Shown in pieces: positions 1-64,000 of a stretch of 64,000 nt of DNA (position 1 is the first letter of the stretch; every line of letters begins with the position of its first letter). The notes under the pieces were generated by a model, which made no database searches, was not told where the DNA came from, and saw only the letters and a program-made list of their open reading frames with translations. This DNA comes from an uncultured virus (IMG/VR IMGVR_UViG_3300027687_000005) (taxonomy: Duplodnaviria; Heunggongvirae; Uroviricota; Caudoviricetes), in IMG/VR virus record IMGVR_UViG_3300027687_000005; one strand, 5' to 3'. The position numbers were made by a program, and so were the translations under genes.

Positions 1-48
1 CTTTCCCTGTTGTTTTCAAATTATTTTGCATCTGGTGCAAATTAACTG

Positions 49-77
49 TTTACAATCCAGCCACTGGCGGTTACTTA
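49..77 (+). promoter_or_regulatory. putative host sigma70 early promoter
   Basis: TTTACA(49-54)-N17-TACTTA(72-77) upstream of the first ORFs, with an AT-rich upstream region. Confidence 0.45.
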
Positions 78-115
78 CTGGCAACAACTTCAATCAGCCT
101 TGAAAGGGCCACATC

Positions 116-202
116 ATGAAAACCTTTATAAATATACTCACAGCCGCAACAATGGTATCAACCCTTGCAGTTCTTGCCGGGGCCCTTGCCGCTAATCTTT
201 AA
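116..202 (+). CDS. 28-aa hydrophobic peptide
   Basis: Own translation MKTFINILTAATMVSTLAVLAGALAANL; preceded by GAAAGGG. Confidence 0.45.
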   Translation: MKTFINILTAATMVSTLAVLAGALAANL

Positions 203-251
203 TCAAAATCTAACTATCAACAGTATCAAACCAAATATGAGGGAATACATC

Positions 252-926
252 ATGACAATCCAATTCAAAACACTGAAAGCCGCGCAGGAAGTCACTGGCA
301 AGCTTTCCAATCGCAATTCCAAAATGCCGGGTACTACCTTTGCGATATCTGCAAAGCATTGCGGTGTTGGCGGCAAGCTAGTCAAAGTCAAAGGCTCGGT
401 GTGTGATAGATGTTATGCAATCAAGCTACAAAACCTGCGCCCTAGCGTTGATAAGGGCTGGACCGCGAACTATCTCGCAGCAACTCAAAGCATCTCAAAT
501 AATCCTGCAAACTGGGCGGCTGGTGCAGCTTTCCAAATCAAGCGCATGGCGGTTAAATCTGGTGAGATGTATCATCGTTGGTTTGATAGCGGAGACCTAG
601 CTTCGGTTGATATGTTGAATGCAATTTGCATGGCGGCTGAATTGACACCAGAGGTCAGCCATTGGCTTCCTACCCGTGAGGCTAAGATTGTCAAAACCTA
701 CCTAGCTAATGGCGGCAAGGTACCCTGCAATCTTATCATCCGTATCAGCTCAACCATGATTAATGATAAGCCAATTGCAGGCTATGCCAACACCTCAACA
801 GTTCACCGCAAGGATAGCGCACCAGAGGGCCACATCTGCCCTGCTAGCCACCAAGGTGGCAACTGTGGTGACTGCAGGGCTTGCTGGACCCATAGCGTTC
901 CTAACGTCTCCTATCCGCTGCACTGA
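252..926 (+). CDS. GP88-family Cys-rich phage protein
   Basis: Motifs C..GSVCDRCYA, RWFDSGD, HWLPTRE, CPA..CGDCRACW. Start placed at ATG 252 after GAGGG. Confidence 0.75.
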   Translation: MTIQFKTLKAAQEVTGKLSNRNSKMPGTTFAISAKHCGVGGKLVKVKGSVCDRCYAIKLQNLRPSVDKGWTANYLAATQSISNNPANWAAGAAFQIKRMAVKSGEMYHRWFDSGDLASVDMLNAICMAAELTPEVSHWLPTREAKIVKTYLANGGKVPCNLIIRISSTMINDKPIAGYANTSTVHRKDSAPEGHICPASHQGGNCGDCRACWTHSVPNVSYPLH

Positions 927-984
927 GATTTGTATCGGTGACCCTGCCGTTTTCGGTAGGGCATCCCATGCAAATCCCTGCATG
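927..984 (+). ncRNA. structured intergenic RNA element, copy 1 (RNase III-site-like)
   Basis: GATTTGTAT/ATGCAAATC outer stem, CCCTGCCG-TTTT-CGGTAGGG inner stem, overlapping CATGCA-N6-TGCATG hairpin; repeated at 1917-1971. Confidence 0.6.
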
Positions 985-1004
985 TTTTGAGAGGACTAAT
1001 TAAG

Positions 1005-1196
1005 ATGACAATCGGCGGATATAAATTAAAAGATGAGGGCTTTGGCTTATCAGTGACTGAGCACGAAAGCGGGTGGTCTATGTGGTTGCAAGGTGATGAC
1101 GCGGACCAATTTCGTAATGAGTGGGAGGCTTGGCAAGAGAAGCGCGACAACAACTTCCGCAAGTTTTTAAATCATCACGAATGGACATTGGCATAA
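1005..1196 (+). CDS. hypothetical early protein
   Basis: ATG after GAGAGGA; stop overlaps the next start. Confidence 0.7.
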   Translation: MTIGGYKLKDEGFGLSVTEHESGWSMWLQGDDADQFRNEWEAWQEKRDNNFRKFLNHHEWTLA

Positions 1197-1384
1197 TGGA
1201 AAACCAACTCACACAAGGCGAATTGATCGCCAACATCACCGCCAACGGATTAACCTTTCTTGTCTGTATCGTTCAGGAAACCGGGGAAGATTTCATGGGT
1301 CAGCAGGTCCTAAAATCCCGCAGCTATTCCACCATGAAAACAGCCCAACGTGGGGCCATTAAGATGCTGGGGGCTTTGTCATGA
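1196..1384 (+). CDS. hypothetical early protein
   Basis: TAATG overlap with the upstream gene; begins MENQLTQGEL. Confidence 0.65.
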   Translation: MENQLTQGELIANITANGLTFLVCIVQETGEDFMGQQVLKSRSYSTMKTAQRGAIKMLGALS

Positions 1385-1587
1385 ATACCGCTGAAAAACT
1401 GAATGTAATTGCAGAGGCTGGGAGCACCTACCATATCCGCAAATATAGCGGCGAATGGGTGCCTGTAGTTATCGTAGGAAGTAAGGTTTTCACTGGGGTG
1501 CATTGCAGCACCTCAGGGGGTGCCATGGCCTCTGCAATCAATCTTTGCGCCACTCGCAGTGCTGCACTTTTGGAGGTGACCCAATGA
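1381..1587 (+). CDS. hypothetical early protein
   Basis: ATGA overlaps at both ends. Confidence 0.65.
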   Translation: MNTAEKLNVIAEAGSTYHIRKYSGEWVPVVIVGSKVFTGVHCSTSGGAMASAINLCATRSAALLEVTQ

Positions 1588-1730
1588 AATATGTAACTTG
1601 GAACCAATTCAGCTTGACCTCACTTAAACAGGCGGAACGGCACAAACAAGCACTGGAAGCGGATGGGTGGAGATTGGTCCACTCTGCCGTGGGGTGCTTG
1701 ACCTACTCGAAAGCTGAGGTGACCCAATGA
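1584..1730 (+). CDS. hypothetical early protein
   Basis: Strong RBS GGAGGTG, ATGA overlap; begins MKYVTWNQ. Confidence 0.7.
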   Translation: MKYVTWNQFSLTSLKQAERHKQALEADGWRLVHSAVGCLTYSKAEVTQ

Positions 1731-1918
1731 GCTATCAACCCACACCACTGAAAGACCTGCCGCATGGGGCATACTTCAAGCGCAAACCTGAGGCCCGAAA
1801 GCTGTTCATTCGGGATGCTTACTGCAGGAGCCTGCGGAAATACTTTTGCATGCCTGAAGATGATGTGTGGGGCGGTGGCATGCCCCTCAGAGGCTCGACG
1901 ATTGTATATGTCAATTGA
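1727..1918 (+). CDS. hypothetical early protein
   Basis: RBS GAGGTG, ATGA overlap. Confidence 0.7.
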   Translation: MSYQPTPLKDLPHGAYFKRKPEARKLFIRDAYCRSLRKYFCMPEDDVWGGGMPLRGSTIVYVN

Positions 1919-1971
1919 TTGTATCGGTGTGCAGCATTGAGGTGCTGCCATCCCATGCAATTCCCTGCATG
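1917..1971 (+). ncRNA. structured intergenic RNA element, copy 2
   Basis: Same flanks as 927-984 with a different inner stem, GCAGCAT-TGAG-GTGCTGC. Confidence 0.6.
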
Positions 1972-1986
1972 TGAGAAGGAGAACTA

Positions 1987-2157
1987 ATGGCTAATAATTC
2001 AGCAATGCTAGCAGGCCTCGAGCAGTACCTGCAGGATATGGGCAAACTTTTGCCTACTGAAGATGATTTAAAACTTGAAAACCTGCAGCGAACCAATACG
2101 CTGCAAGTGGGCTACTACAACGATCCAAGAGACAGCAAAGGAGATGTAAGCTTTTAA
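1987..2157 (+). CDS. 56-aa protein ending GYYNDPRDSKGDVSF; probable homolog of 62706..62888
   Basis: RBS AAGGAG; own translation; similar C-terminus to the right-arm ORF. Confidence 0.75.
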   Translation: MANNSAMLAGLEQYLQDMGKLLPTEDDLKLENLQRTNTLQVGYYNDPRDSKGDVSF

Positions 2158-2217
2158 CTTATAACACGGTGAAGCTATTACCGTTTAATATTCAATATAA
2201 AATAGGAAATTCAAACA

Positions 2218-2433
2218 ATGAGAATAGATTTTAGCATTGATAGTCAGTGGGTAAACAGGAGAGACAATGCAGCGGCACGAGGCGGCTGCAGGCACAAAGC
2301 AATTCACTGGTCCATCGATAGGCAAGGGCCACCATCCAGAAAATCAATTGCACTACTTTCCACAGAAATAGAGGATGGTGTGATATCTGATGGCAGTGTC
2401 TATGCCACAGGCTTCGGAGGTAATTGCCAATGA
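2218..2433 (+). CDS. hypothetical protein
   Basis: 71-aa ORF with AGGA upstream. Confidence 0.45.
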   Translation: MRIDFSIDSQWVNRRDNAAARGGCRHKAIHWSIDRQGPPSRKSIALLSTEIEDGVISDGSVYATGFGGNCQ

Positions 2434-2506
2434 AGTTCGCAAAAACAGAGGTGCATTTAGACATCTTTTTTGACGAAGCCAAACGGCCCTGCAATATCCG
2501 CAAAAC

Positions 2507-2570
2507 TAAATGTGACCTACAGGCCCAGCGGTCACATTTATTGACTTTTAACTTCTATCGGCTTCATATA
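2507..2570 (+). promoter_or_regulatory. operator-like inverted repeat plus sigma70-like promoter of the regulator-integrase operon
   Basis: Perfect 11-bp IR TAAATGTGACC-N12-GGTCACATTTA directly abutting TTGACT(2541-2546)-N17/18-TCATAT/CATATA. Confidence 0.55.
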
Positions 2571-2619
2571 TCGGCAGAGATAATTAAGCCATATCCAAGA
2601 ACAGAGAGACACCTACCAA

Positions 2620-2949
2620 ATGGACCAGATGCAAAAATTAAAAGATGTGATGGATGAATTTACTAAATTTCACCCTAAAATCACAGCGAATATGATTGCA
2701 GTATTTTCGTATGTTGCGGCAAGACCTGAAGAGGTCATCCAAACCCGCGATTTGCCGGGTGCATTGAACCTGCCCCAGACAACCATCAATCGCCTAATAC
2801 GCACGATGGCTGACAGGTCATATATCCGCGAAGAGGGCTTCAAGCTTCTACGCCAAACTACAGACCTAGTTGATGAACGGCAGCGGATTGTTGAACTAAC
2901 ACCAGCAGGCCGCACCTTGGCTAATAAATTGAGAGGTATAATGAAATGA
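2620..2949 (+). CDS. MarR-like winged-helix transcriptional regulator
   Basis: HTH LNLPQTTINRLIRTM and wing D..DERQRIVELTPAG; sits just upstream of the integrase. Confidence 0.8.
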   Translation: MDQMQKLKDVMDEFTKFHPKITANMIAVFSYVAARPEEVIQTRDLPGALNLPQTTINRLIRTMADRSYIREEGFKLLRQTTDLVDERQRIVELTPAGRTLANKLRGIMK

Positions 2950-4010
2950 AGAACACAACAAAACTACACAAAGGAATAACGCAGCGCGGGGATAAATACC
3001 GCGTTAGCGTCATGGTCAGCGGGAAGCGCAAGACAGCTACCTGCAAGACCTTAGAGGAAGCTTCCGAAACTATGCAGCAAATGAAACTGGGGCTGTTCGA
3101 TGCCACCAGTGGTGAGTTTGATGTGTGGAATTTAGATACTGCTTGGGAGAAATATGTGGACTACCGCACAGTAAAAAACCCAGACGCCTCTGCAAATGGA
3201 AAGAAGTTCACTTGGTATGGCAAGATGATCTTAAATCACTTTGGCCCTGCAATTTCTCTGGACGATATAACACCGATCCAGACTGCTTCGTTCTATGATT
3301 TTCTAACTATTGAAAGGAAGTATTCGGCAAGTGCTGTAAATTATTTAGGAACCCTGCTGCACCAGATGCAACTGTTTGCAGTTAGGCGGGGGCGTAAGCG
3401 CATCGCACCTGTCAGGATGGAGGGCTGCAGGATTACTCAGGGGCGCATCAGGTTCCTTAGTGACCTCGAGGAAGCTAAGGTACTCGACTGGTACGACAGG
3501 ACAGGACGGGGCCATTCTGGTGACCTTATACGTTTCTACATTGATACAGGTCTGCGCAAGACTGAAGGTCTGCGCTTAAAGTTCACAGATGTGGATATGA
3601 AGACCGGGCGCATCACGATCTGGAAGACTAAGAACGGTAAGCCGCGCACCATCAAAATGACCGGGCGTGTGAAGAATATTCTTGAGCGCCTCGCTGTTGG
3701 TCGTAACGATTTTGATACCCTAGTTTTCCAAGGCAACAAAGAGAAGCGACTGTATCGTGATTGGTGGAAAATGCGTGATGCAATCGGCTTGGGTGATGAT
3801 GCTCAGTTCGTCCTGCACATGCTTCGCCACACCTGTGCAACCAGACTGCTTGGAGCGGGTGTTGATATCCGCAGCGCAATGGAGTGGCTTGGGCATTCCA
3901 GCATAGAGCAGACCCAGAGGTACGCACACTTCATACCCTCCAAATCTGACGATGCTGCTGACGCGCTTGACAGATTGGCAGCAGAAAAGTTAGGAGGTGT
4001 CATGGCATGA
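2946..4010 (+). CDS. int: tyrosine recombinase / phage integrase
   Basis: Catalytic motifs TGLRKTE, KTKNG, HMLRH, LGHS and Y in QRYAH. Confidence 0.95.
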   Translation: MKNTTKLHKGITQRGDKYRVSVMVSGKRKTATCKTLEEASETMQQMKLGLFDATSGEFDVWNLDTAWEKYVDYRTVKNPDASANGKKFTWYGKMILNHFGPAISLDDITPIQTASFYDFLTIERKYSASAVNYLGTLLHQMQLFAVRRGRKRIAPVRMEGCRITQGRIRFLSDLEEAKVLDWYDRTGRGHSGDLIRFYIDTGLRKTEGLRLKFTDVDMKTGRITIWKTKNGKPRTIKMTGRVKNILERLAVGRNDFDTLVFQGNKEKRLYRDWWKMRDAIGLGDDAQFVLHMLRHTCATRLLGAGVDIRSAMEWLGHSSIEQTQRYAHFIPSKSDDAADALDRLAAEKLGGVMA

Positions 4011-4300
4011 CCACCGGGTACATTTGTGGTACGTTTCTGGTACAGGGTTGCACCTTATAGCTGAATAACTAAAAGAAAAGAATAACTTACAAATTATGCA
4101 ACAGAAACCTCCACTATTACCACTCAATTTGTTAACAGTTAGAACAGCGCAGAGGCCTTATTCTAAAGGCTTCCTGCGTTGTTTTTCGTACCCGATGTTT
4201 CTAACCGTTAACGGCAAGAAACCTGTGGGTATCTGCACCGCATTTGCACCATTGCACCCAGCGGCTGCACCCCTCTCCAAAACCTCAATCAAATCAACGG
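4011..4300. other. probable attP region
   Basis: Non-coding gap right after int, with GGTAC x3 (4018-4043) and TGCACC x4 (4234-4271) short direct repeats flanking an AT-rich centre and a long hairpin. Confidence 0.5.
4143..4187 (+). terminator. long hairpin followed by a T-run (terminator or RNase III site)
   Basis: AACAGCGCAG-AGGCCTT pairs with AAGGCTT-C-CTGCGTTGTT, ending in TTTTT. Confidence 0.45.
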
Positions 4301-4304
4301 CTTC

Positions 4305-4322
4305 AATTGGGTTGCACCATAG
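4305..4322 (+). promoter_or_regulatory. putative phage RNAP promoter
   Basis: AATTGGGTTGCACCATAG; repeat family resembling the SP6 promoter ATTTAGGTGACACTATAG. Confidence 0.6.
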
Positions 4323-4360
4323 CTCCCAAAGCCCCTCCAACACCTAAAGGATAGAACAGA

Positions 4361-6853
4361 ATGACAATCGATCTGTATTCCACGCAAGAAGCGTTAGAGA
4401 AACAAGCAAGGACACTGACCAAGACCCGCTTTCAAAACATGCTCACTGAGAACGTCCAGAGGGGTAACGAATCATCAACATTCTACGGCTCACCATTGAT
4501 GAAGAGAGCTATTGAACCTGTAGCCCAGCGCATCGTCGAAGTGATTACTGAAGCTGAGACAGGCAAAGCAGGAAGTAAGCTTTCATCTGTTAAGTTCATG
4601 AAACTTCTGGAGCCTAACGTGATTGCTTTCTTCACTGCTAAAACAATCATTGATAAGCTCACCAGTAAGACCAACAAGCTGCAGACTGTCGCAAACAATA
4701 TCGGCAAGAACTTAGAGGATGAACTGCGGTACACCTCGTTTGAAGAGCAGCACCCATGGCTGTTTAAAAAGCTACTCAACGAGATTGATACGACCAGACA
4801 GCGCAAACGTCAGAACCTTGTCGCTGCCTACAATCGCTATTGCGAACAGTGGGTATCGTGGGGGGATGATGCTCGTATTCACCTTGGCATGAAACTGATT
4901 GAGATTTTTGTATCACGAACCGGGTTCGCTGAGTTGGCTACCCGTCCACTAGGTGGCAAGAGGATTGAGAAAGTTCTTGTAGCCACACAGAGTGTCATCG
5001 ACTTCCTGAACAACAACAAGGAAGCGGCTGAGATGTTATCGCCTGTGTATCTCCCGATGGTTGTACCACCTAATGACTGGACCGGGCCGAGGGGTGGTGG
5101 GTATCTTACACATCACACCCCTCCACTGACTTTAATCAAGACCTCGAACAGGAACTACCTAGAGGAACTTGAGGGCCTTTCAGAACAGATGGCACCTGTC
5201 TACCAAGCCATCAACCACATCCAGCGCACACCTTGGCAGGTTAATACGTTTGTCATGGTCACACTCCAGATGATGAATGAGCGTGGCTTGGCTATTGCTG
5301 GCCTGAGTGCAGCGGAAGATGAACCACTACCACCTCGCACCATTCCTGAAGGTTTAAAGAAGGAGGATATGACTGAGCATCAGCTGCGTGAGTTCAAAAC
5401 GTGGAAGCAACGCTCAACTAAAATTTATGAAGAAAATATTAGGCTGCGTTCCAAGCGGCTAATGGTTACTCGCATCCGCAGATTGGCAGAGCAGTTCTCA
5501 GTCTACAATGCTATCTACTTCGTACACACAGCCGATTTCAGGGGCCGTTTGTACCCTGCCAGCTCCTACCTAACCCCTCAGGGCAACTCGCTCTCTAAGG
5601 GCCTCCTGAAGTTCTCTGATGGCAAGCCATTGGGCACCAACGAGGCAGCGGTAGAGCTAGCGATACACGGTGCAAATACTTTCGGGTATGACAAGGCATC
5701 AATGCAGGAGCGTGTGGATTGGGTGGTAGAAAACCAAGACCGTATCCTACAGGCTGGCACCAGTCCTATGTCTGACTTGTGGTGGGCCAAAGAAGCTGAT
5801 GACCCTTGGTCATTCTTAGCATTCTGCGAGGAGTGGGTCGGATACAATACTGATGGTTATGACCATGTCTCGTTCATTGCAATTGCAAAGGATGGTGCGT
5901 GTAATGGCCTACAACACTTGAGTGCTGCTCTACTGGATGAGGTAGGTGGTGAGCAGGTCAATCTAATACCATCAGACAGACCAGCTGACATCTATCAGAC
6001 GGTCATCGACAAGACGATCATCAAGGTGAAGCAGGACCTAAACAGTAATGCCTATGTTCTTGATACCTATGCAGTGGCTGACTTGGCTAAACGATGGCTT
6101 GAGTATGGCATGACCAGAAAGACTGCCAAGAGGTGTACGATGACGCGGGTCTATGGCAGTACGTTGTTCTCTGCCCGAGCATTCGTGCAAGAGTTCTTGA
6201 CTGAGACAGACCTCAAACGAAGAGAGGAAAATGTTGGGTATGTATCCCCTCTACACGAGATGGAGTTCCCAGCATCGATCTACTTAGCCCAGCACGTTTG
6301 GACATCAATCAATGAAACTGTAGTTGCGGCGAAAACCGCTATGGATTGGCTGCAAGACTGTGCCAAACAGCTGGCTAAGAAGAACCTACCGATCATGTGG
6401 ACTACTCTCGACGGTCTGCCTGTGATGCAGAACTATCCTGACATGACTAAGCGTAGGTTGAAGACAAAGTTTGGTGACAAGCTAATCTATCTGACGGTTC
6501 AAGAAGCTAACAAGAACAAGCTGGATCGTAGGCGTCAGGGTGCAGGAGTATCTCCAAATCATACTCATTCTTCTGATTCCTGCCACCTTCGCATGACTGT
6601 AAACTTAGCTGCAGATAATGGGGTCACCCACTTCGCTATGATACATGACAGCTTTGGTTGCCATGCGTCCGACATCGAGATGCTGGGGGCCTGTACTCGT
6701 GAGGCATTCTTGTGGATGTACCATGAGAATAATCCTCTGCAGTCATTCAAGGACGAATGCGAAGTGATGTTGGGTGCAGAGTTAAAACCCCTGCCCCCGA
6801 TGGGTGACTTGGATATCACTCAAGTTCTCCAATCTGAATTCTTCTTCAGTTAA
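4361..6853 (+). CDS. T7-like single-subunit RNA polymerase
   Basis: DFRGRLY, DGACNGLQH, RKTAKRCTMTRVYG, IHDSF and C-terminal FFFS. Confidence 0.98.
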   Translation: MTIDLYSTQEALEKQARTLTKTRFQNMLTENVQRGNESSTFYGSPLMKRAIEPVAQRIVEVITEAETGKAGSKLSSVKFMKLLEPNVIAFFTAKTIIDKLTSKTNKLQTVANNIGKNLEDELRYTSFEEQHPWLFKKLLNEIDTTRQRKRQNLVAAYNRYCEQWVSWGDDARIHLGMKLIEIFVSRTGFAELATRPLGGKRIEKVLVATQSVIDFLNNNKEAAEMLSPVYLPMVVPPNDWTGPRGGGYLTHHTPPLTLIKTSNRNYLEELEGLSEQMAPVYQAINHIQRTPWQVNTFVMVTLQMMNERGLAIAGLSAAEDEPLPPRTIPEGLKKEDMTEHQLREFKTWKQRSTKIYEENIRLRSKRLMVTRIRRLAEQFSVYNAIYFVHTADFRGRLYPASSYLTPQGNSLSKGLLKFSDGKPLGTNEAAVELAIHGANTFGYDKASMQERVDWVVENQDRILQAGTSPMSDLWWAKEADDPWSFLAFCEEWVGYNTDGYDHVSFIAIAKDGACNGLQHLSAALLDEVGGEQVNLIPSDRPADIYQTVIDKTIIKVKQDLNSNAYVLDTYAVADLAKRWLEYGMTRKTAKRCTMTRVYGSTLFSARAFVQEFLTETDLKRREENVGYVSPLHEMEFPASIYLAQHVWTSINETVVAAKTAMDWLQDCAKQLAKKNLPIMWTTLDGLPVMQNYPDMTKRRLKTKFGDKLIYLTVQEANKNKLDRRRQGAGVSPNHTHSSDSCHLRMTVNLAADNGVTHFAMIHDSFGCHASDIEMLGACTREAFLWMYHENNPLQSFKDECEVMLGAELKPLPPMGDLDITQVLQSEFFFS

Positions 6854-6890
6854 TCTAACTGTTAACGGTTAAAGGTTAGGAGCCGTTAAC

Positions 6891-6908
6891 GATTAGGTTG
6901 CACCATAG
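6891..6908 (+). promoter_or_regulatory. putative phage RNAP promoter (middle genes)
   Basis: GATTAGGTTGCACCATAG in the gap after the RNAP gene. Confidence 0.7.
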
Positions 6909-6934
6909 CTCTACAGAACCGAAAGGCACCGGAA

Positions 6935-7060
6935 ATGACTAACGAAACGCTCATCAACATCGCCGAATACTACAAGCGAAGCGGAGTTCCCGTGCCTGTA
7001 GACATTCAAGCCCGTCTCATTGCGGCTGGCATCGACGTTCAAAAATACCAACACGTTTAA
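6935..7060 (+). CDS. 41-aa hypothetical protein
   Basis: Own translation MTNETLINIAEYYKRSGVPVPVDIQARLIAAGIDVQKYQHV; GAAAGG upstream. Confidence 0.7.
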   Translation: MTNETLINIAEYYKRSGVPVPVDIQARLIAAGIDVQKYQHV

Positions 7061-7070
7061 AGGAATAATC

Positions 7071-7670
7071 ATGACTGATTATGTGACACCACATGGCATT
7101 GCAGTATGGCCTAAGCTCAACACTCCAGATTTCAAATGGAATCCAGATGGTGAGTACACTGTTAAGTTAAAAATCTCAGCAGAGGAGAGCCAGCCACTAA
7201 TCAAACAACTTGAAGAGCTGCGCGATACCTACCTTGCCACTGCAATCAAGGAGGACCCAAAGGTTGCTAAATATGGCATGGCCCCTCTTTATGAAGAGGA
7301 AGCTGACGACCAAGACAACCTCACTGGCTTCAACATCTTCAAGTTTAAACAGAAGGCTAAAATCACAACTCGCAAAGGTGAGACTATTGAGAAGCGAGTT
7401 GCTATTTACGACAGCAACAAGACGCCAACGACTTCGACAGTAACTGGTGGCTCTACGCTGCGTGTTGCTGGTAGTGTATTTGGGTACGCCATGCCTTCTA
7501 GCAGGATGGTAGGTCTATCACTTCGACCTGAAGCTGTGCAGATTATCACCCTGGCATCAGCTGGTAATGGTGAGCAAGCTGCAACCATGTTCGATAAGGA
7601 AGATGGCTTCGTTGCTGATAGCTTCGCCAACTTGGAGACAGCTGCGGCTGATGATCTTGCAGACTTCTAA
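7071..7670 (+). CDS. ssb: single-stranded DNA-binding protein (T7 gp2.5-like)
   Basis: TPHGIAVWPKLNTPD..GEY, acidic tail ending in F, RBS AAGGA, synteny. Confidence 0.9.
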   Translation: MTDYVTPHGIAVWPKLNTPDFKWNPDGEYTVKLKISAEESQPLIKQLEELRDTYLATAIKEDPKVAKYGMAPLYEEEADDQDNLTGFNIFKFKQKAKITTRKGETIEKRVAIYDSNKTPTTSTVTGGSTLRVAGSVFGYAMPSSRMVGLSLRPEAVQIITLASAGNGEQAATMFDKEDGFVADSFANLETAAADDLADF

Positions 7671-8076
7671 GCCCAGCAAGGTCAGGGCAAACGCAATAAA
7701 GAATGGTTGGCGGTCGGGGTTAGAAGAAACCCTTGCCGCCGATCTTCGTCTTAAAGGTATCACATACAAATTTGAGCCAACCACTTTGAAGTACAATGTA
7801 CCCGCAAGAGTGGCACGCTATACCCCCGACTTCTGGGTAACCACCAGAACAGGCAAGGTCATAGTGGTGGAAAGTAAGGGACGATTCTTGACTGCCAATC
7901 GACAGCTAATGCTGCTGGTTAAAGCCCAACATCCCAATCTTGAAATTCGCATGGTCTTCAGCAGGTCCAAGGAAACAATTTCTAAAACCAGCAGCACTAC
8001 ATACGCAATGTGGTGTGAAAAGCACGGCTTTCAGTACGCTGATAAATTAGTCCCACAGGAGTGGTTAGATGAATAA
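7651..8076 (+). CDS. endonuclease I (T7 gp3-like Holliday junction resolvase)
   Basis: RSGLEE, YTPDF, ESKG, IRMVF, WCEKHGF; start uncertain. Confidence 0.92.
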   Translation: MILQTSKPSKVRANAIKNGWRSGLEETLAADLRLKGITYKFEPTTLKYNVPARVARYTPDFWVTTRTGKVIVVESKGRFLTANRQLMLLVKAQHPNLEIRMVFSRSKETISKTSSTTYAMWCEKHGFQYADKLVPQEWLDE

Positions 8077-8506
8077 AATTACACACATCATCGTTCACTG
8101 CGCTTATACGCCGCCGCAGATGGATATTGGTGCTGCAGATATCGATAGATGGCACCGTGAAAAAGGCTGGATGATGATCGGCTACCACGCAGTCATTAAA
8201 CGTGATGGTACTATTGAAGATGGTAGGCCTCTTGCTCGAACAGGCGCTCACGTTCGAGGCATGAACTCACGGTCCCGTGGCATCTGCCTGATAGGCGGCA
8301 TGAACAAAGAAAAGGATGGGCCAGCGGTCAACTACACAGATGAACAGTACGCATCTCTGCGTAAGCTTATCGTCGAGTGGCAGACTGACCACTTCCCCCT
8401 CGCTGTCGTCGCAGGACATACAGACTTTGACAAGAACAAGACCTGTCCTAACTTCGATGCTGCTCACTGGTTTGAACACGACGAAGTAATCAGCAACTTA
8501 GATTAA
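8069..8506 (+). CDS. N-acetylmuramoyl-L-alanine amidase (T7 gp3.5-like)
   Basis: IIVHC, IGYH, GAH, GICLIGG, GH..KTCPNFD. Confidence 0.95.
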   Translation: MNKITHIIVHCAYTPPQMDIGAADIDRWHREKGWMMIGYHAVIKRDGTIEDGRPLARTGAHVRGMNSRSRGICLIGGMNKEKDGPAVNYTDEQYASLRKLIVEWQTDHFPLAVVAGHTDFDKNKTCPNFDAAHWFEHDEVISNLD

Positions 8507-8511
8507 GTGGA

Positions 8512-8583
8512 GATAACTACTAACATTATAGTCTTATTTATCATCCTTAAATGGTCATAAGTAATACGGTGTTAGTAGTTATC
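8512..8583. repeat. 14-bp perfect inverted repeat closing a long AT-rich hairpin
   Basis: GATAACTACTAACA (8512-8525) / TGTTAGTAGTTATC (8570-8583). Confidence 0.85.
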
Positions 8584-8602
8584 AGGCTGTGGGAGATTAA
8601 TC

Positions 8603-8758
8603 ATGACTAAGCGATTACCCTTAAAAGGTGGAGATGAGTACGATGCTTTGAGTAAGGCACGTAAGTTTCTCCACTGGAAGGCTGGTCAATTGAAGAAGAT
8701 CAAACGTGCTTACAACAAAAGATTTCGTAAGCATTTAAAGGAGAGGACTGATGACTGA
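8603..8758 (+). CDS. 51-aa basic protein, near-identical to 61573..61734
   Basis: Own translation MTKRLPLKGGDEYDALSKARKFLHWKAGQLKKIKRAYNKRFRKH..; RBS GGGAG; mostly synonymous divergence from the second copy. Confidence 0.85.
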   Translation: MTKRLPLKGGDEYDALSKARKFLHWKAGQLKKIKRAYNKRFRKHLKERTDD

Positions 8759-8912
8759 AGGTACTATCCCAACGATTAAAATCACTGAGATAACCGACCA
8801 CGATGATGGGTCTGCTACTGTCACTCTGGATATGGAGCCAGAGACATACCATAAAATATTTAGCCACGGTTTCATCCACCTCTTAACAAAAGGTATGGAC
8901 CTAGATGACTAG
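8751..8912 (+). CDS. 53-aa hypothetical protein
   Basis: Own translation MTEGTIPTIKITEITDHDDGSATVTLDM..; RBS GGAGAGG; overlaps the upstream stop. Confidence 0.7.
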   Translation: MTEGTIPTIKITEITDHDDGSATVTLDMEPETYHKIFSHGFIHLLTKGMDLDD

Positions 8913-8913
8913 C

Positions 8914-8932
8914 CGATAGGCTGCACCCATAG
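8914..8932 (+). promoter_or_regulatory. putative phage RNAP promoter (variant)
   Basis: CGATAGGCTGCACCCATAG followed by CTC, as in the copies at 4305 and 6891. Confidence 0.55.
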
Positions 8933-8947
8933 CTCACAAAAAAATTT

Positions 8948-8971
8948 GGCTCACCTTCGGGTGGGCCTTTT
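8948..8971 (+). terminator. intrinsic terminator
   Basis: GGCTCACC-TTCG-GGTGGGCC-TTTT, with an A-run upstream. Confidence 0.75.
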
Positions 8972-8990
8972 GCATTTTAAAGGAGTGAAG

Positions 8991-9158
8991 ATGGCAATCA
9001 TCTTTTACCTACTCGGCTGCATTCTTATGGCTGACATTCTTCACGATGAAGACGACGAAATAAAATTGGTGCCTTGGATTATAAGCTCAATGCTGTGGCC
9101 CCTCGATGCACTGATTGCACTTTGGTACGGAATGTTCCGCACCTCCCCCCACGATTAA
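8991..9158 (+). CDS. small two-helix membrane protein
   Basis: RBS AAGGAG; hydrophobic-acidic loop-hydrophobic layout with WP motif; resembles 60843..61055. Confidence 0.7.
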   Translation: MAIIFYLLGCILMADILHDEDDEIKLVPWIISSMLWPLDALIALWYGMFRTSPHD

Positions 9159-9181
9159 CCCAGACAACTTGGAGATGACGC

Positions 9182-9382
9182 ATGTCACAGACACAAATCG
9201 TAATGAACCACCTGAATACCTACAAATCCATCAGTGCTTTGGAAGCCCAGAGTAACTACTCGATCTGGCGGCTTGCCGCTGTGGTCAACCGCCTCCGAAA
9301 CCGGGGGATGTCCCTTCATACCACGATGAAGACAGCACCGAACGGAGCGCGATATGCAGAGTACAAACTCGCAGGAGAGTAG
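9182..9382 (+). CDS. small winged helix-turn-helix protein
   Basis: SISALEA..IWRLAAVVNRLRNRG..RYAEY pattern typical of phage wHTH proteins. Confidence 0.75.
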   Translation: MSQTQIVMNHLNTYKSISALEAQSNYSIWRLAAVVNRLRNRGMSLHTTMKTAPNGARYAEYKLAGE

Positions 9383-10985
9383 TCTCCTCCACCACACCTC
9401 CTGCAAATGTGGATCGTCCGATGGTCGGGCGGTCTACTCAGACGGTGGGTCTTATTGCTTTGTCTGTAATGAATATCAAAAGGTAGGGTCAGCTATGCAA
9501 ACTGAATTCGCTCAATCTAAACCAGCGTCTGGTCTGTTACCTTTTGGTGAAGCGCAGGCATTAGGTAAACGAAAGCTCACTGAAGAAACCTGCAAGAAGT
9601 TTGGCTATACCATTGGCGAGTACCAAGGCCAGACAGTTCAGATAGCTAACTATCGTGGCAAGGATGGCTCGGTGGTGGCACAGAAGATCAGGCTCCCCGG
9701 CAAGAACTTCAAGATGCTCGGGGACGCTAAGGCAGCTGGCCTCTACGGTGAGCACCTCTGGCGTGACGGTGGTAAAATGCTGACTATTACAGAGGGAGAA
9801 ATTTGTGCGCTCTCTATGTCTCAAGCACAGGGTAATAAATTTCCAACGGTGTCCATAAGCACGGGCGCAGCTGGAGCCAAGCGGTGTATCCAGAACTCTC
9901 TTGAATTTGTAGAGAGCTTTGAAAAAGTTATCATCATGTTCGACAACGACACCGCTGGTCAGACTGCGGCCCTTGAGGTTGCCCAGCTGCTATCCCCCGG
10001 CAAGGCTCACATCGCTACATTATCAGAGAACGATCCTTCAGATATGATTGTAAACGGTAAGACCCGTGAGCTACTTGAAGCCATGTGGTCAGCTAAGGTC
10101 TACCGTCCCGATGGTATCATCAACGGTGAGGACCTTTGGGATGCTGTATCAAAGGATGATACAACACCTTCCATCCCTTACCCATTCCCCGGTCTCAATA
10201 CTAAGACACGAGGTATGCGCCGGGGTGAGCTAGTAACCATCACAGCTGGTAGTGGAGTTGGTAAGTCACAGGTCTGCCGCGAGATAGCTTATCATCTCAG
10301 TAATGAGGGAGAGAGCGTAGGCTACATCGCATTGGAAGAGAACGTGCGGCACACAGCTATCTCATTGATGGGCCTAGCTCTGGACAACCCTCTTCACCTA
10401 TCTCGTGATGGTGTGACTGAGGAAGAGATGCGAGATGCCTTCAACAAGACAGTCGGTAACGGAAGGTTTTTCGTCTACGATCATTTCGGATCAATGAGAA
10501 CTGACAACTTGCTATCTAAGGTGAGATACTTAGCCAAGGCATGTGGTGTTGGCTGGGTGATACTCGACCATTTATCGATAGTTGTTAGCTCGCAAGAAGA
10601 AGGGGATGAAAGACAGGCGATTGACCGTATAATGACACTGCTTCGGTCCCTTGTCGAAGAGACAGGTATCGGCCTCATCCTAGTGTCTCACTTGCGGCGT
10701 CCTGCAGGTGAGAAGGGATGGGAAAATGGTATGCAAGTCACGCTCAATTCATTGCGTGGAAGTGCATCAATCGCGCAGCTGTCGGACATGTGTCTGTCAG
10801 TTGAACGGGACCAACAGGGTGAGAACCCGAATGTAGCCACAGTCCGTTGTTTAAAAAATCGCCACTCAGGTGAGACAGGCATTGGCTGCTATCTGCACTA
10901 CAACAAAGACACAGGACGAATGGTTGAGGTCGATGACCCCAACATCTTTGAGGATGCTGCTGACGATGGCAGCTCAGACTTCTAG
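9354..10985 (+). CDS. DNA primase/helicase (T7 gp4-like)
   Basis: Zn finger CKCGSSD..CFVC, TOPRIM TEGEICA / FDND, Walker A GSGVGKS, ILDHL, LRGS, KNRHSG. Confidence 0.97.
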   Translation: MQSTNSQESSLLHHTSCKCGSSDGRAVYSDGGSYCFVCNEYQKVGSAMQTEFAQSKPASGLLPFGEAQALGKRKLTEETCKKFGYTIGEYQGQTVQIANYRGKDGSVVAQKIRLPGKNFKMLGDAKAAGLYGEHLWRDGGKMLTITEGEICALSMSQAQGNKFPTVSISTGAAGAKRCIQNSLEFVESFEKVIIMFDNDTAGQTAALEVAQLLSPGKAHIATLSENDPSDMIVNGKTRELLEAMWSAKVYRPDGIINGEDLWDAVSKDDTTPSIPYPFPGLNTKTRGMRRGELVTITAGSGVGKSQVCREIAYHLSNEGESVGYIALEENVRHTAISLMGLALDNPLHLSRDGVTEEEMRDAFNKTVGNGRFFVYDHFGSMRTDNLLSKVRYLAKACGVGWVILDHLSIVVSSQEEGDERQAIDRIMTLLRSLVEETGIGLILVSHLRRPAGEKGWENGMQVTLNSLRGSASIAQLSDMCLSVERDQQGENPNVATVRCLKNRHSGETGIGCYLHYNKDTGRMVEVDDPNIFEDAADDGSSDF

Positions 10986-11006
10986 CTAGTCGAGAGGGAC
11001 AGCATA

Positions 11007-12842
11007 ATGAAACGTATTCTATTTGATATTGAAACCGATGGCCTATTGCCAGACCTGACTAAGGTCCACAGCCTCGTACTGTTGGACATGGACACTGAAG
11101 AAGAACTAAGCTGTGCAGATCAAAAGGGCTACACATCTATCGCGGATGGCATGTCATACCTCAAGAGTGCAGAGCTTTTGGCGGGACATAATATTCAGGG
11201 CTTCGACTTCCCTGCCCTACATAAACTGTTCGGCTTTGAGTACAGTGGTGAGATACACGATACGTTAATTATGTCTCGGCTAGTCTGGTCGGACCTGAAG
11301 AACAATGACTTTGAATACATCAAGAAACCCAGAGGTGCTAACTTTCCCCGACAACTCATAGGCTCCCATTCCCTCAAGGCGTGGGGGTTACGTTTGGGTA
11401 ACCACAAGGATGGCTACAGTGACGGGTGGGACGAATGGTCAGAGGCAATGCAAACGTATTGCGTTCAGGACTGTCGAGCTAACCTAACATTCTACAAGCG
11501 CATCATGTCCAAGAAGCCCAGCGCACAGAGCGTCAAGCTAGAGCATGACTTCGCTCATGTCATCCGCAAACAGGAAGCGCATGGCTTTCACTTTGATGAG
11601 GTGAAGGCACACAAACTCTTGGCAACTTTACAGGGACGCCAAGCGGAGCTGAACGATGAGCTGCAGGTTGCCTTCAAGCCGTGGGAAATCAGGGAACCCT
11701 TTACACCCAAGGTCAACAACAAGGCCCGAGGGTATGTGAAAGGACAGCTGACTTACAAGGTCAAGGAAGTTGTATTTAATCCCGCAAGCAGGGACCACAT
11801 AGCAGACAGATTGCAAACGCTAGGCTGGGTCGCGAAAGCACACACAGAGCAGGGCAAGGCCAAGGTAGATGAGACTGTACTCGCAGGCTTAGACTATCCT
11901 GAAGCTGCGCTACTCAATGAGTATTTGATGCTGAACAAAAGGATTGGGCAGTTAGCTGTAGGTCAAAATGCTTGGCTGAAGAAAGTACAGAATGGAAAGA
12001 TACATGGTCAAGTCAATACAAATGGTGCGTCCACTGGGCGCTGTACGCACAACAGGCCTAACGTAGCTCAGACACCTAGCGTCAATGCTCCGTATGGCAC
12101 TCAGTGTCGTGAGTTGTTCTACGCACCAGAGGGTTACTCTTTAGTTGGAGCAGATTTATCCGGCTTAGAATTGAGATGCCTCGCCCACATGATGGCGAAG
12201 TACGATGGAGGTTCCTACACAAATGTTGTCCTCAATGGAGATGTGCATTCGGTCAATCAGAAGGCCGCTGGGCTACCTGACAGGTCCAGCTCAAAGGTAT
12301 TCATATATGGATTCCTGTATGGGGCAGGCGCTGCCAAGATTGGTTCCATCGTTGGTGGTACTGAGAAGGAAGGCAGGGCGTTAATCAATAAGTTCATGAA
12401 AGCTACCCCTGCTCTTAGGGAGCTTCGGATAGCTGTGCAGGAAACCATCTATGGTAGGTGGATCAAGGATTCAAACGGAAACCGCATAAAGATTAAAGAA
12501 GGTAGAGGGCACTTACTTGGACTGGATGGCAGGAAACTCTCCATCCGCAGCCCTCATTCAGCTTTGAATGTACTGCTGCAATCCGCAGGGGCGCTGCTAG
12601 CCAAGCAGGCCACAGTATTCCTGTACGAAAATCTAACCATTAAAGGTTACAAATGGGGCGAAGACTATGCCCAAGTTGCACACGTTCATGACGAAGTGCA
12701 GCTCATAGCTAGAAAGGAAATAGCTGAAGATGTCGGAAGAGAAGCAGTTAAATCTTTTCAACTCGCCGGGGAACACTTTAACTTCAGATGCCCTATCACA
12801 GGAGAGTTCAAGATCGGTAACAACTGGGCAGACACGCACTAA
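11007..12842 (+). CDS. family A DNA polymerase (T7 gp5-like)
   Basis: Exonuclease FDIET, motif A DLSGLELR, motif B KVFIYGFLYG, motif C VHDE. Confidence 0.97.
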   Translation: MKRILFDIETDGLLPDLTKVHSLVLLDMDTEEELSCADQKGYTSIADGMSYLKSAELLAGHNIQGFDFPALHKLFGFEYSGEIHDTLIMSRLVWSDLKNNDFEYIKKPRGANFPRQLIGSHSLKAWGLRLGNHKDGYSDGWDEWSEAMQTYCVQDCRANLTFYKRIMSKKPSAQSVKLEHDFAHVIRKQEAHGFHFDEVKAHKLLATLQGRQAELNDELQVAFKPWEIREPFTPKVNNKARGYVKGQLTYKVKEVVFNPASRDHIADRLQTLGWVAKAHTEQGKAKVDETVLAGLDYPEAALLNEYLMLNKRIGQLAVGQNAWLKKVQNGKIHGQVNTNGASTGRCTHNRPNVAQTPSVNAPYGTQCRELFYAPEGYSLVGADLSGLELRCLAHMMAKYDGGSYTNVVLNGDVHSVNQKAAGLPDRSSSKVFIYGFLYGAGAAKIGSIVGGTEKEGRALINKFMKATPALRELRIAVQETIYGRWIKDSNGNRIKIKEGRGHLLGLDGRKLSIRSPHSALNVLLQSAGALLAKQATVFLYENLTIKGYKWGEDYAQVAHVHDEVQLIARKEIAEDVGREAVKSFQLAGEHFNFRCPITGEFKIGNNWADTH

Positions 12843-12861
12843 AAATCCTCACTCAATTAAG

Positions 12862-13125
12862 ATGCGAGAGTTTACGCGCAGCCGAAAGAAACAGCTTGTC
12901 GCCTACATGGGCGGCAAGTGTGAGAGATGCTTGAAGGTGTATCACCCTAATGTTTACGACTTCCATCACCACGACCACACCCTGAAAGTGTTCGGGGTAT
13001 CCCAAGCTAACATGCAGAGGTCTTGGCATAACTTAGTAAGGGAGACAGATAAGTGTCACCTCCTCTGCTCGAACTGTCACCGCGAAGTTCACACCTACCA
13101 CCCCGCAAAGTTTATTAAAATCTAA
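12862..13125 (+). CDS. HNH endonuclease
   Basis: CERC..DFHH..C.LLCSNCH; the frame is open back to 12730, so the start is uncertain. Confidence 0.8.
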   Translation: MREFTRSRKKQLVAYMGGKCERCLKVYHPNVYDFHHHDHTLKVFGVSQANMQRSWHNLVRETDKCHLLCSNCHREVHTYHPAKFIKI

Positions 13126-13141
13126 CCGTTAAGGAATAGAA

Positions 13142-13780
13142 ATGACTGATGTATCCTACATTGCACATCACGGCTCAGACGATCTGGTCGTGGATGCAGC
13201 CCGAGTATCCTTTGATAAGCAAGCGGAAGCCTATGGCCCCCACCAGAACGAGCGTCTGATTAACTTCCTCGCTCGTGAACAGCACACCCATCCCTTCACG
13301 CACCCAGTAGCAACCTTCCGCTGCACCGCACCAATCTTCGTGAGCAGACAACTTGCAAAACACCAAGTCGGTGGAACGTGGAATGAGGTCAGCCGCAGGT
13401 ACATCAAGTCTTCACCATCCTACTGGAAGCCTAAGTTTTTCAGGGGTTCTGCAGCTGACGTTAAGCAAGGCTCAAGTGCTGAAGCTCACCGCAGGAGTGA
13501 AGAGTTCCTAGAGGAATACCACGACATCTGCATCGATGCGATTGCTACCTATAATAAGATGGTGGCGCTGGGCATCTGCGCCGAACAGGCACGGGCTATC
13601 CTTCCGCAGGGTGCTATCACTGAGTGGGTGTGGACCGGGAGCCTACTGTTCTGGTCCCGCGTCTACAACCTACGCATCAAACCAGACACTCAAAAAGAAA
13701 CTAGAGACTTTGCAGAACTGCTCGGTGAGCAGATGGCATCACTCTACCCAATCTCATGGAAGGCGCTGACAGATGGATGA
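13142..13780 (+). CDS. thyX: FAD-dependent thymidylate synthase
   Basis: AARVSF, PIFVSRQLAKH, NEVSRRY, EQARAILP. Confidence 0.95.
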   Translation: MTDVSYIAHHGSDDLVVDAARVSFDKQAEAYGPHQNERLINFLAREQHTHPFTHPVATFRCTAPIFVSRQLAKHQVGGTWNEVSRRYIKSSPSYWKPKFFRGSAADVKQGSSAEAHRRSEEFLEEYHDICIDAIATYNKMVALGICAEQARAILPQGAITEWVWTGSLLFWSRVYNLRIKPDTQKETRDFAELLGEQMASLYPISWKALTDG

Positions 13781-13973
13781 AGGTACAGAACTGATAGTAT
13801 TCACAGCTATGTCAGCAAGCATAGCCAAGCTAGCTGAAGTCTACTCCTCAGTAGATGACATCAACATGCGAAACATAGTCCACGATGCAGCCCTGATCTG
13901 CTTACAGGTTATGACCATCGATGACTCCATGACTGCAGAGTTGATGTCCCTTGATGGGGGTAAAATGCAATGA
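13773..13973 (+). CDS. hypothetical protein
   Basis: Overlaps both neighbours within the operon. Confidence 0.65.
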   Translation: MDEGTELIVFTAMSASIAKLAEVYSSVDDINMRNIVHDAALICLQVMTIDDSMTAELMSLDGGKMQ

Positions 13974-14710
13974 CCAAGTTTCTCATAGATGCAGACATCG
14001 TGGCCTTCAAAGCTGCTATTAATGCTGAGCGCCCTATCGATTGGGGTGATGGGATGTGGACCCTCCACGCTTACGAACATGAGGGTATCCAATACATCCA
14101 CGATTACCTCAACAAGGTGACAGATAAGATTGGTGAGGGTGAGTTTGTTATGTTCATCACTGACCCAAGTAACTGGCGCAAGGATATCCTGCCCTCCTAC
14201 AAATCCAATAGGAAAGCTGTAAGGCGTCCACTACTTCTGAAGGCCCTACGACAGTACCTTCTAGATGAGATGGGTGCTGTCATGGTTGTTAATATGGAAG
14301 CAGACGATTTACTTGGTATCACTTCTACCAACGAGCCTGACTGTGTCATTATCAGTGAGGACAAGGACCTAGCTACCATCCCCGGTAAGCTCTTCAACCC
14401 AGCTAAGGATGAAGCAGTTCGCACCATCACTGAGTTCGAGGCTGACTACTTCCACATGCTGCAGGCTCTCACAGGTGATGCAGTCGATGGCTATAAAGGC
14501 TTGGATGGTTGTGGTCCGAAAACAGCAGAAAAAATCTTGGACGGTTGCAAGACACCCATGGAGATGTGGGCAGCTGTTGTTAACGCCTACGAAAAGAAGG
14601 GCCTCTCCGAATTTGTAGCCACCACCCAAGCACGAGTGGCTCGAATATGTCGGAAAGATGATTTTGATTTCAACACAGGAAAGGTAATTCTATGGACACC
14701 CCCGACATAG
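13970..14710 (+). CDS. 5'-3' exonuclease (T7 gp6-like)
   Basis: LIDAD, YKSNR, EADD, DKD, GDAVDGYKG..GPKTA. Confidence 0.95.
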   Translation: MTKFLIDADIVAFKAAINAERPIDWGDGMWTLHAYEHEGIQYIHDYLNKVTDKIGEGEFVMFITDPSNWRKDILPSYKSNRKAVRRPLLLKALRQYLLDEMGAVMVVNMEADDLLGITSTNEPDCVIISEDKDLATIPGKLFNPAKDEAVRTITEFEADYFHMLQALTGDAVDGYKGLDGCGPKTAEKILDGCKTPMEMWAAVVNAYEKKGLSEFVATTQARVARICRKDDFDFNTGKVILWTPPT

Positions 14711-14937
14711 TAACACGCCCAGCGCATTACACTCAGTTTGCCATCGAGCCTATCGAGTTCATCCTCCGTAACTCCCTGCCTTTCCACACTGGTAACATCA
14801 TTAAGTATTCAATGAGGGCTGGTAGTAAACTCTACGATGGCATGGACCCTGTGGAGAGTGAGGTCACCGACCTTAAAAAGGTAATGCGGTATGCACAGAT
14901 GCGGATCAACCAACTGCGAGGGGACTGCATCCTATGA
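14692..14937 (+). CDS. DUF3310 family protein (T7 gp1.7 nucleotide-kinase-like)
   Basis: V.RPAHY..IEPI..GNIIKY..R..DLKK. Confidence 0.8.
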   Translation: MDTPDIVTRPAHYTQFAIEPIEFILRNSLPFHTGNIIKYSMRAGSKLYDGMDPVESEVTDLKKVMRYAQMRINQLRGDCIL

Positions 14938-14977
14938 GCCAGTCACACAATCTTAAAGCTTACATTGGAATAATATA

Positions 14978-15298
14978 ATGCCCCTGAACTTAGACAAGTA
15001 CCAACGCCTAGCTGCGACAACTGCAATATATCCAGAAGATAAAGCATTGGAATTTTTAACCTCTGGCCTGACAGGTGAGGTGGGCGAGCTGATGAGTAAG
15101 GTAGCCAAGTGGTATCGCAAAGATAATGCCTACCCACACACAGCGGTACTTGATGAACTAGGGGATATCCTTTGGTTCGTTAGTGAACTCGCACGAGTAC
15201 ATAACTGTGAGCTGTCAGTATTAGCACAAAAGAATTTGGACAAGTTGGCATCCCGCAAAGAGCGCGGTGCCTTGCAGGGTAATGGGGACAATCGATGA
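14978..15298 (+). CDS. mazG: MazG-like NTP pyrophosphohydrolase
   Basis: GLTGEVGE, ELGDILW, NLDKL.SR..RG..G.GDNR. Confidence 0.9.
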   Translation: MPLNLDKYQRLAATTAIYPEDKALEFLTSGLTGEVGELMSKVAKWYRKDNAYPHTAVLDELGDILWFVSELARVHNCELSVLAQKNLDKLASRKERGALQGNGDNR

Positions 15299-17277
15299 CA
15301 GACGTAAGAGCTGCGGTGGTAACACGCCGCACATATAACAGGCCACTCAACGATGAGGGGACTGTGTTCGAGACTTGGGAGCAGACAGTTGGTAGGGTTA
15401 TTAACCACCAGCAGTGGCTCTGGGAACGAGCTAAAACTGAGAAGCTTAACCAAGGGGAACTTGGAGAGCTAGAAGAACTACGGATACTCATGCTTGAGCG
15501 TAGGGCTACAACATCAGGCCGCACCTTGTGGCTTGGTGGCACAGACGTAGCTAAGAAGCACGAGGCCTCACAGTTCAATTGTAGCTTCGGACGTATCGAG
15601 ACAGTTCACGATGTAGTTGATGCCTTCTGGCTGCTACTGCAGGGCTGTGGTGTAGGCTTCGAGCCTGTGGTTGGCACTCTTAATGGCTTCGCTAAGGAGA
15701 CAGAGGTTGAGATGTGGCGTTCAGACCGTGAAGGCAAAGGTCGTGAGGACAACATCTCACAGCTGCGCTCTATCGGTGATGAGGGCTACCGGGTCTACAA
15801 GCTGACCATTGGTGATAGTGCTAAGGCATGGGCTAAAGCCTTGGGGAAACTCATGGCCCTGAAGGACCCTGTGGACAAGATCATCTTGGACTTCAGTGAA
15901 ATCCGTCCAGCTGGTACACGCCTCAAAGGGTACGGATGGATCAGTTCAGGGGACGATACACTTCACATCGCCCTGGGTAAAATCTGTGACATCATGAACA
16001 AACGTGCAGGGCAGCTACTGACCCGCATGGATATCCTAGACCTCCTCAACCACATGGGTACTACACTGTCCTCCCGTCGATCTGCAGAGATTGCTGTGAT
16101 GCCTGTCGATGACCTAGAGGCTGATGAGTTCATCTCAGCTAAGAAAGACTTCTGGCTTCACGACAACGCCCACCGCCAGCAGTCCAACAACTCTCTGATG
16201 TTCTATAAGAAGCCTACCAAGTGGGAACTGTCCTACATCTTTGACCGTATGGTTGAAGCTGGTGGGTCTGAACCGGGCTTCATCAATGCAGAAGCAGCCC
16301 TTAAACGTGCTCCTCACTTCAAGGGAGTTAACCCATGTGCGGAAATTCTATTAGGTAACAAGAGTTTCTGTAACCTAGTTGAGGTAGATTGGGGTAAATA
16401 CGTTGATGACTTTGAAGGATTGCAACATGCTGTGTACCTAGCAGCCCGTGCTAACTACCGTCAGACTTGTGTGAACTTGGATGATGGTATCCTTCAACGA
16501 TCTTGGCACGAGCTGAATGAGTTTCTTCGCCTGTGTGGTGTAGGTGCTACAGGCATCGTGAAGTTTCTCGATTACAATAAGCATATGAACATCCCCAGTA
16601 TGCTGCAGATACTGCGAGCTTCAGCTAAAAATGGTGCTAACTCAATTGCAGATGAACTAGGTCTACCAAGGGCCAAGCTTGTCTCAACTATCAAGCCAAG
16701 TGGAACCCTTTCAAAGGTCATGTCAACTACTGAGGGAGTACATCGACCTCTAGGGAAGTACCTCTTCAACAACGTCACCTTCTCTAAGCATGACCCAATA
16801 GTACCCATCATGACTGCAGCTAACTACACAGTCATCGAGAAACCCTTTGAACCTGACAGTGTCCTAATCACCTTCCCGGTGGCCTATGATGATGTTGAGT
16901 TCCAAGTGGTGGATGGTAAGTTCGTAAACCTTGAGACTGCTGTGCAACAGCTGGATCGATACAAGCTTATGATGGACAACTATGTAGACCATAACTGTTC
17001 AGTCACCATCAGCTATGACCCCCCTGAAATACCCTCCATCATCAATTGGATTATGGAGAACTGGGATACCTATGTTGGTGTATCGTTCATCTATCGCAAC
17101 GATCCGACCAAGACAGCAGCCGACCTTGGCTATGCCTATCTCCCACAAGAGGTAGTCACTAAGGAGACATATGATGTGTATGTCTCAACGCTTGCAAATG
17201 TAGACATCGAGAACGCTAATTCATTCGACGAATTAACAGACGATGAATGCGCCACCGGGGCCTGCCCCATCCGCTAA
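15295..17277 (+). CDS. nrdJ: class II (B12-dependent) ribonucleotide reductase
   Basis: RTYNRP, FNCSF, NPCAE, TIKPSGT, C-terminal CATGACP; no small-subunit gene nearby. Confidence 0.9.
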   Translation: MTDVRAAVVTRRTYNRPLNDEGTVFETWEQTVGRVINHQQWLWERAKTEKLNQGELGELEELRILMLERRATTSGRTLWLGGTDVAKKHEASQFNCSFGRIETVHDVVDAFWLLLQGCGVGFEPVVGTLNGFAKETEVEMWRSDREGKGREDNISQLRSIGDEGYRVYKLTIGDSAKAWAKALGKLMALKDPVDKIILDFSEIRPAGTRLKGYGWISSGDDTLHIALGKICDIMNKRAGQLLTRMDILDLLNHMGTTLSSRRSAEIAVMPVDDLEADEFISAKKDFWLHDNAHRQQSNNSLMFYKKPTKWELSYIFDRMVEAGGSEPGFINAEAALKRAPHFKGVNPCAEILLGNKSFCNLVEVDWGKYVDDFEGLQHAVYLAARANYRQTCVNLDDGILQRSWHELNEFLRLCGVGATGIVKFLDYNKHMNIPSMLQILRASAKNGANSIADELGLPRAKLVSTIKPSGTLSKVMSTTEGVHRPLGKYLFNNVTFSKHDPIVPIMTAANYTVIEKPFEPDSVLITFPVAYDDVEFQVVDGKFVNLETAVQQLDRYKLMMDNYVDHNCSVTISYDPPEIPSIINWIMENWDTYVGVSFIYRNDPTKTAADLGYAYLPQEVVTKETYDVYVSTLANVDIENANSFDELTDDECATGACPIR

Positions 17278-17286
17278 GGTAAAATA

Positions 17287-17970
17287 ATGCGAAAGAAATC
17301 CACTTACAAACGTAAGCAGGAGGATGTTGAGGTTGTGCGCGGTCCCCGTGTGCAGCCTCTGCTACCCATGAACCCTGCTCAAAAGAACTACATGGACTGT
17401 ATCTCTCAGTACCCTCAGACATTTGTCACAGGGCCTGCAGGTACAGGTAAGACCTACATTGCTGCAGCCGTAGCTGCGGATATGTTCCATGCCCACAAGA
17501 TACACAAGATAATCTTAACTCGCCCTAACATCCCTGCAGGTAAGTCTCTTGGTTTCTTTGCGGGGACTATCGAGGATAAGATTGCCCCATGGGTAGTCCC
17601 CTTGACTGAGGTCTTAGAGGCACGACTAGGTAAAGGTAGGTTCGAGGTTGCCCGTAAGCGTGGTGACATTGAGATTGTACCTTTTGAAGTTATGCGTGGA
17701 CGATCTTTCAACAATGCCTTCGTCATCCTAGATGAAGCACAGAACCTAACACCCCATGAGATGAAGATGTTCCTGACCCGTATCGGTGAGGATAGTAAGG
17801 TCATCGTCAATGGGGATGTAACTCAGCATGACCTATCAGGCACCAGTGGCCTGCAGGTTGCTATAGACCTTATGCACAAACACAACATCCCTGCAGCTCA
17901 CTGCAACTTCACTCATGATGACGTAGTTCGCTCTGGCATCTGTGCCATGTGGACCCGCGCCTTTGATTAG
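17287..17970 (+). CDS. phoH: PhoH-like ATPase
   Basis: GPAGTGKT, MRGRSF, LDEAQN, TRIG, GDVTQ.D, DVVRS. Confidence 0.95.
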   Translation: MRKKSTYKRKQEDVEVVRGPRVQPLLPMNPAQKNYMDCISQYPQTFVTGPAGTGKTYIAAAVAADMFHAHKIHKIILTRPNIPAGKSLGFFAGTIEDKIAPWVVPLTEVLEARLGKGRFEVARKRGDIEIVPFEVMRGRSFNNAFVILDEAQNLTPHEMKMFLTRIGEDSKVIVNGDVTQHDLSGTSGLQVAIDLMHKHNIPAAHCNFTHDDVVRSGICAMWTRAFD

Positions 17971-17982
17971 GTTGCACCTTAG
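17965..17982 (+). promoter_or_regulatory. putative phage RNAP late promoter
   Basis: GATTAGGTTGCACCTTAG directly before the structural operon. Confidence 0.7.
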
Positions 17983-17998
17983 AGGATTAGAATAAACA

Positions 17999-18175
17999 AT
18001 GTTTCCCTTTATATCTAACGAACTACTAGATGAACTTAATTCCCGCTTCCCTGATAAGGCTCCTGAATACCTTGAACAGCACAACATGCTGATGTGGAGA
18101 GGTGGTCAGCGTTCTGTCGTAGATTTTCTAACAACAATTCACGCAGAGCAAACCGCTGCGAACTTAGGAGAATAG
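17999..18175 (+). CDS. 58-aa protein at the T7 gp6.5 position
   Basis: Own translation MFPFISNELLDELNSRFPDKAP..GGQRSVVDFL. Confidence 0.75.
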   Translation: MFPFISNELLDELNSRFPDKAPEYLEQHNMLMWRGGQRSVVDFLTTIHAEQTAANLGE

Positions 18176-18178
18176 CTA

Positions 18179-18424
18179 ATGTGCTTTTCATCACCCACCC
18201 CGCCGCCCCCGCAAGAGATTGCGCCTGCTCCGCCACCTGCAGCACCCGGTGCGCCTAACCCAGTGATGACAAATATGTATGACCCGTCATCCCCTGAGAG
18301 TGGCACCGCTGCAGAGAAGGGCGCACTTGCTGGTAAAGCAGCTGGTACGTCACAGCTGCGTGTGGACCTCGACCCAACGACAACTAATGTTGATAAAGGC
18401 ACAGGCCTTCAAATTAATAAGTAA
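18179..18424 (+). CDS. small virion protein (gp6.7/7.3-like, Pro-rich)
   Basis: MCFSSP start like T7 gp6.7; lies before the portal. Confidence 0.7.
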   Translation: MCFSSPTPPPPQEIAPAPPPAAPGAPNPVMTNMYDPSSPESGTAAEKGALAGKAAGTSQLRVDLDPTTTNVDKGTGLQINK

Positions 18425-18433
18425 GGGGCTAGT

Positions 18434-18640
18434 ATGTGTACCGCATTAGGACTTGGAGCAAAAGCTATCCAGAAAACAGGAGTAGCTCCTCTTGGTATTC
18501 TAGCTGCTGATAAGATGGCAGACAAAGGATTGCTGCCTATTCAGATAGCTAAGGAAGCCGTGACTAAGAAAAAAGAATTAGTTGAAAAGAACATAGACGC
18601 CCCCGAATTATTGGGTGCTGGTTTACAGGTAATGAAGTGA
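18434..18640 (+). CDS. small putative virion protein
   Basis: MC start; GLQ(I/V).K C-terminus shared with the upstream ORF. Confidence 0.65.
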   Translation: MCTALGLGAKAIQKTGVAPLGILAADKMADKGLLPIQIAKEAVTKKKELVEKNIDAPELLGAGLQVMK

Positions 18641-18648
18641 GAATTTAA

Positions 18649-20202
18649 ATGAGTATGGGAACCGCTGAACAGCGTTACCGTCAACTCGAACAGACACGAC
18701 AATCTTACTTGGATCGAGCCAGAGATTGTGCAGAGCTAACTATCCCATCGCTAATACCGCCAGATGTCCACAATGAGACGAGTGACTTGTATACTCCGTT
18801 TCAGGGCATTGGTGCGCGTGGTGTGAATAACTTAGCCTCTAAACTTTCACTGGCTTTGATGCCTCCTAACTCCCCCTTCTTCCGCTTCATGGTTGAGCCT
18901 TATACTTTAAAAGATATTGCTCAAGATGAGGCTGCTCGTACCCAGATTGAACAACAACTGGGTGAGTATGAACGGGCAGTTATGTCAGAGATTGAAACGT
19001 CTGGAGATCGAGTGGCGGTGCATGAAGCACTGAAACATCTAATCGTCGGAGGCAACGTGCTACTGCAGGTTGGCCCCGAGAAGACCAGAGTAATTCACCT
19101 AGATAGTTATGTAGTATCTCGCGCACCTAACGGTGAGGTTCTAGAGATCGTTACGGTAGAGCATGTCTCACCTAACGCTCTGGATAAAGCGACAGCCGCT
19201 AACATCACTGGTAAGCTCGAAGGTGATGAGAAGACCGTAGAGGTTTACACTCACATTGAGCGTAAGAACGAATTCTATAATGTATACCAAGAAGTCAAAG
19301 GCTCAGTAGTCTCTGGCTCCAAGGGTAAATATAAGAAGAACAACATGCCCTTCCTGCCCCTACGCTTCTCCCGCATTGACGGTGAAGACTATGGGCGTGG
19401 ATTTGTTGAGGAACTCTTAGGTGACCTACGGTCTCTTGAGGGCTTAACTCAAGCCATCGTCGAGGGTGCAGCCGCAGCCGCTAAGGTCATCTTTATGGTG
19501 AACCCTAATGGCACAACGCGAATGCGTACCATCGCACAGGCAGAGAACACAGCAATCATAGAGGGCAATAAGAATGATGTTTCCGTACTTCAAATGGATA
19601 AGTTCAACGATTTCCGAGTGGCCTATCAGGCAATGCAAGGAATTGAAGAACGTCTATCACAGCAGTTTATGCTTCAATCTTCTGTTCAACGTAACGGAGA
19701 GCGAGTTACAGCGGAAGAAATCCGATACCTCGCAGGAGAACTAGAGGACACCCTATCGGGTATCTACTCTATACTCTCGCAGGAATTCCAGCTTCCCTAC
19801 GTTAACCGCAAGATTGAGGTCCTCACTAGGTCTAAGAAACTTCCTAAGCTGCCAGACGATGTAGTTAAACCTACCATTGTTACAGGCATGGAAGCTCTCG
19901 GACGGGGACACGACCTACGCAAACTTGATATGTTTATTCAAGGTATGACGCAGGCATTGGGTCCAGAGGTACTGAAGCAGTACGTTAACCTTCAAGATTA
20001 TATCAAACGTCGAGCAACAGCTCTCGGTATCGAGACTGAAGGCTTGATTAAAACAGAAGAACAAATCGCCCAAGAACAGCAACAGGCAATGCAGCAACAG
20101 ATGATGATGCAAGCAGGACCCGGTGCAATTCAAGAAGGCGCTAAAGCATTAGGAAACTCATATGTTGAAAGCCAAAGACAGCAAGGCGGTGGAGAAGGAT
20201 AG
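18649..20202 (+). CDS. portal / head-tail connector (T7 gp8-like)
   Basis: QGIGARGVNNLASKL, GEDYGRG, RVTAEEIR, ALGRG. Confidence 0.97.
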   Translation: MSMGTAEQRYRQLEQTRQSYLDRARDCAELTIPSLIPPDVHNETSDLYTPFQGIGARGVNNLASKLSLALMPPNSPFFRFMVEPYTLKDIAQDEAARTQIEQQLGEYERAVMSEIETSGDRVAVHEALKHLIVGGNVLLQVGPEKTRVIHLDSYVVSRAPNGEVLEIVTVEHVSPNALDKATAANITGKLEGDEKTVEVYTHIERKNEFYNVYQEVKGSVVSGSKGKYKKNNMPFLPLRFSRIDGEDYGRGFVEELLGDLRSLEGLTQAIVEGAAAAAKVIFMVNPNGTTRMRTIAQAENTAIIEGNKNDVSVLQMDKFNDFRVAYQAMQGIEERLSQQFMLQSSVQRNGERVTAEEIRYLAGELEDTLSGIYSILSQEFQLPYVNRKIEVLTRSKKLPKLPDDVVKPTIVTGMEALGRGHDLRKLDMFIQGMTQALGPEVLKQYVNLQDYIKRRATALGIETEGLIKTEEQIAQEQQQAMQQQMMMQAGPGAIQEGAKALGNSYVESQRQQGGGEG

Positions 20203-20296
20203 AGCCTCTAACGAAGCACCTTCCACGCCTGAGAAGAAGCCGTTGGCTGCTCCCACCATTCTCAAGAAATCAACTCGTACAAGGGAAGATTTTTAA
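20162..20296 (+). CDS. 44-aa hypothetical protein overlapping the portal 3' end
   Basis: Own translation MLKAKDSK..TRTREDF; AGGA upstream; fills the portal-scaffold gap. Confidence 0.5.
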   Translation: MLKAKDSKAVEKDRASNEAPSTPEKKPLAAPTILKKSTRTREDF

Positions 20297-20299
20297 AGC

Positions 20300-20995
20300 A
20301 TGAGTGAAAGCATCACAATCGTATCAGACGATACTGGCCCAGAAGCACCCGTTGCCGAGGATAACCAAACTGAACGTCCTGAATGGTTACCTGAGAAATT
20401 CAGCTCTCCCGAGGACCTAGCGAAATCCTACAGCGAACTAGAAAAGAAGCTATCTGCCCCTTCAGATGATGAAGCCCCAGCAGAAACAGAGGCACCTAAA
20501 AGTGAACCCGTAAGCTTCAATAAGTTCTCTGAGGAATTTGCTGGCTCTGGAGAGTTGGGTGAGGAAAGCTACACAGAACTTGAGAGTATGGGTTACCCCA
20601 AAGAGATGGTGGACACCTACATCAAGGGAATGCAATCCGCACAGACAGCAGATGCAGACGCAGTGATGGAAGTCGCTGGTGGGAAGGAAGGCTATGCCGA
20701 CCTAACCGATTGGGCTAGAGATAGCCTCGATACAAAAGAACTTGAACTCTACAACCAGATGGTTGGGACAAGCACAGATAACGCTAAGATGGCAGTCGAA
20801 TGGCTACAATCTAAGCGGGAAGCAATGGATGGCTCTGAGCCTCAACTGCTCTCCGGTAAGTCATCTGGCGCATCCAAAGATGAGTTCCGTAGCACAGCGG
20901 AAGTTGTAGCTGCAATGAAAGACCAACGATACGGCAAGGACTCTGCGTACACTAAGGACGTAGAAGAGAAGCTAGGTAGGTCTTCGGTATTTTAA
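20300..20995 (+). CDS. capsid scaffolding protein (gp9-like)
   Basis: RPEWLPEKF..LAKSYSELEKKL, AMKD.RY.KD.AY, acidic. Confidence 0.92.
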   Translation: MSESITIVSDDTGPEAPVAEDNQTERPEWLPEKFSSPEDLAKSYSELEKKLSAPSDDEAPAETEAPKSEPVSFNKFSEEFAGSGELGEESYTELESMGYPKEMVDTYIKGMQSAQTADADAVMEVAGGKEGYADLTDWARDSLDTKELELYNQMVGTSTDNAKMAVEWLQSKREAMDGSEPQLLSGKSSGASKDEFRSTAEVVAAMKDQRYGKDSAYTKDVEEKLGRSSVF

Positions 20996-21004
20996 AAGTA
21001 CCTC

Positions 21005-21040
21005 TGGCGGGGGTGTCAGGTATTAACTGCGCCCCCGTCA
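21005..21040 (+). other. GC-rich hairpin in the capsid leader
   Basis: TGGCGGGGGTG / CGCCCCCGTCA stem with no U-tract. Confidence 0.55.
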
Positions 21041-21190
21041 ATTCCTATGACACGAGAACATCTAGCACACCTCTTTAGGTGGCTGAGACTATCAAAGATG
21101 AACGACTAGGCCGGATGCGTCCGACAACCGAGACAAGTAGTAAGCGACAGTCATTCTCAATCTAAATCAATTCTTCATAGGATAAAGAAA

Positions 21191-22156
21191 ATGACCAATG
21201 TAACCGCATCACGCTTAGGTGTTGTCAATAAGGCGACCCCCGGTGATAACGCAGCAGCCTCGGCTCTGTTCCTTAAAGTCTTTGCTGGTGAAGTTCTCAC
21301 CGCCTTCGACGAAACTAACGTAATGAAAGACCTGCATGTCTCACGCACAATCGCGTCTGGCAAGTCAGCCTCTTTCCCAGTGACAGGTAAAGCCAACGCT
21401 GCTTACCATGTTGTTGGCACCCCTCTGTTGGGTACACAGAAAATTGCACATAACGAAATCGTTGTTAACATCGATGACGTTCTGATTGCTGATACATTTA
21501 TTGCAAATATAGATGAGGCCAAGAACCACTATGATGTCCGTGCTGAGTATTCCCGCTTGTTGGGTATGGCTCTTGCCAAGCAGTTTGACCTGCGCTTGCT
21601 TCAGTTAGCCGTATTGGCTGCTCGTGGCGCTGCGACTGTAACTGGTGGTAACGGTGGTACTGCTATCACTGATGCAGATGCTGCAACTAACGGAGCATCT
21701 TTGGCTGCTTCTATCTTTGCTGCTGCTCAAGCTATGGACGAGAAAGACGTTCCTGAGAATGACCGCGTAGCGATTGTTCGCCCTGCTCAATACTACCAAT
21801 TGGTACAAACAACTGATGTCATCAACCGTGACTTCGGTGGTGCTGGTGTATACGCAGACGGTACAGTTCTTAAAGTTGCTGGTGTTCAGATTGTAAAATC
21901 TAACAACATCCCATCAACAAACATAGCATCAGCTGTAACTGGTGAGAACAACACTTACCACGGTAACTTCTCAACCACAGTTGCTGTAGTTATGCAGAAG
22001 CAAGCATTGGGTACTGTCAAATTGATGGACCTTGCTGTTGAGCGTACTTCCGGTGACTTTGAAGTAATGTACCAAGGTACACTGATGGCTGCTAAATACG
22101 CCATGGGCCACGGTATCTTGCGTCCTGAGTGTTCAGTAGAAATCAAATCTGCTTAA
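21191..22156 (+). CDS. major capsid protein (gp10-like)
   Basis: ALFLKVFAGEVLTAF, RTIASGKSASFP, YAMGHGILRPE. Confidence 0.97.
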   Translation: MTNVTASRLGVVNKATPGDNAAASALFLKVFAGEVLTAFDETNVMKDLHVSRTIASGKSASFPVTGKANAAYHVVGTPLLGTQKIAHNEIVVNIDDVLIADTFIANIDEAKNHYDVRAEYSRLLGMALAKQFDLRLLQLAVLAARGAATVTGGNGGTAITDADAATNGASLAASIFAAAQAMDEKDVPENDRVAIVRPAQYYQLVQTTDVINRDFGGAGVYADGTVLKVAGVQIVKSNNIPSTNIASAVTGENNTYHGNFSTTVAVVMQKQALGTVKLMDLAVERTSGDFEVMYQGTLMAAKYAMGHGILRPECSVEIKSA

Positions 22157-22164
22157 TTTCTTTT

Positions 22165-22199
22165 TGGGTTGGCTCTTAATTGGGCCAGCCCATTTTTTT
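22165..22199 (+). terminator. T-phi-like terminator after the capsid gene
   Basis: TGGGTTGGCTC / GGGCCAGCCCA stem followed by T7. Confidence 0.85.
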
Positions 22200-22214
22200 C
22201 TTTATGAGGACATC

Positions 22215-22802
22215 ATGACAAAACCAACGTCCATGACTGAATTAGAAGCAGTCAACGTCCTGCTAACGACAATCGGTGAAGCACCTGTGAACACCCTGAC
22301 GGGTAACCAAGTGACTGATGTGACTATTGCTAACCAAGTGTTGACCGAGGTGAGCCGTGAGGTCCAAGGCCAAGGCTGGCACTTCAACACTGAAGACCGA
22401 GTTAAACTTAGCCGTGACGAATTTAATCACATTGCGATACCCGCAGATGCGGCCCGTATAGATACCCCCGACTTTAATACTGTAGTGCGTTCAGGTAAGT
22501 TGTTTAACCTGACTGATCGTACCTATGAATTCTCAGGCACCGTCGAGGCTACCATAGTCTACTATCAAGACTTTGTAGTCCTCCCAGATGTCGTGAAGAA
22601 ATACATCACAACACGCGCATCCCGCATCTTCTCTGATCGTATGATTAACAGCGAGACTATCCACAAGATGGTTGCCCGAGACGAACAGAAGGCCCTCATA
22701 GACCTCAAGGACTTTGAAGGTGACACAGCGGATTTCAATATGATGGACAGTTACTCTGTAGCCCGTGTCCTGAACCGTGGACATAACCGTAGGATACTCT
22801 GA
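22215..22802 (+). CDS. tail tubular protein A (gp11-like)
   Basis: TELEAVN.LL..IGEAPV, QGWHFN. Confidence 0.93.
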   Translation: MTKPTSMTELEAVNVLLTTIGEAPVNTLTGNQVTDVTIANQVLTEVSREVQGQGWHFNTEDRVKLSRDEFNHIAIPADAARIDTPDFNTVVRSGKLFNLTDRTYEFSGTVEATIVYYQDFVVLPDVVKKYITTRASRIFSDRMINSETIHKMVARDEQKALIDLKDFEGDTADFNMMDSYSVARVLNRGHNRRIL

Positions 22803-25156
22803 TGGGAATGATAAGTTCTGCCATCCCCAACCTAATCCAAGGCGTTTCACAGCAGTCACCTACACTTCGTCTGTCATCTCAGGCAGAGCTGCAGGTTAAT
22901 GCGTTTCCGTCTTTGGTTGAGGGATTACAAAAGCGACCACCGCTAGAATATGTGGCTAAAATTAGTGACTCCGAAACCACGGGGTCCTTCACACACTTGA
23001 TTAACAGAGATGTAAATGAACGATACTTCATGTTCATCAATGCTAGTAATCAAGTTTCTATCTATGATCTGGCAGGTAACCAGAAGACAGTGGCATATCC
23101 TAATGGCACAGCTTATCTAAATAGTACCACTCCTGCAGCTGACTTCAGGGCTGTTACGGTTGCCGATTATACTTTCATAGTTAACTCAACACAGACCACA
23201 GCTATGGAGACAGCCCTTACCCCTCTCTACCCATTCACTGGTTTGATTGCGGTTAAGCAGGGTGACTACAACCAGCGGTTCACTGTGTTTCTAGATGGTG
23301 TTGAGGCTGCAAACATTACAACGTCTGCCACTGACCAAGTCCAAACTAGGACAGATGACATTGCTACGCGATTAGCTACAGCAATCGATGGTCAATCTAA
23401 TTTTACTGCTCGGGCTGATGGTTCGACTGTAGTAATTACTAAGACAGGTAACGCTACTTTCGACATGGCTACATACGACAGTTTAGCTGACCAAGGTCTA
23501 TCCCCCACTTCTGGGACAGTACAGCGTTTCGACGATTTACCTGAGACAGCTCCTGAAGGGTATATAGCTCACATTCAGGGTGACCAGACAAATGACTTTG
23601 ATGATTACTATGTTAAGTTTGTAAGCGACAACGGCTCACAGAGCAGCGTTGGTCAGGGTACATGGATAGAATGGGTTAAACCCGGCATTACCTATGAAGT
23701 TGATGCTGCAACCATGCCTCACCTATTGATCCGTCAATCTGATGGCTCCTTCACGTTTCAAGAAGCTAACTGGGGTGACAGGGCTGTAGGTGACCTAGTA
23801 TCTGTACCAGACCCATCGTTCATAGATCAGAAGATTTCAGATGTGTTCTTCTTCCAGAACCGTCTAGGTGTCCTGTCGGATGAGAACGTAGTCATGTCGA
23901 GAACGTCAGAATACTTTGACTTCTTTGCAACGACTGCGAGGACCCTACTGGATAACGATCCAATTGATGTGGCTGCTAGTCACACCAAGGTGTCCACATT
24001 GAAACATGCTATTCCGTTTGACCGGAAGCTATTGCTGTTCTCAGATCAGACACAGTTCATTCTCAAAGGTGCTGACTTCATCACGCCTAAGAATACATCG
24101 ATCAGCCAGACAACTGAGTATGAATCCAGTACAACCTCTAAGCCTGCAAGTGCTGGCAGTGTTGTGTACTTCCCAGCTAAACGGGGTGGCTTCACATCAG
24201 TTCGTGAATACTACGTTATCGATGATACTGACCGATCAGATGCTCAAGACATTACATCCCATGTGGCGAAGTATGTCCCTGATGGTGTCTACAAGATGGA
24301 AGCAAGTACAGCTGAGAATGCTCTAGTTTGTCTGACTTCCCAGGATACCAGCTCTATGTATATTTATAAGTATCACATAGCAGGTAGAGAGAAGGTACAA
24401 TCTGCTTGGATCAAGTACACTTTAAGTGGCTGCGAGATACTGAGTGTCGAGTTCATTGAGAGTTCTCTTTATGTGGTAGCAAATAAAGCAGGTAAGACTG
24501 TTCTATTTCAGATTCACTTTGATGCTGGGCGCTTCGATGTAAATCAACTCTATGTAACACGCCTAGATGGTAGGATGACAGAAGCACAGGTAACTAAAAC
24601 TTACTCTAGTGCAGCTAACCAGACTACAATCACAACGCCATTCGCACTGACCTCTCCCGTAGTTGTACGTCGAGGGGCATCGCAGGGTGTGGTGTTACCT
24701 ACAGTATCCGCTAGCTCGACTACAGTCGTCGTAGCAGGCGACCACACAGCCACTGAGTTCTATATTGGTGAGCGTTATACAATGACATATGAATTCTCTC
24801 AGCCCACCCTAAAGGAGCCTACAGCTTCCGGTGGACGGGTAGCAATTACAGGTGGTCGATTACAGATTAAGCATTGGCTACTTCGATACCAAGACAGCGG
24901 TGACTTCGTTGTGAAGGTACAGCAACGGACCAGCTCCACATCTCTAGACTATGTATTTACAGGTCGAGTGATTGGTAGCGGTGCGAGTACGCTGGGTTCT
25001 ACTACTCTGTCATCAGGAGACTTCAGGTTCCCTGTTATGTCTAAAGCCGAGAATATTCGGATAACCATTGAGAGTGCTAGCCACCTCCCCTGCCAGTTCC
25101 TATCGGCTGAGTGGGAAGGTCAGATGCACCTGAGAAGCAGACGAGTTAATGGATAA
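22802..25156 (+). CDS. tail tubular protein B (gp12-like)
   Basis: IPNLIQGVSQQ, GLQKRPP, TMPHLL, FFQNRL. Confidence 0.95.
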   Translation: MGMISSAIPNLIQGVSQQSPTLRLSSQAELQVNAFPSLVEGLQKRPPLEYVAKISDSETTGSFTHLINRDVNERYFMFINASNQVSIYDLAGNQKTVAYPNGTAYLNSTTPAADFRAVTVADYTFIVNSTQTTAMETALTPLYPFTGLIAVKQGDYNQRFTVFLDGVEAANITTSATDQVQTRTDDIATRLATAIDGQSNFTARADGSTVVITKTGNATFDMATYDSLADQGLSPTSGTVQRFDDLPETAPEGYIAHIQGDQTNDFDDYYVKFVSDNGSQSSVGQGTWIEWVKPGITYEVDAATMPHLLIRQSDGSFTFQEANWGDRAVGDLVSVPDPSFIDQKISDVFFFQNRLGVLSDENVVMSRTSEYFDFFATTARTLLDNDPIDVAASHTKVSTLKHAIPFDRKLLLFSDQTQFILKGADFITPKNTSISQTTEYESSTTSKPASAGSVVYFPAKRGGFTSVREYYVIDDTDRSDAQDITSHVAKYVPDGVYKMEASTAENALVCLTSQDTSSMYIYKYHIAGREKVQSAWIKYTLSGCEILSVEFIESSLYVVANKAGKTVLFQIHFDAGRFDVNQLYVTRLDGRMTEAQVTKTYSSAANQTTITTPFALTSPVVVRRGASQGVVLPTVSASSTTVVVAGDHTATEFYIGERYTMTYEFSQPTLKEPTASGGRVAITGGRLQIKHWLLRYQDSGDFVVKVQQRTSSTSLDYVFTGRVIGSGASTLGSTTLSSGDFRFPVMSKAENIRITIESASHLPCQFLSAEWEGQMHLRSRRVNG

Positions 25157-25613
25157 ATTACTTACACCAACTACGGTGGAAGATATCGACTTCGTTGCCC
25201 CAAGATTAAGAAAAGCAGATTACAATGAGTGTACGGCTTCTACAGGTAAACAACCTCGTGGTGTCCTACATCGAAGTCTTGATCTTGGGGCAATCTCTCT
25301 GACCCTACGCGCGCCTGATGGTAACCGCGTGGGTCTTTGTGGGGTTGTTAATTCTTCCCATATAGAGGGCGCAGGAGTTGTTTGGATGGTCGCAACAGAT
25401 GACATCTATCAGCACCAGACAACATTCCTGCGTAACTCGAAGAGAGCCTTAAAGCATCTCTCTGAGGACTATCTAGTTCTCTTTAACTGTGTAGATGCCC
25501 GAAATTCAGTCCACATCAAGTGGCTTCGTTGGATGGGCTTCACGTTCATCAACAAGCACGAAAATTATGGGGCCGAGAAAAGGCTCTTCTACGAATTTGT
25601 GAGGATTAAATAA
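25149..25613 (+). CDS. gp13-like protein (DUF2833 / GNAT-like)
   Basis: LRKAD..E, N.VDARN..HIKWLRWMGF; synteny. Confidence 0.8.
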   Translation: MDKLLTPTTVEDIDFVAPRLRKADYNECTASTGKQPRGVLHRSLDLGAISLTLRAPDGNRVGLCGVVNSSHIEGAGVVWMVATDDIYQHQTTFLRNSKRALKHLSEDYLVLFNCVDARNSVHIKWLRWMGFTFINKHENYGAEKRLFYEFVRIK

Positions 25614-26240
25614 ATGTGTGAACCAGTGACACTGGCTACCCTTGGCACCACAGCAGCAGGCGTGGGTACAACAGCAGCAGTAGCAGGCACAGCCGCCACA
25701 GCCGCAACTACAGCAGCTACATGGTCTAAAGTAGGACTAGCCGTTCAAGGTATAAGCGCAGGTGCGAAGGTACTTGGAGCAATGGATCAATCCAATAACT
25801 CCAACGCTGCATATGTCCAGAATACCAGAGCAGCTAAAGATGCCTACTTCCTGAAGTCTAAACAATCAAACCTTCGGGTTTTACAAGAGCAGACCCAAGC
25901 ATCTCAGCAGAAGCAAGACGCTGACCTTAAAGCTATGAAGGCACAAGGCACAGCTATGGCAGCTGCAGGTGGCTCTGGGGTTCAAGGCGCTAACGTAGCG
26001 CAACTACTAAATGACTTTGAGCGTTCTGAAGGTGTCCTGACTGATCGTATCAGCCAACGCCTCGAAGGTATTCAGTCACAGAATGAAATGAATAAGCTTG
26101 GCTACCAGAGCGAAGCTATTAACCGCATCGCCTCTATGCAGCCTATTGGGTTTGCCGAGACACTGTTTAACGTAGTTGAACCCATCGCTGGATTTGGCAT
26201 TGATTATGCCGACTCCAAAGCGCGTAACGCTAGTATATAG
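25614..26240 (+). CDS. internal virion protein (gp14-like)
   Basis: MCEP start, Ala/Gly-rich, SGVQG motif; synteny. Confidence 0.8.
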   Translation: MCEPVTLATLGTTAAGVGTTAAVAGTAATAATTAATWSKVGLAVQGISAGAKVLGAMDQSNNSNAAYVQNTRAAKDAYFLKSKQSNLRVLQEQTQASQQKQDADLKAMKAQGTAMAAAGGSGVQGANVAQLLNDFERSEGVLTDRISQRLEGIQSQNEMNKLGYQSEAINRIASMQPIGFAETLFNVVEPIAGFGIDYADSKARNASI

Positions 26241-26251
26241 GGATATAAAAA

Positions 26252-28045
26252 ATGGCTAGACCAGCAATTGGTAATCCCTTCGATGGGCAAATTGGGACGG
26301 TAGCACCTACAGCATCTCCCGTAGATATTTACCAGCGTGGCGTAGTGCAGCGTAGTCCTTTTGTGGCTTTAGCAAATACCCTGTCACGCTTAGAGCAGAA
26401 GGCTACCCCCGCTATACAAGCTGCTGAAGCACGAGCTGCTGAAGCAGAATATGCAGCGGGTGTAGAACTATATAACACTAACCGGGTAGCAATGGGTCAG
26501 GCTGTAAAAGATGGCATCATTCAAGAGGGTGAAAGTCCGTACCTCCGTAAGGGGTATAGAATTTCTCACTTAAATACGATGGCAGCTAGGTACACTGATG
26601 AACTACAGAATGCTCTGGTAGCTAAGAAGTTGTATAAGAACGGCGACCCTAAAGCTATCGAAGACTTTACTGATAAGTTCTACGAGGAATTCCAATCTTC
26701 AAATGGCATCGATGGTTATCGTGACGTTGAGGTAGCTGAGTTCTTCTCAGGAGCAGCTGCAAAGGCTAACGAGACTTTCAGGTCAGCTTGGAAAGAGAAA
26801 AACATAGCGTACCAAAAAGAAGCCAACTACAACGCTTGGTCTATGGAAGTTAGTGCCTATACCGATACTCTCTTTTTACCCGGCGATACCGAGGAAGTCC
26901 GTCAGAAGAAGCAAGGACAACTTGCTGTATGGTTAAGTCAGAAGGTCAAAGAAGCTGACCTCGATGGCATGAGCCGAGCAAAGATTAACGAGACAGTAAT
27001 CAACAGCGTAATTCTTACAGCCTATGAAAAGAATGACCTAAGTGTTCTCGATGTTCTCGATGGGGTTGTCACAGGTACAGGCGTCCTTGGAAGAGGACCA
27101 GCAGCCCGAGAAGCTGTATATAAAGCTAGAGGCGATATCGCTACAAGCATTGCTGCGGCTGAAAAGGCTCAGAACGATGCAAGGAAAGAGTCTCAGAAGG
27201 TAACAATAGCGGCATCGTCCGGTGAGATAATTATGGCTGCGCTAGCAGATCGAGGTTCACCGGATGATGCAGTAGCTCAACAGGCCCAACAGATCATAAC
27301 TAAGCATCTTAACGAATTAGGCGTACTCGCTAGAAATGGCGTGGCTGGTGCAAGCGCACAGCTAATTTCTATGACCAATTTCATAGACGCACAGCAAAAA
27401 GCTGAAGAAGAAGAACGAAACCCCGCAACTCCTAACGAACTCTTTGAACTGCAGATGGATGTGATGAGGGAGACAGACCCTGTTATGGTCTTTAATATGT
27501 TAGCCGTAGCTAGGCGTAATGGGAAGATTCAGGGTAAAGAGATGGCTCCACTTCTAGCTCAGTGGAAATCAATAGTTGGTGCAAATCCAGAAAACCAATT
27601 AGCCGTTTATGACCCCTCTAGTATCGCCTCAAAAGAGCGAGACAATTTTATAACATCTCTCGGGTACGCTACAGAGTTTGGAGTATCTACTGGTGAGAAC
27701 CGTATCAGAACATCATTAGCGATTGATACCTATAATATGGAATATCTAAAGGCTTCTTCAGCTTTAAAGGCTGAGTTAGGTCGTGTCTTGGAACCTCTGG
27801 AACAGATGAGGGTAGCTCAAGAAGTTAGACAAAGAATATATCCCACATTGGTAGAGTTAGAGACATTAGCTTCGGCTGAAGGCTTACTCGAAGAGAACCA
27901 AGTTGTAATACAAGAGACCGAGCGACAAGAGCGAGAAGACGCAGCTACGCGGGTCCTCTTAGTCCAACAAGCGACTGCCCAAGGTTTAACCCCTGAAGAA
28001 ATAGCCCTCATGTCAAATGATGACCTAAGCCTCGCGCTAGAATAA
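26252..28045 (+). CDS. internal virion protein (gp15-like)
   Basis: Size and synteny. Confidence 0.7.
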   Translation: MARPAIGNPFDGQIGTVAPTASPVDIYQRGVVQRSPFVALANTLSRLEQKATPAIQAAEARAAEAEYAAGVELYNTNRVAMGQAVKDGIIQEGESPYLRKGYRISHLNTMAARYTDELQNALVAKKLYKNGDPKAIEDFTDKFYEEFQSSNGIDGYRDVEVAEFFSGAAAKANETFRSAWKEKNIAYQKEANYNAWSMEVSAYTDTLFLPGDTEEVRQKKQGQLAVWLSQKVKEADLDGMSRAKINETVINSVILTAYEKNDLSVLDVLDGVVTGTGVLGRGPAAREAVYKARGDIATSIAAAEKAQNDARKESQKVTIAASSGEIIMAALADRGSPDDAVAQQAQQIITKHLNELGVLARNGVAGASAQLISMTNFIDAQQKAEEEERNPATPNELFELQMDVMRETDPVMVFNMLAVARRNGKIQGKEMAPLLAQWKSIVGANPENQLAVYDPSSIASKERDNFITSLGYATEFGVSTGENRIRTSLAIDTYNMEYLKASSALKAELGRVLEPLEQMRVAQEVRQRIYPTLVELETLASAEGLLEENQVVIQETERQEREDAATRVLLVQQATAQGLTPEEIALMSNDDLSLALE

Positions 28046-28055
28046 GGAGCCGAAA

Positions 28056-31000
28056 ATGGCTGAGAATAATCCCGTCGATCAGATGCTGTCTGCATTCGGC
28101 GTCCAAGAGAATACTATGAATGCAGCCTCAGAGCTGGCCGGGATGATGTCAAAGATTAACACTCCCGCCGCTGCTCCTGTGGTCCCCGCAGCTACTGCAG
28201 AAACTGCTCCTACTGCAATCCTACAGACACAAGAAGAACTAGATCGAGCCAAGGCCCTTATCTCAAAGAACCCAGAAACTATGGGTCCTATGATTGATAA
28301 GAAGTACGGCCCCGGTGCAGCCCTCTCAATTATGCAAAATAAGTATGTACTACCTGCAGAACCTGAAGAGAAAGAAGGTGGCTTTATTCAGGGGGCGAAG
28401 GACGTATTCTCAGGGGTAGTTCGCGGCTCTTTAGGAGCTGGTGCGGAGCTTCGACAGACTTATGAAAACTTTGGTTCTATCAATGAAGCTCAATTTAGAG
28501 AGATGGTGGATGCCAAGGCGCTTGAAATTGAAACATCTCGCGGCACACCACTCACAAGTGCGGAGCGTAGTGAGCTTGAATTAAAAGAGAGCATGGCATT
28601 CCGCAATACTTGGAGCCTCAAGAACCCTTTCATGAATGCAAAGATTGGGGACCCTGATGATTTACCAGATTATAGTGCCGATACGGCCCTCGGCAACCTA
28701 GCTACTGTCGGAGTTCTCGGTAAAACTATTGACTTGCGAGATGAACTGGCTGCCCCAGATACCATTAAAGGTAGTCTGGCTGAAGGACTATCACAGTTTC
28801 TTACAGGTTATGTAGCACTTGGTGGCGGTGGTGCAGGTATCGTCCGTGGTATTGCGATTGGCGCGGCAGTAGACGCCACTATGTTTGATCCTTTAGATGC
28901 AAACTTATCTACTTGGATGGACTCTTCGGAAAACGAATGGGTTAAGAAGTTTGTCCCTCAAGCTCTAGTCAAGAATGCAGATGATACTGAGTGGGAAGCT
29001 CGAATGAAATCCTCTATTGAGGGCGGCATTCTGGGTGGTCTAATTGAATTTCCCATAGCAATGGTGAAATTTGCTCGGGCAACTAAGAAGGCGAAAACAG
29101 AGGTAGCGACTAACGGATCAGTTAGTTCGGATACCCTAGCGGAACTTGAAGAGATTGAGGCAACTATCCAAAGCTTCGACGATCTAGCAGCTGACGGTAA
29201 GCCTAGAGGCGCTATGACACCTGACGGGATGTTCACCACTCCTGAAGGTATGAAGTTTGACCCTAACAATGCTGGTACTCGCCGCTTTGACTTAGAGACT
29301 AAAGTTGACACTGCAGTAGACCAAGCACAGCCGGGAGCGTTAGACACTCCTGAAGTTGGTACGTCCCCTGATTTGGATACGACGCCACCATCGCGGGTAA
29401 ACCTAGCAGATGAACTTCAACCAGATGCCCCAAAGGCTCCAACTGTTGAGACTTCTGACATACCTGTAGCAAGTGCAGCCGATGCCCCGGTTAAGGTTGT
29501 AAAGCCTAAGAAGGTCCCTAGTGCTGTTGTCGGGGACGCTAAATTGTTTAAGGCAGCTCTACGAGGCACTACTAAAACTAACGAGATTGTGCCACTCAGC
29601 GCGCTCGATCTTGAGGGTAACGATATTGGCCTGTTTAACTGGGACAATATGGATGGTCCACAGGACGCCATGAAAGTCATGGACTCTACTCAGCAGGCCT
29701 TATCAGACGCTGGTGTCCTCAAAGCTAATGGCTTAGAGACAAAACAGACCCTGCAAACAGTGTACGACGAATCTGTAGAAGAGGTAGCTGACTTGGTAGG
29801 GGCAAATCCCGATACGGTTAGAGCAACATTCTTAACTGCAGAGAAGGTTACCCGAGATAGCGCACGGCGCATTGTGTCCGGTAAGATGATACTACAATCT
29901 ACAGGTCGTAGGATTTCTGAACTGTCTGAGCTTATCACAAGGTCAGCAAAGGCAGGCGACACTAATACCGCAGTTGAGCGACAACTTATTAATCTAATGA
30001 CATTACATGCAGATATTCAATTATCTGTAAAAGGAATTCAGACTGCTGCAGCTAGAGCTGTAGGTGCAGGCCGTATCAGGACTGCAGATGCTTTAGGTGA
30101 TGATGCTCTAGATGCGTTGATGCAATTTGGTGGTTCTAAACAAGTACAGAAACTCGCCAAGAAAATAGCTTCAGCTGATGGCAATAGAGCAGCTCAAGCT
30201 AAGATGATTAGGAAGGCTAGTGAGAACAAGTTCTGGGGTGTTATTAACGAAGTGTGGCTGAACGCCATTTTATCTGGCCCAAGAACTCACATACTCAACA
30301 TGGGCGCTAACGGATTTAACATGATACTCCGCCCCGGCATTCGTGCAGTAGGTGGTGCTCTTACTGGAAACACTCAGGCTATGGAAGAAGGCGCACGACA
30401 GTATGCCTACTTAGCCAGCGAAATCTTTGAAGGCATTACATACTTAGCCACAATCGGCAGGACCCAAAAGGATAGCTCAATGGCTAACGCCTTCAGGTCC
30501 TTCTACAACGCTGAGAGTATACTAGATACCGCTACAAAGTTTGACCCTGTTAGGGGAAAGCATCGTGCAATATCAGCGGGAAATGGTAACGTATTTGGTA
30601 ACGGACTAGCTAAGGGAACGATAAACCTAGCTGGTAAATTGGCTACAATGTCAAACCGCGCATTAACTGCAGAGGATGAGTTGTTTAAGCAGATGATTTT
30701 CCGTTCTCGTATGAGAGCAATGGTTACATCACAGGCTCATCGTTTGGATGCTAAGGCCTTAAAGGCCCAAGGATACAAAACCAAAAACGATTACATTATT
30801 GGTGAGATGGACAGGGCTATTAACACCAAAGAAGCTCTCGCTGAGAGATGGCAGAAAATGGTTAAGTCAGGTCAGGTTCTAGATGATGCTGCAGCTAAAG
30901 ATATATTCATCAGTAAGCATACAGGCTCCTATAACCACACAAGTGAAATGGCTACTCAAGCACTAGGTGATGCGCGTGAGAGTACGTTTACCACTCCATT

Positions 31001-32258
31001 GAGAAACGGCACGTTCACTAACGACATGCAAAAGCTCATCGCACGTAACCCTTGGATGCGTCAAATTATGCCGTTTGTGCAGACGCCTACCAATATCCTT
31101 CGCACAGCCTTTGAACGCACCCCCGGTCTAAACTTAATAATGAAAAGACAGCGTGAATTGCTAAGGACAGGGACCCCTGATGAGAAGGCAATTATTTATG
31201 GCAACATGGCGGCTGGTGCTGCATTCACTTTTGCAGCTTACCAATTAGCTTCCAATGGTAGGATTACCGGAGGTGGGCCATCTTATAGTAGTGACTCAGA
31301 TAAAGCTAAATTGTGGAACGCTTCACCAGATTGGCAACCATACTCCATGAATATTGGTTCAGTTGAGAAACCCCAGTGGGTTGAGCTGAAAAGATTAGAC
31401 CCACATGGGATGATCTTTGGTATTGTAGGCGACCTGTTTGAGATGGCTGAGTATATGTCCGATGCACCTGACCCAGAGTTAACTGAATTAACTGGTATGG
31501 TAGCAGCCTCATTTGCAAATAACGTAATGTCTAAGACTTATATGATGTCACTCAGTGATACTATGAAGCTGTTTGATGGTTCTGCGTCAGGTAGTAAGTT
31601 TAAGAATTTCTTTGACTACCGATTAGCATCTGCAATCCCATTCTCAAGTCTCTCATACCAAATGAACCAGAACCAGAATGATGTGATGACAGAGCTACGC
31701 ACAACAACAGATCGACTGAAATCCCGTGTGTATGGTATGGATACGTCCACTCCTAAGCACGATTGGTTGACAGGTGAAGCTGTGGACACTCCCGATTATC
31801 TTCTTGGGTTTATCCGTCAGAAGAAACTTGAGACAGCTGGAAACATTACTGCAAAAGTATACGAGGAACTTAGAAACCTTAATCACGCTTTCGTAGGCCC
31901 ACAGAGAAATATTGGCGATATCGAACTAAACTCAGTTCAGTATCAACGATATAACGAATTGGTTGGCTCGGTAGTAGTCAAAGGTGGTCGCACACTATTA
32001 GAGACTCTTAATCATGAGATGGGGTCTAAACGCTATGCGTCTTACACCGCATCTTCAGAGATAAACCAACCCGCTTCCGCAAACGATCCGCGAGTTAAGC
32101 ACCTAAATATCTTCATTCAAGTTGCTAAACAAAAAGCAGAACGTCAGCTATTAAAGGAATTCCCCGATATGGCAGACGCTAAAAATCAGAACACCCGCAA
32201 TAGGAAACTAATGCAGGGCGGTAGAGAAGCCGGGGAACTGATTTTCTCAGTTGATTAA
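28056..32258 (+). CDS. large internal virion protein (gp16-like)
   Basis: 1400 aa with LSGPRTH..N, PFVQTP.N, ITGGGP, WQPYS, RLDP motifs; synteny. Confidence 0.8.
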   Translation: MAENNPVDQMLSAFGVQENTMNAASELAGMMSKINTPAAAPVVPAATAETAPTAILQTQEELDRAKALISKNPETMGPMIDKKYGPGAALSIMQNKYVLPAEPEEKEGGFIQGAKDVFSGVVRGSLGAGAELRQTYENFGSINEAQFREMVDAKALEIETSRGTPLTSAERSELELKESMAFRNTWSLKNPFMNAKIGDPDDLPDYSADTALGNLATVGVLGKTIDLRDELAAPDTIKGSLAEGLSQFLTGYVALGGGGAGIVRGIAIGAAVDATMFDPLDANLSTWMDSSENEWVKKFVPQALVKNADDTEWEARMKSSIEGGILGGLIEFPIAMVKFARATKKAKTEVATNGSVSSDTLAELEEIEATIQSFDDLAADGKPRGAMTPDGMFTTPEGMKFDPNNAGTRRFDLETKVDTAVDQAQPGALDTPEVGTSPDLDTTPPSRVNLADELQPDAPKAPTVETSDIPVASAADAPVKVVKPKKVPSAVVGDAKLFKAALRGTTKTNEIVPLSALDLEGNDIGLFNWDNMDGPQDAMKVMDSTQQALSDAGVLKANGLETKQTLQTVYDESVEEVADLVGANPDTVRATFLTAEKVTRDSARRIVSGKMILQSTGRRISELSELITRSAKAGDTNTAVERQLINLMTLHADIQLSVKGIQTAAARAVGAGRIRTADALGDDALDALMQFGGSKQVQKLAKKIASADGNRAAQAKMIRKASENKFWGVINEVWLNAILSGPRTHILNMGANGFNMILRPGIRAVGGALTGNTQAMEEGARQYAYLASEIFEGITYLATIGRTQKDSSMANAFRSFYNAESILDTATKFDPVRGKHRAISAGNGNVFGNGLAKGTINLAGKLATMSNRALTAEDELFKQMIFRSRMRAMVTSQAHRLDAKALKAQGYKTKNDYIIGEMDRAINTKEALAERWQKMVKSGQVLDDAAAKDIFISKHTGSYNHTSEMATQALGDARESTFTTPLRNGTFTNDMQKLIARNPWMRQIMPFVQTPTNILRTAFERTPGLNLIMKRQRELLRTGTPDEKAIIYGNMAAGAAFTFAAYQLASNGRITGGGPSYSSDSDKAKLWNASPDWQPYSMNIGSVEKPQWVELKRLDPHGMIFGIVGDLFEMAEYMSDAPDPELTELTGMVAASFANNVMSKTYMMSLSDTMKLFDGSASGSKFKNFFDYRLASAIPFSSLSYQMNQNQNDVMTELRTTTDRLKSRVYGMDTSTPKHDWLTGEAVDTPDYLLGFIRQKKLETAGNITAKVYEELRNLNHAFVGPQRNIGDIELNSVQYQRYNELVGSVVVKGGRTLLETLNHEMGSKRYASYTASSEINQPASANDPRVKHLNIFIQVAKQKAERQLLKEFPDMADAKNQNTRNRKLMQGGREAGELIFSVD

Positions 32259-32266
32259 CACCTACA

Positions 32267-32296
32267 GGCCCCTCTTCGGAGGGGTCTCTCCCTTTT
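32267..32296 (+). terminator. hairpin / putative terminator
   Basis: GGCCCCTC-TTCG-GAGGGGTC followed by a pyrimidine run. Confidence 0.55.
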
Positions 32297-32313
32297 AAAT
32301 TCAGGAGATATGG

Positions 32314-35142
32314 ATGTCTTCCATTATTAACTATGTCGCTGACGGATCGACGAACTCGTTTCAAATCCCGTTCACCTACATAAGCCAATCGCATGTGGTA
32401 GTCACCGTAGATGGTGTTAGCGTAACGCCTACTTTCATTAACGATACTCAGCTTAGTGTATCCCCCACACCAGCCGCAGGCCTCATAGTAATCGTAAAGC
32501 GAGTTACGCCTGTAGTAGCACTTGTAGACTTTACAGATGGCTCAACTCTATTTGAGGCTGACCTAGACCTCGCTCACCAGCAGAACAGGTTAATCTCCGA
32601 GGAAAGCCGTGACCGTGCAGATAATGCCATCACGACTTTGAATGCTAATATCACGAACATTAACACAGTAGCTGCTAGCAACACTGCGGTTAATACAGTG
32701 TCCAGCAATATAGCCAGCGTCAATGATGTATCAACCAACATGGCTGAAGTGCTACTTGCTGATACTAATGCTGCTACAGCTACGACTAAAGCTGGAGAGG
32801 CTTCTGCATCTGCTAGCACTGCATCTACTCAGGCTGGCATTTCAACGACTAAAGCTGGTGAGAGTGCTGCAAGTGCTGCAGCTGCCCTAGCTTCTAAGAA
32901 TGCAGCGGCGACTTCTGAAACGAATGCTGCGGGTTCTGCAGGTACTGCAACAACCCAAGCGGGACTTGCAACATCCAACGGTGCTTCTCAGGTTTCTCTG
33001 GCTACGGCTCAGGTTTCACTTGCAACGACTAAAGCCTCGGAAGCTTCTGCAAGTGCCTCTACAGCTACTACACAAGCTGGTATAGCAACAACTCAAGCGT
33101 CTACAGCTACTACACAGGCTGGCATTTCTACAACCCAAGCTGGTATCTCAACTACAAAGGCTTCTGAAGCATCTTCAAGTGCTGCGGCTGCTTTAGGTAG
33201 CCAGAATGCTGCCTCTTCTAGTGCATCTTCTGCTTCTACAAGTGCTGGTACAGCTACTACTCAGGCTGGGATTTCTACGACTAAAGCGGGTGAAGCGGCA
33301 ACATCTGCGTCTAACGCTTCCACATCTGCCTCAACAGCGACAACCCAAGCTGGCATATCAACAACCAAGGCTGGCGAAGCTGCTGCATCTGAGACGGCTG
33401 CGGCTGGGTCTGCGTCCACTGCAACAACCCAAGCTGGTATTGCCACAACCAAAGCTAGTGAATCTGCTGCATCTGCATCAGCTAGTGCAACATCTGCATC
33501 ATCCGCACAGGCATCTAAAGACGCTGCCCTTGCTGCATTAGATTCATTTGACGACAGGTATTTAGGCCAGAAGTCTGCTGACCCAACTGTAGACAATGAC
33601 GGTAACGCTTTAGTAGCTGGAGCTTTGTACTTCAATACGACTGACGATGTCATGAAGGTGTATGAAGGTTCTAGCTGGGTTGCTGCTTATGCTTCCCTGT
33701 CAGGCGCTCTGCTTGCTGCAAACAATCTGTCTGATTTAGCAAGTGCATCTGCTGGTCGTACTAACCTCGGCCTTGGAACTAGCAACAGCCCTACGTTCGC
33801 TGGTCTAACTACAACTGCTGATGTGTCCTTCGGCGACAACGACAAGGCCATCTTCGGTGCTGGGTCTGACCTACAGATTTACCATGATGGTACTCATAGC
33901 CGCATAAATGATACTGGAACAGGGTTTTTAGTTATTGCTGCTAGTCGTTTACAAGTTAACAATGCTGCTAATAATGCAGAGATGATTGTTGCTGTTGAGG
34001 GCGCACAAGTAGAATTGTTTCATAACGCCGCAATGAAATTGAACACCACAGCCACTGGCATTGACGTAACAGGCACAGTGACGGCTGATGGGCTGACTGT
34101 GGATACTACAACCCCCTTTATGTCTTTTAAGGAGTCTGGCGCAACTAAACTTTTTATTGGTGAAAGTAGTGCAGTTGGTGGTGGTGCAGGTTATTATGAT
34201 TTTTATGCTGTTACAGGTTTAGGACAAAGGTTCTTTACAAACTCCTCAGAACGTATGCGTATCGACTCGTCAGGCAATGTTGGCATAAACATGACTGCCC
34301 CTAACTCCGGCCTACATGTAAATGGAAGCATTACAAGTAGTAACTTAGGGCAAGACGCATCAACCTCTAAAGGTCTTTCCTTACAGGGTTACGGAGACAC
34401 TTCTTACATAAACATGAGTGGTGCTGGCAATCTAATCTTCCGTATGGGTTCAACCTTTGCAGAACGTATGCGCGTCGACTCATCGGGCAACCTGCTTGTG
34501 GGTAAGACGAGTGCTGCTTACAATACGGCTGGTTTTCAAATTCAGTCTAATGGTATTGCTGGAGCAACTACTTCCGTTGGTAGGCCTTTCTATGTAAACA
34601 GAAAAAGCACTGATGGTGCACTTTTTGACCTATATAAAGACGGCACATCTGTGGGCAGCTGGATGTCACGGGCTGGTGTTGTTTCGACAATAATACTTGA
34701 CCCTCGTTCTGGTGGTGGCGGTCTCTCTGGTGGCGGTGCAGCATTGTACCCAACCAATAATGTGGGCGCACTTTCTAACGGAGCTTTAACACTTGGTGAT
34801 GCGTCATATAAGTTCAATGACGGCCACTTCTCAGGAACAGTAAACGCAGCTAACTTCAACACCACCTCAGACGCCACACTCAAGACCAACGTAGAGACGC
34901 TCACAGGCTCTCTGGATGCCGTTAAGTCCCTGCGTGGTGTATCATTTGATTGGCTAGAGAATGGCAACTCAGAGGTCGGTGTAATCGCTCAGGAGGTGGA
35001 AGCAGTTCTACCTGATGTAGTCAGCACTAACGCCGAAGGCATTAAGTCAGTGAAGTACGGCAACATGGTCGCTGTTCTCATCGAAGCAATGAAAGAGCAG
35101 CAGCTTCGCATTGAAGCCCTCGAACTTAAACTAGGAGAATAA
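32314..35142 (+). CDS. tail fibre with T7 gp17-like N-terminus and C-terminal S74 intramolecular chaperone
   Basis: [20 protein letters not shown]...DL; Ala/Ser/Thr repeats; [24 protein letters not shown]. Confidence 0.92.
32760..33540 (+). repeat. coding heptad-type repeats ([16 protein letters not shown]) in the fibre shaft
   Basis: Recurrent T.QAGI(S/A)TTKA(G/S)E units. Confidence 0.85.
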
Positions 35143-35144
35143 TT

Positions 35145-35447
35145 ATGGCTGTAACATTTACATGGTCTGTAGCAAACCTTGAGCGCAACACGGCTGACGG
35201 CGGGGTGAAGGTAGTCCACTGGCGCTGCGATGGCGTGGACGGGGAGGCTTCGGCTGGCTCATACGGCACAACCTCATGCAGTCCTGACGCATCTGCATCT
35301 GACTTCATTGCATTTGCTGACTTAACTCAAGCCAACGTGCTTGCTTGGGTCTGGGATACAGTCGTCCGTGCTGACGTTGAAGCAAGCATTACGGATCAGA
35401 TCAACGCTGAGTTGAACCCAACGACTACCGCTGGGCTTCCTTGGTAA
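35145..35447 (+). CDS. tail-associated hypothetical protein
   Basis: RBS AGGAG; WSV..LER..DGGV..VHW..FIAF.DLT pattern common next to fibres. Confidence 0.75.
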   Translation: MAVTFTWSVANLERNTADGGVKVVHWRCDGVDGEASAGSYGTTSCSPDASASDFIAFADLTQANVLAWVWDTVVRADVEASITDQINAELNPTTTAGLPW

Positions 35448-35477
35448 TCTCTACGCTAATAGTGAAGGAACACGAAG

Positions 35478-35870
35478 ATGGCGATTAAAGTAAACGGTAC
35501 TACCGTTATTGATGATAGTAGGAACCTTGTAAATATTGTAAGTGGGGCGGGTGCTAGTACAACCTTCGGTGCTGTTGGGACTTATACATTAGCTGGTGAT
35601 GCTACATACACCGCCAGTATACAAAATGTTTTGGCTGGAGGGACTTTTGCTGGTAGCGGCCTTACACCCATAAGCCTTAGCTCATCAAATTTTACGAATA
35701 TTAATGCTCACAATGATCCAAGTAGCGGAAGTTTCGGTGCTTCTGCTAATGCAACCGTTACGTTATCTGGAACTTGGAGAAAAATGACCCCTACATATAC
35801 AACCCTTTATATGGGCGGCGACACCACTACCAGACCGGGGCCAGTTTCTATCTGCGTAAGGACAGTATAA
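35478..35870 (+). CDS. short tail-fibre-like protein
   Basis: MAIKVNGTTVIDDSRN..GAVGTY..LSGTWR.M. Confidence 0.75.
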   Translation: MAIKVNGTTVIDDSRNLVNIVSGAGASTTFGAVGTYTLAGDATYTASIQNVLAGGTFAGSGLTPISLSSSNFTNINAHNDPSSGSFGASANATVTLSGTWRKMTPTYTTLYMGGDTTTRPGPVSICVRTV

Positions 35871-36286
35871 TGAGTATTACAATCACAGAAGTACGCAACG
35901 CACAGTCACTACAAGCAAACAATGCTCGTATGGACATAGAGATTAACCACCCTGATTACGGATGGATACCGTACACGTTAGACCTTGACGACACCGACAT
36001 GACGGTCAACAACGATGAAGTCATGGCTCTAATCGGTACAGACTTCGCAGCCTACGTTGCACCTACTCAGGCAGAGTTGGACGCATCAGCAGTAGCACAG
36101 GTACGCAGTAAACGTAACAACATCCTAGCGACAGTCGTTGACCCTCTGGTGTCTAACCCACTTCGCTGGGCTGACCTAACGCCTGACAAGCAAGCTGAGT
36201 GGTCACAGTACAGGACTGACCTACTGGGCGTACCACAGCAGGCGGGTTTCCCTAACACAATTACTTGGCCCACTAAACCGGAATGA
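35870..36286 (+). CDS. tail fibre assembly chaperone-like protein
   Basis: HPDYGWIPYT, R.KRN..L, W..YR..L..VPQQ.GFP..I.WP.KP. Confidence 0.8.
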   Translation: MSITITEVRNAQSLQANNARMDIEINHPDYGWIPYTLDLDDTDMTVNNDEVMALIGTDFAAYVAPTQAELDASAVAQVRSKRNNILATVVDPLVSNPLRWADLTPDKQAEWSQYRTDLLGVPQQAGFPNTITWPTKPE

Positions 36287-36510
36287 AAACCATACCTATA
36301 GATAAGCAAGCACACTTCCTAGCAGGGGCAGCAATAGCCTCTACAGTGTGCCTGTACTCTACACCCCTATTAGCCATCGTAGCTTGTGTCGTAGCTGCTG
36401 TAGGTAAGGAACTATATGACGCCACTGGGCGAGGTACACCAGATGTATGGGATGCCGTAGTAACAATCTTAGGTGGTACAGTTGTACTGCCATACATCTT
36501 TTTAAGTTAG
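36283..36510 (+). CDS. small membrane protein
   Basis: DK.AHF.AG, GKELYD, D.WD...T..GG; hydrophobic. Confidence 0.7.
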   Translation: MKTIPIDKQAHFLAGAAIASTVCLYSTPLLAIVACVVAAVGKELYDATGRGTPDVWDAVVTILGGTVVLPYIFLS

Positions 36511-36523
36511 AGGATACTAAACA

Positions 36524-38398
36524 ATGACTAGAGCAAGAAACTTAGCTGATCTAGCTGACAGTGCCAGCGTCTTAGATGACGTAACGGCAACTGCTGCTGA
36601 GCTAAATCTATTAGATGGCAAAGCATTCCTTGATGAGGATAACTTCGCAAGTAACAGTGCTACTGGTATCGCATCTCAGCAGTCCATCAAAGCATATGTG
36701 GATGGTATTACTACAACCAACGTAACGGCAACTGGTGCGCTCGACGGTGGTAGTATTACCTCTGGCTTTGGTAACATAGACAACGGTGCATCTACTATCA
36801 CAACTACAGGCGACATCACTGCAGGTAACTTTGTTACATCTGGTAATGTAGATGGACGTGATGTCTCTGTTGATGGCACTAAGCTAGATGGCATTGAGGC
36901 TAGTGCTACAGCAGATCAAACTAACGCTGAGATTAGAACAGCGGTAGAAGCAGCAACCGATAGCAACGTATTCACAGATGCAGACCACACTAAGCTAAAC
37001 GCCATTGAGGCTTCGGCTGACGTTACTGATGCAACTAATGTAACGGCTGCTGGCGCACTGATGGATAGTGAAGTCACTAACCTTGCACAGGTTAAGGCAT
37101 TCAGTGCAGCCGACTACGCTACAGCGGCTCAAGGTACGCTTGCAGCAAATGCTCTGCCCAAAGCTGGCGGCGCTGTGACAGGTAACGTGACCTTTGGTGA
37201 CTCAAATAAGATTGTCATGGGGGCAGGTTCAGATTTAGAGCTGTATCACGATGGTGGAAATAGCTTTGTTGATGAAGTTGGAAATGGCAGGTTATACATT
37301 AGAGCTTCTGATGGCATTTTTCTGTCAACACCTAGCAACGCTTTATATTTGTCTACATACGACACAGGTAACGTATCTCTATATCACAACGGCGTAAAGA
37401 AATTTGACACGACCAGCAGCGGTATCGATGTAACAGGCACAGTCAACGCAGATGCTCTCACGGGTATCGGTAGTATTGATGCGACTACAGCAGCGTCGAT
37501 TACGGCGGCGGGCGTAGGCGGGTCTACGCTGGGGCGTAGTTGGTATAGAGCATATGATACTGCGGGTGGATCAACTGATTATAGGGGTGCTGCTACTTCA
37601 AGCAGCAAGGTTATGATTGGAAAAGGTGGTGCGGCACCTATTATTAGCACTGACGGAATAAGGTTTTCTGCGGCAGGAAGTGGAACCACATACCCTTATT
37701 CAATACGCGTTCTTGCGTATTCTTCGAGTTTAGACATATGGGTAGCAGGCTCCTCAAATGGTAGAATTGCCTATAGTTCAAATGATGGAGCAAACTGGAC
37801 GCTAGTAAATACTGGAACAAATGCTGACCATTATGGCTTGCATTGGAATGGATCAATGTTTGTTTCTGTTTCAGAGGCCAGTGGAACTATATACAGTTCT
37901 ACAAACGGCACATCTTGGACATCACGCTTGACTACATCTACCGCCATAAAGGATGTCACATATGGAAATGGAAACTGGGTGGCAGTCGGGGCTTCTAGCA
38001 CCGTTTGGTACTCGTCGAATGGCACATCTTGGAGCACAACAAGTACGGGTGTCCCAAGTGGGCAAACGTGGAATGCTGTTCACTATGCAAATGGTTATTT
38101 TGTTGCTTGCGCTCCCGGTGGGCAGTCTATGTACTCAACAAATGGCACATCTTGGACTGGGTATTTCGGTCCTAGCAGTGTTGTTCAAGGCGGTATTGAT
38201 TATATAGGTGGTGTTTGGGCATGCGGCGGAAGCACCAACGGGATTATATCATTTTCAGAAGCACACAACGGGCCTTGGAGGGAAATCCCGCAAGCTGCTG
38301 GGTTTTCAAATAGTGTCAACACAGCACTTTCAACCAGTGTGGGTGGGCAGAAAATTATTTTCCCGGCAAGTAATGGAAACATTACTTACAGTGTTTAA
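36524..38398 (+). CDS. second tail fibre / receptor-binding protein with C-terminal beta-propeller-like repeats
   Basis: MTRARNLAD start, KLDGIEA repeats, repeated YS(S/T)NG(T/A).W Asp-box-like motifs. Confidence 0.8.
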   Translation: MTRARNLADLADSASVLDDVTATAAELNLLDGKAFLDEDNFASNSATGIASQQSIKAYVDGITTTNVTATGALDGGSITSGFGNIDNGASTITTTGDITAGNFVTSGNVDGRDVSVDGTKLDGIEASATADQTNAEIRTAVEAATDSNVFTDADHTKLNAIEASADVTDATNVTAAGALMDSEVTNLAQVKAFSAADYATAAQGTLAANALPKAGGAVTGNVTFGDSNKIVMGAGSDLELYHDGGNSFVDEVGNGRLYIRASDGIFLSTPSNALYLSTYDTGNVSLYHNGVKKFDTTSSGIDVTGTVNADALTGIGSIDATTAASITAAGVGGSTLGRSWYRAYDTAGGSTDYRGAATSSSKVMIGKGGAAPIISTDGIRFSAAGSGTTYPYSIRVLAYSSSLDIWVAGSSNGRIAYSSNDGANWTLVNTGTNADHYGLHWNGSMFVSVSEASGTIYSSTNGTSWTSRLTTSTAIKDVTYGNGNWVAVGASSTVWYSSNGTSWSTTSTGVPSGQTWNAVHYANGYFVACAPGGQSMYSTNGTSWTGYFGPSSVVQGGIDYIGGVWACGGSTNGIISFSEAHNGPWREIPQAAGFSNSVNTALSTSVGGQKIIFPASNGNITYSV

Positions 38399-38439
38399 TG
38401 CAAATAATATAACGCAGTAATGATATAAAGGTGAGCTAA

Positions 38440-38676
38440 ATGATAAACTTTGGTTTAGAAACAGTAAAACAAATTCTTGAGTTTAAGCTGTCTGAAGCAG
38501 AAACAGCGGAACAGCTTCGCTATTTGCGGGACAGTTCACTAGAAAAGACAGACGTATGGGCGCTATCAGACCGTACAATGTCTGACGCCCAGACAGCCTA
38601 TCGACAGGCGCTGCGTGATGTTACTGCACAGGATGGTTTCCCGACTAGCGTAACGTGGCCTACTAAGCCGGAATAA
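38440..38676 (+). CDS. tail fibre assembly chaperone-like protein
   Basis: R..RD..L..TD.WALSD..YRQALRD...Q.GFP..V.WP.KP. Confidence 0.8.
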   Translation: MINFGLETVKQILEFKLSEAETAEQLRYLRDSSLEKTDVWALSDRTMSDAQTAYRQALRDVTAQDGFPTSVTWPTKPE

Positions 38677-38680
38677 CTAA

Positions 38681-38935
38681 ATGACACATGTAACCTTGAC
38701 ACCAGATGAGCTAGAAGCTATGCTAGATAGAGCAGCTAAGCGTGGGGCTAAGTTAGTCCTGCGTGAGCTTGGCTTGCATGATGAGTCTGCCTCTATAGAC
38801 ATACGCGAGATACGTAGCTTGCTTGATACATGGCGTCAAACACGTCAGAGTATATGGAATACATTTATAAAGATAACAACCATTGCTGTGTTTACCTTCA
38901 TCGGGATGGCAATCTGGATGAAACTAGGTAACTAA
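38681..38935 (+). CDS. DUF6127-like membrane-anchored protein (possible holin)
   Basis: ELEAML.RAA.RGA..L..LGL.D..A..DI.E.R.LL..W plus a C-terminal TM helix. Confidence 0.7.
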   Translation: MTHVTLTPDELEAMLDRAAKRGAKLVLRELGLHDESASIDIREIRSLLDTWRQTRQSIWNTFIKITTIAVFTFIGMAIWMKLGN

Positions 38936-38949
38936 TAAGGACTATTATA

Positions 38950-41040
38950 ATGGCTAAACGATTTGCAGGTTTCACTCCTGAACAGCTAGGTAAGATTATA
39001 CCTGAGATGCAGGGTATGCAGGCTGATGAACAGGCGCTCTTCTTGGCATCAAAACCAGGAGCCTCTGCATCTGAGCGCATAGCCAAGATGGCTGAAGCTG
39101 CACAGAAGCGCATTGGTATGGCTTATGGTGGCATGGTAAAGAAGCAGGGTTATGCTGTTGGTGGTACTGTAGATCCACAAGCTAAGCTAGATGCATCTCA
39201 GCAAGGTATAGTTACAGCAAACCAAACCGTACAGGATGCTATTGCTGCACAAGCAGCAGACCCAGGGAATGCAAACCTTGTGGAAGCCGTAACAAAAGCA
39301 CAAGCATCTGTAGGTACTGCACGTCAAAAAGCTGCATCAGCATATAGTGACTTCAAGACTACAGAAATACCCACTCCTGCTGAGTTTACTGCTAGTGCAA
39401 CACAAGACCCTAGTTCCATTACAAAGACAGCTGATGTAGTTAACATAACAGATGCAGATAAAAAAGCAGGCCAGATTACCACAGGAACAGGTCAAATCAC
39501 TGGTGGCGCACCAGAGGTAACTACTGAAACTGCTGCAACTGCAGGCGGTGTAGCTGCCCCAACTCCACAGGCTGCAGTAACATACACACCTCTCTCTGTA
39601 GAGGCTACAACACAGGATGTACTTGACCGCCTTGAGGCTGCTACAGGCAAGCCCAGTGATGAAGCTCTCGTAGACGCACAGTCAATGTCACCACAGGATC
39701 TAGCTCAGCTAGGCCTCAGTGCCGCACAGCTTTCAGAAGCACAGAGAGTACAGTCTGTTGCTCCACGCACTGTTCAAGCAGGTGAGATGATTGAAGGCTC
39801 CACGGTTGATATGACCCGTGTTAAAGCTGAAACTAACTTTGCTGCTGCTACAGGTGCACCATCTACGGATGCTACTGTACAGGGTCAGCTTACTAGCCTT
39901 ATGGAAGACTTTGAGGGTAACGATCCTCCTGCATGGGCGGCTGGTGCTATGCGTGCTGCTACTGCAACAATGGCTGCACGTGGCTTAGGTGCTTCCTCTA
40001 TGGCAGGGCAGGCTATTGTCCAAGCGGCTATGGAATCAGCAATGCCTATAGCTGTACAGGATGCACAGACATCAGCACAGTTTGAATTGACTAACCTTAG
40101 TAACCGCCAGCAGACAGCTATGTTCGCTGCAGAGAAACGCGCTGAGTTCCTTGGACTAGAGTTCAACCAGAACTTCCAGACACGTGTAGCTAACTCAGCA
40201 AAGATATCAGAGATTGCTAACATTAACTTTACTGCTGAACAACAGGTAGCTCTTGAGAATGCACGTATGGCTCAGTCTGTAGACCTTACTAATCTTACTG
40301 CTGCTAACGCTAAAGTAATGGCAGACGCTGCAGCTATGACACAGATGGATCTCACTAACCTGAACAACCGTCAACAAGCGCAAGTACAGAACGCTAAGTC
40401 ATTCCTAGACATGGACATGCAGAACCTTGCTAATGATCAGCAGACTACAATCTTTAAGACACAAGCTATGACTAATGCATTACTATCTGATCAGGCAGCT
40501 GAGAATGCCTCTAAACAGTTTAATGCTTCAAGTGAAAATCAAACAAACCAGTTCTTCTCTAACTTGTCATCACAGGTATCTATGTTCAATAACGAACAGA
40601 CTAATGCTATGAACAAGTTTAACGCTGGTGAAACTAATGCAGTACTACAGTTTAATGCAGCACAGAAGGCTGCTCGTGATCAGTTTAACTCTAACAACGG
40701 TCTAATTGTAGCACAGGCTAATGCTGCATGGTCACAGGCCACTACAACAGCTGAAACTGCAGCACAGAACCAAGCAAACCGTGATGCAGCTATGACTGAA
40801 AATGAATACACCATGACAGCCTACAATAATGTCATACAAGAAGAGCGTGACTTAATAAGTTACGCATTTAGTGCTGCAGAGGGTAGTGCTGACAGGGATG
40901 TACGTTTGCAGATTGCAGCTATTCAAGCAGAAACTAGCGAAGCTGGAATACAGGCGCAGGTTGATACAGCACGAGGTCAAGGTACAGGTAAGCTCCTAGC
41001 TATCTTTGCAGACAAGGCCTTGGAGTGGGCCTTCAGCTAA
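38950..41040 (+). CDS. putative internal virion / ejection protein
   Basis: Ala/Gln/Asn-rich helical repeats (QFN, NLNNRQQ); position in the structural arm. Confidence 0.7.
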   Translation: MAKRFAGFTPEQLGKIIPEMQGMQADEQALFLASKPGASASERIAKMAEAAQKRIGMAYGGMVKKQGYAVGGTVDPQAKLDASQQGIVTANQTVQDAIAAQAADPGNANLVEAVTKAQASVGTARQKAASAYSDFKTTEIPTPAEFTASATQDPSSITKTADVVNITDADKKAGQITTGTGQITGGAPEVTTETAATAGGVAAPTPQAAVTYTPLSVEATTQDVLDRLEAATGKPSDEALVDAQSMSPQDLAQLGLSAAQLSEAQRVQSVAPRTVQAGEMIEGSTVDMTRVKAETNFAAATGAPSTDATVQGQLTSLMEDFEGNDPPAWAAGAMRAATATMAARGLGASSMAGQAIVQAAMESAMPIAVQDAQTSAQFELTNLSNRQQTAMFAAEKRAEFLGLEFNQNFQTRVANSAKISEIANINFTAEQQVALENARMAQSVDLTNLTAANAKVMADAAAMTQMDLTNLNNRQQAQVQNAKSFLDMDMQNLANDQQTTIFKTQAMTNALLSDQAAENASKQFNASSENQTNQFFSNLSSQVSMFNNEQTNAMNKFNAGETNAVLQFNAAQKAARDQFNSNNGLIVAQANAAWSQATTTAETAAQNQANRDAAMTENEYTMTAYNNVIQEERDLISYAFSAAEGSADRDVRLQIAAIQAETSEAGIQAQVDTARGQGTGKLLAIFADKALEWAFS

Positions 41041-41088
41041 TTGGTTAATAATAGCAGATACATTTGGGTAACAACAGGTATAATAACA

Positions 41089-42123
41089 ATGGCACTTTTA
41101 TCACAGTCACAGCAGGATAACATCTTAACAATGATGTCACGTCTTAAACAGCGTGCAGCAGAAGCACAAGAGATATCTATAGAACCTGCAAAGGCACCTA
41201 AGGGTGTGTTCAATAAACCAAAAGAAAACCCACGACCAGCTTCGGGTGATGATATGGTTCTTAATGTTGTGAACCGCCTACGCCAGAAAGCAGATGTAGC
41301 TATGGCAGAACAGAAGCCCATAGAAATGGGAAGCTATGATGTGACTGCACTTAGTATTCCTACATCTCAAGATAGACCCAATGGACGTTCTTCTTCTGTA
41401 GCAGAGAGCTTTGTAACTAAAGTGTCAGATAAGGTGTTTGGTACAGGTGATACAGAAGATCCTGTAGTGGATGCAGACGCTATTGATTCTGCTGTCACTG
41501 AAGCTGTTACATCTTCTGACAGTGGCTTGATGTCCCGCCCAAAAGCTAGGCCCTTTATTACACCAGAGAAATATAAGATAGCTGTAGATGAGATGTCAGA
41601 TAGAGAGATGCTGGCTCGTACTATTGAGGCAGAGGCCGCAAAAGAAAAGTATAATGGCAAGTTAGCCGTAGCTGCTACAATAGCTAATAGAGCAGCTTCA
41701 GGTAACTTTGGCGGAGATATAAGGGGTGTTATACTTAAAGTAGGTCACTTCTCACCTTGGAATACGTATACAGGCCACGCAGAGGGTAAGCAGGGCAAAG
41801 ATATGACTAAAATGAAGGCTAGTGAAGACTCTTATAAAGCAGCAGATGCTATTCTATCAGGGGACTACACAGACCCAACAGGCGGTGCAACTCACTATGT
41901 AAATGAAAAGGTAAATCAACCTTCATGGCTGACTAAGGGTGGTGTTGGCGATGTTGGCATGAAGGGTCGTGCTAGAGGTACTAAACAAATAGGCAACCAC
42001 TTGTTTGGTAATGCAGATAACAACGAGGTCTATGACGGACAGGCTTGGGCTAAGATGATGGCAGATATGGCTACTTCCCCAAGACCACAAAAAAGACCAG
42101 ACACTCAGGTAGCAGGTAACTAA
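41089..42123 (+). CDS. virion-associated cell wall hydrolase (SleB / Hydrolase_2 domain)
   Basis: LARTIEAEA..GKLAVA..I.NR..FSPWN..DPTGGATHY..IGNHLF. Confidence 0.85.
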   Translation: MALLSQSQQDNILTMMSRLKQRAAEAQEISIEPAKAPKGVFNKPKENPRPASGDDMVLNVVNRLRQKADVAMAEQKPIEMGSYDVTALSIPTSQDRPNGRSSSVAESFVTKVSDKVFGTGDTEDPVVDADAIDSAVTEAVTSSDSGLMSRPKARPFITPEKYKIAVDEMSDREMLARTIEAEAAKEKYNGKLAVAATIANRAASGNFGGDIRGVILKVGHFSPWNTYTGHAEGKQGKDMTKMKASEDSYKAADAILSGDYTDPTGGATHYVNEKVNQPSWLTKGGVGDVGMKGRARGTKQIGNHLFGNADNNEVYDGQAWAKMMADMATSPRPQKRPDTQVAGN

Positions 42124-42545
42124 TGTTTGGTCTTCCCCTAGAACTTATCACAATGCTTTTCTCTACCATACTAGGTGGGGTCATGTCTATGTGGGGTCAG
42201 AACACTAAGAACAAAGCTGAACAACAGAAGATGATGATTGGTGGTATGCAGGAAGCCAGAGAGCATGGCAAGACTGACGTACACTTTGCATGGACACGTA
42301 GGATCATTGCTCTATCTGCAGTATTTGCTATTATAGTATTGCCAAAGATGGTGGCTGTATGGTATCCTGAGGTCAGCGTTATCGTAGGCTACACTGAAGT
42401 AAAGGGTGGCCTATTTAACTGGCTCTTTGGTGGTGATGGCACAGTACAGTGGCAGGCAGCACGAGGCTTCGTAATTACACCCCTAGACACACACATAGTT
42501 TCAGCCATCGTAGGACTCTACTTTGGCGCTGGATTTACAAAGTAA
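42123..42545 (+). CDS. membrane protein (holin-like)
   Basis: Several hydrophobic segments; WTRR.IAL, IVGLYFG. Confidence 0.6.
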   Translation: MFGLPLELITMLFSTILGGVMSMWGQNTKNKAEQQKMMIGGMQEAREHGKTDVHFAWTRRIIALSAVFAIIVLPKMVAVWYPEVSVIVGYTEVKGGLFNWLFGGDGTVQWQAARGFVITPLDTHIVSAIVGLYFGAGFTK

Positions 42546-42554
42546 GGTATTACA

Positions 42555-43124
42555 ATGGCTACTAAACCAACACAATTCGAGGGGCCAATTCCAGGTCAGT
42601 CTCTAACTACTGAACCCAAGAACGTACCTTGGGAGCAGCCACCTCAGTATGCTGATCCTATGGATGCTTTAGAGATGTACATGAAACGTCTTGGTGATCC
42701 AGAGGCTCAGGATGAGTTAATTGATATGCTGGACATTGGTATTCCTATTAGTATTGTTACATCAACAATGTTGTCTCGTGGTGTTATGGATGGTATGCAT
42801 TCTGTTGATACTAAAATCCTATTGAAACCTATCCTAGCAACACAGATCCAAACGATAGCGGATGTTGTAGGTATTGAATACAAAATTACTATGGCTGACT
42901 ATGGTGACATGGAAATCGTTAAAGAAGATCGTATGAAGCGTAAATTCGCTACTAAGCTAGAGCTTGCTATTGCTAAGGGTGATGCAGAAGATCCCGGCGT
43001 ACAGATGCAGCAGGATGTTGTAGAGTTGATGGGTGAAGATGAAGAGATGGAAAGCCCTGAGATTGAAGCAGTAGAAGAAACACAAGAAGATATGCCTATG
43101 GGCATCATGGCAAAGGAAGTTTAA
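42555..43124 (+). CDS. hypothetical virion protein
   Basis: PIPGQSLT.EP...PWE.PP; acidic. Confidence 0.75.
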   Translation: MATKPTQFEGPIPGQSLTTEPKNVPWEQPPQYADPMDALEMYMKRLGDPEAQDELIDMLDIGIPISIVTSTMLSRGVMDGMHSVDTKILLKPILATQIQTIADVVGIEYKITMADYGDMEIVKEDRMKRKFATKLELAIAKGDAEDPGVQMQQDVVELMGEDEEMESPEIEAVEETQEDMPMGIMAKEV

Positions 43125-43126
43125 TC

Positions 43127-46012
43127 ATGGCAATCACTGGTGCATTTGGTGCAGGACTTATAGGTGGCTTTGGTACTACCCTAGCTGGTAAGATTGAAGA
43201 CCGTACAGCAAAGCAAGAGAAGTATGAAGATCTAATGATCGACTCCGCTAAAGCTAAGGCACCTAAGTATGCGGCTACAACTGCTGCTTACAACAACACT
43301 GTGACTAGAGCTAAACAGCTAAAGTCTGAGTTTGGTTTCTCTGATACAGAGATTGTAGGTATTGCAAGTAAGTACGACATCAATAAGATCTACAACGACA
43401 TGTTTGAACTAAAGGCTCAGGCAAAAGCAAATGGCACTGAACTAGGCTTTGATAAGAGCCTCATCTTGGGTTCACTTAATCTGCCTGCAGACACTATGCT
43501 ACCAAAAGGCATGACTATGGAGCAGGGCTTACGCCAAATCGCTTTCAATACACAGGCTAACCTAGACAAGAGCGACAATCCTAAGTCAGAAGTATCTCGC
43601 AGGAGTGCATTTGGTAAAGCTTTGGGTGAGATGTTTGCATTCAACCCTAGGGCAACAGCCACAGATATGGTTAAAGGTATGGAGATTGCTGGCTTTAGCG
43701 GTGAAGAGATTATGGCTTGGAGTCCAGAAGCTGGCCCCGGAGATGTTTTCCCTGAGATATCTGCTGGACCACTTTCACTACCTGACCAAGACTACAAAGC
43801 TACAGATCTTAAGACAGTAACAAATAACACTCGTGTATCCTTTGCTAGACAGTTTGATCTTATTGATGAGGCTGGTAATCCACTGACGCTTAGCAAGCCT
43901 ATGGCTACTGCATTTGGTGAAACTAACTCTGCAGCAGCATCGGCAACGGCTGGCCTTCTAATTGATGATGCTGCAGCTGCAATGGCACGTATTGACAGGA
44001 ACTTGGCCTTCAAGGGTTATGCTAGTGGCTTTGGCAATATAGGCCTACGTGAAGACACCCGTGGACGATTGCGCCGTATGATTGACACCCCAGCTGAACT
44101 AAAGCAGTTCGTTGAAGCTGAGAAGAGTGGTGCTATAACTAAACTGCTTTTGCAGGACAGTGGAACATTTACTGATACACAACTTGAAGCTGTACTGTCA
44201 GGTAAAGATCCTAATGCAATAACTACAGATACTGTAAGTGATGCAACTAGTGATGCAACATCTCTTGTATTAGACAGTGAAGCAGCTGCTATAGCAGAAG
44301 CTATTACACCCGAAACTGGGGGTGACACTGGCACAGGTACAGGCTCTATTAAACCTGCTGCTGGTTCATCTAACTTTCCTGGTGGACGCTCTCTACTTGA
44401 TACTATCGTAGCTAATGGGTCTGAGACACCCGCTGTTGGAGAGCCACCAGAGTCCGTTGATGCTGTTACTGCAACAGTACCTGATCGTAGTTCTATGGAG
44501 GCTAGATTTCAGAAATGGGTTGCACCTCTGATGACTCCAGCAGTTGATCAAGGTCTAGTATCAGAAGTTGGCATGGATAGAATACCAAAGGATGACAGCT
44601 GGAAGAATAGTTCCTTCCTATTACCGGAGGACGCTGAAAAACTCTCAAAGTCTGTTATTGCTGGTGAAGTTACTGGTGACTTTCTACAAGAGGTATGGGA
44701 TAGGGGCAACACAGACTTTGGTGTAGCCATTGATATTGGTAATGCAGGTCTTTCCTATGGCCTTGCCTCCGTTATAGACTTTGGTAGAGGTGTACTTGGA
44801 GCAGACTCTGATTCTACCTCAGGGGATTGGTCCAACAGCCTTAAAGATGCGGGTGCCTTCTACTCACAGAGAGCCTCTGACATTGCTACTATGGGGTGGA
44901 AAGATTATGTAGAAGCTCAAACTGAAGTAGAAGTACCTGAAGCTGTTTTAGCAGAAGTCAAAGGCGGGTTTGATACAGAAGTATTTACAGCTAGTGGCGT
45001 TAATACAAAAGATGGTAAACTCTCATATGAAGCGTTTGCTGGTTTTGTACCAGACTTTCCCGGTGATGTACCACCTTCCTTAAGGACTCAACAAACGGGC
45101 ACTTCACTACCAAGTAAAGTAATGTCTACTGTAGAATCACTGATGGCACCTACACGGGGTCTTATGGAAATGGAGATGCCTTCCTCAGAAGAACTTCAGG
45201 CTGCTATAACAGAGCGTACAGGACAGATACCAAAGGACTATAAGAGACAGATAGTAACGTCTATCAATTCCTTTAATGAAACACTTAAAGATTTTGAGGA
45301 CTCTGTAAACGTTTTTGTACCTAATGCCATTGATGCTGTATCTTCTGCAACTCTGTCGGGTGTTGATAACATAAATGACAGGCTTAAAGCCCTTGAGACA
45401 TTAGTAAATGAAACTATGGATGCTGAAGTTGATAAACGTGTACCTGCCTTTAAGGAGTTGCAGCGCCAGTTTGGTGAGCTAACCTTATTCCCAAGTAAGA
45501 AGGAAGGTACAATAGATACAGGGCCAAACACAATAACTGATACTCAGTTTGACACTGATGCAGCTGTTCTTGAGTTCTTTTCCCCTGAGAGGAATGCAGT
45601 ACGAAAGCGTATAATACAAGACCTGTTAGGTATAGAGACAGAAGATACAACACCTCTACCGGAGCCTGAAGTATCGCCTAGTATCATGTCTAAACCTGTT
45701 GACACTAGCAAGAGAACTGGTACAGTATCAAAGCCTACTACAAGTATGACACAAGATCCTGCTATTGAGGTAGAAGCTCTTGTAGCAGAGGTAGAGGATA
45801 AGTTCTGGATTAAGCCTAAAGATGCTGTAACAAATACATATGAGTCAGTATTCTTGAAGGCCTTAGTGCAGAATAGGAAGAAGCCTCTCTCATTCAAGAC
45901 AGAGAAAGCTGCAGAAGCTTGGGTTAAGAAGAACTTCCCAGATAACAAACTGAAGTCTAGTGAAGCTCGTAACCTTATTGTAACACTTGCTGCACGTTTC
46001 CCTTCTAAGTAA
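43127..46012 (+). CDS. large putative internal virion protein
   Basis: 961-aa ORF with a Gly-rich hydrophobic N-terminus, in the structural arm. Confidence 0.7.
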   Translation: MAITGAFGAGLIGGFGTTLAGKIEDRTAKQEKYEDLMIDSAKAKAPKYAATTAAYNNTVTRAKQLKSEFGFSDTEIVGIASKYDINKIYNDMFELKAQAKANGTELGFDKSLILGSLNLPADTMLPKGMTMEQGLRQIAFNTQANLDKSDNPKSEVSRRSAFGKALGEMFAFNPRATATDMVKGMEIAGFSGEEIMAWSPEAGPGDVFPEISAGPLSLPDQDYKATDLKTVTNNTRVSFARQFDLIDEAGNPLTLSKPMATAFGETNSAAASATAGLLIDDAAAAMARIDRNLAFKGYASGFGNIGLREDTRGRLRRMIDTPAELKQFVEAEKSGAITKLLLQDSGTFTDTQLEAVLSGKDPNAITTDTVSDATSDATSLVLDSEAAAIAEAITPETGGDTGTGTGSIKPAAGSSNFPGGRSLLDTIVANGSETPAVGEPPESVDAVTATVPDRSSMEARFQKWVAPLMTPAVDQGLVSEVGMDRIPKDDSWKNSSFLLPEDAEKLSKSVIAGEVTGDFLQEVWDRGNTDFGVAIDIGNAGLSYGLASVIDFGRGVLGADSDSTSGDWSNSLKDAGAFYSQRASDIATMGWKDYVEAQTEVEVPEAVLAEVKGGFDTEVFTASGVNTKDGKLSYEAFAGFVPDFPGDVPPSLRTQQTGTSLPSKVMSTVESLMAPTRGLMEMEMPSSEELQAAITERTGQIPKDYKRQIVTSINSFNETLKDFEDSVNVFVPNAIDAVSSATLSGVDNINDRLKALETLVNETMDAEVDKRVPAFKELQRQFGELTLFPSKKEGTIDTGPNTITDTQFDTDAAVLEFFSPERNAVRKRIIQDLLGIETEDTTPLPEPEVSPSIMSKPVDTSKRTGTVSKPTTSMTQDPAIEVEALVAEVEDKFWIKPKDAVTNTYESVFLKALVQNRKKPLSFKTEKAAEAWVKKNFPDNKLKSSEARNLIVTLAARFPSK

Positions 46013-46029
46013 AGCCAATCGGAGCTACA

Positions 46030-49000
46030 ATGGACTATTATACCCCAGAGAAGATGCAGGGTAAGAAGGTTTCGGATCTAAAGATGGACCGTAACTTCCT
46101 TTCAGATGCTGTAACATTCCTTAAGAGTAACCGGAAGGGCATGACTGACGAAGAGCTAAGCAAGTATACACCAGATGATGTTGTGGATGAGGTTCTAGAA
46201 CACTTCCGTATGGGTACAATGAATGAAGTCACTATGGCTAAGGACTTGTACTTTGTGAATGATGAGCAAGCCCCTGAGACTGACCGTCAGGCCTATGGGC
46301 GATTACTGTTTAGTTTTGACAACGCAGAGGGTGAAGGCCTTTTAGATCGTGGTGGTGAAAAGATATACGACTATGCTAAAGGTATTGCCACTGCCCCATC
46401 CACCTATCTCTCTGTAGCTGCTGGCGCATTTACTGGTGGCGCTGGTGGTGCAGCTGTACAGGCTACAAAGCTTGGCGCTCATCAGGCTGTACGTAAGGTT
46501 GCTAACAAGCTGATTGGACGATCTGTTATGGTTGGTGCTCTTGAGGGTACTATGGCGGCTGGATCTCAGCTAGGCCTAGAGCGTATCAAGCAGTCAGCAG
46601 GTAAAGAGATTGGTGAAGACTATGATGTTAATATGGGTAATGTTGCCCTTGCTGGAGGTATTGGTACAGTTATTGGTGGGGCTGCTTATGCTATCCCTGC
46701 TATGCGCCGTAATAAAGCGGCCCACCGCCTAGTTGATACTCTTGATAAGGGAAGACAGGCTAACGTAGCAGCACTACAAACAGCTAATGCTAACACTGAG
46801 ACTACTATCAAGAAGGCTCTATCTACAGCAGAGGGCAAGAAGAGGATGACATTCACTACGAATAGGCTCCTTAAAGCTATTGACCCTGCGCTTGTTAAAG
46901 AGGGCATGGCAGCTAAGTACGACATCCTTAGTGACACGCTCCCTGATGGACTTATAGGTGGTCTTGAGCGCTCTACTCTTAGGCGCATTACTGCTGCCTC
47001 ATTTGAACTGTCTAAGCAGCTTAACGTAAAGCCTGAGTCAGGTCAGCGTATTACTGAGTTGCTTGCTAAGACTATTGATGAGAATGGTAGCAGCGATATC
47101 TTTACTACGATTGCATCTGACTTTGGTTTAAGTAACCGTCAACTCTCTGCAGTGTATGCAGCAGAAGTATCAGAGGCTGCTAAGATCCTGGCTGATCAGT
47201 CTAAGCTGGTTCGCAAGGGTGGCGCTAAGCTTGTTGGTGCTATAGATGCTAAGACTTTCTCTGATGATATCCAACGTTTGTATAATGCAGGTATGTCTAC
47301 AGTAGATGCGGATGAAGCGAAGAAAGCTTTGGATGCTGGAGCAGCGGCTGGACACGGTATTGCAGGTAGGGCTTGGCGTGGCTTTAAGGAAGTTGAATCA
47401 GCAAGACGTGCCTTTATGACTTCTCAGGTTGCTACAACCATGCGAAACAATATATTTGGTGTAGCCATGACAGGCATTGATATGCTTGACCAAGTTAATA
47501 CTGGTATATACCGCCTTCTTACAGGGCGTGGTAAAGAGGCTATGTCTACATTCAAAGGTACAGTGGATACGTTTAACTATCTTACTAAAGATAATGCTGT
47601 AGCTGAAGCTATGATGAAGATTCTACGACAGGATGCACCAGAGACACTCTCACGTGTATTCCAGGATGCTGCAATGGCAGAGAGTTCACTTGTATCAAAC
47701 TCTGTATTAGCTAGGATGGGTAAAGGGTTCAACGTACTAAACACAATGTCAGACCACACGTTCAAGAAGGCAGTTATTGCTGGTAATCTGGATCGACAGT
47801 TTAAAGCTAGAGGCAGCAGTCTCCTAAAGGAGATGGAAGCAGGGCGTTTAGGCAACATATCAAATGAGATGCTTACAGAGGCTCTTGATGAGAGTTTATC
47901 ATTTACCTTCCAGCGTAAGTTTGGCAGTAAGGGTTCATCTGCAGAGAGCCAAATAACTAAAAAGATTGTAGATGGTATCAACAAGAGTGGTCTAACTTTG
48001 CTTATACCTTTTCCACGGTACATGGCTTCACAGGCTAAGTTTATTAGTGACTACACAGGCCTAACTCTTATACGCCGTTTAGGTACAGGACGTAAGATTG
48101 CTGATGAAGAGTTTGGCAAGGCAGCAAGTGGTGCTGCTATGTTTGGTGCTTTGTATGCTGTACAAAAAGGCAACATTGAGAATGACCTAGAGTGGTTCAA
48201 TGGTCAAACAGATGATGGTCAGACTTATGATGCACAGGCTGCGTTAGGACCAGCTGCTATGCATGCCTACCTAGCAAACCTAGTGGCTCGTATCCAAGGT
48301 GGACATGAAGTTAAGGATACTGCAGCCATTAAGAAGGATATTGTAAAGATCACCGTAGGTACAGAGTTCCGCCCAAGTGGTACAGCTGTAGATAAAGCTA
48401 TACGCTGGGCAGAGACAGGTGATAATAAGGCATTCTATGATTGGGTGGGGGATACGTTTAGTGCCTTCACTTATCCTGCAGCAGTAGTGAAGGACTTCTA
48501 TGGGCAGCTTGACCCAAGGGCCTCTTACTTTCCAGAGACACGGGACGCTACAGTGAGCTTGTTGGAAGCATCAGGGCCAATGGAAATGGCAATGTCTACT
48601 TATCAGCGTATAACACGCCAGCTGCCTGACTTTAATAGTGCCACTATGGCTAATACTCTTGATGAAATGACAGGGATTAAAATGGACCCTAAGAAGATGG
48701 AGGGCTTTCTAGAGTTCTTTAAGTCTTCTACACGGGCTACCTTCCAGACTGACTACCTAGAAAATACAGATGAAGGCTATGACGCTATTCGTATGGACAT
48801 CTTTGGTGAGGGGCCTCTACGTGCTACAAACCCCTTTCTCAAACAGATCTTGGGTATCTCAGGTAAGCCACGCTCTAATGTGTTGCAACGGGAAATGGTA
48901 AAGCTTCAGTTAGATCCATTCCTAATCTACAACCCTTACCGTGAAAAGAACCCTGCAGTCTCTATCTTAGCAGAACAATCTATGCAGGGTCACTTGTTAG

Positions 49001-49416
49001 ATGAGATGAAGAAACTCATTAGTTCTACTCTGTATCAATCCTCTACTGTAGAAGAACAGAAGCTACTTCTTTCAGGAGGCAATGGCTACACTGAGAAGTG
49101 GGAAAATGTTAAGGGTATAAAAGACTATGTAAGCATGGCACGTAAGAATGCACGTGAGAACTTAGCTCTTGCTGCATCAGATCCTAAGTATCAAGGTGAC
49201 TACATAAACTGGACTAGAGGTCGCTTACAGGCTCTTGGTCCTGCAGATCGTAAAACTCTGGCACCTATGTTTCAGCGGTATGCTGTAGGTACAGACTACG
49301 AGGGTATGACAATAGAAGAAAGCATTGCTGATATAAAAGCAGACAAGGATATGAATGAGCGTGAGAAAGACATTAAGATAACCACGCTAATCAATTACTA
49401 CTTAGCAATGGAGTAA
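46030..49416 (+). CDS. large putative internal virion protein
   Basis: 1128-aa ORF, last gene of the structural arm; TTMRN and IPFPRY motifs. Confidence 0.7.
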   Translation: MDYYTPEKMQGKKVSDLKMDRNFLSDAVTFLKSNRKGMTDEELSKYTPDDVVDEVLEHFRMGTMNEVTMAKDLYFVNDEQAPETDRQAYGRLLFSFDNAEGEGLLDRGGEKIYDYAKGIATAPSTYLSVAAGAFTGGAGGAAVQATKLGAHQAVRKVANKLIGRSVMVGALEGTMAAGSQLGLERIKQSAGKEIGEDYDVNMGNVALAGGIGTVIGGAAYAIPAMRRNKAAHRLVDTLDKGRQANVAALQTANANTETTIKKALSTAEGKKRMTFTTNRLLKAIDPALVKEGMAAKYDILSDTLPDGLIGGLERSTLRRITAASFELSKQLNVKPESGQRITELLAKTIDENGSSDIFTTIASDFGLSNRQLSAVYAAEVSEAAKILADQSKLVRKGGAKLVGAIDAKTFSDDIQRLYNAGMSTVDADEAKKALDAGAAAGHGIAGRAWRGFKEVESARRAFMTSQVATTMRNNIFGVAMTGIDMLDQVNTGIYRLLTGRGKEAMSTFKGTVDTFNYLTKDNAVAEAMMKILRQDAPETLSRVFQDAAMAESSLVSNSVLARMGKGFNVLNTMSDHTFKKAVIAGNLDRQFKARGSSLLKEMEAGRLGNISNEMLTEALDESLSFTFQRKFGSKGSSAESQITKKIVDGINKSGLTLLIPFPRYMASQAKFISDYTGLTLIRRLGTGRKIADEEFGKAASGAAMFGALYAVQKGNIENDLEWFNGQTDDGQTYDAQAALGPAAMHAYLANLVARIQGGHEVKDTAAIKKDIVKITVGTEFRPSGTAVDKAIRWAETGDNKAFYDWVGDTFSAFTYPAAVVKDFYGQLDPRASYFPETRDATVSLLEASGPMEMAMSTYQRITRQLPDFNSATMANTLDEMTGIKMDPKKMEGFLEFFKSSTRATFQTDYLENTDEGYDAIRMDIFGEGPLRATNPFLKQILGISGKPRSNVLQREMVKLQLDPFLIYNPYREKNPAVSILAEQSMQGHLLDEMKKLISSTLYQSSTVEEQKLLLSGGNGYTEKWENVKGIKDYVSMARKNARENLALAASDPKYQGDYINWTRGRLQALGPADRKTLAPMFQRYAVGTDYEGMTIEESIADIKADKDMNEREKDIKITTLINYYLAME

Positions 49417-49420
49417 AGCA

Positions 49421-49449
49421 AGAGGGGCCACACTAAGCGGCCCCTTTTT
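49421..49449. terminator. bidirectional terminator between the convergent arms
   Basis: AGAGGGGCC / GGCCCCTTT stem with a T-run, between convergent stop codons. Confidence 0.8.
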
Positions 49450-49450
49450 G

Positions 49451-49654
49451 TTATCGTATACCATGTGTCTTGGCACAATGTTTAGACCAAAGCACGAAGG
49501 CAGTTAAATGCTCTAGTGCTTTTTCTTTTTCTTCGCTAGGCCAGAGTTGCTTGTTAATAAAGTATTCAATCTCTTCTGTATTCCTAGCTAACTCTTCGTA
49601 GAACTTAATGCGTGTGCCTTCTACGTGCGCCTTAGCTTCCTGTTCTAACTTCAT
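49451..49654 (-). CDS. small helical protein, possible Acb2/Tad1-like hairpin
   Basis: IN...P.S.EK..AL..L....W pattern; resemblance judged by eye. Confidence 0.55.
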   Translation of the reverse strand: MKLEQEAKAHVEGTRIKFYEELARNTEEIEYFINKQLWPSEEKEKALEHLTAFVLWSKHCAKTHGIR

Positions 49655-50403
49655 TAGATACTTCTCTCTGACTCAAATGTGTATAGACTCTTTATGATAG
49701 TACTCTTTGTATCTTCACAGACAGAGGCATTCTTACTAAGGTTCTCCGCTGCAGGTATGACCTGTAAGTTACCACTCCAGTGAGGCCCACCATCTGCTAG
49801 AGGCCACATATGATCTACATGGTGTTGCAATCCTGTGGCTTTACTTAGTATGTTACTCAGCTTGTATATCCCTACTAAGCGTTTCTTCTCGCGAATGCAT
49901 TCACGTAGGTGTACAGGTATCTGTTTTAGCTTTAAGGCTCTTCGTTTTGCGTTTGAAGCGTATTCAGAAGCCTTGTTGTTTCTATAATAAGCCCTTCTGT
50001 ATAAGTTCCAAGCCTCTCTGTTAGCTTCTCTATAAGCTTTTTTTCTATCCTTGTATCGATCTTTGAAGACACTTTTGTTAACTTCGTAATATGCTTTTTT
50101 CTTTATAAGTATCTCAACCTTGTTATCTTCATACCAATCTTTTTGTCTTACTCTCACCCAATCCTTGTTAGCTTCTCGCCAAGCTTTCTGACCAGCAGCT
50201 ACTACATCTTTATTAACTTCTCTATAAGCTTTTCCTACTGTAGCTATCTTTTCTTTGTTAGCTTCTCGCCAAGCTTTATTTACTGCAGCTATCTTTTCTT
50301 TGTTAGCTTCTTTATAAGCCCTGCTCTTAGCATTTCTTTTTTCTTTGTTGCGTTCATGGTAAGCTTTATCTACTGCAGCCTTTTGTTCCTTGCTCTGAGC
50401 CAT
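49654..50403 (-). CDS. HNH endonuclease with N-terminal 15-aa basic repeats
   Basis: HHVDHMWPL..GGPHWSGNLQVI.A.EN..K; KA(Y/W)REANKE repeats. Confidence 0.85.
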   Translation of the reverse strand: MAQSKEQKAAVDKAYHERNKEKRNAKSRAYKEANKEKIAAVNKAWREANKEKIATVGKAYREVNKDVVAAGQKAWREANKDWVRVRQKDWYEDNKVEILIKKKAYYEVNKSVFKDRYKDRKKAYREANREAWNLYRRAYYRNNKASEYASNAKRRALKLKQIPVHLRECIREKKRLVGIYKLSNILSKATGLQHHVDHMWPLADGGPHWSGNLQVIPAAENLSKNASVCEDTKSTIIKSLYTFESERSI

Positions 50404-51119
50404 CACAACCCCTCCTTCATAAACACCTTGACCCACTCTGCACAGATACCACTACGCACAATGTCATCAATACCAAACTCAACTACTGGTGCATCTAACA
50501 TGTACTTCTTAGAGAGATGTATGACCTTAGCTAGACCAGACGTACCCTTAAGATCTGACTGTTGGATATCACCGTTGAGTACAATAGTACTGCCTTCGCC
50601 TACCCTAGTCAACAGCATCTTGATCTCACTGATCTCAATGTTCTGTGCTTCATCTACGATAATGAATGCATCATCAAAGCTACGCCCACGCATGAGCGCC
50701 AGTGTTGCTACTTCAATGTTACCTGCCTTCAGTCCTGTATCAACAGCACCACGCCCTAGATGTTTAACCAGTACGTCTAACACAGGTAGTGCCCAAGGCT
50801 GAGCCTTCTCTTCAAGCGTTCCCGGCAGGAACCCAATGTCTTTACCTACAGCTACGTGAGGGCGTGTGATAACAATCTTGTCAATCTCTTTTAGTGTATA
50901 CAAGTCTGCAGCACATGTAGCTGTAACGTAGGTCTTACCAGTACCAGCAGGACCAAGTATCAACACCTGCTTGCTACTAGCAATGGCATCAATTAGCTTA
51001 CCTTGGTTAACTGTCTTTGGTACTATACCTGATACAGGCTTAGAAGAGGCTCCCTTGTAGGTTGTCTTCCTTCTTGTGCGTGTCTGCTTTTTTGGTGGCT
51101 CTAATGTGTCGGTGTTCAT
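50403..51119 (-). CDS. phoH: PhoH-like ATPase
   Basis: GPAGTGKT, MRGRSF, VDEAQN, GDIQQSD, DIVRS. Confidence 0.95.
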   Translation of the reverse strand: MNTDTLEPPKKQTRTRRKTTYKGASSKPVSGIVPKTVNQGKLIDAIASSKQVLILGPAGTGKTYVTATCAADLYTLKEIDKIVITRPHVAVGKDIGFLPGTLEEKAQPWALPVLDVLVKHLGRGAVDTGLKAGNIEVATLALMRGRSFDDAFIIVDEAQNIEISEIKMLLTRVGEGSTIVLNGDIQQSDLKGTSGLAKVIHLSKKYMLDAPVVEFGIDDIVRSGICAEWVKVFMKEGL

Positions 51120-51633
51120 TTAAGTTATCCAGTATTGTTATTGCCTGCTGTAACGGTATCTTAAACCACTCTCCCTTGGAGTCAAGTGACAAAGGCAGTG
51201 CCCTAGTGTGTGCCTCTTTTTCTGCCTTACGCCTATCATTAGATGCAACAGCATGTTCCAACACAAAGTCACGCATAGGGCTGCTGGTTTGGTAACCGTT
51301 GAGCCTATCTTCTGCATCAATAGCCATGCCTATCTTAACCCATCCAGGCCAAGCTTTGTTAGTGATGACGTATACATAACCCTCTTTAATGTTAGCTAAC
51401 TTATAAGTCCCCTCAAAGGCTGCATCATTAAAGTTTTTGTATCTACCTGCTTTGTGTAGAGGGTGATCTTTATGTATGTATTTGCCATTTACGTACATCC
51501 TATTTGGGTTAGATACCTTGACATTAGACTTTAGTGATAACTGCATGCGACAGGGTCTACATATTTTGCTCCCGTAGTCTGACTTGTACTGATTGTCTGT
51601 ACTTAATAATACGTCACATGTATTACAATGCAT
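51040..51633 (-). CDS. T5orf172 / GIY-YIG family endonuclease with N-terminal Zn finger
   Basis: CNTC..CRPC; GYVYVI.N.AWPGWVKIG..RL..YQTSSP..E..H..GEWF. Confidence 0.85.
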   Translation of the reverse strand: MHCNTCDVLLSTDNQYKSDYGSKICRPCRMQLSLKSNVKVSNPNRMYVNGKYIHKDHPLHKAGRYKNFNDAAFEGTYKLANIKEGYVYVITNKAWPGWVKIGMAIDAEDRLNGYQTSSPMRDFVLEHAVASNDRRKAEKEAHTRALPLSLDSKGEWFKIPLQQAITILDNLNEHRHIRATKKADTHKKEDNLQGSLF

Positions 51634-51833
51634 TACGCTTCCTCCGGTACTTTGGCACATAAGTGAACTAGCTTTGGTGTGTTCTCCATGATGGCTGGTA
51701 TGCCTTGATATAACTGGTCTAATACATTTACCGCCGCACTATTGCAGGAAGCATATGTGTTATACAAAACAGGAGACGCCCGAATAAACGGAACATCCCC
51801 TGCAAAGTATGCTACTACAACTAGGACATACAT
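51633..51833 (-). CDS. hypothetical protein
   Basis: Coupled ORF; hydrophobic N-terminus, two Cys. Confidence 0.6.
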   Translation of the reverse strand: MYVLVVVAYFAGDVPFIRASPVLYNTYASCNSAAVNVLDQLYQGIPAIMENTPKLVHLCAKVPEEA

Positions 51834-51937
51834 TACCCTGAGGTTGCCGCCGCTACAGTAGCAACAGGTTCAAACAGTGCCTCAAGGATACCGTTGCCTA
51901 CCATGACAATCATAACGAATTGTATTACTTCAAACAT
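51833..51937 (-). CDS. 34-aa hydrophobic peptide
   Basis: Own translation MFEVIQFVMIVMVGNGILEALFEPVATVAAATSG; AAGGA RBS; overlaps both neighbours. Confidence 0.55.
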   Translation of the reverse strand: MFEVIQFVMIVMVGNGILEALFEPVATVAAATSG

Positions 51938-52172
51938 CTTTATTCCTTTCAAGTTGTTGGACTAACTCTTTATAACCACCTACGTAGTCACCTTTGCTAT
52001 CCCATATTTGTGGTACGGTTTTCATACCAGCTTCTTTTATGAGCGTCAACAGCCACCTACTACTTGGTGTATCAAGAGAGTAAGACGTGAAGCTTACCCT
52101 CTCTTTGCGTAGTAGATACTTAGCCTTAGTGCAGAACTCACAGTTAGTTGTTCCTAAGACTATGTAGCTCAT
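51930..52172 (-). CDS. glutaredoxin
   Basis: CEFC, TVPQI, VGGY; adjacent to the RNR gene. Confidence 0.92.
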   Translation of the reverse strand: MSYIVLGTTNCEFCTKAKYLLRKERVSFTSYSLDTPSSRWLLTLIKEAGMKTVPQIWDSKGDYVGGYKELVQQLERNKDV

Positions 52173-54064
52173 ACCAGATCTACAATCTCGCAGCTGTCAC
52201 CAGAACAAGCAAGTGTTTGACTACCTGCAGTGTTGTCTTCGTTCTCATACTCATCTAGTTTTGACCAATCAATAGTCTTAGGCATCAGAGACAATAGTGT
52301 CTTATAGTCAGACTTACCACACTCCTGATAAGGAGCTTGCTGGTACGTATGCTCATTGAATGGCAGGAAGGATACCCCTGACATCTCATCAAAGTGTTTG
52401 TACACAAAAGCACCTACTTCAAACCATTCATCATTCTTCACGTTAATAGTAACGGATGGCTTATGCTCACACCAGTTACGCTGGTATGCTAACCACATCT
52501 CTAGCTGTTCAATAGCAGTCATGTCAGCGGTACACACTGCATTATCTGGTGCCTTCATAGGAAAGCTGAACACTGTAGTCTGATCTGGTTTAAATACCTC
52601 AGGTGCATTAGGAATACCTTGATCCTTCATGAACTGTGTTACTGGATCTTTGTTGTCACCACGTACAGTGCGAATATAATAGGGGCTGTGACGTGCGTGA
52701 ATACCACTAGCGGAGTCAACAAGTTGAGATACGGTTCCCGAAGGTTTAACACAGCTGATAGCAGCACTAACAGGGATGCCAAGGCGCTCAGCCCACTCAG
52801 CGTTAGTAGTAACAGCAACATTACGTAAGTGATCAAGGGTCTTATCCAATCCTTTGTTCTTCAGTGTCATGAGAGGGTTGTCCATGATACCTGTCAGTGA
52901 CACACCCAACAGACGTTCAGCTTCAGTGTTTGTTGCCCAGATCTTACGCAAGTAGGGCATCTTAGTATAAGTAGACTGAATTGTACCCATGATAGTAGCT
53001 AGGCGTACCTTTTCAGATATTGTATCAATAGTATCGGTTGCACGTATAACGCACTCTGTTAGGTTGCAAAACTGATATGGAAGTAATATTATTTCGCTGC
53101 AAGGATTTGTTCCGAACTCATGGTTAGGGTCACGGCGACCATTCTTTGCTGCTTGCTTCTTAGATGCTTCACGATTGAAGATGCCACGCTCACCAGAGCC
53201 AGACTCTACAAGCGACATCCACTCACGCATAAACGACAGGCTATCAGGCTTCTCAGTATAGGCTACAGAGTTATTAGCTAAGGCACGTTGTGGATTGTTC
53301 TCCCACCATGAGCCAGACTTAGCAGTACGCATACGATCATCACTAAGATTACTCAATGAAATCATGGCGCTGCGCCGAACTCCACCAACTACCACTACCT
53401 CGCCAATCTTACACATGATGTCATGACACTCAATGGATGAAAGCTTACGTCCCTCTGATTTCTTGAATGAATTGATAGTGAAGTTAAACAGATCCACCAA
53501 TGGTGCTGGGCCTGATGCCCTACCGCCAAACGTCTTAAGAGGTGCACCAGCAGCGCGTACCTTAGAAACGTCCCACGTTGGGATTTCACCAGCATACAGG
53601 AGTGCAATCAATTGACGCAAAGACTTAGCCCACCCCTCCTTACTATCCCTGACAACGATACTAGTCTCGCTCTGGAAGAGTTGTGGCACCTCTGGGAGCT
53701 TAGTGATGAACTGGCGCTCGACACTGAAGCCAACGCCAGTACCACAGAGGAGGATAAACATAGCCTCATCGAAGGACTTAAGGTCATCTACGGGTAAGAA
53801 GCTACAGTTATACATGCAAGTATTGTCCCGCTCTGATGCGGGGCCTGCAGTCATGAGCGCTCTCATAGATGGCATAACTTCTAGGCCCAATATAGCTTGC
53901 TCTAATTGATCTGCTGTCTTCTTATCAACCTTATCCCCCACAATGTTCTTGACGTAACGGGATACTGTGTCTCCCCACGATTCACGCCCAGTGCCCTCAA
54001 AGTATTTAGCATAGCGTGACTTGTGGATAAAAGATTGGTAGTCGGTTGGTAGTTGGTTGCTCAT
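52169..54064 (-). CDS. nrdJ: class II (B12-dependent, RTPR-like) ribonucleotide reductase
   Basis: MPSMR, YNCSF, GGVRRSA, NPCSE, CVKPSGT, C-terminal CSGDSC; no small-subunit gene nearby. Confidence 0.92.
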   Translation of the reverse strand: MSNQLPTDYQSFIHKSRYAKYFEGTGRESWGDTVSRYVKNIVGDKVDKKTADQLEQAILGLEVMPSMRALMTAGPASERDNTCMYNCSFLPVDDLKSFDEAMFILLCGTGVGFSVERQFITKLPEVPQLFQSETSIVVRDSKEGWAKSLRQLIALLYAGEIPTWDVSKVRAAGAPLKTFGGRASGPAPLVDLFNFTINSFKKSEGRKLSSIECHDIMCKIGEVVVVGGVRRSAMISLSNLSDDRMRTAKSGSWWENNPQRALANNSVAYTEKPDSLSFMREWMSLVESGSGERGIFNREASKKQAAKNGRRDPNHEFGTNPCSEIILLPYQFCNLTECVIRATDTIDTISEKVRLATIMGTIQSTYTKMPYLRKIWATNTEAERLLGVSLTGIMDNPLMTLKNKGLDKTLDHLRNVAVTTNAEWAERLGIPVSAAISCVKPSGTVSQLVDSASGIHARHSPYYIRTVRGDNKDPVTQFMKDQGIPNAPEVFKPDQTTVFSFPMKAPDNAVCTADMTAIEQLEMWLAYQRNWCEHKPSVTINVKNDEWFEVGAFVYKHFDEMSGVSFLPFNEHTYQQAPYQECGKSDYKTLLSLMPKTIDWSKLDEYENEDNTAGSQTLACSGDSCEIVDLV

Positions 54065-54095
54065 TTCATTTCCTCATAAAATAGTTTCATCATAC

Positions 54096-54569
54096 TCATA
54101 CCAGATCACTTAAGTCTGGTGCTTTATAGTTAGGCCCTTTAAGAACCTTACCGTCTTCACGGAAGATAGGCTTACCGTCAGTGCCTAGCTTGGACATATT
54201 GCTCTGGTGTACAAGCTGGAAGGCATCAAACACAGTGCCGTGCCCGTAGTAACTTTCAGCATTTTCAATCTCATCATGGGCATCCCCCATTAAATCCATC
54301 CATACACTGGTTTCTGGTGCACCTAAAAACTCTATGAAGTTGCCAGTAGTTACAGTATCAAAACCTTCAATAACGTAGAGCAGATCAGCTATCTCTTTAA
54401 GGTGTGCAGCCGTACCAATAGTCTCTGCCTGAGCCTCTTCTAGTTCTTCTTTAATAAGCTTTAACCACAGCCGTGGGTCAAGTGATGCCTTAAAGGTATA
54501 GATAAACTCCTGTAAGCATTCCTCTTGTGTTGGCACTCTGAATGCCTCAATATCTGTTGCGTTAATCAT
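54096..54569 (-). CDS. MazG-superfamily (PRA-PH-like) NTP pyrophosphohydrolase
   Basis: LIKEE.EE, KEIADLLYV, VHQSNMSKL..DGKP..REDGKVLKGPNY. Confidence 0.85.
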   Translation of the reverse strand: MINATDIEAFRVPTQEECLQEFIYTFKASLDPRLWLKLIKEELEEAQAETIGTAAHLKEIADLLYVIEGFDTVTTGNFIEFLGAPETSVWMDLMGDAHDEIENAESYYGHGTVFDAFQLVHQSNMSKLGTDGKPIFREDGKVLKGPNYKAPDLSDLV

Positions 54570-54739
54570 AACCTCTCCTTCACTACCAAGTTTTTAACTT
54601 CAATGTCATCCACGTCATAGAACGTATCAACAATCATATCTCTTACATCATCTTCGTGTGCGTCTTCATAGGACGATAAGATGTTGTTATTACTATCTAC
54701 AGTGACCAACATTGTCACCCCGAATTGCTTAACACTCAT
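54566..54739 (-). CDS. 57-aa acidic hypothetical protein
   Basis: Own translation MSVKQFGVTMLVTVD..; ATGA overlaps at both ends. Confidence 0.7.
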   Translation of the reverse strand: MSVKQFGVTMLVTVDSNNNILSSYEDAHEDDVRDMIVDTFYDVDDIEVKNLVVKERL

Positions 54740-55023
54740 TTGTGTTTCTCCGCAAGTGCTTCATTCATTTTATTAAGATACCACCCTGCCTTCTTCATAT
54801 CTTCCACGGGGTTAGCCTTATAGCGATATCTGTGTTGGTACTTAACCATGTTACCGTGGCAGTACGCAATGTAACCGTCTAAACCTAGCACCTGCTTGAT
54901 GTAGTCGATGCATTCAATGCCACCCATGTTATAATGCACAGGTCGATCAACAGGATCAAAGTGCTTTAACTCAGGATGCTGATCACCTACATACTCTGTG
55001 TGTGGTAATAGTTCTTCTTTCAT
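54736..55023 (-). CDS. DUF3310 family protein
   Basis: DPV.RP.HY..GGIECID..GN..KY..R..K..EDMKKA.WYL. Confidence 0.88.
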   Translation of the reverse strand: MKEELLPHTEYVGDQHPELKHFDPVDRPVHYNMGGIECIDYIKQVLGLDGYIAYCHGNMVKYQHRYRYKANPVEDMKKAGWYLNKMNEALAEKHK

Positions 55024-55358
55024 GCGTTACCCTCTGTCTTAGTCCATCTGTTTAATCTTATTACGTTGTTACCCTCAGGTGGATCTGGTTCATCATCTAA
55101 CAGCCAACCATCTACTTCTTCCAGTAAGCCATCACGATAAGCTACAACCTCATCAAGAGCCTTAGGGTTATCATTAGCCCATGATAGGAAAGCAGCCATC
55201 AGAGTTATATAGTGAACCATAGTACTCTGTGTAGACCTTTCTATGGTTGACTCAGAGGATGCAGCAATACCTGTCTCAATGTGACCTGTCCACTCATCAC
55301 CCTGCATTACAGGTCTAACGATCAGTGCCATCTCATCATCTGATAACGTATAACTCAT
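55020..55358 (-). CDS. hypothetical protein
   Basis: Coupled ORF within the operon. Confidence 0.75.
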   Translation of the reverse strand: MSYTLSDDEMALIVRPVMQGDEWTGHIETGIAASSESTIERSTQSTMVHYITLMAAFLSWANDNPKALDEVVAYRDGLLEEVDGWLLDDEPDPPEGNNVIRLNRWTKTEGNA

Positions 55359-55807
55359 CAGTCTTTCCTTTTTGTTTTTAGTACCACTACATCTGTAGTA
55401 GCCCTAGATCCTGGCTCAGTCAACCACGCCTCAGGTATAACTCTGTTTGCCCACAGGAAACTGTTCTTGTCGCACCACTCAAAGTAGCGGCTCTTAGCAC
55501 CCTTATAAAGCTTAGCATTCGCGTTACTGAATACGAACCTTATATCTAACTCTGGATGTTGTTGCTTTATTGCAACATGTTTCCTGCGATCTTCATTATC
55601 GAATATACCCTTTGTCTCCACTATGATGCCGTTGTCTAACTCAAAGTCAGGAGTGTACTTGCGGTAGCGTAGGTCTTCCCACTCTATCTTTAGTAACTCA
55701 TACTTAACTATCTTCTGTCTTGGAGTTAAAAAAGCAGCGGCCTCTTTCTCAAGACCACTGCGATAACGGCGAGAGTTATGTACTCTTGCAGTTGTTCTTT
55801 TTGCCAT
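55358..55807 (-). CDS. endonuclease I-like Holliday junction resolvase
   Basis: YRSGLE, YTPDF, ETKG, DIRFVF, WCDK. Confidence 0.92.
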   Translation of the reverse strand: MAKRTTARVHNSRRYRSGLEKEAAAFLTPRQKIVKYELLKIEWEDLRYRKYTPDFELDNGIIVETKGIFDNEDRRKHVAIKQQHPELDIRFVFSNANAKLYKGAKSRYFEWCDKNSFLWANRVIPEAWLTEPGSRATTDVVVLKTKRKD

Positions 55808-55808
55808 C

Positions 55809-56669
55809 CTAATTGTATTCCTCCGCTACAAACGTATAGTCTACTTCAGGTGGGTTCTTAGCCTTGCTCATGATGCTTGGCCTTGGTGTTAGGTTAGTGT
55901 GACACTTGTGTTTAAAGCTACAGAACTTGCAGCCATTCGGCAGTACCCAGTTGCCTGTCTCTTTACGATAGAACGTTTCCTTAACTGGCTCAAAGCAACG
56001 CTCAAAGGGTTCATCATTATCAATGAAGTCCACGGTAGCTTGTATGTCAGCTAAGACCTTCTTCCGGTCCACCATAGAGGCGTCTACATACTTAAACTCT
56101 CCATTGCCTTTGTTGACTACCCACCAGCCACCTACATCAACTCCTGCGGCCTCTGCGTAGCCTACAAGCTGTGATACATAGCCGAAGCCATCTCCATCAG
56201 CTAGACTATCAAAGGAAGCAAACTTATTAGTGTAGGACCAAGGTGAAGCAGACTTAACATCGTCAAGCTTACCATCCATGATCATGTCATACTCACCGTT
56301 GATCTTACGACCATTGGCTAACTCAAGTGTAACCCTATCATTGTCTTGGAAGTCCACACCAGCCTCATTAAGGATGCCTTTAAATACTGCCTCAACAATA
56401 TCTCCAAGCATCATGTTCATCATGAAGTGGGGTGGAAAGGGTGTCTTATCTGCTGGGTCATTCTTATCAAACCACAGCTGACACTTAGGGCGACCTATAT
56501 TGGACATACGCAAACGAAACTCATCACGTGGTCCACTATCAAACTGCTTAAGTAGTGCAGCCTTCACATCGGAGGCGACCTTATCAGCCACCTCCTCTGA
56601 GAATGAAGTCTTCCCTGCAACAGCCCTCTGAAAGAAGCTATAAACTTTAAGTTCTGCAGGGTGTTCCAT
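55809..56669 (-). CDS. PD-(D/E)XK (Cas4-like) exonuclease
   Basis: RMSNIGRPKC, GDIVE, GEYD, DVKS, Q..GY, CKFC..K.KC. Confidence 0.85.
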   Translation of the reverse strand: MEHPAELKVYSFFQRAVAGKTSFSEEVADKVASDVKAALLKQFDSGPRDEFRLRMSNIGRPKCQLWFDKNDPADKTPFPPHFMMNMMLGDIVEAVFKGILNEAGVDFQDNDRVTLELANGRKINGEYDMIMDGKLDDVKSASPWSYTNKFASFDSLADGDGFGYVSQLVGYAEAAGVDVGGWWVVNKGNGEFKYVDASMVDRKKVLADIQATVDFIDNDEPFERCFEPVKETFYRKETGNWVLPNGCKFCSFKHKCHTNLTPRPSIMSKAKNPPEVDYTFVAEEYN

Positions 56670-57535
56670 TAGAATGGTGCCTCATCTACATCAATGATAG
56701 ACGATACAAGATCTGTATCTTCCTTTGACATACTTGAACCAGACCGCTCATGATGCAGGTCCATGATCTTTGTATTGATGTAGGAGATCAGTTCCAAGAA
56801 GTCTTGGAGCGTCTGATTATCCCCGTCAGAGAGTTCAACCGTATCAGCTACAGCAGACTTGAAGTAAGCATACTGATTGCCGTTTGGTAGATCTCCTATA
56901 ACACCATCAACGCTTAAGTTAGCCATGATAGGTAGCAGGTTCTTCCGGTGTAGTGCAGACAGTGAACTATCCAATGCCTTAAGACTATCGCGGTTTTTAA
57001 CGTCAAAGATAACAGGCATGTTGTTGATCTCTACTACAACAGGCTCACCCATTTCGTTCATTACGGAATCCACTGTAAGTGCACCCATAACAACCTTCAC
57101 ACGTTTAACACTACGGATGATGTCCTTTGTCTTATCTGGAAGAGCATTCCAATCCTCAATGTAACCAGATGGACGACCTAAGTTAAAGCCACCAACACTG
57201 TCAGCCAAGTCGCTGTTGACAGAGTTAGCCAAGACAGACTTTTCCATCTCGTTAGTGTCTGAGTTCCAGCGCTGCCACTGCTGACGCTGTGTGAATACCC
57301 GTAACTTAACGCTGTTTGCGTAATAGGTATCATCACCCATAGTGATCTTGAATGCACCGACACCGATCACCTCAGTGCGGAGCTTCTTGCCGTTTACTTC
57401 TATTTCACCCATCATAGGTGACTGTACTAGGTTCAGACGTGCAATCGTTGGACCACTAGAGGTAGGTGCTGACACCCCCATAAGTTCTGCCAATGATTTG
57501 CCTTCATGACCTGTTACTGATAGTTCTGTACTCAT
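56669..57535 (-). CDS. putative single-stranded DNA-binding protein
   Basis: Position between Pol and exonuclease; acidic tail ending DEAPF. Confidence 0.65.
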   Translation of the reverse strand: MSTELSVTGHEGKSLAELMGVSAPTSSGPTIARLNLVQSPMMGEIEVNGKKLRTEVIGVGAFKITMGDDTYYANSVKLRVFTQRQQWQRWNSDTNEMEKSVLANSVNSDLADSVGGFNLGRPSGYIEDWNALPDKTKDIIRSVKRVKVVMGALTVDSVMNEMGEPVVVEINNMPVIFDVKNRDSLKALDSSLSALHRKNLLPIMANLSVDGVIGDLPNGNQYAYFKSAVADTVELSDGDNQTLQDFLELISYINTKIMDLHHERSGSSMSKEDTDLVSSIIDVDEAPF

Positions 57536-57568
57536 GTGTTTTTCCTTACATGTTTTAAGAGAGTCTTA

Positions 57569-57596
57569 GTTATACACTACACATCTTTTACGTCAA
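57569..57596 (-). promoter_or_regulatory. putative sigma70 promoter for the SSB-like gene, overlapping the Pol 3' end
   Basis: Minus-strand TTGACG-N16-TATAAC. Confidence 0.55.
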
Positions 57597-59625
57597 GCCA
57601 GTTAGGACCGATTTTTGACTCTAATAGTAGTGGTACGTTCATTTTTACTCCGTAAGCCTTTTCTATTAAGGTGTTAAGACCTTCGTTCATTCCATTAATA
57701 ATCTGTAGCACTTTCTCCTTCTCCTCTGGGTGGATATCTATAACCACTGAGTCATGAACTGTGTTCACTAAGCATGACTGTAAATGATCCAACCTTCTCT
57801 CCATTTCTATCAACACAGCAGGAACCACATCACCTGTCGCAAACCCCTGTACTGGGTAGTTCTTGATCATGGTGAAGTGTGATACTCCTCCTCTTGCGTT
57901 GCGCTTTACGTCAGGGAAAGCATACTGTCGCCCTGATACGTTAGTAATCTTGTTAAACCTGATTGCCTCGTTAGCCAAGTTCTTATGCCACGCAGCTACA
58001 CCCTTATACTTCTCAGTGAAGTGAATGTAGTAGGCCTCTTCAGCCTTGCTTCTGCCATAGCCTGTAGCGCCGAACAGGGGTGCGAAGGTATGTTCTTTTG
58101 CCCCTTGTCTGGTAGTTGGCTGACCTGCATCAGTGATAACCTTTGCAGTGTAGCTGTGTACGTCAAACCCTGTGCGGATCTCTTCCATAGCAAGCTCATC
58201 TTGAGCAAGGAATGCTGCGGCACGAAACTCAAGCTGAGCAAAGTCGGCCTCACAGATGTAGCCACCCTCCCAACGAGATACAAACACCCTCTTTACTGGG
58301 AATGTTCCGCCCCTTGGCATGTTCTGCATATTGGGATTTCTTCCACTGAAACGTCCGGTGGCAGTAATATGCTGGGTAAGTCCAACGTGCAGAAATCCGT
58401 CTGACTTAGTATATGTTTCGATACCTTCAACGAAACTAGATAAATAGCTACTAACAGCAGAAAGGCGCTTAAGGTCAGTAAGAAACTCAACAGCAGCATC
58501 CATCCTATTTGTTTTAGCTGTTCCAATAAGTACATCAAGATTGTCTTTCCCTGTGCTGAAGCCATTGGCACTAACCCACTTCTTAGATGGAGCACCAAAG
58601 CCCAAGCCAGCTATGTGGTTTAGTGGTTTTAACTGATAGCCTCTTGCCTCGCAGTCGATACACTTATTAGGCCTAGCAAACTTAGTGCCATCCTTTTTGA
58701 TCTTGAATGTCTTACCAACACCCTCGCATGTAGGGCAGGTGAATGCCTTAGTGCGCTTGAGGATGACACTATTTGCATCAACTGCCTGCTTAAACTCTTT
58801 CTTGTCACGTACATATTCAAACAGATCTACCCATTCCTTTTTGTTGTTGACCTTACGAGAGAACACAACCTGAGACATCTGCTCTGGTGAGTTAAGATTG
58901 ATAGGTGTATCACCCATGATCTCACGCACCTTATGTTGCAGCCTGTCTTCTATGTCTGCCTTCTCACGCTCATACTCTACTCGTACTGCATCAAGGGTTG
59001 TCCTATCCACCCTGATTCCAGACATGTACATTCTAGTAAGGGTTTGACAGGCTCTAAAGGTAACGTCTCTAACTGTAATGAGAGAGGCGGATTCACTTTC
59101 ACCGTAGTCTGCTTCGATTGAGTGGAACAACTCACGAGTTGTGTCGAGATCAGCCCTAAGATAAAAGCAAAGCTCACTGAGAGGTATCTCATTAGTGTTG
59201 TATCCTTCCTTAAAATAACGCTTAAGAGTGTCATCCTTCTGAGAGGTTAGCTCCCTACGTTCAGCACAGGCACCCAACGAGATTGGCTCCTTCTGGCCTC
59301 GTAGTAGAATGTACTCTGCAAGCATTGTGTCATAAATGTCACCATCATACTTGAAGCCACACTCCCACAACCACATGAGATCGTGCTGTGCATTGTGCAT
59401 AATCAAAAGAGTAGTAACATCAAGCACTTGCTGGACTAGCTTACGCCCAGCGCCACTGGTGTCTTTCTTCTCGACATGATCAAGTGTTACTAAGTGTGTC
59501 TCCTTATCGTTATCTGCATTCTGCATACCTACCTGTACAAGAAAGTTACCCTCCTCATAGGGATCTAAGTGCAGTTTCTCCCTGCGCTTGTTGGTTGTAT
59601 TCTCAACGTCTAGTACAAGTCTCAT
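57577..59625 (-). CDS. family A DNA polymerase with DnaJ-type Zn-finger insertion
   Basis: LDVEN, CPTCEGVG..CIDCEARG, TGRFS, DFAQLE, KEHTFAPLFG, VHDS. Confidence 0.95.
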   Translation of the reverse strand: MRLVLDVENTTNKRREKLHLDPYEEGNFLVQVGMQNADNDKETHLVTLDHVEKKDTSGAGRKLVQQVLDVTTLLIMHNAQHDLMWLWECGFKYDGDIYDTMLAEYILLRGQKEPISLGACAERRELTSQKDDTLKRYFKEGYNTNEIPLSELCFYLRADLDTTRELFHSIEADYGESESASLITVRDVTFRACQTLTRMYMSGIRVDRTTLDAVRVEYEREKADIEDRLQHKVREIMGDTPINLNSPEQMSQVVFSRKVNNKKEWVDLFEYVRDKKEFKQAVDANSVILKRTKAFTCPTCEGVGKTFKIKKDGTKFARPNKCIDCEARGYQLKPLNHIAGLGFGAPSKKWVSANGFSTGKDNLDVLIGTAKTNRMDAAVEFLTDLKRLSAVSSYLSSFVEGIETYTKSDGFLHVGLTQHITATGRFSGRNPNMQNMPRGGTFPVKRVFVSRWEGGYICEADFAQLEFRAAAFLAQDELAMEEIRTGFDVHSYTAKVITDAGQPTTRQGAKEHTFAPLFGATGYGRSKAEEAYYIHFTEKYKGVAAWHKNLANEAIRFNKITNVSGRQYAFPDVKRNARGGVSHFTMIKNYPVQGFATGDVVPAVLIEMERRLDHLQSCLVNTVHDSVVIDIHPEEKEKVLQIINGMNEGLNTLIEKAYGVKMNVPLLLESKIGPNWLDVKDV

Positions 59626-59638
59626 GTTTCTCTCTCCT

Positions 59639-60865
59639 CTAGGCTTGATATAGCGATCTCGCCCCGTCTAACTCACAGTGTACAACACCATGCCAGCCAC
59701 CCTTAAGCTTGTTCTTAGCTATATTCAAGTGGCGTTGTGTGTCTTCTTCATCTGCACCCTCAACGATAGGGTTCTTAGAGATCAACACCATGAGGTCAGC
59801 TTCAGCAGCTTTACCTGTCTTAGAGCCTTCCATCATTGACTGATCAACGTAGACCTTACCCTCTGCTACTGCACTCAACTGTGACATCCATACAACACAA
59901 CAGTCATACTGCTTAGCAATGTTACGCGCATAGATAGCTGCATCCTTTAGGTACACGTCTGACTTCTCGCTGTTCTTGGTTGCGAACTTGTCACCCATAT
60001 CCAGGATTAGAATGTCTGGACGTTCCTGCTTAACGATGGACTCAACCCACTGCATATCTTTGTTAGTGCTGTCCTTGATGCGGATATTCTTCCTGACAGG
60101 CTCATAGCGGCTACGTGCGAGGGCTACGTTAGCCTTAACCTCATCCATTGACATGTTGGCGGCTGCACTAAGATACCGTGCTCCTACGCGCTCATATGCC
60201 TCCTCGTTACACAGGACAATACACTTGGCACCCTGATGTGCCCAGCCACCTACACCTGCAATTAGAGAGGCGTGGAAAGATGTCTTGCCAGTATTAGGCC
60301 TAGCGCCGACCAGCAACAGATGACCGCCGCTAACGCCTTCCACCTTCCTACGGAGGCTGGGTATGTTGAACTTCCACTGCGTCTGAAGATCGTTGGCGCT
60401 GAGTAGAGTGTCAATGCTAATGTCGTCCCACTCAATGCGAAGATTAGGAGTAAAGTCATCTTTGTAGTTCTCCAACATGCGGCGTAGTGGTTCAAGGCTA
60501 GTCTGTGTGCCGTTCACAAAGTCAAAGCCCAAGTTAGCAACCTGTTCACCTACATACTGTTGGAACATCTTGCCTAGAACATCTGTTGCTATCTCTTCTT
60601 TGATAGTGTTCTCTTTGTCGATCTTACGAAAGAGATCCTCATAGGCAGACTTGGTTGCTGTAGTCATTGTCTGGTTCTGAGCATAGAACAATGCCTCTAG
60701 GTCAGACGTGTTGAGATCCCCTTCATACGTTTTCATAGCAGCATCTAGTGCCTGCTTGATCTTGCGTATGTCCTTAGTAAAGATCTTATCAGGGCAGCGT
60801 ATGCCCTTATGTTGTTCATAGAAGTCACGTTTAAGTAACGTCTTAATTAGCGCTAGTTCCATCAT
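59639..60865 (-). CDS. DnaB-like replicative helicase
   Basis: GARPNTGKTS, NEE, LDMGDK, SQLS, KNK. Confidence 0.92.
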   Translation of the reverse strand: MMELALIKTLLKRDFYEQHKGIRCPDKIFTKDIRKIKQALDAAMKTYEGDLNTSDLEALFYAQNQTMTTATKSAYEDLFRKIDKENTIKEEIATDVLGKMFQQYVGEQVANLGFDFVNGTQTSLEPLRRMLENYKDDFTPNLRIEWDDISIDTLLSANDLQTQWKFNIPSLRRKVEGVSGGHLLLVGARPNTGKTSFHASLIAGVGGWAHQGAKCIVLCNEEAYERVGARYLSAAANMSMDEVKANVALARSRYEPVRKNIRIKDSTNKDMQWVESIVKQERPDILILDMGDKFATKNSEKSDVYLKDAAIYARNIAKQYDCCVVWMSQLSAVAEGKVYVDQSMMEGSKTGKAAEADLMVLISKNPIVEGADEEDTQRHLNIAKNKLKGGWHGVVHCELDGARSLYQA

Positions 60866-61055
60866 CGTCTTTCTCTCCTACAAGAATCTTATATATAACT
60901 TCCAAAGCCACGATGGGCCACATGAAAGCAAACTTAATTGGGCCTCTGTTATCTTCTTCCTCATCCTCAGGTTCAACCATGTGATAAAGCAGAGGTAACG
61001 CTAACACATACATAAGGAAGATGCCACCAAAAAAGCCCTGCCCTAGTTCATTCAT
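60843..61055 (-). CDS. small two-helix membrane protein
   Basis: Hydrophobic-acidic-hydrophobic layout with WP motif; resembles 8991..9158. Confidence 0.7.
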   Translation of the reverse strand: MNELGQGFFGGIFLMYVLALPLLYHMVEPEDEEEDNRGPIKFAFMWPIVALEVIYKILVGEKDDDGTSAN

Positions 61056-61294
61056 TTATTTTTCCTTTGTATTTTAATGTAGTAGGCACCTTCTGTACTG
61101 TTGTAAGCAGCCATAAGGTCTAGTAGTTGCTGTTGGCTCATGACTAATAGCTGAAAACCATTCTCAAAGTCATCCCACTGTCGCATGTAGACTACACCTT
61201 CATCACCTATAACAAGCTCAACATCCTCGAACATATCCTTTTGATCTAGTGTAGTGATTACTGCTGCATCAGATTCAAACTCTACAGTGTACAT
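61052..61294 (-). CDS. hypothetical protein
   Basis: Coupled ORF, acidic. Confidence 0.75.
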   Translation of the reverse strand: MYTVEFESDAAVITTLDQKDMFEDVELVIGDEGVVYMRQWDDFENGFQLLVMSQQQLLDLMAAYNSTEGAYYIKIQRKNK

Positions 61295-61410
61295 TATTCA
61301 TCTCCTACATAAACATTTAAGTGTGCCACCGTACCACCCTCAACACGGGTGACTACATATTCTATGCCTGCCTGTTTAAGTAGTTGCCGTAGCAATAATA
61401 GTTTATCCAT
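61294..61410 (-). CDS. 38-aa hypothetical protein
   Basis: Own translation MDKLLLLRQLLKQAGIEY..; RBS GGAGG; TAATG overlaps. Confidence 0.6.
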   Translation of the reverse strand: MDKLLLLRQLLKQAGIEYVVTRVEGGTVAHLNVYVGDE

Positions 61411-61586
61411 TATTCTTCCTCCAAACAGAAACCACAGAAGATATTCTTTGATGGGCCACCGCAACTAACACATGTGGCTATGAAGTTGTTAGCCTTCTCA
61501 CGATCTAGTGCTGCCTTACGTTCTTCTGGTGTCATAGGTCTTACATCAGTGAAGTCTGCCTCTAAGGGCCAATCATTGTCCGTCAT
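61410..61586 (-). CDS. 58-aa protein with C-terminal CxxC..CxxC Zn finger
   Basis: Own translation MTDNDWPLEADF..CVSCGGPSKEYLCGFCLEEE. Confidence 0.65.
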   Translation of the reverse strand: MTDNDWPLEADFTDVRPMTPEERKAALDREKANNFIATCVSCGGPSKNIFCGFCLEEE

Positions 61587-61734
61587 TTGTTATATCCTTG
61601 CTATGCTTACGGAACCTTTTATTGTACGCACGTTTGATCTTCTTTAACTGACCAGCTTTCCAGTGTAAAAACCTACGTGCTTTAGTAAGTCCATCGTACT
61701 CGTCACCACCCTTCATGGGTATACGCTTGGTCAT
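61573..61734 (-). CDS. 53-aa basic protein, near-identical to 8603..8758
   Basis: Own translation MTKRIPMKGGDEYDGLTKARRFLHWKAGQLKKIKRAYNKRFRKH..; RBS AGGAG. Confidence 0.85.
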   Translation of the reverse strand: MTKRIPMKGGDEYDGLTKARRFLHWKAGQLKKIKRAYNKRFRKHSKDITNDGQ

Positions 61735-61752
61735 TCATCATCTCCTACTATG

Positions 61753-61789
61753 GTATTAGTAATGGCAAGTATTACCACTTAACTAATAC
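61753..61789 (-). other. AT-rich intergenic hairpin
   Basis: Minus strand GTATTAGT-TAA-GTGGTAA-TAC-TTGCCAT-T-ACTAATAC. Confidence 0.7.
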
Positions 61790-61796
61790 AGTGGTG

Positions 61797-62012
61797 TCAC
61801 TTACGCTGTGCCTCTAGTATATCCTCATACTTGTTGAACAGTTGCTCAAACTTCCAATGGTATAGCTGTTGCATACCCATCAGGGTGTTCATCATTTCAT
61901 CAGGTGTAGGGTCACGGTTACCATCACCTACCTGTCGGAGAACTACTCCAAGGTCATTACAAACAGACCAGCAGTCCATGATCATCTCTTCTAGGTCATA
62001 AATTTTACTCAT
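61797..62012 (-). CDS. hypothetical protein
   Basis: 71-aa ORF coupled to thyX. Confidence 0.75.
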
Positions 62013-62706
62013 CTCTCAATGCCACCCATGATACAGGGAATAACTCTTCCATCTTTAAACTAATGTCCCATGCTACCTTCTGTGTCTCTGCCTGTGTGTC
62101 ATGGGTGCAACGAAGTTTACACATACGTGCGAAGGCATCAAGGCTACCTGACCAGTACCACTCAGTCATTGTGCTTTGTGGTAAGACCATACGTGCTTGT
62201 TCGGGGGCTACACCTGCCTTGATAAGTAAGTCATACGCCTCAAAATCAGAATGCTTTTTCATCCATAGGTAATCTATCAGGGTGCCTTCTCCAGTAATGT
62301 TCTCGAAATCTCCGCCACGATCACTCCAATCCTCTAGGTCTACAATACCATCAGAACCCTGTTTCTTATCAGCACTACGACCACGCCACACATCAGGCAC
62401 ATAGAACTCAGGTTTATCATCGACGTAGCGCCTCGATACTTCATTCCACCGCAAAAACGAATGCTTGACCAACTGTCTTGCCACAAAAACAGGTGCCTTA
62501 ACATGAAAAGATGCGAAGCAATGCCCGAATGGACTGATATGACCATGACTAGCTAAGTAGTTGATAAGCTTAGCATCTTTAGCTTTTAGTGTTGGTGGCC
62601 CCCAAGTATTCTCTTCCATCTCAGATGTCTTACCAAAGCTAACACGGGCTGCATTGGCTACAGATAAGTCGCTGCCCATATGGTCTATATAAGTTGCTGT
62701 TATCAT
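62005..62706 (-). CDS. thyX: FAD-dependent thymidylate synthase
   Basis: [33 protein letters not shown]. Confidence 0.95.
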
Positions 62707-62888
62707 TAGAATGGTACCTCACCGTTGTGATCTCGTGGATCAATATAAAATCCTGGATTCATGTACTCAGGCTTAGTATGTCTCTCCATGATATCTTTCA
62801 TTATGGCTTCATGCAGCTTACGTGTTGTGTCCTTAGGGTTTACCCCTTCTAGGCCCATCTCTTTGAGAAAGTCTTTTAAGGTACGCAT
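62706..62888 (-). CDS. 60-aa protein ending GFYIDPRDHNGEVPF
   Basis: Coupled ORF; similar to 1987..2157. Confidence 0.75.
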   Translation of the reverse strand: MRTLKDFLKEMGLEGVNPKDTTRKLHEAIMKDIMERHTKPEYMNPGFYIDPRDHNGEVPF

Positions 62889-63670
62889 TGTATAATCTCC
62901 TTTAGTCGATCCAAGTCACCACTTAACTTGTATTTGATATCATCGTCAAGGCGGAAGGCTGTACTTTTAGCGCCTGTCCATAGTGCTATCTCTCTGCTGA
63001 ACTGCAACGTCTTGTGTGCTGCATCAGGGTCTAGTGCCACGATCACCCTGTCATACTCACCTATTTTAGCCATATGATTGGCTGTTAGTGATGTACCTAG
63101 GATAGCCATAGCTGTCACGTTAGGTAACTCCTGATAGGCTACTATAGCTGATACACAGTCCTCAACCACAAGCAGAGTAGTGCCCTGCCCTACCGTGTAG
63201 TAGTCAGCCTTGCCTGTGTAGCGATACCACTTAGGTGTCTTGCCGCCTACTGACCTACCGTTAGCGTCAATGATGCGGCCCTTGTAGTGAATAGGGAATA
63301 CAACACGTTCATCCTTAACGTCATACAGTAGCCGTGTATTCTGGATACCCCAGCGTCCAACAAACTGATGGAACTTATCGTGCTCTGTGCTGGGCTGTAC
63401 AACATACTCCGGTATCTCCATAGTCTCTGCCTCTCGTGCTACTGGTATTTCTCTATTAGATAACAGTAGCTTGATCTCTGCTGCTGTCATGTCTGTGTGA
63501 TGGTAGCCGCCTATCGAACAGTCCAACTTGTAACAGTTGTACTTTATCTGGCCCATCTCCTTTGTTACCGTAAAAGTATTCTTGGCATGGCATACAGGAC
63601 AGTTGAGCCTACGCGACTCATCATCACGCAAGTCCATGCTGTCGAGATACTTACGAATGTTCATCATCAT
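62876..63670 (-). CDS. DNA primase (Zn finger + TOPRIM)
   Basis: CPVC..CYKLDC, VVED.VSA, LGT, ALDPDA. Confidence 0.9.
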   Translation of the reverse strand: MMMNIRKYLDSMDLRDDESRRLNCPVCHAKNTFTVTKEMGQIKYNCYKLDCSIGGYHHTDMTAAEIKLLLSNREIPVAREAETMEIPEYVVQPSTEHDKFHQFVGRWGIQNTRLLYDVKDERVVFPIHYKGRIIDANGRSVGGKTPKWYRYTGKADYYTVGQGTTLLVVEDCVSAIVAYQELPNVTAMAILGTSLTANHMAKIGEYDRVIVALDPDAAHKTLQFSREIALWTGAKSTAFRLDDDIKYKLSGDLDRLKEIIQCVP

Positions 63671-64000
63671 TTCCTCTGGCTGCTAGAGCCTTACTGGCCC
63701 CACTGAATGTATTGACCATGTACGGCTTAATGCTGGCTACGTTCTTATGCCCTGTTACCTGCATGATACCAGCAAGGTCAACCCCCGCCTCCATCATCTC
63801 AGTCACGGCTGTCCTGCGTAAATCCATAGCTGTTAGCTTTGATGGTAGCTTAGCTTCTTCTAGTAACGCATTGATAAGACGAGATATCTCCTCCTTATTG
63901 TAGGGCGTGTAGGCCCCTGCCTGTGGCTTAACTCGTGGTGCTACATAATCTTGGAAGCCAAAGTCGGACTTCTGCTGTTGCAACATTTTACACAATCCTG
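63651..64000 (-). CDS. int: tyrosine recombinase / integrase, C-terminal part (truncated by the window edge)
   Basis: DLRRT, TGH and the catalytic Y in KPY; frame is open to the window edge. Confidence 0.85.
   Translation of the reverse strand, partial: GLCKMLQQQKSDFGFQDYVAPRVKPQAGAYTPYNKEEISRLINALLEEAKLPSKLTAMDLRRTAVTEMMEAGVDLAGIMQVTGHKNVASIKPYMVNTFSGASKALAARGNDDEHS

Follow-up and report, generated by a model that had tools for sequence, protein, structure and literature searches.

An Intercistronic RNA Hairpin, Repeated in a Phage Genome and Widespread in Marine Phages, with a Co-Varying Third Strand: A Possible mRNA Processing Site

The Repeated Element and Its Fold

What is the role of a short sequence that stands twice between the genes of an uncultured tailed phage, each time in the gap between a stop codon and the next ribosome-binding site? 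The DNA analyzed here, called the window, is the whole 64,000-nt stretch of IMG/VR record IMGVR_UViG_3300027687_000005. An original prediction, made from the letters alone, described the sequence as a twice-repeated structured RNA element with two mutually exclusive folds, and offered two readings: an RNase III site whose downstream product refolds into a protective 5′ hairpin, or an undescribed switch or noncoding RNA motif. The repeat is where it was placed and reads as described. W1 (927–984) and W2 (1917–1971) are the sole two copies in the 64-kb window, both on the + strand and both intercistronic hairpins, with the following parts; stems, mismatches, and small hairpins are those of the predicted folds.

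927..976, + strand: W1 main hairpin (covariance-model match 922–978, 50.7 bits, E 2.5e-13)
927–935 with 968–976, + strand: W1 lower stem
C936/C967, + strand: W1 mismatch
937–940 with 962–966, + strand: W1 middle stem, GGUG with CA.CC, U964 bulged; A941 unpaired
942–949 with 954–961, + strand: W1 apical stem, loop UUUU
967–972 with 979–984, + strand: W1 small hairpin, CAUGCA with UGCAUG, loop AAUCCC
1917..1962, + strand: W2 main hairpin (covariance-model match 1911–1965, 64.1 bits, E 1.7e-17)
1917–1924 with 1955–1962, + strand: W2 lower stem
C1925/C1954, + strand: W2 mismatch
1926–1929 with 1949–1953, + strand: W2 middle stem, GGUG with CA.CC; U1930 unpaired
1931–1937 with 1942–1948, + strand: W2 apical stem, loop UGAG
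1954–1959 with 1966–1971, + strand: W2 small hairpin, CAUGCA with UGCAUG, loop AUUCCC

From the base upward, the general architecture comprises a lower stem of 9 bp, which includes the stop codon of the preceding gene, then a conserved mismatch of two C residues, a 4-bp segment in which one U is bulged, and an apical stem that covaries. The hairpin thus described has about 21 bp (9 + 4 + 8 bp in W1), broken by the conserved mismatch and bulge. The inner hairpins are unlike in sequence and both pair, CCCUGCCG/CGGUAGGG in one copy and GCAGCAU/GUGCUGC in the other.

The window has exactly two occurrences of the 23-base 3′ motif, at 962–984 and 1949–1971, and 100 dinucleotide-preserving shuffles have none. 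The 5′ 13-mer alone is not significant, with three matches at up to 2 mismatches versus 1.25 expected and as many in 13 of 100 shuffles. The W1 fold (−31.8 kcal/mol, z −4.35) is matched by 0 of 200 shuffles and the W2 fold (−23.1 kcal/mol, z −1.04) by 28 of 200. Since the energy of W2 alone is ordinary, the case is built on conservation and covariation. A covariance model built from 31 relatives finds both copies in the window, W2 at 64.1 bits and W1 at 50.7 bits; its third-ranked match there has 10.4 bits (E 0.79).

Covariation of the Main Hairpin

In an alignment of 31 distinct copies (A1), 91.9% of the cells are paired, as against 70.0% in shuffles, and the covariation score is 0.555 versus 0.158, a value reached by 0 of 500 shuffles; when the 3′ partner is shifted by 1–3 columns, pairing falls to 36–40%. 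A second alignment (A2, 79 distinct rows) gives 92.2% pairing versus 68.1% in shuffles, and both sides change in 14 of its 19 pairs. The structure is conserved, beyond the sequence alone, and the prediction that the differing inner hairpins keep a common structure is borne out (92% pairing versus 68–70%). The two conserved blocks lie 18 to 25 nt apart, and the intervening spacer covaries as a stem.

To which strand does the structure belong? At model column 12 of A2, 41 rows have a U-G pair, 34 have C-G, and 3 have U-A. The U-G rows are A-C mismatches on the other strand; therefore, the structure belongs to the + strand transcript. Column 15, opposite C49, is C, U, or A and never G.

The core letters near the mismatch and bulge are almost invariant and the apical stem varies freely; the retrieval patterns fixed the core letters, so this invariance was largely imposed by the search. 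Among copies found by the model alone, core pairs co-vary, from U-A to C-G in 4 rows and from G-C to A-U in 2. In the divergent copy A of Roseobacter phage CRP-361, the core letters differ and the shape is kept, with 9 bp, a C-C mismatch, 2 bp, a 1-nt 3′ bulge, and a long upper stem. Some members have short lower stems, with about 14 bp in total (e.g., L035). The family consensus after the stem is GCAUGACAAC, with no U run.

A Third Strand and a Second Fold

The original prediction also held that CATGCA, in the 3′ strand of the long stem, could pair with a downstream TGCATG. The CAUGCA/UGCAUG small hairpin excludes the lower stem of the main hairpin. It starts exactly at C49, the mismatched base of the long fold, and is the minimum free energy (MFE) fold of an RNA truncated there; with the 5′ side truncated or its first 20 nt blocked, it forms at about −6.5 to −7.0 kcal/mol. 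In the blocked RNA, the MFE fold consists of the apical hairpin and the CAUGCA/UGCAUG hairpin. The Shine–Dalgarno sequence and the start codon are free in both folds of W1 and of W2.

GCAUG, which the retrieval pattern did not require, is present in the 12 nt that follow the stem in 26 of the 31 copies, and four variant copies have changed in step. The three strands read CCCAU/AUGGG/CCCAUG in L403:7451 and CGUAC/GUACG/UGUACG in L366:8642, and these two needed a change in the third strand to keep the pairing. They read CGCAC/GUGCG/CGCAC in L360:1227, and in L364:735 GUGC is answered by GCACG; in both of these, a canonical GCAUG would still pair through G-U wobble. The canonical GCAUG is kept in none of the three real C53-to-G variants. 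A scan for G52-to-A variants returned seven stretches, none of them real, and a possible sixth pair of the small hairpin is not above chance (A at column 54, 6 of 26 pair).

The predicted second fold is therefore backed by partner changes, in a small sample of variant copies, and the prediction of two exclusive folds stands to that extent. The same three-way co-variation would arise if one protein-binding word stood there three times; the U/C difference that separates the third strand from the 5′ strand speaks for pairing over a repeated word. A third strand is absent from 5 of the 31 pattern-found and 5 of the 12 model-only copies, so the refolding step is not universal. Two copies have no separate third strand and carry the word over the start codon: GCAUG in L056 and CCAUGG in L410, a C53-to-G variant.

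Position Between Stop and Start Codons

The genes and signals around the two copies are listed below.

252..926, + strand: ORF before W1, GP88-like, 224 aa (phrog_1392; PF17338 GP88, E 4.1e-19)
924–926, + strand: stop codon TGA of that ORF, abutting W1
989–995, + strand: Shine–Dalgarno sequence GAGAGGA after W1
1005–1196, + strand: gene after W1, 63 aa, no family; ATG at 1005–1007
1727..1918, + strand: ORF before W2, 63 aa, homologous to the gene before copy B in phages CRP-114, CRP-227, and CRP-361
1916–1918, + strand: stop codon TGA of that ORF, overlapping the first two bases of W2
1976–1981, + strand: Shine–Dalgarno sequence AAGGAG after W2
1987–2157, + strand: gene after W2, 56 aa; ATG at 1987–1989

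Each copy does lie between a stop codon and the next ribosome-binding site, as had been claimed, and the family repeats the arrangement. Of 87 distinct full-length copies, 67 sit where a reading frame of 40 or more open codons terminates at the foot of the stem (model positions +1 to +9); randomly chosen positions in these loci gave 101 of 1740. The next start codon mostly lies 20–35 nt from the model match. The orientation is always with the genes, and the placement from stop codon to Shine–Dalgarno sequence is exact.

The neighbors are of early and anti-defense types, including anti-restriction proteins, DNA methyltransferases, and GP88-like proteins. Any PHROG match was found for 22 of the 50 neighbor genes scanned, and the families are of many kinds. 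The element precedes unrelated genes in its carriers and is in this sense a portable module. A related-locus search with the 63-aa protein upstream of W2 returned just five close relatives.

Distribution

Pattern scans and the covariance model together gave 82 distinct copies in IMG/VR contigs, and the covarying homologs that the original prediction called for are at hand. Roseobacter phages CRP-114, CRP-227, and CRP-361 have two copies each, and the number per genome is 1–3. The family is common to many very different marine phages, in early host-takeover regions, and known or likely hosts include Rhodobacterales. In 151 genomes of one Rhodobacterales family, a model search that scored the best 37 first-look candidates per genome, and that may miss weak copies, found the element in one, within a T7-like prophage remnant. 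A pattern scan of bacterial genomes gave one real copy among the matches listed (L164, on a Rhodobacterales MAG contig). One host genome in 151, and that one in a prophage remnant, fits a phage element that uses a common host factor.

A T7-type RNA polymerase is encoded in one of ten complete or near-complete carrier genomes, and the element was not found in CRP-125, CRP-171, or CRP-113, T7-like roseophages from the same isolation strain as CRP-114. The structured RNA and the two folds of the original interpretation hold up, and its T7-specific setting does not.

The family is missing from Rfam: Rfam 15 gave no match at the gathering score in the 64-kb window, and at E up to 10 over 850–2050 its five weak matches all lie outside W1 and W2, so that no existing Rfam family removes the novelty. 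A full-text literature search with the core words retrieved nothing beyond primers and the anticodon arm of an engineered tRNA, and the words promoter, RNase, hairpin, and intergenic have zero occurrences in the CRP phage paper (PMC11092137). PMC10690425 catalogues candidate structured RNAs from IMG/VR intergenic regions, with 8495 unnamed candidates. The source database is the same and the evidence is of the same kind, covariation in viral intergenic regions; the catalogue assigns such motifs no function. With at least 80 copies in IMG/VR, the motif could be among the 8495; the two tables searched (supplementary files 3 and 4) contain none of six contig numbers tried.

A Candidate Processing Site

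RNase III cuts the early mRNA of phage T7 at intergenic hairpins, the sites named R0.3, R0.5, R1, R1.1, and R1.3. By analogy, our leading reading, to which we give a probability of roughly 0.45, is that a host RNase III-type enzyme processes the mRNA at the element, as at the T7 sites, and that the downstream product then folds anew into a 5′-terminal hairpin. In each + strand mRNA, the element would first fold as the irregular hairpin of about 21 bp, with the upstream stop codon in its foot. A host double-strand-specific endoribonuclease, most likely RNase III, would recognize the long hairpin, and we infer a cut in the region of the conserved C-C mismatch and bulged U. After the cut, the apical hairpin would form the last part of the upstream cistron, whose 3′ end it may protect. 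Once free, the 3′ strand (C-AUGC-R) would find a new partner in the downstream GCAUG; the resulting small hairpin would stand at the new 5′ end or close to it, immediately before the A/C-rich spacer and the Shine–Dalgarno sequence, where it might shield the downstream cistron from 5′-end-dependent decay.

An RNase III review (PMC3867540) attributes single-strand cleavage to mismatches, bulges, and loops at target sites and adds that the 3′ hairpins left by such cuts act as stability determinants; PMC3997798 describes the stabilization of bacterial mRNA by 5′-terminal hairpins. In a metatranscriptome run (5% of the sampled words), a single contig falls on the window, at 1483–1754, away from the elements, and such contigs carry no RNA-end information. 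Two features argue against RNase III: members of about 14 bp are short for the enzyme, and the core seems to be under tighter sequence constraint than RNase III normally demands, although its letters were fixed by the search patterns.

How far does the likeness to T7 go? The T7 records compared carry no RNase III site annotation, and the T7 hairpins considered here are predicted folds. Intergenic regions 1431–1498, 3098–3173, and 6392–6477 of T7 fold into hairpins similar in size to the element, and in the first two, TGA and TAG stand at the base of the predicted helices on the 5′ side, with a Shine–Dalgarno sequence downstream. The T7 sites and the element are alike in that both are intercistronic in a polycistronic early phage mRNA, with the stop codon flush with the foot of a hairpin of about 45–55 nt that is broken by a mismatch or internal loop. 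In both, the next Shine–Dalgarno sequence follows 10–30 nt downstream, and several copies per genome share similar flanks and differ in their upper stems. The irregularity of the element, however, is a 1 × 1 C-C mismatch and a 1-nt bulge, whereas the T7 sites have a larger internal loop, and carriers of the element, unlike the T7 sites, include phages without a T7-type polymerase. The co-varying third strand gives the element a second fold; we know of no such fold for T7 RNase III sites. The element's covariance model found no match at E up to 1 in T7 bases 1–8000, so there is no sequence kinship with the T7 sites.

It is tempting, if tentative, to go a step further and propose a three-strand device: a portable, self-contained intercistronic expression cassette common to unrelated marine phages. 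The long hairpin would be presented to a host nuclease or opened by the terminating ribosome, and its 3′ strand would then pass to a second, downstream version of the 5′ strand, so that each early cistron would gain protected ends of its own and an A/C-rich leader left exposed. Neither Rfam nor the literature searched yielded a description of such a device.

Alternative Explanations

The main rival, possible although on balance doubtful, requires no cleavage. The lower stem carries the stop codon in its 5′ strand, which each ribosome terminating on the upstream gene must therefore melt; GCAUG would then catch the 3′ strand, and the long hairpin would re-form after release. Such a ribosome-driven toggle or insulator would couple or insulate the translation of the neighboring cistrons, by holding stop and start codons close in space, leaving the A/C-rich leader and Shine–Dalgarno sequence free, and blocking long-range mispairing. 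It is favored by the stop codon at +1 to +9 in 67 of 87 copies, by the pair of hairpins that forms when the 5′ side is blocked, by the co-variation of the third strand with the 3′ strand, by the overlap of the matching word with the start codon in L056 and L410, and by the portability of the module before unrelated genes. However, neither fold hides or exposes the Shine–Dalgarno sequence or start codon in W1 or W2, so there is no obvious on/off output. The T7 intergenic hairpins also have a flush stop codon, which may reflect tight packing only; the conserved mismatch and bulge are given no role; and the small hairpin is weak (about −6.5 kcal/mol) beside a long hairpin of −23 to −32 kcal/mol. 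A resemblance to two-state switches and attenuators does exist, in that one strand has two exclusive partners and both pairings show co-variation, but the element has no ligand pocket, no terminator, and no sequestering of the ribosome-binding site.

Could the irregular helix AUCGGUG/CAUCCCAUGC instead be the binding site of a sequence-specific phage or host protein? It might then act as an operator of translation, as an antitermination-type RNA that works on RNA polymerase, or as a decoy RNA within the anti-defense region. A near-invariant core at a mismatch and bulge below a free apical stem is the usual look of a protein-recognized helix, anti-restriction and methyltransferase genes are nearby, and one to three copies per genome is a low number. 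We nevertheless consider this unlikely. The core invariance was largely imposed by the search patterns, core pairs co-vary in the model-only copies, and copy A of CRP-361 swaps the letters and keeps the shape. No recurrent protein family was seen among the neighbors (22 of 50 have any family), and the carriers are such different phages that a phage-encoded partner is unlikely.

An improbable reading places the selection mainly on the DNA, as a small mobile or recombination-promoting palindromic cassette that would pass from phage to phage and shuffle early-gene modules, with the RNA hairpin a by-product. Metagenome contigs matching the window do break or switch to other sequence exactly at the 5′ edge of W1 (921 and 930) and again at 973, W1 and W2 flank a five-gene cassette (1005–1918), the genes after copy A differ among CRP phages, and the distribution is patchy, the element being in CRP-114 and not in CRP-125, CRP-171, or CRP-113 on the same host strain. 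Recombination at a conserved intergenic sequence is expected, however, whatever the role of the element, and no target-site duplication or transposase was seen. The strand-specific U-G pairs, the constant orientation with exact stop-to-Shine–Dalgarno placement, and the compensatory changes that keep pairing where stem letters vary freely together argue for selection on the transcript. T4-type promoter-early stem-loop cassettes and RNase III-cut bacterial intergenic repeat hairpins are other short repeated intergenic stem-loops. Like them, the element flanks small early genes and coincides with mosaic boundaries; it differs in having no promoter and a low copy number, and in the strong selection on its pairing and its placement between stop and start.

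A phage RNA polymerase promoter, a host sigma-70 promoter, or an intrinsic terminator, suggested by the intergenic location and by UUUU after the third strand of W1, is very improbable: another repeat, ATTAGGTTGCACC(A/T)TAG at 4306, 6892, and 17966, has the appearance and the placement expected of the phage's own promoters, nine of ten carrier genomes have no T7-type polymerase, only two copies exist in the window, both upstream of the polymerase gene, the block spacing varies (18 to 25 nt) with a spacer that covaries as a stem, the promoter and terminator scan gave no promoter-like site at W1 or W2 and counts over 1–4400 no higher than shuffles, its only call at the element (936–949) misreads the W1 apical stem and UUUU loop as a terminator, and most relatives have GCAUGACAAC in place of a U run after the stem.

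Several further candidates were set aside. A riboswitch or other ligand switch is unlikely, since there is no multi-stem junction and no large conserved unpaired pocket, and the ribosome-binding site is never hidden; the only unpaired conserved positions are the 1 × 1 mismatch, the 1-nt bulge, and one variable base. A selenocysteine or readthrough signal does not suit the mixture of stop codons (TGA 50, TAG 13, TAA 10), nor a CRISPR-repeat mimic an apical stem that is not conserved. A small self-cleaving ribozyme would lack its junction or pseudoknot and has no Rfam ribozyme match, and coding conservation does not agree with loops that vary in length and stems that covary.

Implications

Whatever its mechanism, the RNA family is well supported, with strong covariation over 82 distinct copies, and is missing from Rfam 15. 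If it is a three-strand device, it would be a natural mRNA insulator in which the structural hand-over is built in. The element is also usable as a sequence marker for the early regions of marine viral contigs and for their mosaic boundaries, and it would be a compact, host-portable part with which to separate and stabilize cistrons in alphaproteobacteria. If cleavage is confirmed, the processing paradigm of T7 early mRNA would reach abundant marine Rhodobacterales phages, beyond the T7-like group, with an added conserved design feature: a third strand that re-pairs once the first fold is lost.

Genomic setting of the element

By gene content, bases 1 to ~38,500 of the window (+ strand) form the genome of a T7-like marine podovirus, whose nearest named relatives are Roseobacter phages CRP-114, CRP-227 and CRP-361 (polymerase identity ~76%). 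Replication genes, ribonucleotide reductase, portal, capsid, tail tube and fibres were also identified. Both copies of the element, W1 and W2, belong to the early region and precede the polymerase gene:

252-926, +, GP88-like protein
927-984, +, W1
1917-1971, +, W2
2620-2949, +, MarR-type regulator
2946-4010, +, integrase
4361-6853, +, single-subunit RNA polymerase

Runs with this early region come from marine or seawater metagenomes and one lake sample. The large terminase of this phage was not located in the window. A long imperfect-repeat array occurs in the 942-aa tail-fibre gene (32779-33492), with spacings in multiples of 21 nt; its units, of 75-84 nt, fall into families with 60-75% identity. 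Past the T7-like genome, large ORFs of 696, 961 and 1128 aa at 38950-49416 (+) are without Pfam or PHROG match, and another set of replication genes, again resembling that of a podovirus, occupies 49654-63670 (-): DNA polymerase A, DnaB-like helicase, endonuclease I, ribonucleotide reductase, PhoH and ThyX. The window apparently contains more than one phage genome, or is a composite.

Two other intergenic words recur. ATT(A/G)GGTTGCACC(A/T)TAG, at 4306-4322, 6892-6908 and 17966-17982 (+), lies directly before the RNA polymerase gene, directly after it, and before structural genes; with up to 3 mismatches allowed, four matches occur (expected, 0.26), of which the one at 19493 (-) is weak. Judged from sequence, these look like promoters of the phage's own single-subunit polymerase. 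The second word, AATCTAACCRTTAAMGG, includes the palindrome CCGTTAACGG and occurs at 207-223, 4198-4214, 6852-6868, 6883-6899 (-), 12630-12646 and 13119-13135 (six matches with up to 3 mismatches allowed; expected, 0.27). It may serve as an operator, given the MarR-type regulator of the phage, or form a terminator-like hairpin. The element itself was rejected as a promoter, since the repeat at 4306, 6892 and 17966 suits that role and no sigma-70-like call falls at W1 or W2, and as a terminator, since the sole terminator-like call there (936-949) misreads the apical stem and loop of W1.

Structure of the two copies

The observation behind the original prediction, a twice-repeated element with two exclusive folds, is confirmed, and its wording agrees with the sequence of both copies. 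The shared 23-base 3' block occurs twice in the window and never in 100 shuffles; the 5' 13-mer taken alone is not significant. Folding of the + strand gives a single long hairpin for each copy, at -31.8 kcal/mol for W1 (z -4.35) and -23.1 kcal/mol for W2 (z -1.04). The lower stem of 9 bp (8 bp in W2) begins at or inside the upstream TGA, and is followed by a C-C mismatch, a GGUG / CA-CC pairing around a bulged U, and one unpaired base. The apical stem of 7-8 bp with its tetraloop is paired in both copies, as had been claimed, with entirely different letters. A Shine-Dalgarno sequence and ATG follow 5-21 nt farther downstream, so that both copies do sit between a stop codon and a ribosome binding site.

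Relatives and covariation

CRP-114, CRP-227 and CRP-361 each carry two copies, A and B, at equivalent places, copy B being flanked by homologues of the window's 63-aa and 56-aa genes. An IMG/VR scan demanding a downstream GCATG gave 31 stretches, 12 of them taken as real on reading. With that word optional there were 108 stretches, and 36 of the 42 distinct candidates past a hairpin filter were taken as real, these 42 including loci from the CRP phages and the stricter scan. Requiring a base other than A at model column 54 gave 45 stretches, nearly all taken as real. Bacterial and archaeal genomes, scanned with the downstream word optional, gave at least 120 stretches, with one real copy among the matches listed.

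The covariance model that the original prediction had proposed as a check was built, as R1, from 31 distinct copies aligned with annotated structure (A1). It hits the window exactly twice, at 64.1 and 50.7 bits (next best, 10.4), and gives 101 hits, 82 distinct, over 70 viral loci with flanks up to 8 kb. Searched against Rfam, as that prediction had also proposed, the element has no match to any Rfam 15 family.

Pairing and covariation of the main hairpin (alignment; pairing cells, shuffles in brackets; covariation score, shuffle mean in brackets; shuffles reaching the score; pairs changing on both sides)
A1; 91.9% (70.0%); 0.555 (0.158); 0/500; 10/19
A2, 79 distinct rows fitted to R1 and thereby biased towards structure; 92.2% (68.1%); 0.583 (0.157); 0/500; 14/19

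With scores above all 500 shuffles in both alignments, the structure itself is conserved and not only its letters; sliding the partners in A1 lowers pairing to 36-40%. The retrieval patterns account in part for the near-invariance of AUCGGUG and AUCCCAUGC, and core pairs fixed by these patterns also change jointly in A2 (U-A to C-G in 4 rows, G-C to A-U in 2). Copy A of CRP-361, a divergent one (19 bits), differs in these letters and retains the shape: 9 bp, C-C mismatch, 2 bp, one bulged base on the 3' side, then a long upper stem. The column 12 pair of A2 is mostly U-G (41 rows) or C-G (34 rows), which assigns the fold to the + strand.

One to three copies occur in each of ten viral genomes (37-53 kb); nine are rated at least 99% complete and one 85%, eight have terminal repeats, and only one encodes a T7-type polymerase. 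R1 found no copy in CRP-125, CRP-171, CRP-113, pelagiphage HTVC031P or T7 bases 1-8000; the three CRP phages among these were all isolated on strain FZCC0023, as was the carrier CRP-114. One of 151 sampled genomes of a Rhodobacterales family has a copy, at ~7988-8044 of locus L268 (G025 contig 20, 78000-97000). It adjoins a decayed T7-like prophage remnant, marked by a truncated T7-type polymerase (329 aa, with a match to the phage RNA polymerase family in its N-terminal third alone) and by a piece of an integrase (156 aa). A reading frame of 40 or more open codons terminates at the stem foot in 67 of 87 distinct full-length copies, against 101 of 1740 random positions. Neighbouring genes are typically early or anti-defence (anti-restriction proteins, DNA methyltransferases, GP88-like proteins), many being without family.

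The second fold

The predicted alternative pairing, of a downstream UGCAUG (the third strand) with CAUGCA of the 3' strand, is possible in both copies. Once the 5' strand is blocked or cut away, modelling predicts this small hairpin as the fold of lowest energy (about -6.5 to -8 kcal/mol). GCAUG stands within 12 nt of the stem in 26 of 31 A1 copies, all of which fit the pattern with no third strand required; in one of the 26, L046, the two strands stand too close together to form a hairpin. Among 12 copies found only by the model, seven have a third-strand partner and five have none. Where the 3' strand departs from CAUGC, the third and 5' strands both change to match it, informative variants being a small sample:

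L403:7451, three strands CCCAU / AUGGG / CCCAUG
L366:8642, three strands CGUAC / GUACG / UGUACG
L360:1227, three strands CGCAC / GUGCG / CGCAC
L364:735, GUGC matched by GCACG 24 nt downstream

The third-strand change was needed in L403:7451 and L366:8642, where canonical GCAUG would mismatch; in L360:1227 and L364:735, canonical GCAUG could still pair by way of a G-U wobble. Of 15 stretches from a scan for C53-to-G variants, three are real copies, none of which keeps GCAUG: one has CCCAUG, one CCAUGG at the start codon, and one nothing. At positions where C stands in the third strand, U is frequent in the 5' strand; either base pairs with the same G, which favours pairing over a thrice-repeated word. 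The sixth pair of the small hairpin is not retained above chance. After GCAUG, the consensus is ACAAC and A/C-rich up to the Shine-Dalgarno sequence. In several G+C-rich relatives (L164, L282, L300, L318, L322, L329), a second small conserved hairpin, of the type GGGC-AAUGAA-GCCC or CCGG-AUGCGAA-CCGG, lies 5-30 nt past GCAUG, before the ribosome binding site; it is absent from W1 and W2.

Possible function

We propose, with a probability of roughly 45%, that a host RNase III-type enzyme would cut the long hairpin near the C-C mismatch and bulge, and that the downstream product would then refold to place the small hairpin at its 5' terminus. This hairpin starts exactly at C49, a base unpaired in the long fold, which favours cutting followed by refolding. 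According to passages of an RNase III review (PMC3867540), mismatches, bulges and loops at RNase III targets lead to single-strand cuts that leave RNA-stabilising 3' hairpins, and the majority of T7 transcripts carry such a site; 5'-terminal hairpins, as a review of mRNA decay (PMC3997798) has it, make mRNA more stable. The main rival, which we consider rather unlikely, is an uncut toggle in which the terminating ribosome opens the lower stem and the third strand may catch the 3' strand; with the stop codon inside the 5' strand, each terminating ribosome has to melt that stem. It is less probable still that a protein recognises the irregular helix. Marine DNA contigs matching the window switch to other sequence at 921, 930, 973, 1083, 1196 and 1209, two of these points being the 5' edge of W1, so in natural populations the early region is mosaic, and one of its boundaries falls at the element. 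A recombination cassette acting mainly at the DNA level, a reading based on the breakpoints at 921, 930 and 973, would leave the strand-specific pairing unexplained and is very improbable.

"Undescribed", as the original prediction had it, means only that no named description was found. The paper describing the CRP phages (PMC11092137) mentions no promoters, RNases, hairpins or intergenic regions. The element may well be among the 8,495 unnamed candidate RNAs of the 2023 IMG/VR catalogue (PMC10690425), of which two tables contain none of the six contig numbers tried.

Folded here, the intergenic hairpins of T7 early mRNA resemble the element: the predicted helices have stop codons at their 5' foot and span ~45-55 nt, with similar flanks, differing upper stems and a Shine-Dalgarno sequence downstream. 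The element is also found outside T7-like phages, and its co-varying third strand, which is not known from T7 sites, is the feature that separates it from known processing hairpins. The element is a real, well-supported RNA family for which a processing mechanism is plausible; by analogy, it would be a T7 RNase III site in its manner of working, not by homology.
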